From: Laetmonice hystrix
Lineage: Eukaryota
Direction: 5' to 3'
Length of the DNA: 64,000 nt
NCBI GenBank assembly: GCA_965235115.1
Contig: OZ249436.1
Coordinates: 36,644,001 to 36,708,000 of the forward strand
Below are positions 1 to 64,000 of the stretch, one piece after another. The notes under the pieces were generated by a model, which was not told where the DNA came from, searched no databases, and worked only from the letters and a program-made list of their open reading frames with translations. Within the stretch, counting starts at the first letter, position 1. The number at the start of each line of letters is the position of its first letter. The position numbers and the translations under genes were made by a program.

Positions 1-177
1 CTGAAAGATTAGAATATAATATTCTTATTACTGGTAAATTACGAGAGTACACAGCAGGGCTGTTGTGTCGAGTGCGTCTCGTCACGGACGAGTGGTTACA
101 TGAGTTGTAGTGGTCAGGGTCCGAGGAGCGACTGGTCATTCTGGCCTTGTTCTCCGCTGACAAACAACGTGGTTTCT
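1..177 (+). repeat. Split direct repeat A1 (partial, runs off window start)
   Basis: Identical by eye to 4080-4256. Confidence 0.95.
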
Positions 178-188
178 GCTCCCTCAGA

Positions 189-666
189 ATGGACGAAGAA
201 CGATTTTTGCAGCTCTTGGACGCCAAGTTAGATAGTAAAATCGACGGACTAAAAAGGGAGTTGGCCGAAGAGAATAAGTCTGAAAACGCCAGACTATTGA
301 AGAAATTTAAGCCAGTACACGAATTTCGGAAGAAAGGGCACAAAGTGCAATGGGAGTTCAACACGTCCGTGAAAGACACCATAAACGAGGCGTGTAGAGC
401 AGTAGAGGTCAGTAGCAAGAGCGAGAGGCGGTAGAAGAGCGTTTTCGGCGGGGCGAGGTTTCGTTCAGGGAGGCACTGAATTTCCTTCTGCCGGAGGTCC
501 ATTTCAAGGCGGACGCGGTTTCTTCCGAGGTCAACGAGGAGCACTCGGGCGTGGCATGCAGCAGTCAGGCCAAGCGTGGCCCGGCAATTGTTTCTTGTGC
601 GGAGAAGAAGGGCATTGGAGGATTTCATGTCCAAGAAATAGGCCTAAGGCGGACGGCGCAGTGTGA
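189..666 (+). pseudogene. gag: gag-like ORF of the YR retrotransposon, disrupted near 406-434; C-terminal CCHC knuckle
   Basis: Frame 3 from ATG 189 (MDEERFLQ...FRKKGHKVQWEFN) stops at 434. Frame 1 (406-666) encodes an RGG-rich segment and CFLCGEEGHWRISC (Cx2Cx4Hx4C). Confidence 0.8.
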
Positions 667-2659
667 GCGGCATAACACGAAATATCAGGTGACGGAATGC
701 TTTTGCGCTAACTCATTGGGTTCTGGTAGCGAAGATTTGTTTGAGATAGAACTAAATCAACAAGCAGAAAAAGTAAAAGGTTCTCTTAAGAGCAAATTAG
801 ACTGGTGGAGCGCAAATATTGCGGACAGTAACGTAATTGAAATAATCAAGGACGGATATAAGATCCCTTTCATAGATTTGCCATGTTCGGTTGAACTTAA
901 AAATAACAAATCTGCTCGTGATAATATTGAATTTGTTCGAGAAGCTGTTGATGAGTTGTATAATACTGGCAGGGTGGTACTGTGTAACTCAAAGCCTAAG
1001 GTGGTGAGTCCTCTAACTGTGTCAGTCAGCAGTAAAGGTAAGAAAAGGCTGGTTCTCGACCTTAGGCACATAAACAAGGCTATTTGGCATGACAAAAGAA
1101 AATATGAAGGTATAAAGACTTTTCTCAAGTATGCGGTTAAAGATGGATATATGATTTCCTTTGATTTAAAATCAGGTTATCACCACGTGGATATTTTTGA
1201 TAAGCACCAAGAGTATCTTGGATTCGCTGTGGACTATGCAGGGGGTAAGCGCTATTACAAATTCACAGTGTTGCCATTTGGTATGGTGTCATCAGGGTCG
1301 GTGTTTACAGATGTAGTTAAGGCAATCGTTACATTTCTAAGAAAGTTAAATTGTTGTCTAGTGGCATTTTTAGATGATGGCATTTGTGTGAGTAATTCCA
1401 GGCTCGAAGCGGAGGAGCGGTCGAAGATCATCATTGCCACGTTCAGTAAAGCGGGTTTCGTTATCAACTGGGAAAAGTCACAGTTTAGACCCGTCCAACG
1501 ATTGAAATGGTTGGGTTTTATATTTGATTTGAATCAAGGCATTGTTGATGTGGATATATGCAAATTGAATAATGTCCTGGCAGAAGTGAGGTCTCTAAAA
1601 TCATCCTTTTGGCCGACAACAAGATATATGGCATCAGTAGTGGGAAAAATTACAGCATTACATCCCGCATTTGGCGACATCGTGTATGTGATGACGAAGG
1701 CAATTCAGCAGGACATTGCAGGTAGAGCGTTTTGGGATCAAAGAGGAAGTTGGTCGCAAAAAACAGTTGAGAGCTTGGAATTTTGGGAAGAGAGATTGCT
1801 TAATATGCCTAAAGTAAAGCTGTTTGAAAAGTTGACTTATACAAGGATTGTTTACTCTGATGCAAGTGACAAAGGTTGTGGCGGTTTCATCACAGACATT
1901 AACGGTTCAGAGACATTTGTTAGGTGGAGTGAAGAAGAAAAGACCAAAAGCTCCACATGGAGGGAGTTTCAAACTGTCGTGTTGTTATGTCAGGCAATGA
2001 AGGCTCAGTTGGCGGGACAAATCGTTAAATGGTATTCCGACAATATTAACGTGGCACGTGTGGCCGGCAGAGGCAGCATGGTGGAAGAGCTTCGGGAGCT
2101 GGCTCTCAGTTTTAATAAGTTTATTGTGGAGAATGACATTCACGTGGAGTTTGAATGGCTGCCACGCAGCGATAATCAGAAGGCAGACTCTATCAGCAGA
2201 TATTTCGACCACGATGATTGGTCAGTTGGTGATCACATTTTCAAGCTTGCTCAGGTCAAGTGGGGCATATGCTCTGTGGATGCATTTGCAGATCATTTGA
2301 ATGCAAAGTTATCAAGGTTCTATTCCAAGTATTGGTGTCCAGGCACCAGTGGGGTGGACGCATTTGCATTTTCATGGGCGGGTGAGCACATGTGGTTGGT
2401 GCCACCCGTGTATTTAATTCATAAGGTGATACTGAAGATAAAAAAGGACAAGTCCTCTGGAATTTTGGTTGTTCCTAAATGGTGTAGTGCTTCCTTTTGG
2501 CCTTTCTTATGTAGAAATGGCATTTATATTAGGGAGGTTGTTGACTTGATTGAGTTCAGTTATCCAACGGGGTTTTTTAACCCAGGTTCTTGTATAAAAT
2601 CTGTATTTGCTAAACGTAAATTTAATAGTTCCGTCCTCGTAGTCTTACTTAAAGGTTGA
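551..2659 (+). CDS. pol: DIRS-type reverse transcriptase + RNase H + methyltransferase-like domain
   Basis: RLVLDLR, FDLKSGYHH, LPFG, FLDD (RT); YSDAS...SSTWRE...WYSDN...NQKAD (RNase H); DAFA...NAKL.RFYS...GVDAF..SW...W.VPP...VVP.W (MT-like). Frame is open from 416; true start unknown. Confidence 0.93.
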   Translation: MACSSQAKRGPAIVSCAEKKGIGGFHVQEIGLRRTAQCERHNTKYQVTECFCANSLGSGSEDLFEIELNQQAEKVKGSLKSKLDWWSANIADSNVIEIIKDGYKIPFIDLPCSVELKNNKSARDNIEFVREAVDELYNTGRVVLCNSKPKVVSPLTVSVSSKGKKRLVLDLRHINKAIWHDKRKYEGIKTFLKYAVKDGYMISFDLKSGYHHVDIFDKHQEYLGFAVDYAGGKRYYKFTVLPFGMVSSGSVFTDVVKAIVTFLRKLNCCLVAFLDDGICVSNSRLEAEERSKIIIATFSKAGFVINWEKSQFRPVQRLKWLGFIFDLNQGIVDVDICKLNNVLAEVRSLKSSFWPTTRYMASVVGKITALHPAFGDIVYVMTKAIQQDIAGRAFWDQRGSWSQKTVESLEFWEERLLNMPKVKLFEKLTYTRIVYSDASDKGCGGFITDINGSETFVRWSEEEKTKSSTWREFQTVVLLCQAMKAQLAGQIVKWYSDNINVARVAGRGSMVEELRELALSFNKFIVENDIHVEFEWLPRSDNQKADSISRYFDHDDWSVGDHIFKLAQVKWGICSVDAFADHLNAKLSRFYSKYWCPGTSGVDAFAFSWAGEHMWLVPPVYLIHKVILKIKKDKSSGILVVPKWCSASFWPFLCRNGIYIREVVDLIEFSYPTGFFNPGSCIKSVFAKRKFNSSVLVVLLKG

Positions 2660-2846
2660 GAGTAAAGAGGCGGGACATGGTAGACCGTTTTAGGTCTTAT
2701 TGGCGTTTTCAGAGGACGCAGTGTCTACAGATGACATAGGGTGTTTACAGAAAACAATGTTTACAGATAACAATCAGCCCGTACAGAATAGGAGATGACG
2801 TTTGTATATCACCGTTAGGATAAAGACAGGTGTTGGTTAAGGTGCT

Positions 2847-3911
2847 ATGAGGAGCAAATTCCGTATTAATCTAGGTGTCTGGAGTGTCGATTTTGCAGAG
2901 GCTGCGTGCTCAGGTGTAGGAGTGTGGGCCCAGGTCAAGGAAGTGAAGGATGACAGTCTGAAGAAGCTGGCCGGGGCGCTTCCTGACGTGTTGGTGAAAA
3001 GCAAGGCGGATTCTACTGCTAAGAATTACTCGTACGCTTTCTCGAGGTGGAAAAGATGGGCGGAGCGTTTTACGGAGGTGGACGTGTTACCTGCCAAGCC
3101 ACTGTATGTGGGGCTATATGTAATGTCTGTAGCGACAAATTTAAATTCTCCATCAGGCATTGAGATGGCGATGTCCGGTATAAGTTGGATGCACAGAATT
3201 TCTGGATTGAGTGATCCTGGCAAAGACTCATTTCTTTTGGAAGTCGTAGCTTCCTTAAAACGGCAGTTAAGCGGCAGTAAAGTTCGGAAGGAAATTGTTA
3301 CTGTCGAAATGCTACAAAAGTTGTATATTTGGTGTGCCCCTTTTAATTGTTTAAAAAAGGTCAGATTACTCTGCATTGCTATCGTATCATTTGCCGGATT
3401 TTTGCGATTTGATGAGGTCAGTCGGATACAACGTAAACACATTGTTGTGGAGAGTCAGTACATGATTATTTTGTTGCCTTCAAGCAAGACTGACCAGTTA
3501 CGTGATGGTAATAAAGTTGTCATCGCCAGAACGGGCACTGATTTGTGTCCCGTTACAATCATGTTAAGTTATCTTGAGTTGGCCAACATTACTGAAGCTG
3601 ACGAATATGTTTTTCGTGCTATTGCTCCTAAGAAGGATGGTTCATACGTACTTAGGAAGGTGAATAAGCAATTGTCATACACAAGATGTAGAGAGGTATT
3701 TTTAGAAGGTTTTGCGGAGGCGGGCATTTCTGTTCAAAATCTAGGCCTCCATTCTCTTCGCTCAGGAGGGGTCTCTGCGGCAGCAAACGCAGGTCTCGCT
3801 GACAGATTGTTATTGAGGCACGGCAGGTGGAAGAGCGACAAATCCAAAGACGGTTATGTCAAAGATAATATGGAATCACTGTTGTCCGTTTCTAAGAATT
3901 TGGGTTTATAA
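2847..3911 (+). CDS. Tyrosine recombinase of the retrotransposon
   Basis: Catalytic residues present: LRFDE (R), SKTD (K), LHSLRSGG (HxxR), HGRW, DGY (Y). Confidence 0.93.
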   Translation: MRSKFRINLGVWSVDFAEAACSGVGVWAQVKEVKDDSLKKLAGALPDVLVKSKADSTAKNYSYAFSRWKRWAERFTEVDVLPAKPLYVGLYVMSVATNLNSPSGIEMAMSGISWMHRISGLSDPGKDSFLLEVVASLKRQLSGSKVRKEIVTVEMLQKLYIWCAPFNCLKKVRLLCIAIVSFAGFLRFDEVSRIQRKHIVVESQYMIILLPSSKTDQLRDGNKVVIARTGTDLCPVTIMLSYLELANITEADEYVFRAIAPKKDGSYVLRKVNKQLSYTRCREVFLEGFAEAGISVQNLGLHSLRSGGVSAAANAGLADRLLLRHGRWKSDKSKDGYVKDNMESLLSVSKNLGL

Positions 3912-3987
3912 GAAGGCAATGTGATAAAGGTTTTTCTGTCAACAAACTGTATGGTGTTTTCCTCCGTGTCTCTCGTTTTTTGTACTT

Positions 3988-4061
3988 CTGCAGCGGAAGA
4001 GGCTCACCTAAGATGAAACTTAATATGGGTTTTGTTGTTCTTGAGGGTATTGATGTTATAA
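3988..4061 (+). repeat. Split direct repeat B1
   Basis: 74 bp identical to 4625-4698. Confidence 0.95.
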
Positions 4062-4256
4062 GTTCTATTATATTCGGTTCTGAAAGATTAGAATATAATA
4101 TTCTTATTACTGGTAAATTACGAGAGTACACAGCAGGGCTGTTGTGTCGAGTGCGTCTCGTCACGGACGAGTGGTTACATGAGTTGTAGTGGTCAGGGTC
4201 CGAGGAGCGACTGGTCATTCTGGCCTTGTTCTCCGCTGACAAACAACGTGGTTTCT
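4062..4256 (+). repeat. Split direct repeat A2
   Basis: 4080-4256 identical to 1-177; directly follows B1. Confidence 0.9.
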
Positions 4257-4624
4257 TTTTCAATTAATTGATTAGTGAGAGGGCATCGGCAGAAGTTTCC
4301 TCTCCTTTCATTAAGGGAGCTTCGGATTAGAGCTCCGGCCCGCTTGACGGCGCAAGGGGTCCCTTGGGGTCTTTTTCCTACTTTTGTTACAATTTATCAA
4401 TTTTTTCGCCGGTAGGTTTTTTCACCCAAAGGCTTAATGTTGATGTTGGTTGAAATCGCTTATGGTCTAGCGATATTAATATACTGATGTTGTTTGGAAT
4501 CGTTATGGTTGGTCTAGCGACATTAATATACCGGTTTCAAGGAATTATGAAACGTACCATGAAAGCATGTTTGCTTGTATCACTGTGCCCAAAATGACAT
4601 ACAGCAATAAACAGAGGGAGCACA

Positions 4625-4698
4625 CTGCAGCGGAAGAGGCTCACCTAAGATGAAACTTAATATGGGTTTTGTTGTTCTTGAGGGTATTGATGTTATAA
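4625..4698 (+). repeat. Split direct repeat B2 (element 3' end)
   Basis: Identical to 3988-4061; ends TTATAA. Confidence 0.95.
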
Positions 4699-6514
4699 AA
4701 GTAGTTAGTGTTGCGCAAATTTTTACCGAGTGAGACTATTTCCTTTTATCAGGATGGTGGCAGTTTTAAACCACACTGTATTGAAAGACGCGGATTGATA
4801 AAGAGATTGATCTGAGAGAGATGAGGTCGGATATTTTAGGACAGCGGCCATTCAACCACCAAGATATACTTTCCACTGTAACCTTTGAGAATGTGGCACT
4901 CGCGTCAGACACTGTACTACTTCCGAACATGGATCATTTGTTTCAACTCCAGACACTCGACATCAGTAGTTTAGCACTGATTGAAGTCTCCACAAGCATA
5001 GAATAGAACATCCTTCTCTTTATTTGATGCATGAAAGGCTTTCGTCGAGATTAGATGTGACTATTAGGAATCATCCAGTGAGGGGGAAGGATTTCATCGG
5101 TGGAGGAGGATGATTGGCGACGTTCGGCACACTCACACAGTGTTGATAGACAGTGTTCATGGAGAATATTTGGAGAACACAAATAGCGTCTCTTTAGTAT
5201 AACGCATCGTTGATGTTACCAATTACATCGGTTGTTGTCAAAAGCCTGACAGAGGCCCCTCCAGGAATATAAGAGCTTTGGTTGGACACTGTTTGAAGAT
5301 GCTTTTAGCTACTCTGAAAGGAAACGAATTTATCTACTGAATTGGAACAGAATTCTTGAGTAAGCTGCACTTTAAATTCTTAGTACAGTGGACAAATTAT
5401 GTGACTTTTCAAACGGCACGTGAAGAATAGCAGAGTCAACCACACGAAAAAATTGGGAATGAAGACTTGAAAGGGAATGAAGACCACCCGTAGGGTAAAC
5501 CAATTACATTCACACTGTTTTTATTTGACGGCGCAGGAGGTCGTAATGTTGTGTGGTCCGATGAGAACGTATCATTCTTACAGGTGCGTCAAGCCGAATT
5601 TCTTGTTCGCCGTGGGTGAACCAAAAAGAAAACAAAAAACAATTTTTTCATGGATATGACAAGAAACAAACGTGCAGACTATGAGCATTAACAAGATTTG
5701 TTAAACTAGTTAGGATATCAAAAGTATAAAAACAAAATTATTTTAACTGTCATAAATTTGAAGTACCGATTTGTCTCGCGAGTGTACCCAGCGTTGACGG
5801 TTCTTTATGAAACTCAAGGTCGTAAGTAACCAGGTTGATGAGTGGGGCACAACATACTGAAAAATGGCCTAGCGTCCCTTTCTTGTTAATCAAAGGCCGC
5901 ACGTCCCGTTTTATTGTACTATAAATCTTCAATAAACCTTTCTAGATTGAATGGTATTTAGTGCAACTTTGCTTGTATCGGCACGAAAAACCGGGTTGTT
6001 CTTTCTTGAAAACCAGTATCTCACTATCCACAAGTTTTACTTCCGACCTCGTGTTTTCTCATGAGATGTTATTATCTCACACATAATGTTGTACATTCTC
6101 TGAAGTCGGCAGAATAATTAGAGTGTAAGCCCAACATAATTAACCGTTATAATGGCACTAATGAGAATACCGCGGGCCTTGGCCTCTGAAGGCCGGGTCA
6201 CCATCGACAGACTGGCTCCGTCTGAAGTGTCGTGTGGTGTCGCTACTGGTGACAGCCGCGCTGAACACGGCGTTTATTAAACAGGGCAGGGTGAATGACA
6301 CAGGGACATAACTGTACAAGCATCAACTCCAACTGGTGCTGTTATTTCACAACTGAAACATGCTAATAGGGTTTCAAGTAACGGATTACATTTGAATCAG
6401 TGAATTCAATAAGGGCCAAAGTCCACCTTCGTTTTTGTTTTGCGATTTTAGTTTGTGTGCAAGAATGTCCCAACTCCCAGCAATAAATGGGGTCATTCTT
6501 AATGTATTTGACAC

Positions 6515-6567
6515 GGTGAGTTCAAGAAGGGCCCAATTCTAGGAGTTGGGCCTTTCTTGAACTCACC
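6515..6567. repeat. Short near-perfect inverted repeat (hairpin, probable MITE remnant)
   Basis: GGTGAGTTCAAGAAGGGCCCAA...TTGGGCCTTTCTTGAACTCACC. Confidence 0.7.
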
Positions 6568-8633
6568 TTATGGACACTTTTTCTTTTGTTAAAAAAGTTA
6601 ACAAAGTTTATTTTAATGTTGACAATTGGGTATCGAGAAACTGTAAGTCTCTCATATGTTATGAGGTAAGTATCGTGTATTTATTAACAATCAGTTTCCT
6701 CCGAAACTGTTTATTTATGAATCCTGTCGTTGAATACGATTCATTAAAGGAGTAAGCTGGAATTTTGCAAAAGAGAGGGAAACCCTGTAAGTGTGTTGCG
6801 TAAATTATACATCCCCGGTTTAACGTCTGTCTTTGCAGGCTCCCCCGACTTGACGTAAGAATATGGTTGTCCTTGACATTGCTCTCAATGCTGAGAGCCT
6901 GATATCTGGTCTGAGTGAAAGATGTCAAGAAATATATCCCCACGTTCCTGCTGACTCTATCACCATCATCTAGGGGGGATATAAACCGGGTAGATCTCAG
7001 AAATTGATAAATTGATCGCCAGGAACTTTTTCTCCCATCTCAAGAGAAGGTTGTGGTGTTAGGAGGCGGTGTGTCAGAGGGAGTGGCGGCAGACGTCAGT
7101 CGGTAGGATATGGCGAGGGGTGTGGGGTCGGGCTTCATTAACGATCCACACGCTGTGCCAATACGGAGTTCATTGATGCGCACTCGGGATCATGACAGAT
7201 GACATTACACGAACTTGATGAGCACCAGCCTCCCCCCGCCCCACCCCACCCCGGCACCCCACCCCACCCCGCCATGGCGCATGGTTCAGGCACGACTATG
7301 CCGTCACTGTGCACCGCCGTCACTTTCACTAGGTGCTGGCTTCTTTTGCATATTTCATTCGGATATGATTTCCTGAGGCACGGACCTTCAAAATAATGAC
7401 GACTCTACTGGTGTGATCTAGACACGTATTGGACACGTATTTCCAACTGTTGTTCTGTAATTTACTGTAAATGATTGTCTGCGCCGTATAAAGTTACAGC
7501 ATACCAACCTCACTGCCAGATCTGAAAGCTCTCGTTTCGAGGCGTAGTCTAACCGGTTGCTACTATGACTATAATTATTTGGCTGAAACATTAATATCAC
7601 ATTTCTCTTGACAGGGGAAATAGGATTCTGAAATCGTACGAATTGTACGAACACATGGTCATACCTCAAAATTTGTATAAAATGTAAAATTTGAAGTAAA
7701 TATAAAAGTTAGGTCTAAATTCACAGACAGATTTTCAGTTACGTGTTTCAGGAGTTGTACTTGACGTTTTTTGATCGAAGCACCTGAGCTCAAAGTTGGG
7801 CAGCTCTACCTAATTACAGGAATAGGTTAAAGTTTTGAAGGTATCTTGTTATAATTTATGTCAAATACATCATGAGTGAATTTGGTAAAATCCCTCATTA
7901 ACGCGTTTCACGTCAGATACCTTAACTTTACGTCATGTGCATCAAGACCGTCATTTACGTCATGGGATTTAACCATTTCTGGCGCAATTAGAGCTGGTAG
8001 TATATAGAATTTTGGTCATCTAATGAATTATTACAAAGCAATGCAACCGGTTCCAATAAATCTGTGCTCATTTGCCATTCCTCAACTGTCAATTCAACCA
8101 TGGATAGATGGATACATTCGGGCAGGTGATAATCAAGATGGTAGGAAGGAAGATCTGTAATTAAAATTTTGATTGAAGTATACGTGGTAAAGATTCCGTC
8201 AGAAATGACGTGTTAAATCATAAATGATTTTATTGTATATACGTAAACCTTACCCCTTCCAAATTTCATAAATTAAATTATCCTTATAATGTCGAATGTC
8301 GTACGAATATATCTGAATTTCAGTAAATGATCCAGTTAAAATTCACAGAAGACGGCAGAACTGTTGTGTTTTAGAACCGAGGTGAACTTAGCGTGGCAGC
8401 AGAGCAGTGGCAGATGATGATTGTTCAAGATAGGAGATATTTTTTCGAGTGGTAGAACAGTTAGCGGTGGAAGCTGACAGAATGCGATTGACATTAGTTA
8501 CATGAAACATGTTGCACTGTGTCCTTCATCCCGGCTCCATTAGCAGCATGTTCGCTGTTATCAAAATGTCGCCTTGCATGCGCAGTCAATCAGTCAATCT
8601 GGGCTGTGCACTCAATGGCAGCTGGCCAACCCG

Positions 8634-8690
<57 letters not shown>

Positions 8691-8770
8691 TCTGCTGCTG
8701 CTACTGCTGCTGCTGCTACTGCTGCTGCTGCTGCTGCTGCTGCTTCTGCTGCTACTGCTGCTGCTGCTTC

Positions 8771-8803
<33 letters not shown>

Positions 8804-8836
8804 TTCTGCTGCTACTGCTGCTGCTGCTACTGCTGC
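8634..8836. repeat. Interrupted (CTG)n microsatellite followed by a G-run
   Basis: About 200 bp of CTG with CTA/CTT interruptions. Confidence 0.97.
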
Positions 8837-9044
8837 GGGGGGGGGGGGGGACTATGGTCTCACTCAGGTCACCCCAATCAGCCCACTTTAAATCAGACAA
8901 GTTCTAATAGTCAAACCTTTAAATCTGTTACCATCAGTCTACGTCTATCACGATTCTCTGGCCAGCCTACCCGGCCAGTCCATTGACATCAGCCTTCCCC
9001 CACCAGTCTACCCCCAACTAATTTTCCCCAATGTTTCCTCCACC

Positions 9045-9135
9045 TACAGGGTGAGTAAAAAAAAACATTCTCAAAAATAAGTGTAGTGGCACTCTGCGTC
9101 TATTTTTGAGCCTAGTTTTTTGGACTCAACCTGTA
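9045..9135. mobile_element. About 90-bp Tc1/mariner-type MITE
   Basis: TA-CAGGGTGAGT...ACTCAACCTG-TA: TIRs with TA target duplication. Confidence 0.65.
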
Positions 9136-9159
9136 TAATTTCTCTCCAACAGTTCCCAG

Positions 9160-9955
9160 TCTCCCTCCCCCTCCACCAGTCTACCCCACACCAGTCTATC
9201 CCCACTAGTTTTCCTCCACCAGGTTACACCTGCTATAATTCTCCCGACCAATTCCCCCCCCCCCACCAGTCCCCCTTCCACTAGTCCCCTCCCCCCCCCC
9301 CGCCAGTCTACCCAAGTTATAATGTTCCCTACCAGTTCCCCCCCCCCCAGGTTTACCCAAGTTATAATATTCCCTACCAGTTTCCCCCAACCAGTCCCCC
9401 CCCCAGTTTACCCAAGTTATAATATTCCCTACCAGTTTTCCCCCCCCCAGTCCCCCCCCCCCAGTTTACCCAAGTTATAATATTCCCTACCAGTTTTCCC
9501 CCAACCAGTCCCCCCTCACCAGTTTACCCCCGCTATAATGTTCCCTACCAGTCCCCCCCCCCCCCAGTTTACCCAAGTTATAATGTTCCCTACCAGTTTT
9601 CCCCCAACCAGTCCCCCCTCACCAGTTTACCCCCGCTATAATGTTCCCTACCAGTTCCCCCCCCCCCCCAGTTTACCCAAGTTATAATATTCCCTACCAG
9701 TTTCCCCCAACCAGTCCCCCCCCCCAGTTTACCCAAGTTATAATATTCCCTACCAGTTTTCCCCCAACCAGTCCCCCCCCCCCAGTTTACCCAAGTTATA
9801 ATGTTCCCTACCAGTTTTCCCCCAACCAGTCCCCCCTCACCAGTTTACCCCCGCTATAATGTTCCCTACCAGTCCCCCCCCCCCAGTTTACCCAAGTTAT
9901 AATGTTCCCTACCAGTTTTCCCCCAACCAGTTTTCCCCCATCAGTTTACCCCGCC
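9160..9955. repeat. C-rich minisatellite (unit about 45-60 bp, CCAGTTTACCCAAGTTATAAT(A/G)TTCCCTACCAG...)
   Basis: More than 12 variable tandem copies. Confidence 0.93.
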
Positions 9956-12451
9956 CTGTCAGACAGCGAACACGTGCCTCCTGTTGGCGTGTACTGTCGT
10001 ATCAACAGGGCGACCAGGCCTGGGCTCGCAGCTAACATAATACAAGTATCACCCATTAACAGATCAAGTCGACACTGTCCGCCTGACGGCACCAGTCTGC
10101 TGCTACCAGAATCCGTGCATTCCCCGTAAAAACCACCACCAACTCCACAACCACAACACCTAGGTTTATATTGACGATAACAACCACGCCATACGGTTAA
10201 TGTCTTTTAACACAACCCCCCGGAGAAAATACCGTTCCATGAATCCTCAAATCTAAAATTCATCGACGATTTGCGCGGGGAACACCCACAGACCCGACTC
10301 AAGGCCAGCCGGAGGGAAGTGTTGGGGTGGCCTCGCGTGCTGTATGGCTGGGGGCGGTAGTGTTTGAGATCGCCACTTAATACGTTAACATGTTATTCCA
10401 ACACCACCTGCGCCACCTTTCATAAGAAACCGGAGGCGGCATTTGTCGGGCTGCGGAGACGGTGAATACTGCCACCGGCCAGCATCATCTGGCTGAGGGT
10501 AACTGTGGGTCTTTCTGACATCACACCCTCACACAACACCACGCCGCCATCCAACCAACGGTGAAATATTGACTCGCACTCAAGTGTTGCGATTTATGTC
10601 AATTTAGCATCAGACTGTTGAAGTTTTTATAGTCCAAAGAAAGGCGATGATTGGTGTAACGAATGCCTGTGATCCTAGACTCAAAGTCGTGTTGAGTTAG
10701 CCGATGAATGCCAAAACCGACGATTCAATCCAGAGTACAATCGCATACTCGCGACGTTTGCAACGCTGAGCTTTTTCACACGCACGTGTGGCCAGGAACA
10801 GTGCCTCAAAGAGATACTTCACCAAATTCAAAGTTTCTTGGCACTGATCGTAATATCCACCAGACATGCCAGCCACCAATTTTGCCCCGCAGATAATCCT
10901 GGTGATCGTATTTTTACGCCATAGCTTTAAAATTTAACGAGGAAACATGTAATTTACACTCGAGTATTTTCCAACCTCTGCCTTCATAAGAACATAATAT
11001 TTACTACAGCCTCGTGAATAGACATCCTCCTTTATTTGATAGGTCACAATTTACTGTCTGGCGATTTCAAGTAAACTATGAGACAGTCGTAAATGACTTT
11101 CGCTGGCTGAGGTAACCTTTTGAAGGAAAGTGACTGAAAGAGGAAAAAGTTGCCAACGGTCAGAGGAGCCCGTTGACGAGATTGTTTAGGATGCTCCTAA
11201 GCTACCCAAGAGACCGGTGAGGGGCTGGGTGAGGGCGATTGTTAGTAACCAGGTACAGGCAGGGTGTGTCGGGATAAACAAAGGTGTTATGTGGGTGTTG
11301 TCAGTTGTGATGATACCAGGACGGTCGCCGCCGGGGCTGGCGGCCGGTCAGCGGACTTTGTCGTGCTTTGTCTCAGTAGATCACCATGTGCATGTTTGTA
11401 TACAGCTGGCAGCCATGGTAACCCTGTGGGGCTCCGCCCGCCCCTGGAGGGAGCTGGGACATTAACTATGCCTCTGACCTATAGCTGTGATGCTGAAACA
11501 ACAGCTGTGGTATAGGTGTGTTTCAGACTAGGTCTTGTTGTGGCGCAAACCCATACCCGTGGCTATGACGTTGTAAGGGCGACACTAACACTAACAGACA
11601 GCAGTGTGAGTTACCGCCTCTCACCGGCACTTTCCAGGTACCCGCCGCGCACCTTGGCTCGTACCTGGAATAACCCCCCCCCCCCTCCTTCCTCACATCA
11701 TCTCATTCTCTCAACCCCAGTCTCCGGGTTGGCTGGTCAACTGCTGATACCAGGTGTCAAACTATAAGTGGAAATACACAGTGATGGCTTAAATATGTTT
11801 CTGAGCGGCTTTCCTTGGGTTCCAAATGCAAGGTTTCTGCAGTAGATATGAATTTAAAACATCATAAGATCGAGTGGTTGGTATCCACTCAGCCCTTGAT
11901 ATTAAGTAGAAAAACAACTACTACCATCAGGGAGATTTTGATTGATGCATCAGTACAAAAGCTCCTAGTATGTTTTAGAGAGACTTTTTGTAACATTTCA
12001 CTTAACTGATTATCGTAGATAAATAATCGAAAGATCACAAGTGACTTTTTCTATCAGTTTTTTTAGGCACTGCGATTCGTAAATTCATAGCATGGATGAA
12101 GGCCACTGGAAATCAGTGGGGTTTCAGTACTTTATGTGAGGGAGGTAGTTAAAAGTCATCTAACATGTGTACAGGCAGTAGATATACCCAGCCTCATCAA
12201 AAATAGGTTTATGTCGGGACCTGGTATACCTTTAATGGGTATTGACATTAGTGTTACCGTCTTTATGGGTGTGGGTGAGTGGTTCTTTACTTTTACACTG
12301 CAAGCCCTTATGTGTTGTTGAGATCGAACAATTAAGACAATAGTTCGATCTCCTGTCCTTGTGCAGTACGTTGAGAAGGCATAGTCTGCTGAAGCAAAAC
12401 GTCGTAAACGATTTTACCTTGATCAGGGCATTTCTAAGGTATCTTGTCCTT

Positions 12452-13063
12452 CGGGACGTCAGTGGCATCTCATGTCCTTGTTCAGGGCATTATAAACACA
12501 CTATGTCCTTGTTCGGGACGTTATGGGCATCTCATGTCGTAGCTTGTTCAGGACGTTTTCTTGTTCATGACGTTATGGGCATCTCATGTCCTTGTTCTGG
12601 ACGTTATGGGCATCTCGTGTCCTTGTTCATGACGGTATGGGCATCCCATGTCCTTGTTCGGGATGTTATGGGCATCTCATGGACTTGTTCAGGACGTTAT
12701 GCGCATCTCATGTCCTAGCTTGTTCAGGACGTTATGGGCATCCCATGTCCTTGTTCGGGATGTTATGGGCATCTCATGAACTTGTTCAGGACGTTATGCG
12801 CATCTCATGTCCTAGCTTGTTCAGGACGTTATGGGCATCTCATGTCCTTGTTCAGGACGTTATGGGCATCTCATGTCCTTGTTCAGGACGTTATGGGCAT
12901 TTCATGTCCTAGCTTGTTCAGGACGTGATGGGCATCTCATGTCATTGTTCATGACGTTATAGGCATCCCATGTCCTTGTTCAGGACGTTATAGGCATTTC
13001 ATGTCCTAGCTTGTTCCGGACGCTATGGGCATCTCATGTCCTTGTTCAGGACGTTATGGGCAT
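12452..13063. repeat. 31-bp (35-bp variant) tandem repeat CAGGACGTTATGGGCATCTCATGTCCTTGTT
   Basis: Roughly 19 copies, bracketed by a 71-bp direct repeat (12315-12385, 13069-13139). Confidence 0.95.
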
Positions 13064-15185
13064 TCAGATTGTTGAGATCGAACAATTATGACAATAGTTT
13101 GATCTCCTGTCCTTGTGCAGGACGTTGAGAAGGTATAGTTGTTAGATCAACTTGTCTTTACGCCGAACCTTTAGAAGGTATGTAGTCCTTGTGCATGATG
13201 TTGTTGAGGCATACTGTGCCTCTCCAGGATGGTGTGGTACGTCTCTGTACAGGATGTTGCTAGAGTCGTCCTGGCGAAAGGACGTCGGGTCAAAGGTCAT
13301 ATGATTGACCTGGTATACTTCGGCCGCCTGATGTCCAGATTAGAGTGACAAGGTTATAATATGGGTGGACATTGGTTGACCTGCGGCAGACCAGACGATG
13401 TGATCAGGGTATGGATAGGGAACGATATACTGGGTGACGATATATCGCCATCACTCTACTCAACGAGACTAGACAGAACTATAGTCTCCACCACAGCCAG
13501 GGATGTGGGCTGTGCTCATTACTGTAATGGTGAGGGCGCACTCGTCTATAATGATGCCGAGTAGGCTACATGGTAACTCCGGAAAAAAAATGAAGATTTC
13601 CTTAGCTTCGGTGCGTGTCAGGCAAATTTAAAAAGGAGTTGTCTGGGCGATCGTTGGGGAAGAGCAGTGGTGAGCTTTGAAGCTGGTGAGACCCGGTTGG
13701 TGGTGCCTGCCGGTCTAGTCTGGTCTGGTTTGAACTCTAAATCGACGTGTTTTGGTGTCACCATGCCGTGAAGTTGGATGCGGTGAGCTCGGGAGTAAAG
13801 CCGCCCAACAGGGTGTCTTCGCGGATTCCCGTTAGGTCAGCCAGTGTTTTCTGTTTCATTCCTTGATAGCTAACTCTTGTTTTTGGTGCTTGGGGTTTTA
13901 TGACGTCACGGGTGACGTCAAATGTCCGTGTCATACGAGCACCTGTATTGACCAGCACATTCGATGGAAACGAAGAAGTATAGTGTTTTCTCATAGTCAC
14001 TCAAATCATGCTTTGAAGAAAAACATCCTGTCATTCTTTTTCTGGATAAGATCTATTTAGGATTCGGAAGCAGCGGGAAAAAAACTTTAACGGGACTTAG
14101 GGTGTGAATAAGTAAAAGTGAAGAATAATAACCGTTTTAATGTGCTACACGATTAAATGCATTTGTCCAAGAATAGTCCCACATTGATAGAAGGTTTAGT
14201 GAAGGGAATCTTGTTCATACGATTTCCAATTCCATGAAGGGATGTATGCCCGTTAATAAAGGTTTCCTTTCAGAGGTGGCGCCAGTGTTTCCTGATCAGT
14301 CCACAGACGTTTCAGCAGAGGGTGTAGGTAGTTTCAGATGGAAGGAAGTTTCCTACGGCTATCTGTGACTGCTTGTCGTATCTGGTGGTTTTGAGTGGGG
14401 AATACTAAAGAAGCACGAGCTGGTTTTTCCTCCAGCACCAGGAAACGAAGGACGACGGGAGGCTTGACGTTGTACACAGTATGCATGATGAGAAAAAGAT
14501 GATTAAGATCAACGTCTCTGTCGCTTGTGTTGCTGTAACTGTACATCATTTCACTTTAATGATGCTTCTGGCTACAGAACTTTAGGAAAAGTTTTGGTGA
14601 GTTATGAGGCACAAAAAAATGCAAACGATGAGGAGTTACTCGTCTAATGTAGAGAAAAGCTCTAAAGCTTCTCAAGCCTCCCACGCACCTGGCTAAAACC
14701 AGCTTTAGTCCTCAAGCAGCTCAGCGGCGACCTTAATCTATACGGCCATTAGACATGATCCTAGGACTGCTCCTCTAGCTATAACCCACCTCATCACTGT
14801 CAGTGGTCGAGACTCGACACTAAACGTCAATAGGCCGGGTCAGTGTGCACTGACTCGACTATCCATAGACACTAGCCGTGGAGGGCGCAGCTGGTGCTTG
14901 CAGAGACAATCGACAGTCGATTCCTGACCAGACACAACAATAGCATTCGGTTTGAGACAGAGAGAAGCTCGGATTCGAGGCAGTCAGTAGCACGTTCCCA
15001 CTGAGATACAACAATAGCATTCGCTACATGGGGAAGATCTGATTCATTGTACCAGTTTCAGAAGCGCCTCCGTCCTCCAATGGAAATCATATGATGAAAG
15101 AGAAAATGGACCGAAATATTAAAAATCGCCCTATATTGATTTTGTTGGACGTATATTCTGAGGGATTCCACTGTACGTGTTTCAG

Positions 15186-15358
15186 GGGTACGGATGTTGG
15201 ATGGGGACGTTACGGATGCCGTAGAGGCACAGTCTCTCAGCCTCAACCCGCAGCATATCGACATCTACAGCGCCTCCTGGGGTCCTGATGACGACGGTCG
15301 GACTGTCGACGGGCCAGCCGTGCTCGCCAAGCGAGCCTTCCTGCAGGGAATTACCAAG
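15186..15358 (+). CDS. FURIN: Furin-like proprotein convertase, catalytic-domain exon
   Basis: ttcag|..VRMLDGDVTDAVEAQSLSLNPQHIDIYSASWGPDDDGRTVDGP..ITK|gtattt; 173 bp. Confidence 0.95.
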
Positions 15359-15653
15359 GTATTTAATGGTCACCTACCGTGGCACGTTTATTGGCCGGGG
15401 AGGGTAGGGGTGTCACCTACACCAGATACTGAGATAAGATCGTAGGGAGTTACAGAAAGGTGATTAAAAGTAAGCTGTCATTATGGCAGTCACCGCTCGC
15501 ACTCCTCTGTCCATTACTCAGCCATTATGCCATCAGATGAATTTTAGATTGTATTAGGAGCCATTACTGATAAATGATTCCGTAACGGCGACAATCCAGC
15601 GGCGAAAGTCTGCCTGATCCTCATGTTAAAGTTAAGCGTCTCTCAAACTTCAG

Positions 15654-15866
15654 GGGAGAGGCGGGAAAGGCTCGGTTTTCGTCTGGGCCTCGGGTAACGG
15701 AGGCCGGGACGGCGACTCGTGTAACTGTGATGGCTACACGAACAGTATCTACACTCTGTCCATCTCGAGCGCCACTGAGAATGGTAACATACCGTGGTAC
15801 TCGGAGGCCTGCTCGTCTACACTGGCCACTACCTACAGTAGTGGTTCTGGCGGCGAGAGACAAATC
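15654..15866 (+). CDS. FURIN: Furin-like exon (oxyanion-hole Asn)
   Basis: cag|[34 protein letters not shown]...ERQI|gtgagt; 213 bp. Confidence 0.95.
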
Positions 15867-16053
15867 GTGAGTATAACTCGCACGCAATCCTCATTGATGC
15901 CAACCCAGCCTGCCACTATTTGTCAAGGTCGTTCTTGTGCTGATGTAAATGGGAGTTTTTAGACAATCGTCGGTGTAACTGATGAAGCCCAAAAGAGTAA
16001 AACAGAATACAATTGACGAGATGTTAATCCAAATGTCTGAAAATGCATTCCAG

Positions 16054-16154
16054 GTGACAACTGATCTACGGAAGGGGTGCACGGAGACACATACGGGCAC
16101 CTCTGCTTCAGCGCCCCTGGCGGCAGGAATTTGTGCATTGGCACTACAGTCAAA
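16054..16154 (+). CDS. FURIN: Furin-like exon (catalytic Ser)
   Basis: cag|[33 protein letters not shown]|gtaagt; 101 bp. Confidence 0.95.
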
Positions 16155-16651
16155 GTAAGTCTCGAAGGCGGTGTATGAAAAGGAGGTATTCGGGGAGCAT
16201 TCTGGCATGCTGGTGTTAGAAATTAAGTACGGTAACTGAGGAGTCGTTTTAGTGATTAATGACATGAGATTAAGTATTTAAAAGAGAGGCCTCTCATATG
16301 CCAGATCAGACAGATTAGGCGATTGGGAAAAGAAATGTTGAAAATGTGACTGATCTTTCTGCACTTGAGCTCTTCATTTTGTAACCAGCAGTATGCCGCC
16401 AGTCGGCAGCACCAACTTGCTTTGGGCCATGGATCAATCTTAATACAATTTTTCTATAAATAAATCTGTTACTGGCTACAAAAATGCAGGTATTCTGGAA
16501 TGTGTATGTAAAAGATTAACTTTGGTAATGGTCCTCTATGCATCAACACGTAGCTATGCACTGAATGACAAAATAGAGACACAAAAATGATCGGTCAGAA
16601 AGGTCGGTATAGCCTGGAGGTGTGATTTACATGTGTGTGAATGTGCTTCAG

Positions 16652-16755
16652 GATGGATATGACATGGCGTGACATGCAGCACATAGTCGTCATGACTGCT
16701 CGACTTGGTAACCTCAAGGCGTCTGACTGGGTCACCAACGGCGTCGGTAGAAGAG
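16652..16755 (+). CDS. FURIN: Furin-like exon
   Basis: cag|(K)MDMTWRDMQHIVVMTARLGNLKASDWVTNGVGRR|gttagt; 104 bp. Confidence 0.93.
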
Positions 16756-17407
16756 GTTAGTCACCGTCTTACCGCCCGGCACGCGTTTTATATCTGACTT
16801 TTACAACAACTGTCGGTATGGAATACAGAGTAGCAAGTAGCAAGAGACGAATTGGTTTTCTGTCAAAGAAATGATAGAAGTTTGCTTGTTTTTTAAGATC
16901 GCTGAAGGCCCCAAGGTGTCTTGAGTCTATGTACATGTAGTTTGCTTGCTTAGTGAGTTGTACGAGACAACCTTGTGGAAACCAGACGTTTAGAAACACA
17001 TTGAAGGTGTTGTGTGTGAGAACTTAGGAAGACAAATCACTTTCACCACCAGTCGATGTAACCAGACATGTTCACGTACAGTGTACAACGGTGTGCATAA
17101 TTCATATCGTCTCTGATTTTGCACTGATTACACCTTGAGTTTTATGTAGTGTTTGGAATTGCAATGAATTCTGCCATTTGACGGATAGTTTTTGGCTCAT
17201 TATGTCTACTTGCATCAATCATTAATTATAATTTGATAATAATTGTGTCGATGCAGATTTCTAGAAAGTGCACAATGTTGGGGTCATACAATTTCTCATT
17301 AAGTAGTAAGACGAGTGACCGAGTACAGAGTGAAATATACTGGATGTATCTGACTGCTTTGACCTTACATCTACGTAATAAATGATCCACTCGATGCTTT
17401 CTTACAG

Positions 17408-17525
17408 TGAGTCACTCGTTTGGTTATGGCCTCATGGATGCTACAGCTATGGTGGAGCTGGGCCGTAACTGGACAAATGTGCCTGAACAGCACAAGTGTA
17501 CGATCAAGTACCAAGGACCAGCAAG
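17408..17525 (+). CDS. FURIN: Furin-like exon
   Basis: cag|(V)SHSFGYGLMDATAMVELGRNWTNVPEQHKC..|gtcagt; 118 bp. Confidence 0.93.
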
Positions 17526-17798
17526 GTCAGTATGTCGTCCTTGATATGCAAGCCGCAACATTCCATGATTCCTGCTGAGAAAAAATACAGCTTGCTCTTT
17601 CCATGGAGCCCTATTATCAACCTGCAATCCGTTTTTTAAGTCTCTATATAATTATATAATGTTTAGTTCAAGATGTTATATATATTAGTCAGCAAATCTC
17701 AACACAAATTTCCTTTGGTATACGTAAGGTGTGTTTAACTCTTTAAACTTCTAAGAACATTGAAAATTTGAACATGCTATCCTTGTATGTTATTGCAG

Positions 17799-18103
17799 GA
17801 CGATACCGTTGCGGAGTAAAATCAAGGTTTATCTAGACAGCGACGGCTGCCAGTACTCGCCCAAGAACAAGGTTATATATTTGGAACACGTGCAGGCGTA
17901 TATAACTCTGTCATCAAGTCGGAGGGGTGAGGTACAAATCTTCCTTACGTCCCCACACGGCACCAAATCAACCCTACTCCAGCGACGAGCTCGGGACACG
18001 TCGACGGAGGGTTTCAGTGACTGGGCCTTCATGACTACACACAACTGGGGCGAGACGTCCAAGGGTCGCTGGACCCTTACCATAGAGAATGGCGACAGTC
18101 GCT
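17799..18103 (+). CDS. FURIN: Furin-like P-domain exon
   Basis: cag|TIPLRSK..LEHVQ..RRGEVQIFLTSP.GT..WAFMTTHNWGE..GRWTLTIENGDSR|gtaagt; 305 bp, ends in phase 1. Confidence 0.93.
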
Positions 18104-19231
18104 GTAAGTATCAACATCCCACCTCATCACACGTAGTCGATATCTTAAATGTAATGTCCAGATTGACGATGTGTCGGGTTAAACTTGCTATAAACTGAAT
18201 GAATCTTTCAGTCAAAGTGCAGAGACATTTTTACACTTTTCGACAAATCTTTTTAAACTTTTGCACCAGGATAATGCTTCAGTTGCCACTGGAGACTTAG
18301 TGATGGCAAAAAGGTCCAACTAAACAGTAGGCTGTACGCTTACACGTAGCGCCATTCCACCTTTCCACATGACTAGCGAGTTAGTCATGTGGAGATCATT
18401 ATATTTTTATCCTTGACAGCTTAGACGACTAAAGCAAACATCTTCCATGCACCAAGCCCTTAACCATTGAAGCTGGTTTTAGATGGTGTTTAATTACATA
18501 TGGACGGGCTGAAATTCAACTGCCAGAAGGTAGACTGCGGGTGGTGGTTTGAGGCCACTGTTATCTGCTGTTGTGACACAAGGTGGCGCCACTAAGCAGA
18601 TTCGAATGCCACCTGGCGGTGACGTGGTTCCTGTACGAAACCCGTCGGGGTTGTCTGGGTGGGCGTCCCATCGCGCGTTCAGTGTAGCTTTGCCGACAAG
18701 TCCTCTTCATTTAGCACGCACCAAAGGCTGCTGCTCCTACACCTGTCACTCTATCACAATGTCGCTGAACACAGCTTTGCCAACAAATACAACACTTGAG
18801 GAAAATTGATTTGAAAACTCTGGGATGCAATCTGTCTCCCAGAAATGGGCAGTGTAGCTCTTTAGGTGACGGCGAAGTAATGAAGCTCGAATCGAAACAG
18901 AAATCTTTATGTCATGTTTTGTCAGTAACAGTAATACAACTCCAAGGAACACACAAAAATGAAAAAATAAATCGGGAGGGAGCTTAGGATGCTGACTGTA
19001 TCAAGGCATCGGGGTCGGAAATCTGATGGTTAAAAATGTCTTTTGGTGTGATTGATGTAGTTGAAGATTTTGTAGATACCTTGAAGTGTTGGCATTGGTG
19101 TGCTAGTTGATACAGTTGTGTGCTGACTTGTGCCAAATCAAACTTTGTAGCCGTGTGCCTGATGCCCTGGTGTGAGGAACCTTTGGGCTGGGTTGACTAC
19201 TAACGTGTTGTGTTTCTCTGCCTTTTTTCAG

Positions 19232-19632
19232 TCGGCCCTGCTCGCTTGCGAGATTGGAGCCTTGTCATGTATGGCACAGATCGCCATCCATACAACCCCA
19301 CCACCACTACCACAACCACCACCACTACCACCACCACAACCCCAAAACCCACCACCACCCTGTCCAATCACCACCTTCGCTCTGCCCATAGAGGGCGTTA
19401 CCGCCCGACCCGACCCCCACGCGCCAAAAGTTTGCCCTCCGCACGCGTCGTCAAAATGGGGCCGTGTAAACGGCCCACAACCCCGATCTTTCTGCCCACC
19501 ATTAAACTGGTCACCCAGTCCCGTACAACCAGTGCTGTAACAACTAGCACTGCGACCACGCTGAGACCCTCCTCTACGTCCACAGGCAAGACTTACCCCC
19601 CTTTCTTAGTCCTAAGTGAGCCCTGGCTATAG
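19232..19632 (+). CDS. FURIN: Furin alternative exon A: end of P domain + Thr/Pro-rich mucin-like tail (possible internal GC donor after 19585)
   Basis: ttttttcag| phase-1 acceptor; GPARLRDWSLVMYGTDRHP then poly-Thr; stop at 19632. Confidence 0.82.
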
Positions 19633-21262
19633 CCTACCTCAGCCGATATGGGGTGTTCGTCAGGATACAACGGGGCCACTACTCCTCTGAAAATGGCCAG
19701 GCCAGGCAGCAACAAGTGACGGTGTTTTTAAATTTGGGGACAATTGGCTTTTGATTTGGCGGTCAGCTCCAAAACAAATGTAATGAAATATTTCGAATTG
19801 ATCAGGATAAAAATCTTGAAATGGAATTGATTTTTTTTTTTCACTTTGGTGTGTGCCATCGATCAGACAACAAAATTGAGTGCCCACTTCCTTTTTTTAG
19901 GAGATTTTTCGAAAGAAATTTCTTGAATTGACAATGTTGTCAAACCTTGGAGCCACGTTGGCACGCCATAACCCGGTTTCTATGGGAATGGAGTGAAGAA
20001 TTTTCAAGTTGCTGCCACAAGCCTGGTCAGGGTGAAGTGGTGGCCTGCGATGATATGCTGCAAGTGTTGCATGTTTCAACTGACTGCATGAATGTCTCGC
20101 TTACTGCTAACAACCCCAACCCAAACTGTATGCAAAAACTAACCCTAAACAATGTGAGTCTGCTCAGTCGAGGACTTTTGGCTGACCAGGCCTCTGAATG
20201 CATGGGAATGATACATGCCTTGACCGCTCCATGTTGGAGGAGCTATGGCGGGCACCTGTTGTAGCATGCGGCAAACTTTCGGGCATGTCACAATGGTGGG
20301 AATCCTATAGGGGGCGCCACAAGGACTCCTCGAAAAGCGCTCATTGATTTCCAGTTTGAATATGATTCCTTTTTTGAGATGAACTTTGTATCATTTCCTC
20401 ACAACTTGATATAGTTTTGTCTAACATTTAGGTCATCTAGGTTCAACTCCTGTTTGTCTTGACATGCCATATTAAATATACTCTCTAAACCCTATTCTTG
20501 GAGATGGCCGATTTGATGAAGGTATCAGTATTTTACCTCAGTTATACTTAGGAGGTAGCATGTCATCAGTATCAAATGTGAAATATTGTTTTTCCTCTGT
20601 ATCTCTTTTTTCACTTGCCATTCACATATTACTGTACAAGACCACATTTCTTTTCTCATATTATACCTCCTAAAATTAACTTATTTTATCCTGAACGGAT
20701 ATTTGGCTCTGATTTTACTCTTACCTAGTTGTCTTCAGGATAAAATGGTTAACTCCATGTTGACCCTCCCACCAGTGGCCATGCTGCCCATGTGCATGTC
20801 AAGTGTTGTAACCACACGCTAGGTGGAGCCGCAAGCATGTATAGTTTCTCATTTGACCTCCAGGTGATAGATGAACGATGGGCCAATGGTGCACACTAAT
20901 AGATGACATTTTGCCTTCTTTGTTTAATGTGGATTTCAGTGCTTTGCAGAGCCGTATGGACGTCGTGTGCATGTTTTGTCACTTGGTGATTATGTTCCAG
21001 TGGTAGTCGTCGAGTCAGTGTCCGTGTGCTAGCCGTGTGTTGTCAGAAACGCCGTGTATCGATAGAGTCGGCATTGTCAAGTCATTCATTCATTCATTCA
21101 TTCACAGTTCAGTTTGCGTGACATGGAAGCTAGAGAGTTACCTGTATAACAAATACTAAAAAAACAGTTTTGGCAAAGGGGCCTACGTATTGCTGCTTCT
21201 TGCAACCTTTCTCAATAAATTCTTGCTTTTAATGTTAGGACATCCCACTCTGTTTCGATACT

Positions 21263-21724
21263 TCTAATATCTCCCCGAAAGCTTTGAGCCAGTCTTAGAC
21301 GTTAGTCTGGTCTAATATCTCACCGAAAGCTTTGAGCCAGTCTTAGACTTGAGTTAGTCTGGTCTAATATCTCACCGAACGCTTTGAGCCAGTCTTAGAC
21401 TTGAGTTAGTCTGATCTAATATCTTACCGAACGCTTTGAGCCAGTCTTAGACTTGAGTTAGTCTGATCTAATATCTTACCGAACGCTTTGAGCCAGTCTT
21501 AGACTCGAGTTAGTCTGGTCTAATATCTCACCGAACGCTTTGAGCCAGTCTTAGACTTGAGTTAGTCTGATCTAATATCTTACCGAACGCTTTGAGCCAG
21601 TCTTAGACTTGAGTTAGTCTGATCTAATATCTTACCGAACGCTTTGAGCCAGTCTTAGACTTGAGTTAGTCTGGTCTAATATCTCACCGAACGCTTTGAG
21701 CCAGTCTTAGACTTGGGTCAGTCT
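21263..21724. repeat. 52-bp tandem repeat (about 9 copies)
   Basis: TCTAATATCTCACCGAACGCTTTGAGCCAGTCTTAGACTTGAGTTAGTCTGG; units start at 21311, 21363, 21415... Confidence 0.95.
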
Positions 21725-22615
21725 AATGTGTCTATTGTGACAGATCAGGGTTTCGGAGATAACGATAATGTGTGGTAGGCTCGTGGTAGGCTCATCTAAT
21801 AAACAGAACAATCTGGTATTTACGTTGATTGGCATGTTGTGTTTACAATTTTTATTAAAGTTATGGGAATTGGTACTGCAGAATGAGAGCTCACATGTAG
21901 TAGCAGTACTTCACTGATATGCCAGTGTTCTTACTGGGATATCATAAACCAAAATAGCCATTATATACATTTAAGGAAATAACGTTAAAAAAAGTCCAAA
22001 TTACTCGGCTGCCTCGGAGTTTATCATCTGAACTTAAGGATGGGAACTGAAAAAACAACTATATGTATGATCACTAAACATATTTTGCAGCTAATATCGA
22101 TAAAAAAAAATCCTGGTTTACCCGGACTTTGCTTTAGATCCGAACGTTTCTTGATGTTTGTGCTGTACAGTACAGTTGTACATTTAAGGTTGTCGTTAAT
22201 GATGCAGCATGCAGTGTTTGCTCTATTACATGTCAGCTATATGTTGTACTAGATGTTTTGTCTATTTTATGATTAATTCCTTTTAGAGCCAGTATAGAAA
22301 TAACTCCAGTAAAAAAGGGGAAGGCATACGTATATTTTTCCAGTAATAAACTAACTTCAATCTTAAACAATTGCCTTCAGATATAATAAAAATCTGTAGT
22401 TATTCACATTGCATTTCGTATGGTTGTTTACTTATAGACTACCTCTAACAGTTTATAATATAGCACCTGTTCCCAGCGTAACCGACTGGCGGTGTAGTTT
22501 TGCTCTCTGTGAATGGAAAGCCTGAATTAACGGATGCGTCGACTTGATGTGGACATTTGTTGCTGATTGATTGTTATTCGTGTCTGACCATTGTCTTGGT
22601 TTGGTTGTCTTACAG

Positions 22616-22854
22616 CCCACCTGCAGGCGTGGTCTCTGGTCATGTACGGGACGGCGACTCATCCCCAGGCGGGGGTCAAGCACCAGCCAGGTCAGGCGGG
22701 CGGCCACTCCAAGACGCCAGGTATGCCCCCCGAGTATGCGAGCGCTGCCGTGCCCAGCACCGCCTCGCCAACCACACTGGTGGTTGTTGTCACACTGCTA
22801 GTGACTAGCTGGCTAGGCGCACACCTAGCCCCTCCCTCACCTCCCTTATCATGA
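22616..22854 (+). CDS. FURIN: Furin alternative exon B: end of P domain + hydrophobic C-terminus (internal donor after 22720)
   Basis: tcttacag| phase-1 acceptor; HLQAWSLVMYGTATHP; CAG|GTATGC phase-1 donor at 22720; read-through gives TLVVVVTLLVTSWLGAHLAPPSPPLS*. Confidence 0.85.
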
Positions 22855-24867
22855 TAGTCCATCACCATTGGTCCAGCTCTTATTGATCGCAGCACATCTT
22901 GGCAGTGTGCCACACTGCCACCAGGTGGCGCCCACGTTGACAGTTGGCTCGGTCCGGAGACCATGATTTCCCCTACTTGATAAACAGCTGCTGCCGTCTG
23001 GAGCCAGGGAACGGAACTAGAAGCGCTTGGCCCTGCCTTCACATTCCAGCGGCGGCGGCGGCGGTAAGGACGGCGGCTGGAGGTGGTGGCAGTCACAGGG
23101 GCTTGGCCGCCATGTGACGGCTGCGGCGAGTCGGCCAAGGGTTGACTCTGTGCACCGCCAGGGGGAGCTGTTGAACTGAGCTGGGTGGGATGTGTGTGAT
23201 GAACTTACCTAACTGTGATGTCCAAGCTAAGTGACCGGGGAGGTGTGGCGGGGTGGCGCGCACCACTAGCCGTACTGTGGCGGCGGCAGGTCGAGCCACA
23301 GCCCGCAGGTAAACCACCCAGGTCGGGCGGCCGGCCGGGGGTCTCCTTCATATTTCACGGCAGCCAGCGGCACACCATGCCTCCAACTCGATGACCCCAG
23401 GTCATGGTCAGTTGAAGGTCATCATCATTGTGTCGTAGATGTCAACTCATCAGGTCGACTGACCTTGTCTTTGGAGGTCACCAGTGCTGTACGGATTCAT
23501 GTCGATGATGTTTTATTTTTCTTTCTTTTTTTTGTTTTTGTTTTTGTTTGAGGGGGGGGGGGGACGGGAGGGAGGGGGGTAGTAGTAATAATAATGTCAC
23601 AGGGGCATGGTATGTGGCTGGTGTGTTGGCGTACTCGGATTGTAAGGTGGTTGCTAGGTACTATAGATATATTATGCACATAAATAAATTATTTAACATG
23701 ATGACGTATGTGTATATAGCGCCCGATGTGATGTGTTTGGGACGGGATGTGAGGGTTTTAATGGTGCAGGGTACAAGATACACACAAGCATTGTTGCTTT
23801 TTCTCACATTAACTGTTCATGGCTTGCTGTTCTCAACACAAGGTAAGAAAAGTCGATATGCATTTATACCCAAAATGTGCCTTGTGGCGGGTTGTAAGCC
23901 TGGCCTCCCCATTCACTAGCTTTGGATGGTAAATGGACCGGTTGCTAGGGGCCCGGACCGTGGCTACGGTGAATGGACCGGTTGCTAGGGGCCCGGACCG
24001 TGTATCTGCGAGCCGTAGTGCTGGGGGGACCAGTGCTGGACAACCAGTACCAGGTTACAAGAACTGGGGACGACAGTTATGTGCAGAACTGATTGGTTTG
24101 GTACCAGTCGGGCTACTGAGGACAAAAAGGAGCGCAAAGCTCCAGGCTACTCTCAGTTAACCCGTAGAATTTCACATTCACAGTTTAGCAAATGAACCAA
24201 TTGCATTTTTTTTATGTCACTCATGCTAATGATGAATAATGTTTCATTTTATTGATAGATATTGATCATAGAACGTGTAACAGTTCTATGATATTGATAA
24301 ACAAGCGTGTCTCTGTGATGACATGCATTGATAATCTACCACCCCGGGGTACAGTTGTAGATACCCGAGGGTTATATTATGCTGGTATTTTGAAAGAAGG
24401 TCAACTACTTGTTTTTGTTCGTAAGGACTTCAAAATGTGGGTAGACCTTGATGTAGAGTGTAGGACCTAAGAATAAGATGCACACGATACGTATGTGTAA
24501 GTTGTTTGCGTCCGTTCAGTCAGTGTAAAAATGTCAAGTCGAGTGTATGGGCTAACTGCCTCTGGGAATATAGAACTCGGAGGGGACACATGGCGAGGTG
24601 CTTGGTAGACAAGGTGCTGCCATCTGGAGGCGACCCTGCCCCTGTCCAAGTCTGCCAGATATTACTCAACGATAACGAGTTCTCATGCCTTTAACGGTGG
24701 AGTTGAAAGATCGCTTTTCATAAAGTTCTTCGGCAAAATAATGTCAGAACTGTGGGATCATGATAAGATATTTCTGACAAGTAAATAAGGAACCCTCTGG
24801 GGTCAGATGAAAATAGCTAGTAACAAACATTTTTTTGAAAAAAAAGATTCCCACAAACGGTTTTTAA

Positions 24868-25004
24868 ATGTGTGAAAGGTTTGTCAGTCAGTTCCCGAAG
24901 GTTTCGTCCACCAAGAAAAACTGACTTTCATCATCATCTTCACCGCCGTGGTATGACCCTGGCTGTTGCAAGGCGTAAAACCCCAAATACCCACCCACCC
25001 ACCC
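24868..25004 (+). mobile_element. Truncated SINE-like retroposon
   Basis: Ends in a (CCCA)n simple-repeat tail; flanked by an imperfect duplication CCCA(C/T)AAACGGTTT; body resembles mollusc-type SINE 3' ends (from memory). Confidence 0.5.
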
Positions 25005-28000
25005 ATAAACGGTTTAAAAGTGAATTGCAGGAGCAAGCAAGTACCCAAAGATTAAATATACGTTTTTCTCCATTTTCTCAGAAAGTCTCAAATGTTATTT
25101 ACTAGCTATTTCCATTTGACGCTAGCACTAACTTTATCTAGAAAAAGGTGTCATATTATCATGCAGGGATAAGAACACTTTTTAACCCCAAAGACTCTTA
25201 CAAACTCTCCTATTATTTATTTCAAAGCCTAGGAAGGCATTACAGTGACAAGTTTTATCAGAAATTCTCCCACGTTAAATGCCGAGTTTACAGCATATTT
25301 ATACAATGAATAAGACTGACACATGGCTTAGACTTACAGTAATCTTAGTTGAGATTTCCCATGTACATGTAGAGTGTTTCTCATTTTTGCTGGTTGTGTA
25401 TGTTTTGGGGAATATGTTGTTAATTGAATGTGTATATGATATAGTCTACATGAAAATACCTACCGAGGAAAAATGCGTAAAACCAGAGATTAGATTCTAC
25501 CTTGGATCCCCTGGATATAGAATCAGTACCGTATTTGTCCCGTGGACGTGGACTTAACACTGTCCTGTGGATACAGAATCAAAGTATCAAAACATTTGTG
25601 AGTGATAGAGAGAGAGGAAATCAAAATGTTTTCAGAGTAGCTGATCACCAAGATACATAGCAACACTTTAAAAAAAAACCTCATAAAGGGGAAATAATTA
25701 TATAAATAATTTATGTAGGGATCTAACTGATTCATAGCGTTTATTTCATAAAGCTCAGTTACAAAATAGATTGACTCATGAAATATTGTTATTAATATAT
25801 ACAGGTATATATAGTAAACCTTATACATGTATTTATACAAATACACCATACGCACCTGCCCAATTCTGATCACGTGGAATTAATTATTTTAATAATTAAG
25901 TTATGAGTTGATAATGCTGAACCCAAAGAGATAGATGCCACTTTTGCCAGTGAACTAAATGGACGTAACTTCAACTTAGTCAAGGAAGCTCATTGACAAT
26001 GGTGAATATATTAGGTTGATACCGGTATTTATATTTTTCATAGCTTTAATATTCAGTTATTGTAGTGCTGTTAAGAATCCTTTGTGAAATTTCAAAGAAA
26101 ACTCGTGCTATTTCCTGGAGAAGTGATTTTACAATAGCAAAGGTGACTAAAATATTCTGTAGGTAAATAGCTATGCAAGATTTTAACCCATTTTCTGATT
26201 CCATCACTAATGTAAACTCTACGAGGAGGACGAGATTGAGTTGTTTACCTTCTTCATTATTGTATGCATCTCTAACGGCAGCTGAGACTTGCGAGTACTA
26301 GATACCCTAAGAGAACGATTTATCAGCCTCTGGTTCCTTTTAAGCTTTCGGATGTTTCAATTTTGCTAAATGATTTTAGCACTTTAGTTATCACAAATGA
26401 CATGTAGTATACTATACTTTTCAACAGAGAAACACATCATTCCTGAATGGCTATAGCAAATTTTACTTCATTTTGGAGACACTGTATATTTATAATCCGG
26501 TGCATTTTGACAGCCAATGTTGAATTAGATGGGTAGTTTTGTTGGTTAATATTTATATATGTTTCTGTTCAAATCGCAACAAAGTCAGATGTGCCCGATG
26601 GATTATTACACAGACTGTAGGAGTTTTAACAGGAATTTATACGTTTCAATTAATTCAGAAAATCTGTGCATTCAAGAAAAGGTATATCATATTAACATGG
26701 CTGGTTTTATGGTTTTATTTTATGAATCGCGTGCCAAAAGAAAGTTGTTAACAGGCTTGGCCATCTCAAAATAGTGATGCCTTAACTTAATGATGCTCAC
26801 ACAAAATAAATATCCTCACGCTGAACCGACCCCCCATCCCCCCTCGATATAGCAGAACAGGGCACTTTATTGACAGCTGGAAGAAAAAAATTGTTTTTGT
26901 CTGTCTGTGATAGATCTCACAATTGCATCACAAAGTAGACCAGAGCAAGGCAGAGTTGCTGTGACATACTATACATTATTGATAATCACTGGCAGTAATA
27001 ATCACGGTAGAAATATGGATCTGTATCCGTTGAGTGGCTTTGTTGTAAAGACTACGGTATTTAAAAAGTCCACAAATTATGTTTTTGACATTCATATTTA
27101 AGACTAGTCAGTATCGCCTGCTTAATATGAAAATGAAAAATGCATGTTGAACGTTTCAGGACCAGTAGTAACTTATCGAGTTCTGTAATACTCAATGAAG
27201 CAGAATTTTCGGAAGCGATTGATGTTGAGTTAAACATCCTTGTTAAGCTGTTTCCGCACAGGAAGCCAAGTTTGTAGTATTCGGTCGTATTAACCTGATG
27301 ACCTGTTAAATGCTGCAGTCATGATACTCTTAGATATACCCACGTTAAACGGTTTAAACGGATAGATGTATCGGCCTGTCAATGAGGTGATCAGGCACCT
27401 CATCTCCTTGAGCTGCATGTGGAGACAATAGGAGACAATAGTTTCACATCACACCAGTCAGTTTGTAATCGTAGCGTAGGATAACTACAATTTGACGTCA
27501 GAGAACTCGCACTGGTGTTTGAGAGAAATTAAGCACTTAGAAAATCTGTTTCATTATTTTGTTTGATTGTTATTTTCTTCTCTTCTTTTTTTTCTTCTTC
27601 TTTCTTAACTTTTTTTTCTCTGCCAGATAGTTCTGGAGTTAACATCTATACGAATTGAATCTGCAGCAAGTATTCATTAAACTGTTGGGGGTAATTTCAT
27701 TTACTCATCTGTCTCAGGTAACGTGAATCAGTACAGACACATGAATACAGGTTTCTGGGCCCCAGGGTGCAGCATCAATGATGTTTTCTCCCACACCCGG
27801 GCCCAGACGCCATCTGTCGTCACTATGTCAGTGCCAGTGTTGTCTTCAGTGCTTTCCGTATAGACATCCTAATTGTGCTGTTTGAAAATCATTCGTGTCA
27901 GATGCGTGTTGAATGTGACCAGCGCTTATGCATATCGCCACCTCCCAATCTGCCAAATGGGAGAATGGTTATTTATAAAGGTCAGACGGTTCATCTCGAC

Positions 28001-28314
28001 CTTTTAATAAGTCCTGACTTTAAGCCACATTGAGTCTCAGTTCTTTCCGAAAATCATGCACAACACATTTTGTCGTAGAAACATATACCAAATGGTGAGT
28101 ATTAAGTCTTCTACTGACAAATACGACAGGGGTATTCCACATTTCCAGTTAAAAGAAACATCGCCAAAGTCATTAGGCATTTATTGTTATTTAAACCAGA
28201 AGATATCTTCATTTGCCTATACTGCGGTACAAAGTACATAAGTTCTTAACCAAATCTATACTGTCATCATAATCTGGCCGGCTCAAAGTCGTTTTCACCC
28301 ACCAACAAGGACAA

Positions 28315-28426
28315 AACGAAACCAAGCTAATGTGTATCATGTTACGAGAGAAGTAACGAAACCAAGCCAATGTGTATCATGTTACGAAGGAAGTAACGAA
28401 ACCAAGCTCATGTGTATCATGTTACG
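28315..28426. repeat. About 40-bp tandem repeat x3
   Basis: AACGAAACCAAGCTAATGTGTATCATGTTACGA repeated. Confidence 0.85.
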
Positions 28427-31400
28427 AAAAAAGACATGTCAACTGTCAGTAAGATTAGAACTAACCAAACCAGTATTGAACGATATGGGCCATTGTATCA
28501 AATAGTCCCATGCATTTCACTAAAGTCGTATGTTGAAAGCTTAGGGGGCGTGGGCCCTGACTATAGGAGTGACTGGTATCAAGAATCAATTGTTGGTGAG
28601 TGACCTGTTGTATGGCACCTTGACCATTGCCAAATACAGTGGGACGCGCTTAAGCCACTACTGGTACATAAAAGGGATTCTCAAAAGTGGCACTTGGTAA
28701 AAAACGCATTTAGGAAATGGTCATTGTAAAGAGCTACATGAATTGAAACGTAAAATTGTTTTAAAATTCTTAAAGGGGCTTTCGCCGTGTTACATTGAAT
28801 CTGAAACATTCCAATTCACTTTCGATCCAAGCAAGATAGATACGCCTAGTACATGTATATAATGATGGTGGTGCTAAGGCACTGGCCAAATGTAACAACA
28901 TTTTACATTGATTTTGCTATTTCGAAAGCGCTCAATTGTGTATTAGCTGTGGTTTCTATGACGTGGGCGTCCCCGACCCTTGACGTCATCACATGCGAGG
29001 CCGAGGGTGTCCGCTGTACCATAGCCAGTATTAGTGTCACAAACGCCAAGAACTGTGGAGCTATATTCAGTCGCCTTGAAAATGTCCCTTGTCCGCACAT
29101 TTGCCTAGATTCCAACGAAACGCTGAGGTTTGCGGGAGTTTTGAGTGCAAACGTTTCTGATTGACGTTTCTCGGGATGAGAAGTACGTGTCAGCAGGCAG
29201 GGTGGATGGTTGGAAGCATCCGTCTGTAATCTGACCTAATAACCACGTACACACTGACATTGTACTCTATTTCTCGACATATGGTGGTAATATTTCCTTG
29301 TATTAAATGTCCCAGTGATAGATTGAATGAAGGTTGAGTGCCTTATGCTCACTTCATGTTCTTTATGCTGGGGTCATTTGAGACATTTGGGACAGTTGAA
29401 AGGCCATTTATCGCTCTTCCTTTTGAAGATCTTAAAATGAAGATTGCCAGTATATTATATATATATTTATATATATTAAAATGTATGTAAATATATGTAC
29501 AATCATAGTCAGTATATACATTATAAAGTGTACTCGCTGCAATGATACCAGGATTGATTTCCACTGTGTAAAGATATATCCATATGTTTGAGATGTATGT
29601 TAAGCCGATTCAGGATCAAAATGTAACAACCTTCTGCCGCTGTAGTTGGGGCACAACTCGGTCCTTCAGGAGGTATTTGTAGTAAATTCAAAATACTGCT
29701 AGTGAATCCCTACCAAAGAGTTTAATTCAGTCCAAGTGTTTCTTGTTTATCAAATCGTGCAGAAAACGAAAGTGTCGGATTTGGGCAGTTTCTTTCCACA
29801 CCATGGAAAAGAAGACATCAATTGGCGTGGAGTTGTTACGGGCTTTTTAGAGTCGGCGACCATTTTGTAGAGGGCAGTCAAGGTCGTAGGGACCGTCCTC
29901 GTTATGTGGTGTATTCGCACTGTCTTTGTCCAATGTAATATCAGTGTTCACTTTTGTATATCTTAGCGAAGTCCAGACAGAAGGAAAATTGTTTCTCGTA
30001 GCCTTTTGTGAACAGCCTTGTGTGTTACCCCAAGGCCCACTCGGTACATGATTGAAAGATGGGTGCACAGATAATTCATTGTGTCTAAAAAGTATGTAAG
30101 ATGATTTTGGTGTGTCATTAAAATCTTTATTTGTATATAAAAGAGCAGTCCATATTTGTTGTCTACTTCTTTTAGCGTAGTATACTGATAGCAGTCGGAG
30201 AACGCAACGTAGAGGTTTTAATCAGACAAGGATCATGAATTTTCCTAATGATTTGTTGGTTTCTTCTATGGTTTTATATACAGACAGTAATATACTACAC
30301 TAAATAGATTACCGGTAGTACGTACACAGTAATGTCCTCTCCTGCTGCCATGCATAGATTTGTTTCATGACTTATTTCTTTTATGGATCTTCACCTTTTG
30401 CACCTGAACATTACTTTCTCTTATTTGTATTGAGCTCAGCTCTTGGACTTTTTTCTTCTTTAGAGTACCACGGAGCTGCTCCACAATTTTGGTTTATGTC
30501 AAATCCGTGTTTGTCTTTCCTGTGTGCTTGCCTATCTTCTTCGCTTCCTTAATTAAACTGTAATTTTTTTTGACAATGGAAAAATGCCAAAAGAAAATAC
30601 CGTATCTTGGTATATCAAAGGGTTTCGAAAACGTTTGTTCTATAAACCTGTAGCCATGCGCTTATTGCAGCAGCAAAAATGTGAATTCCCTGAGCTTTGC
30701 CAAGCGCGACTCCCCTCCTATGAGTGTGTATAGCAGTCTTTTTGTGCAGGAATTTAGAATGAAATCAAGTTTTGTAATGTAAGACGAATGGATGATCTAA
30801 TGAAGGTTGGTTGTAACATTATACCGGTATGTAAAAGTTTTCTAAGCTAACCCACCACTGATTGCTTAATAAGAAAAACGTCTGTACAGGAACCATTCTC
30901 CCCATTCCCCTCCAACCATCACTTGCAGATTTGCAATACTGACTAGATTCTACAACGTTAGGCACTTTGATCACATACTGTAGTAAGGAGTGCACCATAG
31001 ATATATTATCACACGTAGACACTGCCAAACACTCGCTTTGTAAGTTGAGTAAGATTCCTCCTCCACGGCCCCTTTCTCTTTCTTCTGGGATATCTACGTC
31101 AGAGGTTTGGTCGGTTTTCACGATTCAGTTTAGGTGGGAATAAGTGCGTGAGATATATTCTATAATAAACATTGTTATATTGATGTACCCCGACTCACAC
31201 TTTGTTCTTTGTACACCAGTAATTGTTCCCTACTCAGTCAGCTAGGTTGTTCCCGGTCAGTCCCTGTTGCCACGCCAACCTGGGGAAGCCTCCCTCAGGA
31301 AAGCTAGTCGCTATAGCAACAAGAACAGTCGGGTGCCGGGTGAGTGGCGGAGGCCCATGCTCTTCAGTTCTGGATTTCGTTGCTGCTTCTCTCGGACTTG

Positions 31401-33011
31401 TAGACACGCTAGGACGTACCTTTTGCATGATCCCCAATGGTTTCTTTTACACAATCATTCAGGTTCCACAAAATCTAACACCCGTAGTAGATACCACTAA
31501 TCGTGCTCTGTGTACCCTCTCGTATTTAGTTGGTCATGGTAGGTTGAGTTCGGAGTGCTTAGTGGATTTTACTCCCATCCTTTAAAAAAAAATCTTTCTT
31601 TAGTTCTCTGCACTTATGGTAGCTTCTTCCTTGGATGCTTTGCGAGTTAACGCATGGAAACGGGCCACTGCAGGGGTCCCTGCAGAAAAAATCAGTGTTG
31701 AAGGACATTACGTGTAAATTCATGATCTTTGTATTATTATATTTTGTCTTCTACCGGTAAATGTGGATATTTTAATGACGCACCATTTGCACTGCATAAG
31801 TTGCATCTGTATGATCCACAGTGAGTTTGGTTTCCCGAGTGGCTTTAGACTCGGTTGATGCATGTTGTCTTAACCAGCATAGAACTCCCCAGTTTATGTG
31901 TATATACCACGCCCTTGGCTTCTTATCAGTGCTGTCAGAAACAGTATAAGGGTATCGTCATAAGATGGTACAGGTTTGGTGCCATGTTACATGGTGTAGG
32001 TACTTGAACCTACCAAAGCAACCTCCAAGCAGACCATAGCTTAAGAAAAGCTAAACCTTGGAAGTTTGTCTGTACAAATTATGCAAGGTACGGAACGTGT
32101 AGGCTCGCTGGCCAACTCGAGCAGTGTATTATTTAGTGCATTATTTAGTGCTACCATTTTTGCCAAGATCCTTAGATGACATAAATAAGGATGATACCTA
32201 ACGAAAGGAGACGTAGACATTTTGGTGTTATTGGGATTGGTTTTTCTCTTGAAGATAAAAATCCAGCAAGCAAAAGTTGTGGCTGGCCCTTTGCTTGGGG
32301 GATGCAGGAAAAAATATTTTGGGAACAATGCATTTTTGATTTGTACTGATATGCCATGTTACTAAAAATATGAGATCAAAGGGGAACACTTGATGAACCT
32401 CTTTGTATTGTCACTGTTTGGCATAAAACCTTGGTTTTAGAGATTACTATAATAACTGCATTGTAACAATGCATTATGAATTAACGTATATGATAAATCG
32501 ATCGTTTCAGATGTACAATTTCTTGTTATCGTTCGGTTTGTTTATGTTAAATCCAGATGAAAGGCTCATACCCTTACTGTAGGCTGTAGGCACCATAGGT
32601 AGCCTGTGTTGTAGCTTTGTAATAGAGAAATGCTCTTCTTTTCTGTAGTGGTTCATAGTCACTGTTTTCTACACTAACTGTTCTATTTCGACGAAGTATT
32701 GTCAAGTGTATGATCCATGTATCGGAGTTACAGTGTTTATTTTGCCAACCTGCTATATACAAATATTATTTGCAAGCCCCTATTTGATTGAGATTGATGC
32801 CTGAGTTAATGTCTTTTTACGCACACTATCGTATTTATTTCTGATAAATATAAGGTTTTAACTTGTAATTAATTTAAGGTTAAATGTAGGCCAAGCTCTG
32901 CTTTTAGAAGACTTGGGCGTATCGTTGTCGAATGGATGTGGAATTAATTATCATGGATTTCTGTTTGAAATTGTTTCACTGAATTTGTGCTTTTCATCTC
33001 TTTTTGGACAG

Positions 33012-33604
33012 TTTGCAAAGCAGGGGAGTATTTGCTGCAGGACTTCTGCTATAAAAAGTGTCCGCAGAGCTTCTACGACAGCAGTCGGAACACGACAAAC
33101 GTTGAGGGACCCCAGGACAATGGGACAGGTACGCTACAACTCGTCTGTGAACAGTGCCATGTCGAGTGCACCCGGTGTTTCGGCCCAGCCCATAACGAGT
33201 GCTTGGCCTGTGCCAATGGCTTCCAGCACGACACTCAGCGGTTTCTATGTGAGAGGGAGGAGACGTCATCCGGGCCCTACAGTCCCAAAAGTTTCATGTG
33301 GCTTCCAGTTGTGGTAGCTATTGGAATACTCATTGCGTTAGCTGCGAGCGTTGGAACTTTTCTGTTCCTGCAAGCCAGAGACAGTGGATGTAGGCGAAAG
33401 CAGGTCAAGTACATTGATCTAGGTAAGAATAGGTTCAGTGCTATTAATAAATATAGTGGTATCAAGCTAGGCCCTCAGAAGACGAGCCTGCTGGCCTCTG
33501 AAAGTGAAGAGAGCGTGGAGGAAGATGAAGAGGTTGAGTTGGGAACTGGAGGGCGGGGATTGTCACGGCTAGACGACCAACTAGTGATGGACAATACATT
33601 CTGA
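33012..33604 (+). CDS. FURIN: Furin terminal exon: Cys-rich region, transmembrane helix, cytoplasmic tail
   Basis: Phase-1 acceptor; CYKKCP..CEQCHVECTRCFGPAHNECLAC (furin-like repeat); TM WLPVVVAIGILIALAASVGTFLFL; YIDL/YSGI, LL and acidic SESEESVEEDEE motifs. Confidence 0.92.
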
Positions 33605-36600
33605 CAACTGGCGTTACGTGATATTTGAATGTGTCACCTCTATCTGTGATGATCAGTATTCCTTTGTTAACACTTGGGACAAACTCTTAAAGATCATGAC
33701 ATTGCATGTATACATAGTGGTATTGCCGAGGCACCGTACACTCATCACCATAGCAATAATCTTCGAACGTGTAACGTAGTTACGTGACCGAAGTGATCGT
33801 AGGACATAGAGTCGTTACGTGCTTTCAGAAGGGGGATCTGTGGGTGAAGGTTGTATATATGTAAAGTTCACAAAATGGTAACGTTCGAAACTTTTATTCT
33901 TATGTGTGCAAGATTACGAGGCTGATAAAAATGGTTGAAAAAGAGTACTTAAGAAAATTGTTCTATACTCTACAAACAATATTCTAGATGTTAGATAAAG
34001 CAGCAAGGTGTGGTTGAGCCACCCATTGGACGGTTAACAAGAAGAATGTTTAATTGATGAGAAAATGAAAGGATGTTGTCAATTTTAATGTGGTATGAAC
34101 TAACATAACCTGTAGCCGCCCCTCATTCTTGGCTTTCCCTTTTTAAAAAACCCTGTACCAACAGGATTTGCATATTAACCACCTCAGTGTGCCTGAATGT
34201 GGGTCTCTGTAGGCCTACCATATTGGTTGGCCTTGCGGCAGGTTCCTATGTCCAGCAATAGACTATAGTATATACCGGTAAGTGGCGTCGAGTCGCCACA
34301 TCTCCAAGAGGCCAGTGTATAGACCTCTACCACAGCACCGTTATCACATATTGGAGGGTTAAATCAACACATTGTAGACTATTATACTTGCAGAATTTAC
34401 ACAGGTATTATAACTAGTTGACTGAAGCAGTATGTATACTTGTATTTAGGCATTCCCAATTTGAAGAGTGAATATTATGTATTTAGTACATGTAGATCAT
34501 ACTCTGGTCTATGTTTTATGTAGGATTGTCTTCTGAGTGGTTCTGACCTCATCGTTAAGATGGCAAACTTCAACACGCTCACTATACACATACGCTGAAC
34601 TATACACACAAGCTGAACTTTACGCACATTTACGGCATGTTTCAGCTACAATGTACATGTAGTGGTAAATACCAACAGATCACCCAGCAGATTGATCTCA
34701 TTGTCAGAATCACAGAACTACACTAAAGTTTAGTGTGGTTCTCTGGTCAGAATGAACCGTATCTTCAATCTATATACTATTAACGAGATCTTTGTTGTTT
34801 CTAAGGTAATAGTTATGAGTATGCCACTGAAAATATCCATAAAGGCATTAATCTTGGACATCATTTTGAGCTGTGTTGGTAGGAATTGGAGCTGCGAGAT
34901 GTTTGGCAATTACTGATATCTTTGTCTAGTAACCAGAAACTCTTGCCAAACAGTGATTGTGACATATGCGCGTAGTTATTAAAGCGAATCCTGTTCTGTC
35001 CAGATAAATATGTATATTGATTATATTTTTGTAAAATGTGTAGGAGATGGGACTGCTGAGAGAGAAACTACTCCAATAACAAAGTGAGACGGGAATACCG
35101 TAAAGTGAAACAGTTCCTGTTAACCCAGTGGTTTTACAAGTCATGTAATAGAATATAAAACAACTTTATAAACGTGTACATCCTTTAGGGGGCGACAAGT
35201 AAAATACATGAAACAAAGGGCAATTATATGTACATGGAAACGAATCTTACGTGCTATAAATCCAGTAGGGCAGCCTCCAGGGAAAAAGTCATGCTATAGG
35301 TAAAGTTCGATTTTGCTACTTTCACGTGTGCTTTCAGAAAATAGTTATCCTGACGGGTAGCAGTAGGAAGACTAGTCAAGTGGTCGTGCGGTATGACGTT
35401 TACTTAAAAAAACGGTCGCCCGATTCTTTGGAGCCGGTACACCCAAAGCTGGACTTTTAAGTCTAAGTTTTAGTCCCTCCAGTTGGAGGAAGTAACTCTC
35501 CAGAATGAGACCATCACTTTAATAAGTTGTCCAAACCAAAGTTACTACCACCGTTGCTCGATGTGACGAGGCCTTGCGCCAGGTGCCGGTCAAAATAAAA
35601 ATGCCATTTTAAAAGCACCAAGGTTTCCACGTTGAATGAGCGGAGGAATTTTACCTTCAAGATTTGATGTGAAGGCAAGCTTGAAAAGTGGTCAAAAGAA
35701 GTACACGAAGGCCTATTGCGCCCTTGGATATTCTGACTGGCTGAAGCAGCAGAGAATGAACACAGATTAAAAACCAGGAGAACATAGTATTTGTGGGCAT
35801 TAAACATCGTTAGCAAGATTTCAGGCTAGATGTAGCTAGATGTACACTGTAAATTAAGGTTAGCAAGAAATACCTCTGAAAGTTCTAATCACGGGCATCT
35901 GCTGGAGGCAGAGGGGCGCCCCTGGTTACTGAGAACAATTGGTTACTGCCCCCCCCCCCCACCTTACAACTAGTTTTGGGCCCTATCCATGCCTCCAGTT
36001 CCAAAAAAGGTAACAGAAGTGTTTTATCTTTTGATTTTGTCTTGTACTTGTACCGAGGTATGCCACTCGACTTGTACTCTTTAAAACTACCGTTTGCTAG
36101 GATATAGGTGGTAGGCCTAAGTACAAGAGAAAATCTAAAATGAATTATCAGAATATATTTGTCTATTGTTGGTACAGTAGTCGTGGCTGCTGGTTGAGGT
36201 GCGTTGGCCCGTGTGAACATGAACAATTCCCAAGTGTACAAATTATTATGTCTCACAAGAATAAAATCTCAAATCACAATCAAATCAAATGTATTCGAGT
36301 TTTGTTGTATAATTATATTCGAGTTTCTGCCGGTCTTTCTTTCTTTGGTAACACCAAATTATTTTGTTCATTTCAAGCAAGGGTATGTTGTGGTCTGGTG
36401 GTAGGCCGAGGTCTGTTGTTCGATCTATGTCATTTTTTTCTGGTGAGGGGATCTATATTAACAAAGGGGGCCATAACCACCAAAAAGTCTTGGTTCAATT
36501 TGAGCTTTCCCAGAACATAGCTTCTATCTAACTAATATCAGGATGACCACAGCAAAGGGGAAACGGACCCCGAATATTCCCTGCAGGTAAATCGTAGGGA

Positions 36601-37903
36601 GTTTGTTTTTAAAATCTCAAAAACGGAAAAAAATAACGTCGACAGCCAGAAAAAAAATGCTCTCGGGCATCTATAGTTGGATGAAATAATGGCGATCTGA
36701 TTCAAGATGACCGACTGGTCGCCATAGATAATGAAAACAATTAGCAGCCATATATCATGTACATGTATAAGATCACAGGGACAATTTATCACGGGGCAAG
36801 ATAAACGTGGTGGGCGCTAGTTAGGAGGGGGGGGGGGAGGGTTACTTTCGTCGCGTGAATGGCCAACTTCCTCAATTATTTTACGTAATGCGTGACAGGA
36901 TCATTCCGCATGAAGCGTGATCCATGAAAATAATTTGATGTGATTCGTGATTAACTACCTTATTTTAAGTGAATTGTGAATTCAACGTCAAAGATCGTGA
37001 ATTCTTGACATGACAACCAGATTCGTCTAAAACGAAATGACTGTAAATATTATGTCATTCGGTGAAATCGTGTCAACTGAGAGGTGGGGCTGGTACGGAC
37101 TGGCTAGCTTGGGCTTTACCTAGCCTATATCGGGTGGGCCCCAAAAAACCAAACTGGAATACTCTTTTCTTGACTGTAACTTCTATAATTTTTATTCCAA
37201 TGTCATAAAAAATACATTTGGTTATTTGGGGCATGTGGTACAAATTTCAAATAAATAGGTAAAAACGTATAAAAATAGTGCCATTTTAGAATCTGCATGC
37301 CGGACCACTGGCTGAGCACAGAAAACGGGCGTAAGGGTAGGCCTACGTCCGACGTATCGCAGTCACAAAGTAAAGTTATGCCGAGTGCATAAAATGGGCG
37401 CAGAATAAGTTGGGTCGTAAAAAAGTCACGCCTGTGAGGTAGGAGGAGGCCGTAGCAGCGGAGTATCTTCCACGAGCACAACAGAATTTAATATGGTTGG
37501 AATCGCACACTGGTTCTACGACGGACGTAGTAAGTTGCGCCTGAATTCCTCTAAGATCTCGTGTGGAACGTGGAAAGTACAGGAGAATCCCTTTTCCGAT
37601 AAGTAGGCCAGTCGGAGTCTAGGTAATGCCCGATGCACACTACACCACTTGCTAAGACGCGATAGTTGAGTTGCTATTTTCCCCGATTCCCGATTAAAGA
37701 CTGACACGTGCACACTACCCGACAGTTGTTGGGCCCAATTCATTTTTTGAATCATATATGACTCCCGGTTGCCGACTCGAAACCCGTTGTAACTTCGTCG
37801 TAATGCCCGGTGCACACTACAAGATTTTCAGTCAGGGATCAGCAATCTGAGCAGTCGCCGTTAACTTGAGGCTGACAGTCGTGTAGTGTGCACTGGGCAT
37901 AAA

Positions 37904-38282
37904 GGCCCGGCCACACAGCCCTTACGACCCGATCATCAGGCATAAACCAGCCAAGTCACCGACAGGTAAGGACGATTTCTTCGGCCCCATATTTTCCTGG
38001 CCGGTCAGACAGATTACGACGTGATTATCGGAATATCAGTGGCATTCAAAGCGGTCGACGAGAACGTCGTGTCAGGAACCCCATCCACAGAGGCCGATGA
38101 ACCTCCCGCTGAGCACTACCGACGGGATCGTCCTGTCATAGATGTTCAACATCTCAACATTCCCGACGCGACGAATCCATCGGCTGATATGGCCCGATGG
38201 GCATCGGCTGCCCTGGCCAGAGAGACCGAAGCACACCAACCGGATCGTCATAGAAGATCGCGTCGGACTGTGTGGCTGGGCC
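37904..38282. mobile_element. MITE with GGCCCGGCCACACAG termini (Harbinger-like)
   Basis: GGCCCGGCCACACAG...CTGTGTGGCTGGGCC. Confidence 0.65.
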
Positions 38283-39549
38283 CATCACCCCCCCCCCCTC
38301 CCCCGATCACCTCGATGACGCTCGATTGGTAGCATTGAAGGGAATCACCAATACATCTCCCAGACGAGGCATCAAGCATCCAGATGCACGAGTCGACCAG
38401 CGATGGAGCTCAGCCAAGTACTCGGCTCTCCACCACTTCCATATGCTCTGAAGAATGGTTTGCCGATGTTTCCACCTGCCAATCAGTCCAGACACCGGTG
38501 GTGGATTTGAAGATAGGAGGAAGTCTGCCGGATGTAATGGATGAGGATCATCTCGGGAGTCAGACAGGTAAGTGATAGGTCGTCTGTTGATGGCGCTCTC
38601 TGTTTGAGGGACAAGAGTCCCCAGCTCTTCAAACGTGAGACTGGATCTTCCTAGGCAACGACGGAAGGCCACTTTGATTCTAGTGTCTCCCAGAAACCAC
38701 CCTACCAAGGTGAATGTTCTGGGATAGTGATCCATTTGACTGAGGGCAACTGCTGCCTGGCCTGAATGAAGGATTTTGCATTGTCACTGGCAATAAACTC
38801 GCAAGCTCCACGACGGCTTATAAAATGCCGAAAGGCGTTGATCACTGCCTCGGCCGACCCATCAGGAGTCACCTTGACATGTAGAGCACGCGTACTACAG
38901 CATGTGAAGAGCAGAATGTAGGCTTTGCCTTCCCTAACATAGAACGGTCCACAGAAATCAATCCCTGAGCCATTGAAGGATGGTTTCTCCGCTACTCTCC
39001 ATTCTGGGAGAGCTAATGGTATTTGCAAATAGTGTGGAACCTTGTGGCGTTTGCACATTCGACAATCCCGTAATATGCGTTTCACGGTCTGACGCCCCCT
39101 GAGAATCCAGTATGATGTACGAACCTCTGAGAGAGTCAGGGTAACTCCTGCATGGAACAGGTGTTCATGACAGTTCAAAACGATGAGATATGTCAGGTGC
39201 GAGTCAGGAGGAAGAATCACTGGAGTGGAAGGGCTCGCGCGACATGATCTCCCGAGTGAGACGAGTAGTCCATCTGGCCCTAGGGGAGATTTCAGTAGAG
39301 GAACGTATACTTGTCATATCTTCCTGGAAGTGCACTTCCTGGGTGTGTTTGATCCAATGGATCTTCGTTCGCTCAAATTCTTGAGGTGATGGAGTGGGTA
39401 CTTGGTGTCCACTAGACGTAGTTAGAATGCAATGTCCAGTGGGCAGACGGATTTTGGACACCCAGCACATGACATAAGCCGCAATGCGAAGAACAGGACC
39501 AAGTCCGCTCCTCTGGCGTCAAAGAGTCAAAGAGGGGCTCAGGTCAATG

Positions 39550-39817
39550 TTTGATGGGAGGTTCTGTAAGGCTCAGCTGCCAACTGCTTTATCAAAGGCC
39601 GGCCGTGTCACGATGCGTCTATGTGGAACGGCACGTTAAAGATTCCTTGGAATCTATCGATAAGAGTAGGGGTTCGCCCCGTTGCCGGGTTTCCTCCTAT
39701 CATCTCATCATTATCACCCAATGGATTTCACCGACTGAGTTAGTTACCTTGTTCTCGCCCTGAAATAGCTGAATTACTGCTGACTGGACGTTAAACACCA
39801 ACTACTCACTCACTCAC
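39550..39817 (+). mobile_element. 5'-truncated SINE-like insertion in the BEL element
   Basis: 3' end ...GAAATAGCTGAATTACTGCTGACTGGACGTTAAACACCAACTACTCACTCACTC with an (ACTC)n tail. Confidence 0.6.
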
Positions 39818-39823
39818 AGTAAA

Positions 39824-40940
39824 GGCCCGGTCCCACTGTACTTACGGATGCAAAGAGTATGTAAAACGTAACAAAATCTTGCCATCCGTTGGAAAACGCT
39901 ATGCATCCGTTGTGTACCCATTGCATACGTGTTTCATACGCTCTATCCATCGAGCATCCGTCCACTGTGATTTCATCCGCGCAAAAAGTTTTGAGCTGCA
40001 CAAAACTTTTAAGGCCCGCGGTCCCACTGGCCGATGGACACAAAACGTATGCATAAAGCACACAGCGGACGAGCAAAATTTCGGGGCTCCATCCGTTTTC
40101 ATCCGCTCCAGAAATGGACAAAATTGGCGAAAATTTGCGAAAACAGAATGGAAAAGAACGGACGTGGGTAGTATGTAGCGAGGATGTTAAACGGATGTTC
40201 ATCGGAAGCCTAGCGGATGAAAGCGGATGGAAGTGGATGACAGTTTTGAATACTTTATATACGATATGCATACGCTTACATCCTTTCTATTTCCGTGCTA
40301 CTAACGATGTATAGACGTTCCATGTACCTTATCTTTCCTCCCTCTTTCCGTTTTCAGCTGCAGTGGATGTGAGTTGCGAGGATGCCCAGAGGATGCAGAG
40401 AGGATACAGCGGACATTTAACGGATGATAACGGACATAGAACGTTTGTTGCTTGTATATGTCGCGGATTTACATCGTACACGGCGGAAAGTTCATCCGTT
40501 TTTTGTGCAGCTCAAAACTTTTTGCACGGATGAAATCACAGTGGACGGATGCTCGATGGATAGAGCGTATGAAACACGTATGCAATGGGTACACAACGGA
40601 TGCATAGCGTTTTCCAACGGATGGCAAGATCTTTTTACGTTTTACATACTCTTTGCATCCGTAAGTGCAGTGGGACCGGGCCTAGAACGGATGAACTTTC
40701 CGCCGTGTACGATGTAAATCCGCGACATATACGAGCAACAAACGTTCTATGTCCGTTATCATCCGTTAAATGTCCACTGTATCCTCTCTGCATCCTCTGG
40801 GCATCCTCGCAACTCACATCCACTGCAGCTTGTCCATTTCCGGAGCGGATGAAAACGGATGGAGCCACCCCCGAAATTTTGCTCGTCTGCTGTGTCCTTT
40901 TTGCATACGTTTTGTGTCCATCGGCCAGTGGGACCGGGCC
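39824..40940. mobile_element. Two nested copies of one MITE family (GGCCCGGTCCCACTG TIRs), inner copy 40013-40682
   Basis: Four TIR ends (39824, 40013, 40682, 40940) and three long inverted segment pairs. Confidence 0.85.
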
Positions 40941-41338
40941 TTTAGGCTCAAGGTGCTAACTTTCTCACATCGTGTGAGGTGGAGGGCCACTATTGTTGTG
41001 AGATCCATTCAGGACCTTCCCACCAAAGTTTTGAGGAATTTGTTTTTTCCACAGTCAGATTTGCATGGGTGGCCAGGTCTGCAGGATTCTCGGGTATTCA
41101 CGTCGTGATCCCACGTCATCGGGGAGGCTAAAGTCTGGATCTCTCTGACACGACTTGTGATAAACACTTCGCTTTTGTTGTTGCTTTCCACTGGGGCTTT
41201 GATCCAGGCGATAGCGATGGCAGAGTCACTCCAACAGAAGTATGGTAGGTCGCTGTAGGCAGGGATTGCCTTTCCTACATGTGAAATGAGGCGTGCACCT
41301 ATGAGGCATCCTAAGAGTTCCAGTCGAGGTAGAGATAG

Positions 41339-42145
41339 TAGCGAGGTTAAGATCGCAACGGGAACGGGACGGCTAACGCGTAGCGTACGCAACGCCTAGA
41401 GCTGGCGTTTTGGACGTGAAGGAGGCCATTTTGACATACGCCTCAAACGTGTGGAGGGGTGTCACGCTAAAACATCGATTGTATGTGATCTACCATGGAT
41501 CGGCATTATTTATTGCTGTGTATAGTTCGTTCATTCATAGGATATTCAGTACCCTTTATCAATTAGCTGAGAAAATGCTACATGTTTGTCTAAATTTGAT
41601 GTGCAGTGGACATGCTTGGCGTTTGACCCAACACGTTTTCCTACCTTGAGTTGTGACTGGGCGTATGCCTACAAACACATGGGTGGATCATTAGGACGGG
41701 GGCAGTGGGGGCCTTATTTGGGGAAAGGGGAAATTTGGACCTTTTTCCATAGTTGACAGAAATCAACAAGCAAGCAACAACAAAAGATCTCGTGATGGGA
41801 TCTAGCTTTCGATGAGGGATTCGTGACGTCTTTACAGTGAAAATCCTGCCAAATTTATGTGTGGGCCTATAGGCTTATCTGTGCATTGGGGTTTAAGCGC
41901 ATGAATTATGACATACTTACTTGATGTTTATTTGCGAAGTACGACTAAGCCTATTCATATAAAAACGGAATTTTTCAATAGTTTGATTACTAATAGCCCC
42001 TAGTGATGATTCTTCAGTGTCATACACATCAGTTGAGGCTTCATCTGATCTTAACCCAAAAACGGCAACGGCAACGGCAACCGGTACGCCTATATATGCT
42101 TCCCGTTCCCGTACAAGTAGGCGTTCGCAAATCTTAACCTCTCTA
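41339..42145. mobile_element. Non-autonomous TIR element inserted in BEL RNase H region
   Basis: TAGCGAGGTTAAGAT...ATCTTAACCTCTCTA; splits AKTRVAPIKT|LSLPRLELLG. Confidence 0.75.
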
Positions 42146-43246
42146 TTGTCTTGATTGGGGCCACTCGGGTCTTGGCTGTGAGAAGGGAGGATCGATCATC
42201 TGTTGCCACGTACACAACTGCTGAATAGGCTTGTGGGCTGGCATCACTGTCACAGAAGACATGTAAGGCTGATGAATGTCTCCCAGGTGTAAGAACCCAT
42301 CGTTGAATCCTTACTTGGTCAAGCTTCTGTAGCTGTTTTCACGATTTCAGCTTCAGAGACCAGATCAGGGTCTGATACAGCTGCATCCCAGGAGAGGTAT
42401 GCTTTCCAGAGGCGTTGTTGAAGTAGGACTTTTCCTCTTAGCACAACTGGCGTGTGGAATCCAAGGGGGTCAAAAGCTTGAGCAAGGTTAGCAAGGATAA
42501 GTCTCTTTGTGAGTGTTGGAGTATCCTTCCACTGAACTGACCTGATAGAAAGACTATCTGTATAGATGTGTCCCACTGGACTCCCAGAATGGAGCATGTT
42601 GTTTCCTCTCGGGTATGAATACTCTGTTCCTGTAGTTGATCGATAACTTCAGAGGAATTACCGGCCCATTTGTGGAGTTACATTCCAGCTGCTCTCATGA
42701 TTTGAGTTGAAACAAGGATTTTCTCCACTGCTTAATCAACGGCGTTAGCCCCAGAGGCAAGGTCGTCGATATAGAATTTATCCCGGAGCTCATCTCGCAA
42801 CTCTGCTACATCAGGTGAGGCTGTGGAGGTACGAAGATGGTGACGTACGGTAGCGTTCAGAAGGAAGGGGCTAGATGACACTCCAAATGGCACATGGGTG
42901 AAACGAAACTCCTTGTCCTTCCAAAGAAAACGTAAGAGATCTCTGTCATCCTCCTGAATCTGGATTTGCAAGAAAGCTCACTGGAGGTCTGCCACGAATC
43001 CGTATTCTCATTGCCGAAATGAACGTCAACCAGATCAGGTATCAATGACGGACCGGTGAGTAAGCAGTTGTATAGTGAGATTCCATTGTGGTCTTTGGCA
43101 CTTGCATCAAAAACTGGCCTAAGCTTGTAGGTTGATGAGTGACCTTTTACCACTGGGCGATGTGGTAAGTAAATGAGAGAGCTCATATTGTATTGCTGCA
43201 TTGTAGTCAACCACAAGTTGGTAATTCACTGCCAACTTGTTGTTAA

Positions 43247-44333
43247 AGTTATGGTAAATTCCCGAATTTTCTCCAGTTCACACTGGTTTACACAGCCAAG
43301 CACTGTCACCCAAGATGCATTGCGCGAGACAAAAACGAGGCTCGCACCTGCACATAGACGGGGAGGGCTTTCCCAACAACATGCTGCGTGCTGGCTAGTA
43401 CTAAATCAATCAGTGAAGAAACGCAAGAAGTTTGCTCGGAATCGGGATAGATCGAAACGCCGAGTGTATATCGGGACTGCTTTTAATCGCTTGGTGAATT
43501 TAAGGGAAGTTCTTGGCTTTTGACAGCTTACAATGCTGGTGTTGCTCCGGTGCCTCCACAGGCACAGCTAACGTTGGCCGCCTAGTCTGCCCCTCGGTAG
43601 GCTACCGCCTGCCCCCTCGACCAGCTTTAAGGCAACGATCCAAGTAACATCATTCTTTTCATGTAGCTGGCCAACGTATGACTAGTCTATATGGCCGGTC
43701 AATCCAGACGCCACCCTCAGCGTCGTGCACGGTACGTGAGCACCTGTCAAGGAGTGTCATGCCGGTGGTGCAGGCGGGCGTGCCGAGGGAGATTGCAACC
43801 GGTGAAACCCTCGCACGCTGGATTGTCAACAGCAAAAAATATCACCCTTGGAGGCCCACTCGTCCCTCCCCCTCCTGTCTACATAATATGAATACGATAT
43901 ATGTACACTTAGTTCCACTTATCCCGAACTCGGTTAACCCGAACTTTCGGTTAACCCAAACTTTTTCTGATTTCCCCAAAAGTTCGGGTTAAGTGAAACT
44001 AACTGTATTTGTAATATAAAATACGAGTTAGATCTGGTGTACGTCTTTTGCATGATCGATATTTGGCTTGCTGGACGATAAGGACGCCATGCATCTTGTT
44101 TGGCTGCGTCATAAAGTCACGTGAGGGAATTCCCCTCAGTTCAAATCAAATGGTGGTTGAATCATAGCACGTTTTTCTTTCGATTGATCGCGATTTTCGG
44201 TTATACTGCAAGTAACACGCAGGTATTGCCCCTATTGGACATGGCAAATATTTGTACACGTCTTTGGTAACATGCAGGAAGTAATATTAGAAAATCGTTA
44301 AAATTTTCCTACATTCCACGCTATAATATGACT
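43247..44333. mobile_element. TTAA-flanked non-autonomous element (Kolobok-like AG...CT ends)
   Basis: TTAA at 43243-46 and 44334-37; excision restores the BEL frame AQGRLHHLNNKLAVNYQLVVDY. Confidence 0.75.
43904..44007. mobile_element. About 100-bp TA-flanked Tc1/mariner(pogo)-type MITE nested in the TTAA element
   Basis: TACACTTAGTTCCACTTA...TAAGTGAAACTAACTGTA. Confidence 0.6.
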
Positions 44334-45559
44334 TTAAGGTGATGGAGCCGTCCTTGCGCTTGTGCCTTGTTTGATGATAGGATAGGATGGTCAGGTTTCC
44401 AGGGCAACTTGACCTGATATCGTTCGCCTGTGAAGTGGATAGAAGCGTCAAACTGGTCGACTGCAATGTCATCATTGGAACGGAAACTTCTAGCGCAGAC
44501 ACTCCTATGCCCTCCAACTCCCAGAACCTGGCGACAGTTTCATCGGTCAGAGAGACTCCCTTGGCGACAACAAAGAAATTGTGGATCATGGTGTCATCTC
44601 GGGGAGTAACGTCCTTCTCAGAGACTATCCAGCCAAATGTGGACGTTACTGCTATTGGACAGTCGGGGGGGGGGGGGTCCCCTACGAACCTCTGAGCCTA
44701 CCGCCTCCCAGTAATAGTCAAGCTCGACTAGTATGCTGATTCCCAAGGCTGAGTGTTCGTTGGAGTCAGCTAGTTGGAGGTTACGTAGGTGTGGATAGTT
44801 TGTGAGCGGAAATAGTGTCAAAGGTGAAGGTAGTGATTCTCTCTGTCACTTTAGCTTCCACACTAAGCCTTCCTGATCCATGTTGGTTGTAGTGACGGTA
44901 GCAGAGGACGGCAGACTGGCGTGCAGCACTCAGTAGAGTTGCAGTGGGTGTGAGAGAAGATGTAGATGTAATGTCCCCCGTTCAGATTAGGAGATGCATT
45001 GTGGTTGAGTGAGGTTCGCTTAGTGACAGGGACGCCTTTCGAGCACAGTAACGGATGGTGCTCTGCTCCACAGATGAGACATGGGCGAGCTGATTCACAT
45101 TTACTTTCATGATGTGGACCAAGGCACTTGAAGCAACGTTTGTCCTTCCGGATCAGCGCTTGGACTTTAGATGGAGAAAACTGAGCTGAATTCCTACATC
45201 TGTCAGGATGATGATGATAGTTACAGAAAGGGCATGGAGGCGGACCCTTCTGCTGAGTACCCAGCCCACTATGTAAGACGGCCGTAGGTGCGGGTTGCTT
45301 GGGAAGTGAAGATTTTGACTTGTTAGGGTGCTCCCTGTCATAATTATTCTTCCTTTGTGATGGTGTCTTGCTTATAGGTATCTCAGTTTCCGTTTCTGGT
45401 CGTTTAAAGGAAGAAGCAGACTCGTATATCTCAACCTCCTCTTTGAGGAATTGTAGAAACAATGTGAGTCTGTTGGGACGAGGCTCTGCCCCATCTGCAC
45501 CGGTCGACTTCTGCGATCGTTCGCCTTTGCTAAAGACGTCTTAGTGGAACGCACCCCAG

Positions 45560-47180
45560 GTATCAGCACCTTTTATAGGATATGCTGACTACAGTGGAGA
45601 CAGATGCAAGCCATAGAGGATTAGGTGCTGTTCTGTCCCAACAAGAACATCAACCTATTGTGATTGCTCATGCAAGCTGTTCATTGAAACCACGTGAGAA
45701 GAGCATGGAGAACTAATTAAGCAGCATGAAGCATGAGTTGTTAGGCCTACACTGGACGTTGACAGTAAAGTTCAGAGACTTGCTGCTTGGAGCCAAGACT
45801 AGAGTGTACACAGAAATAATCCTTTGGGCATGTCAACATCAAAGCTTGGCGCACTGGAAACAAGATGGGCATCTGCAGAGCAGGCACAGTTCGATCTGGA
45901 AATTCTTTATCGCTCCGGGAAACAGAATGCAAATGCCGGTGCTCTCAGCAGAAAAAAAAGAACATGGCCCAGACCATGAAGCTGTGAGAGTGGAGGAACT
46001 TGTCTTGCAAACATATTTGTCAAACAGACAGGAAAGGGACCCCACAATTGGTCGACTGAAATTAAGTCCTATTGGCAAGGTGGCATGGAAACATGTCAGG
46101 GACGAGGAGGATGCAGTCGGCTCTCCCTCGACAGATGGCAGATCATGTCTTGGCCGTAATGGTCAGGTCGCCATTTTTGAAAGTAGTCACATAACAAAAC
46201 AAACCCATGTGCTTTCCACAGCTGCCACCTTGGCCTTTGGCGCTATAAAAAACAAATTCTAGTGGGTGTTCACGGAAGGGACGGTGATCAGAGTTAAATG
46301 TGAAATAACGTCCTCCTTCGTATCTCGCCGAGACTGCCTCACCAGTTTCCAAGCGCTTCGCGCTAGCAGTAGCAGCGGCCCCTGTCGCCGCTGTCGGTGG
46401 CTGTGACTGAGTCTGAGTCAGCGAGTGTGTGGGCGGTGTGGCCCAGCCGATGAAACGAATGGAGGCATAAGCCATTTCCGAGTTCAGCATATTTCCCTCT
46501 GTTTTGGTTTAACTGCCGCGACTTTCCTTTGGTTATCGGACAGTTTTCAAGTGCATAATGCAAACACTCATCAACCGCTGCCATAATACGCTGTAGGGAT
46601 TACTTGGTCAGCGCGCATTGTGCCCCCCTGCCTGCTTACTCAGTATTCACTGGCGCCGCATCACAAAGTCACACAAATCTGTCCATTACACCCGAGGTGA
46701 AAATCCGAACCCAGCGGAAGCTGACGGACTTTCCCGACGGTTCCCGAATGGAGGAGGATGGTATACTGTAGCGAGCAATTAGGGGTGCAGGAAAGGAGTT
46801 CAGACAGTTAGGCTACTCATCCCTGAGCTCCTAAGGAACACAGTGATTAACCTGTGCATGATTAAATGGGACATCAAGTGTTGAGACAACTTTGACAGTG
46901 GCACAGTCAAGATGCTATCGGCCATATATGGCCAGGGACGTCGAGAAGTATTGTCAACGTTGTATGACGTGTACCCTTTCAAAGGCAGGGAAGAAAGTGC
47001 ATACCAAGATGGGTCACCGGCCAAGAAACCCCTTGAAGTATTGGCAATGGATTTCACCTGACTGGAACCAGGCAAGGGAGGAAAGGAGGATGTGCTTCTG
47101 CTAATGGATATTTTCACAAAGTACAGTCTGTTTCGACTAAAGACCAAAAAGCCAAGAACCGTAGCAAAGGCTCTGGTAGA
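45560..47180 (+). mobile_element. Ty3/Gypsy pol remnant (RNase H, integrase), interrupted about 46140-46745
   Basis: ETDASHRGLGAVLSQ..IAHAS.SL..KHELLGL..KFRDLLLG; MARDVEKYCQRCMTC; PLEVLAMDFT..MDIFTKY; stops and frameshifts. Confidence 0.85.
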
Positions 47181-50100
47181 CTAATTTCCCGACATGAGAA
47201 GTTTATAGGTGACTGATTTTTACGATTGGTCATGGTGTTGATCATGGTAGGCATAGAATTTCGGCCTACTACGAGTCTTTAAAAAAGTTAAACTGATCGA
47301 CTGTGCAGTCGTCAATGGGTCCTGGCATAGACAGGAAAATTGCGGCAGTCATAAAATAAAACAAATATGGCACTTGGTATCGTGCACTATGAAAATTTAT
47401 GGCACGATGGCAACTGATATTGCACGACGCGAAGCTATATGGAACAAAATGACAAAAGCGACAAAAGGACCCATAGGCTAGGTGCATGGGGCTGGTCAGA
47501 CTGACTACTCCTTTAGCTTTGGCTACGGAGTAGGCTAAGCTACGGAGTATAAATGGGATCTCTTCCTTCAGGCCCACTTTGACTTTGCATATGCGCCGGA
47601 ATTTAAGGATATTGAGGGGGGGGGGGGGGGCAAAGACCAAATCATAGCGTTCCAAGTTCCAAGATTTGAAATGGATTGGAAATAGGCCTGACGCGTTTCC
47701 TTGGCATCTGGGAACACAATCTAGGCCCTCTGACGCGTGTCTGACCATCTCCCGCCACCTTTGAGCTGGGGGGGGGGGGGGGGGGGCAAAACTATAGGCC
47801 AATTGCAAGCTTGCCCCCCCCTGGCAGCTTTTGAGCTGAGGGGTAACAGCCCCCCCCCCCCCCCCCCCATTCCGGCGCTTATGCTGTTTGAGACATTTTA
47901 GGGTAGGGGACCTACACGAAATCCCTATCATTCTGCCCTTCTCGTCCCATGTGCATGATGTTCTCTGAAAAAATGTAGTTTCCCCGGCCTAGGCTAGGCC
48001 TATTAGGCGGCCTACCGAGATAGGCCTAATTAGATCTACATAATTTAGGCCTAGATCTATATTTTGCTCCATTTTGCCAACTAGATCTAAAACTGTATCC
48101 TCACTGGACGCGCGCGACGCGTGCGATGTAAATAGAAAATAGAACCTAGATCCGTCACAAAAAAATGCCTCGCGCGTCGCGTCGCTCGCGTCCGGTGAGG
48201 ATGTGGCTTAAAATAGCACTGTGCATCGTGGATCAATTTTTCTAGATTTCTAAGGGGGGTTGCAACCCCCAAAACCCCCCTCTGGATCCGGCCCTGCCGG
48301 GCCCTGCCCTACCTATCCTGAATTTCTAACGTTAGCGGGCCCAAAGCCACGCGGCAAAGGCAAAAACAGAACGATGATTTTCTCAATTTGTGTCGTGGCA
48401 CCAGAATTTGCCTGCCTGAACTGGATGGAACTGGGAACCACAAAAGTTACTCATCCCTCTGCAATAAGATGCATCCGTAATGGTGCGATCAACGGAGCTA
48501 TATTATCGCTGGGTGAAACAGTCTGTTGAATCGTTGTGCTTCAAAAATGTCAAGTCTTAGAACAATCAAATATTTAGAAAATGCCGTTGCATCTGACATG
48601 AACCGGAAGTCAGTATCCCCACTTCTGTGACTAGGCCCACATGATCAATCACTGAAACAGCACCATAGTACTTTGGATACACGACTTATTTAACCTCTTA
48701 CCTGTTAAGTTTCGAGTCGACTGCGTTCTTAAATACATGTATAGTAAGACTCCATTAAAATGTTTATGATTCACCTTTTACTTCCCTTTCTAATGTGAAT
48801 GCTTCTTGAATGTGAAAGTACTAAAGTGAGGGTTGGCTTGCAGTGCGGACGTGACGGAGGCTGCTTTGACCGACTCCGCCTGGTGATGTGTAGTTGAGCC
48901 TGGGAATGAAGCATGAGACGAGGTCTGTCGGCGAGGTCCTCCAGGATTTCCACGTTAAGGCATAGTTAAAGGTGTCGCTTTTGTTGATTTTATGCATATT
49001 GCACCGTATTAGCTCACATCCCATGAGAAAGTAACCGGTTTATTATTGGAACTTTAACAAATTCTTTGACATCGTTGTGAAAAAGCATCAGCTTAGCCCT
49101 AACGTTAACTATTTTCGAGGGGTGCAGAGAATGTGGTCTCACATCACTGTCTTTATTGTTTATAGTACATGTATATCCAAACGGTCCTTTGTCAGATCTA
49201 TAGAGTATAGTTCGTAATCACACTGTTACCTGGCGGCAGGTGTTGGCATGTCGAGATGTTCCAACTACAGTAAACTGTACATTGCAAACTGCAAAGTCCA
49301 TCTAAATCTTAAGTTATGCATCATTCGTTGTATGATGACCAGGTTTTCAATTTTAAAATTTCAAAAAAATCTTGGATCCACCCTATCCATGGTTATGCCT
49401 ATCGTGACAACCGATCATAGGGACGGTTAGTTCAGTTTCTAAACGGTGTCTTCCAGTCTAGTTCCAGAACGTTTAGTTGTCAAGTTACCCTGGCTCAGCG
49501 ATTCTTGGACGCTCTGCAAAGAGGTCTGTTATCGCAACTTTGTGGCCTTTTTTGTTTGTTTTGGTACCGATACTAAACTTTTTCCACTGAGCATGAAATC
49601 CATTTTTATAGAGAGCCAGGTATTGAAATTTCTATAACAACCGTTATAATGAGGCCTATTGAACAAATATAACGTTGATACGGTCTGGTTGTTTACGAGC
49701 ATGTCGGGTGCGTCATGACGTACTTATAATGCGGTCCATTCCAGATCCATATAGAGGTCGGAAATGCGCACACCGGATAAACTGGGTCAGCCCACGTTGA
49801 CCGCGCTGCGCTGTATTTGAACAGACAAACTGGGAATTTCACCTCCTAAGATAACATCCAACAAAATACATTCACGTAGATCTGTCAAGAGGACAACTTG
49901 AGGTACCCTCTTTTGTGTACAAAAGATGGAACCCTCCCCTAAGGCCAATTCTGGGTACAGGCCTGAGATTCAGGCATCAAAATTACCGGGAGCCCGGGAG
50001 GTATTTTCATCATTCTTTAGATTGATGCAAGATTGTTGAGAATAACAAAGTCAGTAGGGGCCTATATTGGGGGGGGGGGGATGTCTGTAGATTCCGGTTG

Positions 50101-50840
50101 ACGTATATCATCAAGGCAGTGCTGATTTTCATACATTTTCCAACTTTTCCCAACTCTGCATTAGTCGTAAAATTCCGGGCCCCCAGATTTCTTGCCGGGC
50201 TCCCAGATTTCAAATTCTGGGAGCCCGGCTGGCTCCCAGATTTTTTGTCCTAATTTCTAACCCTGAGATTGATAGTCTTGTGGGTTTTTAGAACTTGCTA
50301 GGGGTATTACGTGTGTTTGCTATTTCAATTTTTGTGTGCAGGCCTACACCTAAAATGCTTTTCATTCCTAATTCACAAGCATTAACCAGAACATGGGTAA
50401 CTACGATCCATGTGAAGTATTTGTACTCAACAGGGGTCACAATGTGAAGTTGTATAATGATTAAAATTGGTCTATTTTCTTGTTTTATGCAGAGATATGC
50501 CAACATGAATTTTTATAACAAAATGCAAATCTTGAAAGATTTTTACTATTTTCGGTTGTACATAGCAGGTTGGCAGGTTTGTAATGAGTAAGTAGCTACC
50601 TGGTACTTAAGTGTATTATGGTAGTAGCTAGTAGGGAAGGGGAAATGGGCAGTGTTCCCAAGTTGGTGATTCAATTTTTTGACAAGTAGGCACCCTTTTA
50701 AAAAGAAATTTATGTTCTTAATGACACATGCACTCAGAACGTCAAACTTCCCTGCCCCCCCTCACAAAAAAATATTATAAGTACATGTTACATTTCCTTC
50801 TTTCAGACAATTCTACTGCAGAAGTGAATCCAAGGACGCA

Positions 50841-51659
50841 ATGGTTGTCAAAACTGACCAGGATAGAATCAAGGCTTTGCTTGGTGAGGCCATACGAGTT
50901 CTGTGCAAGAATGGCCTAAACTACAAGCGTGAGTTCAGCATTGAAGGCCTTCTTGGAATTACCTTGGACAGTGAGGATGTCTTTTTAGTGAACATAAATG
51001 AAACTGTTAGTCCAGGGCCAGAGGCAGCGCCTAGCTCACCCCAAAGAGAGGGAGATGGCCACAGAACATTTTCATCGAAAAAGGAGCGTCCTCATGATTA
51101 CATTTCTCCCAAGTCTCCAACACAAGATGTCCGAGTTCCTCCACAGCAGGCACCAGTTCTGCCCGTCTTAAAAACAGACAACCACATGCAGCTGCCAGTG
51201 AGAACCTGCGAACAAAGTGAGGCTGCCTCATTTTCAGAGCATTTGGAACATTCTCAAAATAGAAAAAGACTAAGGACACCTGAGAGAAATTTTAGGCTAA
51301 CACAGTCGGGAACAACATCACAAGAGGAGTTAGAACATTCTGGGGGTGGGCATGATTATGTTATGGTTAAACGTGAGCGCCTGAGTGACTCTGAAAGTGA
51401 ATCAATGGTACATATGTCACAGCCTGTGTTCAGGGGGGAGGAAGACAGTGTGAACAGTCAGGGAGAGGCCAGTGACCAGGCTGATCTTGGCTTGTCCTCC
51501 ACAGCTGATGATGAGCACCAACAAATTGCTGGGAGGATGGTCCCAGTATCCACCATGTGGGACCCCAGTACACTAGGCTATGCACTACCCACAATGGCAG
51601 GCATGGCAGCCATGGCACAATCCTTTAATTCTTCCATAGGAGCAGCTGTTCTCAATCAG
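50841..51659 (+). CDS. Zinc-finger gene, shared first coding exon (compact N-terminal domain + low-complexity linker)
   Basis: Acceptor tttcag| at 50806; ATG 50841; 273-codon ORF ending AAT CAG|GTATAG (phase 0). Confidence 0.88.
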
Positions 51660-52635
51660 GTATAGAATCCTTTGGTACAGTTTTTTGGCTAACATTTTCA
51701 GACTCTAGAAGTAGGTTTTCCCCATTACTTTAAGTAGACTGCCTATTTCCCTAGAAAGTGTCTGGTAGATACCTGTGGTAGATACAATGCTTACAATCTT
51801 CTCCAGTGAGTGTTGTGCTTTTGATGTAAGAAGCTCTCTTCGACTGAAGACTTTCCGAGACTTGTTGGATCAGTCAGCCTCCTATGAGTGACGTAGAATT
51901 TAAGATTATATAACATCCCCTTTCCTCAAGGATAGGCCCTTCCACTTGAGAAGGTACTAATGTTTTCAGTAAGGCAGAATCAAGTTAGGGCAGATGGATA
52001 AAATGAATGCTCAGAACTTGTGAAAAAGGGAAAACCATGTTTGCTTTCAATGGGAAGGAAATTTTGGCAAGACACATACATGTCTGAATCTGTGTAAGGT
52101 CTTCAAGAATTGTTCAGCAGACTGACTACTTATTATATTGACGTATATATCGATTTTTGAAACCAACTTTTTTAGTCAGGACTACTTCAAAGAAAAAGAA
52201 AAAGAAGCTAAAAAAAAGGTTTTCGGTATATGCATCCATTCGTTCAACTTCTTATCAGAATCCTGTACCATCAAGAGAATTTGCATTTGTGAAAAGCAGT
52301 GGCCTTTTCAGCTTTGTATCGCATGTATTGATTCCTTTAATTTTCAAATTTGTTAGCCGAACCCTCTGACAGTAATTAATAGCATACATGTAAAATTTTG
52401 TGAAAAGCAGCAACCTTATTTTTGCAGATGAATGTCAAAAGGGATGCATTGTTTCAGCCACTTGGACCACAAACCCGCACATGAAAGTATCTAATGCGTT
52501 GCCATTTGATGCCCTGAATTTCTTCCTCATTTTTCATCAGATTTCAATTATTATGTAGTTTTTGAGCTCATTATGTGGTTTTGGCTATGTACATAAGAGC
52601 TCATAATATATATGTGGTTTTGGCTGTGTGTGTAG

Positions 52636-52833
52636 GAGCTCATATGCCCCGTGTGTGGCAAACAGTATGCGGCCGGCCTGCAGTGGAAGTATGAGCGGCA
52701 CATGGCCACGCACGGACACCGCACCTGTGAACTGTGTGGAATGACGTGCAAGAATTCCCAGGCCCTCAGGGCTCACCGCTACAGGCACAATAAGAAACTC
52801 AAGATTCTCTCCAACCAGAGTAACAATACCTAG
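52636..52833 (+). CDS. Alternative terminal exon 1 with two C2H2 fingers
   Basis: tgtag|ELICPVCGKQYAAGLQWKYERHMATH-GHRTCELCGMTCKNSQALRAHRYRH..*; phase 0. Confidence 0.78.
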   Translation, partial: ELICPVCGKQYAAGLQWKYERHMATHGHRTCELCGMTCKNSQALRAHRYRHNKKLKILSNQSNNT

Positions 52834-53189
52834 AGGTGGGTGGGTTCCCGTGGACAGCACTTTTCTTTAGTTCACTCAAGTTCAAAATGCTGACACTTTA
52901 GTAGAAAAGGAAAGCTGAAAAAGTCAACTCAAAGTTGTTGCCACGAGATTTCAAGGACAAGGTTACATCCCTCACGAAAGACCCAAGCCCCATACAAGTA
53001 ATCCAGTCTGACAGAAATTCTAGCAAGAATATAACATTTCGCATCATGTGAAACGTACAATATAAATGAGTTATAGTTTAGATTAGGGTCAAGTTAAATT
53101 ACTTAAAGAATAGCCAGAATTGTGCAAGTTCACTTTGCAAATACGTTACAGTGGGACTGATTTTGCAGTACAGTAATCGTGGATTGTAA

Positions 53190-53443
53190 AAGCTGCCGCA
53201 GACCACGAACATTTGTTCACGAACATTTTGTTCCTGAACAAAAATCCGCTCGTGTGCCGTGATCAATTGTTCGTCGGTATTCAACATGTTTAATATTTCT
53301 GAACAAATGTTCGTCGTCTGCGGTAAACCACGAATTTCTGTTAATCTGCATGTCGAATACCTTCGAACAATTGTTCGCGAACATTAATTGTCCATGCAGA
53401 TTTTTGTTCGCGAACAAATGTTCGTTGTCTGCGGCGGCCTTTA
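53190..53443. mobile_element. MITE (intronic)
   Basis: GCTGCCGCAGACCACGAACATTTGTTC...GAACAAATGTTCGTTGTCTGCGGCGGC. Confidence 0.75.
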
Positions 53444-54244
53444 AGTTTAAGAACACAACATGTCACTTGTACATTATAATATTTTAAGCATCTTCCTAAT
53501 TGAAATGTTGATGAAAAAAGTCCTCGCTCAAATGGCCAATGTAGTGAAAGAAAAATTGCACAATTCTCTGGTGTTACATATGTAAACATTGCACTGTAGT
53601 ATAGGAATGCTGATATTGCTGTCTCTGCAGCCAACCAGTGGTGGTCTGTTTCTGTCTGTTCTGGTATCTAGAAGCACTGTCCAGGTAGTTTCTACTGCTA
53701 TAGAGTTACCTTATATCCTTGTAGATGACCCTGCACTCTACCATCATGTCTCTGGGTCGGTAGTGTCTGTTATTCTCCTGTCCTGTCATTAATTTAGTCT
53801 TTTTACAAGTTTCCTTTTAATCAGCAATATTATTGCTGTTAACGGTATTCATTTGGTGGTTAGAGATCAAATTGATTTATTTTCAAAGCCTTTCGTTTTC
53901 ATTAGGGATTGAGTTCTTCACTACAAGTAAAGAACGTATGTAATATGACCACCAAAGAAAATTTATTGACTACTTTTGATGGGATTTCTTTGATATCGAA
54001 AGCACTCCTTTCATTGTGATTTTAAATTAGCTGAAAGAAACTTATGTACACATTTTTTTATACATTCATTGTAATTAATTTTAGAGGGAATGTAGTATCG
54101 GAATCTTTAAAATTGTTAAGTGTGTTTGTCATTGTGGTGTTGAATCTAATGGAAGCATTCCTTGCAGATGTTTGGCAAATTGTCTTTCAACTACTCTGTT
54201 GACATAATGTGATGAAGCACGTTTTGTTCTGTGTTTTCCTTCAG

Positions 54245-54562
54245 GGAGCGTCAGTATTTAGTGCTTCTCCCTTGGCAAGTCGTTCACTTCTCAATCCTCA
54301 AGCCATACTGGGCAGACGGCTCTCATCATTCTCCTCGTCCTCGTCCACCAGAGGGCGAACATTTGTTTGTCCTGTGTGTGGAAAGGTTGTCCGCACTAAC
54401 CAGGCTCTCCGTGACCACATAGCAACTCATGAACAAACCAAACGATATCAATGTCAGTACTGTGGACAACAGTTCGTCCATCGATCCTCGCTCGCCAATC
54501 ATCGCAGAAAGTGTGTTCAAGGAGTAAATGGAAGCCATCCCGATGGGTGGGCAAAGACTTGA
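54245..54562 (+). CDS. Alternative terminal exon 2 with C2H2 + C2HC fingers
   Basis: ttttccttcag|GASVF...FVCPVCGKVVRTNQALRDHIATH-EQTKRYQCQYCGQQFVHRSSLANHRRKC..*; phase 0. Confidence 0.87.
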   Translation, partial: GASVFSASPLASRSLLNPQAILGRRLSSFSSSSSTRGRTFVCPVCGKVVRTNQALRDHIATHEQTKRYQCQYCGQQFVHRSSLANHRRKCVQGVNGSHPDGWAKT

Positions 54563-55498
54563 AGTCTATGATGATGGAAGACCCCAGTAGTGTTACTGGT
54601 CGTAGGGTGCTCATAGAACAGCTCAGATAGCTGCTGTTTTTATACCTTTAAACACGGGCCATGAAACTTATCTTGTTATCCTATAAGTAGGATGGGTAGT
54701 TCGAACCCTCCAAAATGACTAAAATATTTACACTGTACATCGTGTATATGGGTCCAAACTGCAAGCTGTTAAAGGCATGAGAGAAACAAATTTCCGCAGC
54801 CACGGAGAATATTCTCATAGACTTAAGTTCAAAATGGGGACAAGAATCACATGAAAGAACTGATAAAATCAGAATCCTTGGCATCAATAGATCTTGCAAT
54901 GGCTGTTTTGGGAACAAGGGAGTTTCTAGGAAAGATTTCCAGAACGGATGCAGCCTAACGTGGCAGCTCTGAATGGGCATCCAAGGGTGAGTAGCCCTAC
55001 ATGGGCGACCCCGAGTGTCCGTGGGCAACTGTCGGCCAGTAACATAGTGACGTCTACATGATACAGCATGTGATCTATTATGTTGAACAATAACATAGTG
55101 ACAGATTACAGTAATCAGAGTAATGCTGGTGGAGCTTATGGGATGGCACATATCGTCCGAATATGTGTAAATTATGTTTCATTGAGATTTATTAAATGAA
55201 ACAAGAATGAATTTTAACAAAACTTGGAATATTGGTTCGTATTACCGGTATCTCACTAAAATTCGATAATGGGGCAAAGTTTAGGTTCTCATGTTAGGGC
55301 ATAGAAATTGATTTTTTTTTACAATTACTGCAAAAGAAGTAGAATCAAATGTTATGCCTCATTGTAAGATGCTAATCCTTTTATTTTTTTCTCTTTTTGG
55401 TCACCCAGATCGTTTCTTCCCAAGTGCTTTGCATGGAAGGTTAAAAATTATGTTATGTATAAGGTTTTAAATACGCAGCTCACTTGTTTCAAGAATAA

Positions 55499-55610
55499 AG
55501 GCCCTGATACACGACCGATTTACGGCCGATTTTTCTCTATAGGAAAACTATAGAGAAAAATCGGCTGTATCTCAAAATCGGCCGTACATTGGTCTGTGTA
55601 TCTGGGCCTT
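55499..55610. mobile_element. Short MITE (AGGCCC..ATACAC TIRs)
   Basis: AGGCCCTGATACAC...GTGTATCTGGGCCT; internal CGGCCGATTTT/AAAATCGGCCG. Confidence 0.7.
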
Positions 55611-55612
55611 AA

Positions 55613-55931
55613 AGGGAGGGAAAACCCACACGGCAAATAAGATTTCGTAGACCAAATGAAACACCAGCATTTACCTCAGGGCAATAAATGCCACAATTAC
55701 CTTGTCTGAATGAAGTAATTAACGTGTAACTGCCCGATGTGTGATGCCTCTGGTTCTTACCTTGACCTGCTTGTGTGTTCATCAGAACCGAATGCTGCAC
55801 ACCACGGCATATTGCATAACATTACGTGTTACTCTGCTCACAGACCTTGTCTACACGATGTTTGGAGTCCCAACGTTTGTAAACGTCCGAGGTCTACGGA
55901 ACCTTATTTACCGTGTGGGTTTTCCCTCCCT
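55613..55931. mobile_element. TTAA-flanked MITE (Kolobok-like)
   Basis: TTAA-AGGGAGGGAAAACCCACACGG...CCGTGTGGGTTTTCCCTCCCT-TTAA; TIR about 40 bp. Confidence 0.85.
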
Positions 55932-57058
55932 TTAAGATGACGAAGCTAAGGCTAGTAGAGCATCAGTCCTTGTCAGAGCTTGTCAGATACATGCAGGTAT
56001 AGAGTCTTAAGTGCTGTACGCATTCCATGACAGTTTATGTTGTACAAGTTGTTATCTTTTAAAAGATGCAAGAAGGAGACAAATATGTGAGCCTCTCAGT
56101 CATTTATGAGGGGACAGGAGCTAACTGAGTTGCATGTCAGAGATTATGTGAATCCTGTAGTTGCCAAGGACTATTCTCCTTTATATTTTTAATATGAGAA
56201 ATCTTTGATGAGCTTTCATTTCATTGGGGGCCGACCTGACCGCAATGGTTTTAAACTGGTGTAGGACTGAAAAGTCCCTATCTGGAGATCCTATATGTGT
56301 ACTATAGACCCGTAGTATAGACCATTGAGGAGCTTCCCATAGACTGTTCTGTCAGCGGTGGCCTGTAATATACACTAGGCATCTCAAGTATTATGAAGAA
56401 TTTGGTAAACTCGACGTTTCACACTGCCAACTCTTAGTTCTTCCCATTTCCCAAATTCCATGTTACAGGCGCGTGTGCAGGATTTTTCGCGGGGGGGGGG
56501 GGATGATGTGGCGATCAAAGCCCCACATCAGCCAAAGGCCGAAGTGGTATTCATATTCAGATTTCGACCCCAGAACACAACCCCCCCCCTCCCCCCGACA
56601 CGCGCCTGGTAGGGGTTGTGATCGTGGCGTCGCATAGACTAGTAGCGTGCCAGAAAGAGTACTGTGTGTATACTGTAATACAAAATAGTGTTACAGTTTA
56701 TCCCAATTTTTCCGATGATGAACGTGGCAACACATAGCGTGTGATAATATGAAGTCCTAGTTCAAAACCGGTCAAAATGATGCTGTCTCGTTGCTGCTGT
56801 GCTTTCAAGGTGGTCGAAGGAGATGAAAGGATCCACCACCGTGCGAGGTTCCACCTGGGTATTATTTACAGGAAGGTGCAGGACACTATAAATTTGTGAC
56901 CATTTCCCGTGTCGTTAGTGATATTGTGGTGCAGCAATGGTGGACGCAGCAGTTGGTGACAGACTAATTTCCCTGGTTGTATATTTTATATGTGACAGTT
57001 TAGCATATTTGTCCCTGGAGACAGGTCTGTACCATGAATCGGTGTGTTCACTCATCAG

Positions 57059-57676
57059 GGGGGTGTTTTACAACCCGTGACAGTTGTCGTGCATGTCGTA
57101 GACAGACAGATGTGTTTCACAACTCGTGTCGTGCGTTAAAAACCTGTACGATGGGTGTCGTCAACCATGGCCAAAATATACAGCTCTCGCCCTGTGGTTA
57201 AGCCGTCCTAACGACTCGTTAATTAATCAATCCTTTTATCTGGAATATGAATACTGATGAATTCGGCTGCATTTTACCTCTGAGAATTGCATGGGTAGAA
57301 ATATATACTTGTGCCAAAAATGCTGCACTCTAACATTAGAGGGAGCGGCAGCCCCAATCGTTTGTGGCAAAGACGCCTCTACAACCCAAAACGAGGTGAA
57401 AGACTTTTTTGAGTCACCACAATCCACATGATTACTTTCAAAAGCGATTAGGAGTAGACATGTATTTATGTTTGATGAAACCGTATCAGCTTCATCCATC
57501 TGTATCATGACTTATCAATGATGTCCACAGAGATTTGTGACATTAGCAACAGCGACAAGCCAGTGTATGAGAAGCTAACGCACGACACGAGTTGTGAAAT
57601 GGGTAGCGTAGACCATGTAATTAATTTCCAAGTTGTTCGCTGTTACGGCACAACATGATGTTATGAAACACCCCCC
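57059..57676. mobile_element. MITE with GGGGGTGTTT termini and CAG flanks (Harbinger-like)
   Basis: CAG-GGGGGTGTTTTACAAC...GTTATGAAACACCCCCC-CAG. Confidence 0.55.
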
Positions 57677-58560
57677 CAGGGTAGTGGCTATATCATTATT
57701 AGTCCAGGTATGCTGCTACGTAGTTTATGTACCTCAGGCTGTTAACAGAAGCTGTATTGTGGCATTGTCTTATGTATGGCATAAAAGAGCAAAAGATGGA
57801 AATAAATTGAGTGCATTTGTGAATAATAGCCATATCAACTTTTCAAAGAATTCTGTTCATCTCTTGATACGTTTGGAAGTCGGATAGGGATGGGTAATGC
57901 TGCGTAGAAGTGCAATAAAAAGTTAGGTTAGATTTCTCGTCCAAAATTGGCCAATGATGTTCTTATTGACCTATTTCTAATTAGGATTTTATGTTTGCGT
58001 TGCCATTTTGTCATTCATATTATTTGAAGCATATGCAGGCCCATACGGGGGGGGGGGGGGGGGGGCTCCGGAACCCCCACCCCTGGGAAATAGCGTTTCC
58101 GGCCTTCCAAAATGAAAATTCTCCAGGGGAGGATCCCTGGACAGCCCCCCCCCCCCCAACATCAATACCTTGCGCTCACACAGTCACACTCGCAGCATTA
58201 CATGGACGATCCCTGCTCGGTGGTGCCTAATTATGGCTAATATTAAAATTAGCCTATTTTACTACTAGGGAGAACCTTTCCTTAGTCTTAGACTATGTTC
58301 ACCTAGCCGCCTCAGACTCAGTAATTCAATGGAAATTGTCTAGCCCCCTCAATAATTTAATGGGAATTACGGGCCTGCTGTGTAATCACGGTGTTGTCTG
58401 GTCGGGGAAAGTGTGCAAGTGATTCGTGAAGTGAGATCCAAAACTCGAGCACAGATGAGAAATGTGTGACATAGCCTCATAGTCATAGACCAGTTAGCGG
58501 ACCCCCCGATCTTCCAGTCTTACCGGATCACGTTGAGCCATCTCGAGGCGGATGTTGTCA

Positions 58561-58577
58561 CCGGAAGATGACGTCAC
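58561..58577 (+). promoter_or_regulatory. ETS + CRE composite motif upstream of STUB1
   Basis: CCGGAAG-A-TGACGTCA-C about 130 bp before the ATG. Confidence 0.5.
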
Positions 58578-58702
58578 GGGCATTATGGGTTATACATGTA
58601 GGATGGTGGTTTCGATGGTTTGCACCAAGAAGCGAGGCAAACTTGTCCCGTCTTGATGCTATTTGTAACAAGAAGGCCATCATACTGTAGAGTAACACAA
58701 AT

Positions 58703-58810
58703 ATGGGGACGAAGGGCAATCAAAGTGCTGTAGAACTGAAGAGTCATGGCAACAGATTTTTCTCTATACGCAAATACAACGACGCCATAGACTGCTACAC
58801 CAAAGCCATC
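58703..58810 (+). CDS. STUB1: STUB1/CHIP E3 ligase exon 1 (TPR)
   Basis: MGTKGNQSAVELKSHGNRFFSIRKYNDAIDCYTKAI|gtgagt. Confidence 0.92.
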
Positions 58811-60429
58811 GTGAGTTCGAACTTAGTTTCACTTTTTTTGTTTTGTGCTTCAGTTCAATTTGTACTCTGTAGGCTAGGTGGTACCTTTGTCTAACGTTAG
58901 GGTAATTCGGCCTAGGGCCTATCCCCAGCCCGAGGCCTAGCCCTAGGTCGGGCCTGACCACTTGGGCTTGGCGCTGGGCCACTCTTGGCAAGTTATACGC
59001 AGTGGTTATGGCAGAATAAGTAGGCTAACGTTAGGCCTAAAAAAAATTAGTTAGCCTTATTTTATTAAAGCTTGCTAATAAGTCAATGTTCTATGAGATG
59101 ACGCACTGCCCTCCCCGGTCACCAGTCGGGTCGGCGCCCGTTCGGGACTGGAGGTGATCGGCGCCGATCAAATATCAAACATTTTTTATATTGAATCGGG
59201 GGGGGGGGGGGGGGGGGGGGTGATTAGAGGCAAGCCAATAACCTACAGATGGTCAGGCGTAGCACGCGGCGGCTCCGCCAGTGTCGCGGTCTGTTTTCTC
59301 CGCGGTCTGAAATCTCCGGGAGGTTGGCTGCAGAGTCGTGTGTATTTGTATTGTTCTCGGTCAACTATCTGAAATATCTTGTCAGGATGGAGTCTCACGT
59401 AATAACCCTTTTCTCCTCTGTCAGTTTTGGTCCATAATTTCCCTATCCAGGCTGTCGTTTATTACAGTTTAGAACAAAACTCCTCTGCCTATCAGCTAGC
59501 AGACGACCGGAGGTGTGAGCCCAAACTGTGACACGCGCATGCTCACATCGTCAGGTTCGGTCTCTAAACAATAGGAAACCATGCACCCGGAGATTGCAGA
59601 CCGGCGGAGAAAACAGACCGCGACACGGACAGAGCCGCCCACGGGACTAAACTATCACTAACCCTAGGCCAAACCTTAACCTTAACCGCCTAGGCCCTGG
59701 TCGAGTACGTAAGGGTCAGAGAGAGAGAGAAAGAGAACGGAATAAATAGAGTTGGCAGCCGTTTGTTGTTGGCGGCCAGATCCTGTATACACCTTCGTGC
59801 CAACTGGGTTGCGACTGCCTATGACCCACTGCCAGTGGCGCCCGATCACGTCCCGAATTCAGGCAGTCGGGACGTGATCAGCCCCGATTTTGTCCAGTGC
59901 GTCATAGCCTTTACGGCCACAAAACAATATGTTTGGGTTAGCCTTAGGGTTAAGGTTAGGCCTAGGGTTAGTGTTAGTTTAGTCCCAATATTGTTGTTAA
60001 TTAGGCACTAATTAGATAATCTGCCATTCTGCTGTCAAACGATATCCAATAAGAATCCAGTATTGCAGTCACATGACCCATCCATACGCCAGCAGAATAA
60101 CCACTACCTAAGTTATATTAGACTAATTAGTGCGGTACCATACGTAGTAAGTTAGAGCCTACACGTACAGTACAGACAGTCAGTAGTGAGGCCTATCAAA
60201 CTATAACTTACTGAGGGTGTACGTTAGCCGTTTACGGATTTATAGCATAGCCTAGCCCTAATCAGAGGCTAGGACAGTTAAAAGGACACTCAATATGGAC
60301 CTAAGGACTAAATCTAGTAGGGAGAGCCCCTGGTGGCCAACTGAAACATTAAAGGCATTACCCACTTATAAAGAAATTCTGCATTTAACGAATTTCTTTC
60401 CGTGGCCCCAAGTGCTTCGTTATAGCCAG

Positions 60430-60583
60430 GGGCCGGTTTTACTAAAGGTCCTTATTTAAGGACGTCGCTAATTTAACATAGAAGTGAATGGGTTGCTAGG
60501 TCGAAAATAAGGACCTAGCAACCATTCACTTCTATGTTAAATTAGCGACGTCCTTAAATAAGGACCTTTAGTAAAACCGGCCC
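60430..60583. mobile_element. Near-perfect palindromic MITE, CAG target duplication
   Basis: About 72-bp arms, short loop; CAG-GGGCCGGTTTT...AAAACCGGCCC-CAG. Confidence 0.88.
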
Positions 60584-60714
60584 CAGATTCCCCTACAGGC
60601 TCTTTCATCTCAGTACCTTTGTTTAAAACTGACCATATCTGCAATTCCTACTTACTACTTAGTACTATTTATGTGAGTAAGGGACAGGGAACCTCTGCCT
60701 ACCACCATCACCTG

Positions 60715-61318
60715 GGCCCGGTTTCTCCAAACATCTCAAGGAATTTTGAGAACGTGTGCTCAACTGGCGTGCTCAAGGCGTACTCAGCAGTTCTTAGCGG
60801 TTGCTCGAAGCATCTCAGGCTTGAGAACCCGTTCTCAACTCTAGACATAGATGTCTATGCTCTAGACTATGCAAGATTCTATTACGTCACTGATGACAAT
60901 GAACGACGTCACTAACGACAATGAACGACGTCACTGGTGACAATAGATTACGTCACAATAACAATAAGTGTGTCAAGTTGTTTGAGCGATTGTCTGCTGG
61001 CGCGTATTTTTATACACGACTTGCAAATGTTCCTGCCGACTTTTGCGGTCGTTTTTTCACATTATTATTTCACAAAGACACTCATGAAAGGCAAAGTTGG
61101 GAAAGGAAGGAAGAGAGTTGCTAACTGGAGTGTGGAAGATGAGTTAATTTTAATTTCAGATGATGGTGCTCAAAGTTGAGCATGCTATGGGAGCATACTC
61201 AGAATAAGGCAGTTGAGCACATACTTAAGTACGTGAAAAAGTTTCGAGAAACGCCTCCGTGCTCAAGTTGAGCATAAGGTACTTAAGTACGCCTTGAGAT
61301 GTTTGGAGCAACCGGGCC
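60715..61318. mobile_element. Harbinger deletion derivative with Myb/SANT-like ORF remnant
   Basis: CTG-GGCCCGGTTTCTCCAAACATCTCAAGG...CCTTGAGATGTTTGGAGCAACCGGGCC-CAG; internal KGRKRVANWSVEDELILI. Confidence 0.75.
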
Positions 61319-61914
61319 CAGGACTAAACTGTTCAGATATCCCTGGAAGACTATAATGAAATTTTCCCATGGACCAGGTGATAGTGGTAGGCCTAGGCTC
61401 CCTGTCGCTTACTTGCATAAACAGTACTTCCAGAATTGCAGAGTTTTAAGTTGTAATAGGCCTATAATGTTCCCTATTCCTAACCGGTGGTCCGCTGTCA
61501 TTAGTATCATTCGCAGTAGTCCGCAGTGAAAAGTGCTATCCAGTTCCCCCCCCCCCCCAGACACACGTTTTGGAGGGACCTAGGCTACCATAAAATTTGA
61601 GTCTTTAAGTTGCACCATTGTCATTGAAGAACTAATTGTGTCATAGCAATTGGGCCAACCTTTTTACTGCATATGTGATCAGTTGATGATTACAAGGGGA
61701 TGCATCATTGATAACAATTTTTGCATGACATCTTAGTTTGTATTGTAAAAGTGCTTTGCTATTTGAAGTGCAATACCATTTAAATTGAGTCAAGAAGTGT
61801 CTGTATGGCAATCGTTGGCATTGATAGGTGAAGTGAAAGTTTGTGTATTTGTTCATGGTGCTTTTTGTTTTCTTTTTTGAAGCTGGTGATAACATTTATA
61901 TTTGTGCATTTCAG

Positions 61915-62113
61915 TCAAAGAATCCTTCAATACCAACACTTTTCACAAATCGGGCCCTGTGCTATTCAAAGCTACAACAGTGGGAGTTAGCATGCCAGGA
62001 CTGCAAGCGAGCACTGGAAATGGACCCTGCCCTTGTAAAGGGTCACTTCTTTCTTGGCCAAGCTTTGTTAGAAATAAATCTTTATGATGAGGCCATCACA
62101 AGTCTTATGAGAG
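61915..62113 (+). CDS. STUB1: STUB1 exon 2 (TPR)
   Basis: cag|SKNPSIPTLFTNRALCYSKLQQWELACQDCKRALEMDPALVKGHFFLGQ..LMR|gtaatt. Confidence 0.95.
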
Positions 62114-62830
62114 GTAATTAATCAGGATATGCCATAAGTACTTGACATTCTACTTTCAATCTTTGAAGTGGTACTGGAATTAGTTCCTATACAGCGGAGT
62201 CTAGTTATAACGAAGTATTTGGGGGGTGGAAAATAATTCATTATATATGAGGAAATTTGTCAGGTGGCAAAAGCTGACATAAATTTACTTCTGGCCAAGT
62301 TGGTAACAAGTCGCTTCACAAGTCACCAGTAGTAGGCAAGCTAAACCTGGGCATGTGTAGGGCCCTTCATTCCTTCCCTTCTGGTGGCCCATGCCTGCCA
62401 ACTTTGGCCCCGGGTCTGTTGTCACTTGACCTACTTCGTTAAAGCTGGGCAATTCGTCAGTTTAGGGGGAAACTTGCCTTCATTATAAGGGTAATTTCGC
62501 TATAGCCAGATTCGTTATATCCGTATTTTATTATATTAAAAATAACAAAAAATATTTGATTCCTAAGAATGACTTCGTTATAGGCAGAATTTCATTATAG
62601 CCATGTTTGTTATAATTGGACTCCACCATACATATTTTTGTGTCTAATGAGCTAAATTCTCTATAGCCAAAAGGCCTGCTTGATATGGAACAATTAAATG
62701 AGTGTATAGTAAAAGAAATACCTGCAGTTTATTTAATCAATTACTCACAACATTTATATGAACACGTGTTGGCTTGTCAGAAAATTATTACGCTTTCACT
62801 GATATGTATAATGCAACTGGATTATTGCAG

Positions 62831-62996
62831 CACATGATTTGGCAAAGGAGCAGAAGTTAAATTTTGGCGATGATATAGCAAGTGCACTGAGACAAGCAAA
62901 AAAGCGCCGCTGGACGGTCATAGAAGAAAAAAGAATTCAACAAGAAATTCAACTCCAAACATACTTAAATAGATTGATTTTGGAAGAAAAAGAAAG
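62831..62996 (+). CDS. STUB1: STUB1 exon 3 (helical linker)
   Basis: cag|(A)[54 protein letters not shown]|gtaatg. Confidence 0.95.
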
Positions 62997-63482
62997 GTAA
63001 TGATTAAATACATTATGTATCATTAAAAGTGAAGTAATACTCTGATGTTTAATGTAGAACATTCTAGATATTTATAATTTTAAGACCCGATGCAGTTTGT
63101 CTGCTTTCCATGAACTATATGTACTGGGGTACTTGCCACTTTACAAAAATATCTATCATTGCATGCTTTCCTTCATCGCTGAATACAGTCAGACCTCATT
63201 AATCCTTGCTTCTTTAATCCGTTTCCCTCACAGTCTGGACACACTTTCTGGTAACCTCTTCTACCATTTTCTATTTAAAGTGATTCAGTAATCAGTATGT
63301 TTTACAATCAAAACACGTTTTAATGGGCACCAAGCTGTTCGAATAAATGAGGCCTGACTGTATTTCATGATTAAATCTGTGTTAAATTTAGTTACAAGTG
63401 TTAATTATGATCATAAAGATGTTTGTATTGCTGTTGTGTTGCCTTTTCTCCTATTGAGTAACTTTTTTTTATTTATAATCAG

Positions 63483-63555
63483 ACAGTTGCAAACATTGAA
63501 GGATGCAGGAGAATGTACTAATTCAGAAGCTGCTGACCATATTGAATTGGAAAAT
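63483..63555 (+). CDS. STUB1: STUB1 exon 4; U-box exons lie beyond the window
   Basis: atcag|(R)QLQTLKDAGECTNSEAADHIELEN|gtaagt; phase matches exon 3. Confidence 0.8.
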
Positions 63556-64000
63556 GTAAGTTTGTCATCTCTCATAAACCGATACTCATACATGAAATTA
63601 TATTAGAGGTATTAAATTAGATTGTATCCCTTTCAAAAGTTGAATTTACACTTATAGTATTTATCTTAGATAGATTATGCATCAATTTCTAATGTTATGA
63701 CATGCAGGAGTGATCTTTGCATTTGTCTGAAACCTTCAATTTTACACTTTGTATTGAAGTAGAAGTGGTTTTTTTTTTATATATTATTTAACAAATTTCT
63801 AACCAGTTACCGGTACCATTAGATTAATAACTTTAATATAATAAACATGGTCTTAATTTACTTATAATTAAAGTTTTTCTTTGAAGGTAGAGGTTTAACT
63901 TTAAGTTGAAATGAACTTTATAAATAAATCACTTTGAATAGCTAAATGTTTTATACCTTTTGTAATGGCCTGTACATCAGATTTCCTGTTGCTTTTTTCT

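Follow-up and report, generated by a model that had tools for sequence, protein, structure and literature searches.

We analyzed a 64 kb window (G000:C1:36644001-36708000) of a genome of 627 Mb; positions below count from the first base of this window. Its plus strand carries the 3′ portion of a convertase gene, and the earlier exons of the gene lie upstream of the window, where they were matched at G000:C1:36630928-36643041. Within the window, the gene consists of the following features.

15186-18103, plus strand: six common exons (tblastn; open frame of 337 residues; Pfam P_proprotein; RNA joints at two introns).
After 18103, plus strand: common donor, GCT/GTAAGT, phase 1.
19232-19585, plus strand: exon A, a candidate optional cassette (acceptor at 19232; homologous exon in the related loci L047 and L046).
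19583-19591, plus strand: non-canonical GC donor of exon A (CAG/GCAAGA after 19585; same donor in L047 and L046).
19586-19632, plus strand: read-through of A, 15 open codons (stop ends at 19632; not conserved in L047/L046).
22616-22720, plus strand: spliced part of exon B, with the second strand copy and a short linker (acceptor at 22616; donor CAG/GTATGC; tblastn).
22721-22854, plus strand: read-through of B, with small-residue sites, a polar spacer, a hydrophobic stretch and an uncharged end (heuristic; P0005 and other relatives).
22855-30140, plus strand: possible long 3′ UTR of a B read-through mRNA, as suggested by RNA contigs and ATTAAA at 30117.
33012-33604, plus strand: exon C, with a Cys-rich region, a transmembrane helix and a cytosolic tail (acceptor at 33012; stop ends at 33604; RNA contig).
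33605-36280, plus strand: 3′ UTR of the exon C forms, its likely end placed by AATAAA at 36260 and RNA contigs.

The motifs around the catalytic Ser and the oxyanion Asn were read in the translated exons of the window, and the Asp- and His-bearing exons were matched upstream at exon level (74-90% identity, no internal stop). The predicted protein would thus carry the Asp, His, Ser and oxyanion Asn of the catalytic domain of furin-like proprotein convertases (S8B). Two introns among the common exons are backed by spliced contigs from run X3, which we took as RNA solely because it shows these two joints; all three runs available come from one sample. The P domain was recognized by Pfam (PF01483, E 9.9e-25). 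The P-domain exon, though, ends short of the last beta strand, the strand that closes the domain in crystallised furin. In a run that included the relative P0005, the terminal strand aligned to this last strand, suggesting that the P domain is completed as in other S8B enzymes.

To place the gene, a tree of 24 rows was built, in which the transcript-encoded protein P0068 was the sister of the window gene (support 99/96). The gene fell outside the Fur2 rows (96/95) and outside the vertebrate furin/PCSK4 rows (96/88); the backbone of this tree was unsupported, and a clade of Fur1, KPC-1 and the spiralian sequences was not recovered. A quick tree of 40 rows, with P0160 left out, served for rough placement only and put the gene among annelids (support 86). 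Over the common exons, the gene is 69% identical to KPC-1, 64% to Fur1 and 55-59% to Fur2, and its named matches are mostly called "furin-like protease kpc-1". A separate gene in the same genome has a single strand and numerous Cys-rich repeats and is the likelier counterpart of bli-4/Fur2/PC5. The paralogue in this genome, at C1:61.56 Mb, has its one strand within the P exon, with no second copy in the 20 kb downstream. We take the window gene to be a Fur1/KPC-1-type convertase of an annelid-like animal, on grounds of sequence identity and the exclusion of other branches, not of a supported clade.

Other elements lie in and around the gene. At 416-3908 (plus strand), within an intron of the furin gene, a reverse-transcriptase ORF (PF00078; weak Dam-like match) is followed by a 356-residue ORF that had no Pfam match and that presumably encodes a tyrosine recombinase. 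With its near-identical ends, this is a DIRS-like retrotransposon. The A-B intron contains a nine-copy minisatellite with a 52-base unit (21263-21724, 95% matches), and the B-C intron a short element with 36-base inverted ends (24800-25125), a probable MITE, over which bin means of DNA-run depth exceed 100,000. Further downstream are the broken remains of an LTR retrotransposon with integrase matches (38700-45500, minus strand), which we take to be BEL/Pao-like, exons of a C2H2 zinc-finger gene (50781-54559, plus strand) and exons of a TPR protein (61837-62118, plus strand), which we assume resembles STUB1/CHIP.

A re-check of the sequence upheld all coordinates, phases and stops of the original prediction. 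Scanned for the last-strand motif, the plus strand of the window yields two matches over its 64 kb, one in A and one in B, and no third. Between the cores of the two copies, 10 of 15 residues are identical, yet no more than 27 of 45 bases, which indicates an old duplication. Exon A encodes 117 residues, of which 32 are T, 11 S, 14 P, 18 K/R and 2 D/E, while the cytosolic tail encoded by exon C bears a YxxL motif and an acidic cluster. Pfam gave no match in exons A, B or C and Rfam none in 18000-37000. With exon A alone as the query, 0 of 575 candidates were matched, an uninformative result for a low-complexity piece. All six exon combinations translate in frame with no internal stop. The A donor is also in frame with the B acceptor, making an A-to-B splice possible; the original prediction, right in seeing a combinatorial set of C-termini, had missed this splice.

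Next, the C-termini of 182 relative records were classified; these records are redundant and do not represent independent events. The largest classes were A joined to B and then to the transmembrane part (61), B joined to the transmembrane part (50) and B with a short hydrophobic end (33). A joined to B was followed by a hydrophobic end in one record and by another end in one more, and A without B led to the transmembrane part in two records and to a hydrophobic end in two. The others had B with a different end (7), had no strand (13) or were unparsed (12). The four main combinations of A, B and the two endings are therefore all found in relatives. A B-type exon was present in 154 of the 182 records. 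Both A and B exons occur in annelid, mollusc, brachiopod, nemertean and dipteran relatives, and the A-to-B join was found in bivalves, gastropods, Lingula, Lineus, Owenia and Paralvinella. Although many of these isoforms come from RefSeq prediction, the A-B-C tandem is likewise encoded by transcript-length Logan contigs of 2.8-5.2 kb (P0032-P0034, P0040).

Two relative sequences, P0005 and P0068, are identical up to the B donor and then diverge, the former into a hydrophobic end and the latter into the Cys-rich/transmembrane part. Past the donor, P0005 reads Gly-Met-Pro-Pro, as in the window, before its hydrophobic end. The canonical form and the hydrophobic-tailed B form are both seen in one relative, which bears out this part of the original prediction.

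At the genomic level, the locus L047 carries A and B in the same order, and the body of exon A can be aligned between the window and L047 with a score of 91, which 0 of 2000 shuffles reached. In L047, the corresponding position of B lacks a GT donor, and exon C was not found within 10 kb. In sixteen related annelid-like loci among L009-L050, the DNA covered shows one hydrophobic exon of B type but lacks A, indicating that A can be lost. A fifth arrangement was observed in two transcript proteins (P0162, P0348), which begin an A-type exon and go straight into a hydrophobic tail. In addition, annelid-like loci contain a second kpc-1-like copy (L062-L087); in its last exon, a basic site of RRRR type follows directly on the strand and precedes the hydrophobic tail, a possible self-shedding site.

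The non-canonical donor of exon A recurs in all three readable genomic A exons: CAG/GCAAGA in the window, CAG/GCAAGG in L047 and CAG/GCAAGA in L046, a bivalve-like locus. Annotated isoforms of Patella, Pomacea and Mercenaria join A to B at the position of the GC donor, while two gene models, Lottia P0107 and Pomacea P0072, run past it. Beyond the donor, the read-through sequences of the window, L047 and L046 have nothing in common. Moreover, 15 or more open codons follow 59% of 125 donor-like sites, so the length of the open frame is at chance level. The conserved donor, the unconserved tails and the chance-level frame together support the GC donor and oppose a selected soluble A form; the A read-through is probably intron rather than a selected C-terminus. 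That gene models can miss the GC donor matters for annotation.

From the frames and splice sites in the window and the forms seen in relatives, we infer that the gene operates a system of two choices, stalk or no stalk and transmembrane tail or short hydrophobic anchor, a model in which we have good confidence. The first choice would be whether exon A is included after the P-domain exon. When included, A would supply the last P-domain strand and a stalk of roughly 100 residues, Thr-rich, basic and probably O-glycosylated; it would then exit by its weak GC donor and join B, leaving the B copy of the strand spare. When A is skipped, B would supply the strand. The second choice would be made at the internal donor of B. 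Splicing to exon C would add the Cys-rich region, the transmembrane helix and a tail that may direct Golgi/endosome sorting, while read-through and polyadenylation in the intron would give a short hydrophobic anchor without a cytosolic tail. The four main products would be B-C, A-B-C, B-tail and A-B-tail. Judged by its conservation, we take the arrangement to be functional; its likely purpose would be to set the location of the protease and its reach from the membrane, rather than the choice of substrate.

We then asked which of the two strand copies closes the P domain when both are present. In an AlphaFold model of the Lingula protein with A, B and C in tandem (23 sequences), the A strand was predicted as beta at 558-570, in a block with pLDDT 76-88, and the B copy as coil, with pLDDT 30-38. 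The mean pLDDT of this model was 56.7, the catalytic domain was poorly modelled, and the underlying alignment may be biased towards whichever strand is nearer. The model suggests that A most likely completes the P domain when present and that the B copy is then spare.

RNA from this species gave a partial view of the 3′ region. The joints listed for run X3 include none into A, B or C. Exon A has no cover in X3, but the constitutive 17873-18103 and the spliced part of B are equally bare, so this gap says nothing about the use of A. Over exon C and its 3′ region, X3 contigs span 33011-35099, 35103-35308 and 35310-36246; this cover extends 2.6 kb past the exon and ends 14 bases before AATAAA. The first of these contigs starts at 33011, one base before the acceptor; had the assembly branched between the B donor and the intron, the start should lie at 33009. 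The observed start is possibly an assembly break.

Around the B read-through, a contig at 22742-22929 spans the B stop at a depth of 3.7, not above that of the scattered intronic contigs. The B-C intron also has RNA contigs at 28345-29880, which stop some 240 bases short of ATTAAA at 30117. A repeat origin for the RNA hump at 28.9-29.9 kb was ruled out, as 28900-29900 is single-copy in the genome. These contigs, which carry neither strand nor continuity, are possibly the long 3′ UTR of the B read-through mRNA, or the hump may be an independent or antisense transcript; similar low-depth contigs occur elsewhere in introns.

What kind of anchor would the B read-through provide? In the window, this tail has a hydrophobic stretch (13-residue mean of 2.55) followed by 12 uncharged residues, features that 62 of 20000 random frames matched in a home-made heuristic. 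The heuristic was passed by B of the window, B of L047 and most read-through relatives, including C. elegans KPC-1. P0300 and P0162 failed it, and insect tails extend 21-30 residues or more. GPI signals comprise a small omega site, a polar spacer and a C-terminal hydrophobic stretch, with no charged cytosolic tail. By these features, the B read-through would be a membrane-anchor signal, possibly of the GPI type.

We also considered whether this tail serves throughout protostomes, KPC-1 included, as a conserved GPI-anchor signal, an idea that we hold tentatively and rate a little short of probable. According to the available passages of Ramirez-Suarez and colleagues (PMC10546877), C. elegans KPC-1 requires membrane attachment via its short tail to function, and S675-S688 is a needed, putative transmembrane segment for which a foreign one can substitute. 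Rescue by a foreign transmembrane segment is compatible with either anchor type. The same passages describe a KPC-1::sfGFP reporter that is functional (PMC10546877) and that, if tagged at its C-terminus, would speak against GPI processing. The 14-residue putative transmembrane segment of KPC-1 has only four residues after it. We know of no GPI-anchored animal convertase, and none was found in our literature search. If the idea were true, one furin gene would toggle between two enzymes, one with a transmembrane segment and Golgi retrieval, the other lipid-anchored at the cell surface, with the length of the stalk set by an exon duplication that predates the insect/annelid split and by a GC donor kept from annelids to bivalves. 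Whether a furin is GPI-anchored would also matter for the action of KPC-1 at the surface of the dendrite.

The two-choice system has to be weighed against other readings of the locus. The original prediction treated A and B as mutually exclusive exons, each of which reads through or joins C, with a soluble mucin-tailed enzyme and an A-C enzyme among the main products. Both of these are in frame, and some records resemble them: Biomphalaria X4 (P0157) and Physella X3 (P0159) join A directly to the Cys-rich part, and an A read-through gene model exists in Gigantopelta (P0015). The A-B intron also contains AATAAA/ATTAAA sites and, near 21760-21830, an RNA contig with a depth of 5. However, A and B stand in tandem in 63 of the 182 relative records and A leads directly to the Cys-rich part in 2; together with the in-frame A-to-B splice of the window, this led us to reject mutually exclusive exons and speaks against an A-to-Cys-rich enzyme as a main form. 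The soluble form is doubtful in view of its unconserved tail and chance-level length, and the two A read-through records among the relatives end hydrophobic, not soluble. We therefore consider the exclusive model unlikely; the idea of a switch of C-termini on one catalytic core survives. It is less probable still that exon A is a silent or decaying relic in this species and that only B forms are made. The sixteen loci lacking A would fit such a loss, yet the acceptor of exon A is intact here and its frame open, and it retains the conserved GC donor and a body conserved against L047.

A further alternative concerns origin only and is compatible with the two-choice mechanism: the insect and spiralian duplications might be separate, and the likeness to dfurin1-X convergent. 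In its favour, like copies of the strand (A with A, B with B) group together among spiralians, in 45 of 56 annelid-mollusc pairs, but the same held for only 2 of 12 annelid-insect pairs, and nematode KPC-1, tardigrade and ostracod records have a single strand. Insects and spiralians nevertheless share the order of the copies, an A that starts 2-3 residues before B and a Ser/Thr-rich body after A. Moreover, Anopheles, Culicoides and Patella (X6) all place the B choice at one shared Cys-Ile junction, and insect-mollusc strand pairs lean positive (31 of 42). On balance, we find separate duplications rather unlikely.

This system closely resembles one known in flies and in the Fur1/vitellogenin convertase of mosquitoes. 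Roebroek in 1993 and De Bie in 1995 reportedly described dfurin1, dfurin1-X and dfurin1-CRR as products of alternative splicing in Drosophila. The -X form would be dfurin1 enlarged by some 377 inserted residues. Among dipteran proteins, those named furin-like protease 1 or vitellogenin convertase, which presumably correspond to these three forms, have an optional strand with a long Ser/Thr insert and then a second strand, which leads to a hydrophobic read-through or to a Cys-rich/transmembrane tail. All four combinations were found among them (P0300, P0346, P0274, P0308, P0314, P0302; P0302 at the B junction only). The optional strand-plus-Ser/Thr exon and the choice at B are thus the same in the window and in dipterans, while the insert has 118 residues here and about 330-510 in dipterans; this comparison rests on dipteran protein records other than Drosophila sequence, and the insect donor lies outside it. 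By analogy, the window gene probably has the same system as Drosophila Dfur1. The original prediction had cited Fur1 as a precedent, aptly, although the two are probably one system. The other precedent that it cited, bli-4, belongs to a different branch, which another gene of this genome matches better. Insect Fur1 is also treated in the available passages of PMC3014772 and PMC13063453.

Our literature search, with most subscription papers, the 1990s work on Aplysia/Lymnaea furin and Roebroek 1993 outside its reach, found no paper on the breadth of the duplication, the GC donor or a GPI tail. The mollusc, brachiopod and nemertean kpc-1 sets (Magallana X1-X8, Haliotis X1/X2, Lingula X1/X2, Lineus X2-X4) have the same A cassette and the same A-to-B and B-to-Cys-rich splices. 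Molluscs differ in their extra internal A donors and small extra exons, and in the B read-through, which is rare there (1 record, Patella X6) but common in annelid-like records. Present in relatives from four spiralian phyla and in Diptera, the layout is ordinary as a genome feature. It is a conserved system of known type, not peculiar to this genome; dipteran Fur1 shares the layout that the original prediction called notable.

Other convertases vary their C-termini in related ways. In bli-4 and vertebrate PC5A/B, alternative 3′ exons give forms with or without the Cys-rich and transmembrane parts (PMC10538796, PMC12266778, PMC2121096; for bli-4 isoforms, PMC12266778 and PMC10538796). These enzymes belong to a different convertase branch, and the available passages describe no duplicated P-domain strand. 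C. elegans KPC-1 is said in the passages available to have two splice variants, of which KPC-1B is the long one (PMC4169376). Its short hydrophobic tail is like the B read-through and, in the passages cited above, is needed for function (PMC10546877); its records have a single strand, and no Cys-rich form was found among them. We propose that one two-choice design would unite the dfurin1, -X and -CRR forms of the fly, the so far unexplained RefSeq isoforms of molluscs and the short tail of KPC-1.

Follow-up and report, generated by a model that had tools for sequence, protein, structure and literature searches.

A worm locus with one constant exon and two zinc-finger end exons: a minimal member of a lola-like gene family built on an unnamed head domain

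The stretch of the Laetmonice hystrix genome analysed here (64,000 nucleotides of contig OZ249436.1, hereafter the window) carries a coding exon without zinc fingers and, downstream of it, two short exons that each encode a pair of zinc fingers. This arrangement raises the question of whether one gene joins a constant N-terminal part to exchangeable DNA-reading ends, as the insect gene lola does, and what occupies the position of the BTB domain if so. The first-pass annotation had proposed precisely such a lola-like architecture on a non-BTB head. The proposal is supported, and the paralogues of the locus give it far more support than the locus does by itself.

The constant exon, which we call the head exon, occupies positions 50807..51659 of the forward strand, on which all features of the locus lie. 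It begins behind an acceptor AG that ends at 50806 (acceptor score 13.9; the scoring matrix was trained on the family) and contains 34 nt of 5′ UTR followed, from the ATG at 50841, by 273 codons whose frame is open up to the junction of AATCAG and gtatag. The donor lies after 51659, with its GT at 51660, in phase 0; the open frame and this GT confirm the earlier reading that the constant exon ends in phase 0 at 51659. A near-identical ortholog, P0001, terminates at the identical residue. The head domain proper, of about 55 residues and without a name, is encoded by 50841..51011.

Variable end exon A (52636..52833) starts in phase 0 immediately 3′ of the sequence tgtgtag and encodes two C2H2 fingers in 65 aa, with its own stop at 52831-52833. 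Because the TAG of this acceptor is an in-frame stop, the frame of exon A can be entered by splicing alone; read directly, it has no methionine ahead of its first finger. Variable end exon B (54245..54562) starts in phase 0 behind ttccttcag, a strong acceptor (score 13.3), and encodes a linker, a C2H2 finger and a C2HC finger in 105 aa, with its own stop at 54560-54562; a methionine is present in the same frame upstream of the acceptor. Two such phase-0 exons with different finger pairs and separate stops had been claimed at 52636 and 54245, the second as a C2H2-C2HC pair, and both are found there with that composition. Pfam zf-C2H2 matches exon A with 26.4 bits and exon B with 43.3 bits (cut-off 25.2), and when the whole window was scanned for the motif in six frames, the four fingers of the two exons were the only finger-pair arrangement. 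The introns that lead from the head exon to exons A and B are 1.0 and 2.6 kb long. As DNA contigs from three runs on one sample span both finger exons and their introns collinearly and without joints, the exon layout is not an artefact of assembly.

The first AATAAA 3′ of the head exon is at 55494..55499 (an ATTAAA is also present at 55191) and is likely to be used as a poly(A) signal common to exons A and B. The array is bounded by the first coding exon (58703..58810) of the next gene, a TPR protein that we take to be STUB1/CHIP-like from its general likeness. Two additional phase-0 mini-exons had been suggested within the locus, a finger-less exon of 18 aa and a stop (52428..52484, acceptor at 52427/52428, score 8.7) and a 54-nt cassette (53631..53684, score 6.4). 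Both are present as letters, and their acceptors score no better than chance (the background is 0.55 sites per kb at a score of at least 8 and 1.18 per kb at a score of at least 6); we therefore set them aside. Altogether, positions 51660-55400 contain nine acceptor-like sites with a score of at least 4, or 2.4 per kb versus a background of 2.6.

We consider it very likely that the one donor of the head exon is joined to either exon A or exon B and that the gene makes two transcription-factor isoforms. The donor would be spliced in cis, within a single transcript, to one of the downstream acceptors; when the proximal acceptor is chosen, the 3′ UTR would include the later exons without further splicing and extend to the shared poly(A) site. 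The isoforms would have the head and an acidic linker in common and differ in their DNA-reading ends, each of which may confer another DNA-binding specificity.

The locus could instead use exon B only, in a family otherwise as described below, with exon A a decaying duplicate and a single finger isoform as the product. Several properties of exon A speak for this reading: its acceptor is weak (score 5.7, with about 6-10% of 170 family acceptors this low), the spacer in its first finger is 14 residues long instead of 12, its start contains a stretch repeated three times, and no poly(A) signal lies between exons A and B. Exon A also falls below the cut of the finger profile that was used for the family count. 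Against these stand its open 65-codon frame, its clean phase-0 start and the retention of all eight zinc ligands, as well as other alleles, which among the matches listed have no break in exon A. Moreover, fingers of its type form end exons of the paralogues L002 and L005 as well; exon A is 31-38% identical to the short finger exons of these two. We find the loss of exon A unlikely and retain the two-isoform reading.

With two end exons, the locus is a minimal representative of its family, which comprises about 38 genes that share one unnamed head domain. The genome contains at least 38 copies of the head, 31 of them on one contig, and a second, distant head query recovered 37 of the same 38. 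For 32 copies we inspected 10-100 kb downstream: 20 are followed by two or more candidate end exons on the same strand and six by one, and no end exon was found in the stretch inspected behind the other six. The six heads outside this set comprise three with fingers in the same genomic frame, one with a single finger exon, one without an end exon in the stretch inspected and one that is a short frame. By a finger profile built from local fingers, the heads' strands carry 208 finger frames, plus 15 in two extensions, and in one paralogue a GATA finger exon is present. The largest arrays hold at least 79, 54, 33, 16, 13 and 9 finger exons, the first of these behind the head at C1:29172077, where the end of the array was not reached; part of this array is collinear with independent contigs. 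Median spacing of the finger exons is 571-1,267 nt, and the arrays are not interrupted by further heads. Such arrays would grow by local duplication of a unit made of an acceptor and its exon, with phase 0 as the sole requirement.

A second type of end exon consists of a frame of about 215 residues behind strong phase-0 acceptors (phase 0 in 28 of the 30 tested). Each of the 55 copies of this domain in the genome is situated behind a head and on the head's strand; the copies belong to 10 genes, three of which also have finger exons before or among them; L005 is a fourth. With both types counted, the genome contains over 275 end exons. The locus itself holds neither this second type nor a GATA finger exon, and the type was not found in 80 metagenome loci or in the proteins compared. 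The domain matches no Pfam family. Its predicted structure is of high quality (pLDDT 92.5), and the best structural row is SIRV1 ORF119 (Z 7.2, rmsd 3.2, 112 aligned residues), followed by the Vientovirus Rep (Z 6.3, rmsd 3.3, 105 aligned); the Rep rows of Helitron, parvovirus and geminivirus have Z 5.1-5.4, and several Rep rows lie at Z 4.8-6.3. All of these rows have Z <8, with unrelated ferredoxin-like folds close behind. Viral models, both unnamed and named Rep, match the domain with E 0.002-0.02. A sequence match to HUH/Rep endonucleases was not obtained, Foldseek returned no match in the PDB, and the HUH histidines are not seen in the alignment of the domain. The predicted fold is a lead, and a lead only, towards an HUH/Rep endonuclease fold.

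The size of the arrays bears on a further reading, in which the ends come mainly from transcripts with promoters of their own and are attached to the head by trans-splicing, as in mod(mdg4). Large arrays span 50-70 kb, and a donor acting in cis would have to pass over dozens of strong acceptors in them; lola mixes both modes of splicing (PMC13490949). In addition, on L141, a contig of another organism, a family head is joined to a BRI3 exon, a join that may represent read-through, a chimera or trans-splicing. Nevertheless, all assigned finger exons and all 55 exons of the second type are downstream on the strand of their head, none is upstream, and the 10 kb in front of each of five large-array genes contain no finger exon (5/5). 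Opposite-strand finger frames occur only where a facing family gene lies in the stretch. In mod(mdg4), by contrast, the exons are on both strands (PMC13490949). The mod(mdg4)-style trans-splicing raised by the first-pass annotation accordingly found no support in the position of the end exons, and at the locus itself, given its short introns, splicing in cis is enough. We regard a mainly trans-spliced family as improbable.

Splicing from one donor to any member of an array demands a common phase, and the phase rule holds across the family. When the best acceptor was chosen without regard to phase, it was a phase-0 acceptor in 178 of 208 finger frames versus 190 of 620 control frames, a count that overstates independence because the exons of an array are duplicates; counted by gene, phase-0 acceptors are in the majority in 15 of 16. 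Most of these acceptors (170 of 178) lie inside the open frame, and the best donor of the head is in phase 0 in 28 of 32 heads. The end exons are under purifying selection (dN/dS 0.28 over the finger regions of 15 disjoint exon pairs, which were chosen at an identity of at least 72%), and they carry distinct finger codes: in each of three genes the contact codes differ in every exon (60/60, 44/44 and 21/21). Two signals that might accompany such an array gave null results. AATAAA behind array exons shows no clear excess (43 of 170 versus 33 on the other strand), and a Dscam-like docking/selector system was not detected: in each of the 6 arrays compared (6/6), 10-mers of the first intron are complementary to at most 3 of 60 upstream regions, as many as with introns taken from other genes.

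Relatives of the head are numerous: a single query returned 77 proteins, a profile 955, and clustering at 50% identity 1,897 clusters. Those with names are annelid gene models, from Lamellibrachia, Ridgeia and Paralvinella, and most of the unannotated relatives, among the matches listed, have C-terminal residues of the kind expected where a frame overruns a phase-0 donor. In four pairs of assembled proteins (P0229/P0245, P0232/P0249, P0269/P0035 and P0284/P0034) the same head either overruns the intron or is joined to a finger exon there, at the donor position of the locus, and an equal join of head to finger is present in two annelid gene models (P0188 and P0221). The joined forms of the four pairs presumably derive from RNA. 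Three of the 80 metagenome loci (L112, L165 and L183) have head and finger in one frame, followed by finger exons with their own acceptors. This layout agrees with a spliced message that retains the unused exons in its 3′ UTR, and at the locus, too, no poly(A) signal separates exons A and B. These loci need not be transcripts, because three of the 38 heads in the genome carry same-frame fingers genomically, and they could be intronless genomic copies. Most of the 80 loci are too short to show arrays; nonetheless, arrays stand behind heads in other organisms too: on L123 two divergent heads are followed by 5 and 6 exons, L160 has 7 exons, and L115, L152 and L170 have 2 each.

Fingers are present in 31 of the 401 proteins retrieved. 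Among the 40 pairs of these proteins that share a head, none has two different finger ends, and neither 30 clusters looked up nor a search of representatives contained a head with two ends, a form that assemblies breaking at forks would hide. Since no such head was seen, alternative end use, at this locus as in the family, is what we infer from the exon layout, the phase rule and the joins.

The same observations make it very improbable that each finger exon is a small gene in its own right, or that the finger exons follow one another in a single long poly-finger protein. It is true that 157 of 208 frames have a methionine before the first cysteine and that tandem clusters of C2H2 genes are frequent in animals. 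Independent genes, however, would have no need of a phase-0 start; 51 of 208 frames, like exon A, lack that methionine, and at a spacing of about 0.6 kb promoters could hardly be accommodated. A long poly-finger protein is unlikely because every exon has a stop and a donor-like site follows the last finger in only 15 of 170 exons (phase 0 in 4). In relatives, moreover, the head is joined on.

The head exon (273 aa) matches no Pfam family, BTB included, in agreement with the earlier remark that the N-terminal domain does not look like a BTB; searches with 30 head domains gave no BTB model either at E values up to 1, and the head has no match under E 0.9 among PDB sequences. An AlphaFold2 model of the conserved part, about 55 residues long, has one long helix and a β hairpin (mean pLDDT 84). 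Fold searches with this model gave no clear match, the best row having Z 4.1 (rmsd 7.0, 56 aligned residues) and the best Foldseek hit E 0.9 for a domain that is very small. By analogy with the BTB of lola, the head may be a common platform for pairing or for cofactors. We infer the pairing role from this analogy and from the existence of tandem double-head proteins (P0078-P0082), which are a hint only; a complex prediction for two head copies, run without the alignment, gave no answer (score 0.02). A tree of the head domain, built from 50 rows and 59 columns, has poor resolution; in it, the gene of the locus sits with P0001, and the largest finger arrays share one supported clade.

A feature-based atlas look-up with the head alone returned no match. 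With P0132 as the query, the atlas gave one unnamed cluster at 0.92, with the taxa known for three members, all Annelida, and the structure rows below the threshold included clusters from molluscs that bear names like 'zinc finger protein 37 homolog isoform X25'. Names of this type are a lead to mollusc gene models with many isoforms. In the literature on annelid, mollusc and lophotrochozoan zinc-finger or variable-end-exon genes, supplements aside, the family was not found, and it is not mentioned in the accessible portion of PMC9921365.

If the reading of the family is correct, the design of a constant head with swappable fingers arose apart from the arthropod BTB genes and at a larger scale, and the number of genes gives too low an estimate of the transcription-factor repertoire in these animals, by hundreds of isoforms, as gene callers tend to see a head that overruns its intron, or one end only. 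With 2 to about 80 equivalent acceptors per array in one genome, the choice of a 3′ exon becomes testable in cis, and the two-exon locus described here is its simplest case. The head and the 215-residue end domain, both unnamed and both predicted to be well folded, would be suitable targets for structural and binding work. On a broader scale, we tentatively entertain the idea, with slightly more doubt than conviction, that annelids and perhaps other spiralians have an isoform-library superfamily of their own, in which an undescribed head present in dozens of genes, expandable rows of DNA-reading ends, a tamed Rep-like domain and pairing between heads would yield a combinatorial repertoire that replaces the BTB isoform genes of arthropods and the KRAB finger clusters of vertebrates.

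In scale, the locus corresponds to broad, fruitless and tramtrack, arthropod genes with a BTB head and two to a few alternative terminal exons that encode finger pairs. In composition, the C2H2 and C2HC pair of exon B resembles the pairs of lola, whose ends include this combination. As in the Tramtrack group, a constant exon is followed by several same-phase finger terminal exons with their own stops; the N-terminal BTB of that group is not found by sequence. A published search (PMC11426971, PMC13490949) recovered no TTK-type BTB from Annelida or Mollusca. According to the same sources, mod(mdg4) has at least 30 isoforms, made by trans-splicing only, that combine a BTB with mostly FLYWCH ends, and its variable exons form five clusters with their own promoters on both strands (PMC11426971, PMC13490949). 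In the worm family, too, one constant region can have dozens of 3′ exons, which are probably alternative, and there is more than one type of end domain, whereas the worm ends are all collinear with the head, none being found on the other strand. The closest parallel is lola, with 20 isoforms, 17 of which have different C2H2 ends (PMC11426971, PMC13490949). In both systems a constant N-terminal part is followed by many C-terminal C2H2 exons, alternative in lola and probably so in the worm. The locus probably works like lola, yet it is not a member of the lola/BTB group: the BTB head of lola contrasts with a helix-plus-hairpin head, which in the worm shares one coding exon with the linker, about 38 genes follow the same design, and their arrays reach at least 79 ends, with the 215-residue second type mixed in.

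The 8-mer that opens end exon A, the first of the two zinc-finger end exons of the family gene in the window, occurs three times inside ~80 bases (window 52560-52645), and this repetition makes the acceptor region look as if it had been locally duplicated. Very high summed contig depth marks two high-copy repeats nearby, one at window 49400-50260 and the other, an inverted-repeat element, within the intron that separates exon A from exon B (window 53200-53430). Upstream of the gene, window 44863-47180 holds retrotransposon-like remains: an integrase zinc-binding piece on the (+) strand and a Cys/His-knuckle frame without a Pfam match on the (−) strand. Downstream, on the same (+) strand as the family gene, lies a TPR-protein gene (window 58703-63600), which we take from its likeness to be STUB1/CHIP-like.

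Elsewhere in the Laetmonice hystrix genome, head and fingers are encoded without frame interruption in three family genes (C1:12469324, C1:73716053 and C2:8902752, on two contigs), which are possibly retrocopies or intron losses. Two head-domain matched stretches are present per protein in the retrieved proteins P0078-P0082 and P0307-P0310. The range P0090-P0188 comprises numerous near-identical heads on long contigs, the two named ones being from tubeworms. Tandem multiplication of the head thus seems to have taken place in some lineages, and it may constitute a second route to diversity.

On a contig from a different organism (locus L141:70-1122, also protein P0051), a family head is joined at its usual donor to a BRI3 gene exon (Pfam PF10164, E 1.4e-11). 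The BRI3 exon is out of frame with the head, and the join could represent read-through, trans-splicing or an assembly chimera.

Other end exons also follow family heads. A phase-0 exon at locus L075:7596-7760 (−) encodes a GATA zinc finger. An unnamed end-exon domain of ~215 residues is found at 55 places in the Laetmonice hystrix genome (e.g. loci L211-L240), where it occurs behind family heads only; its predicted model is confident and bears a weak likeness to HUH/Rep endonuclease folds.
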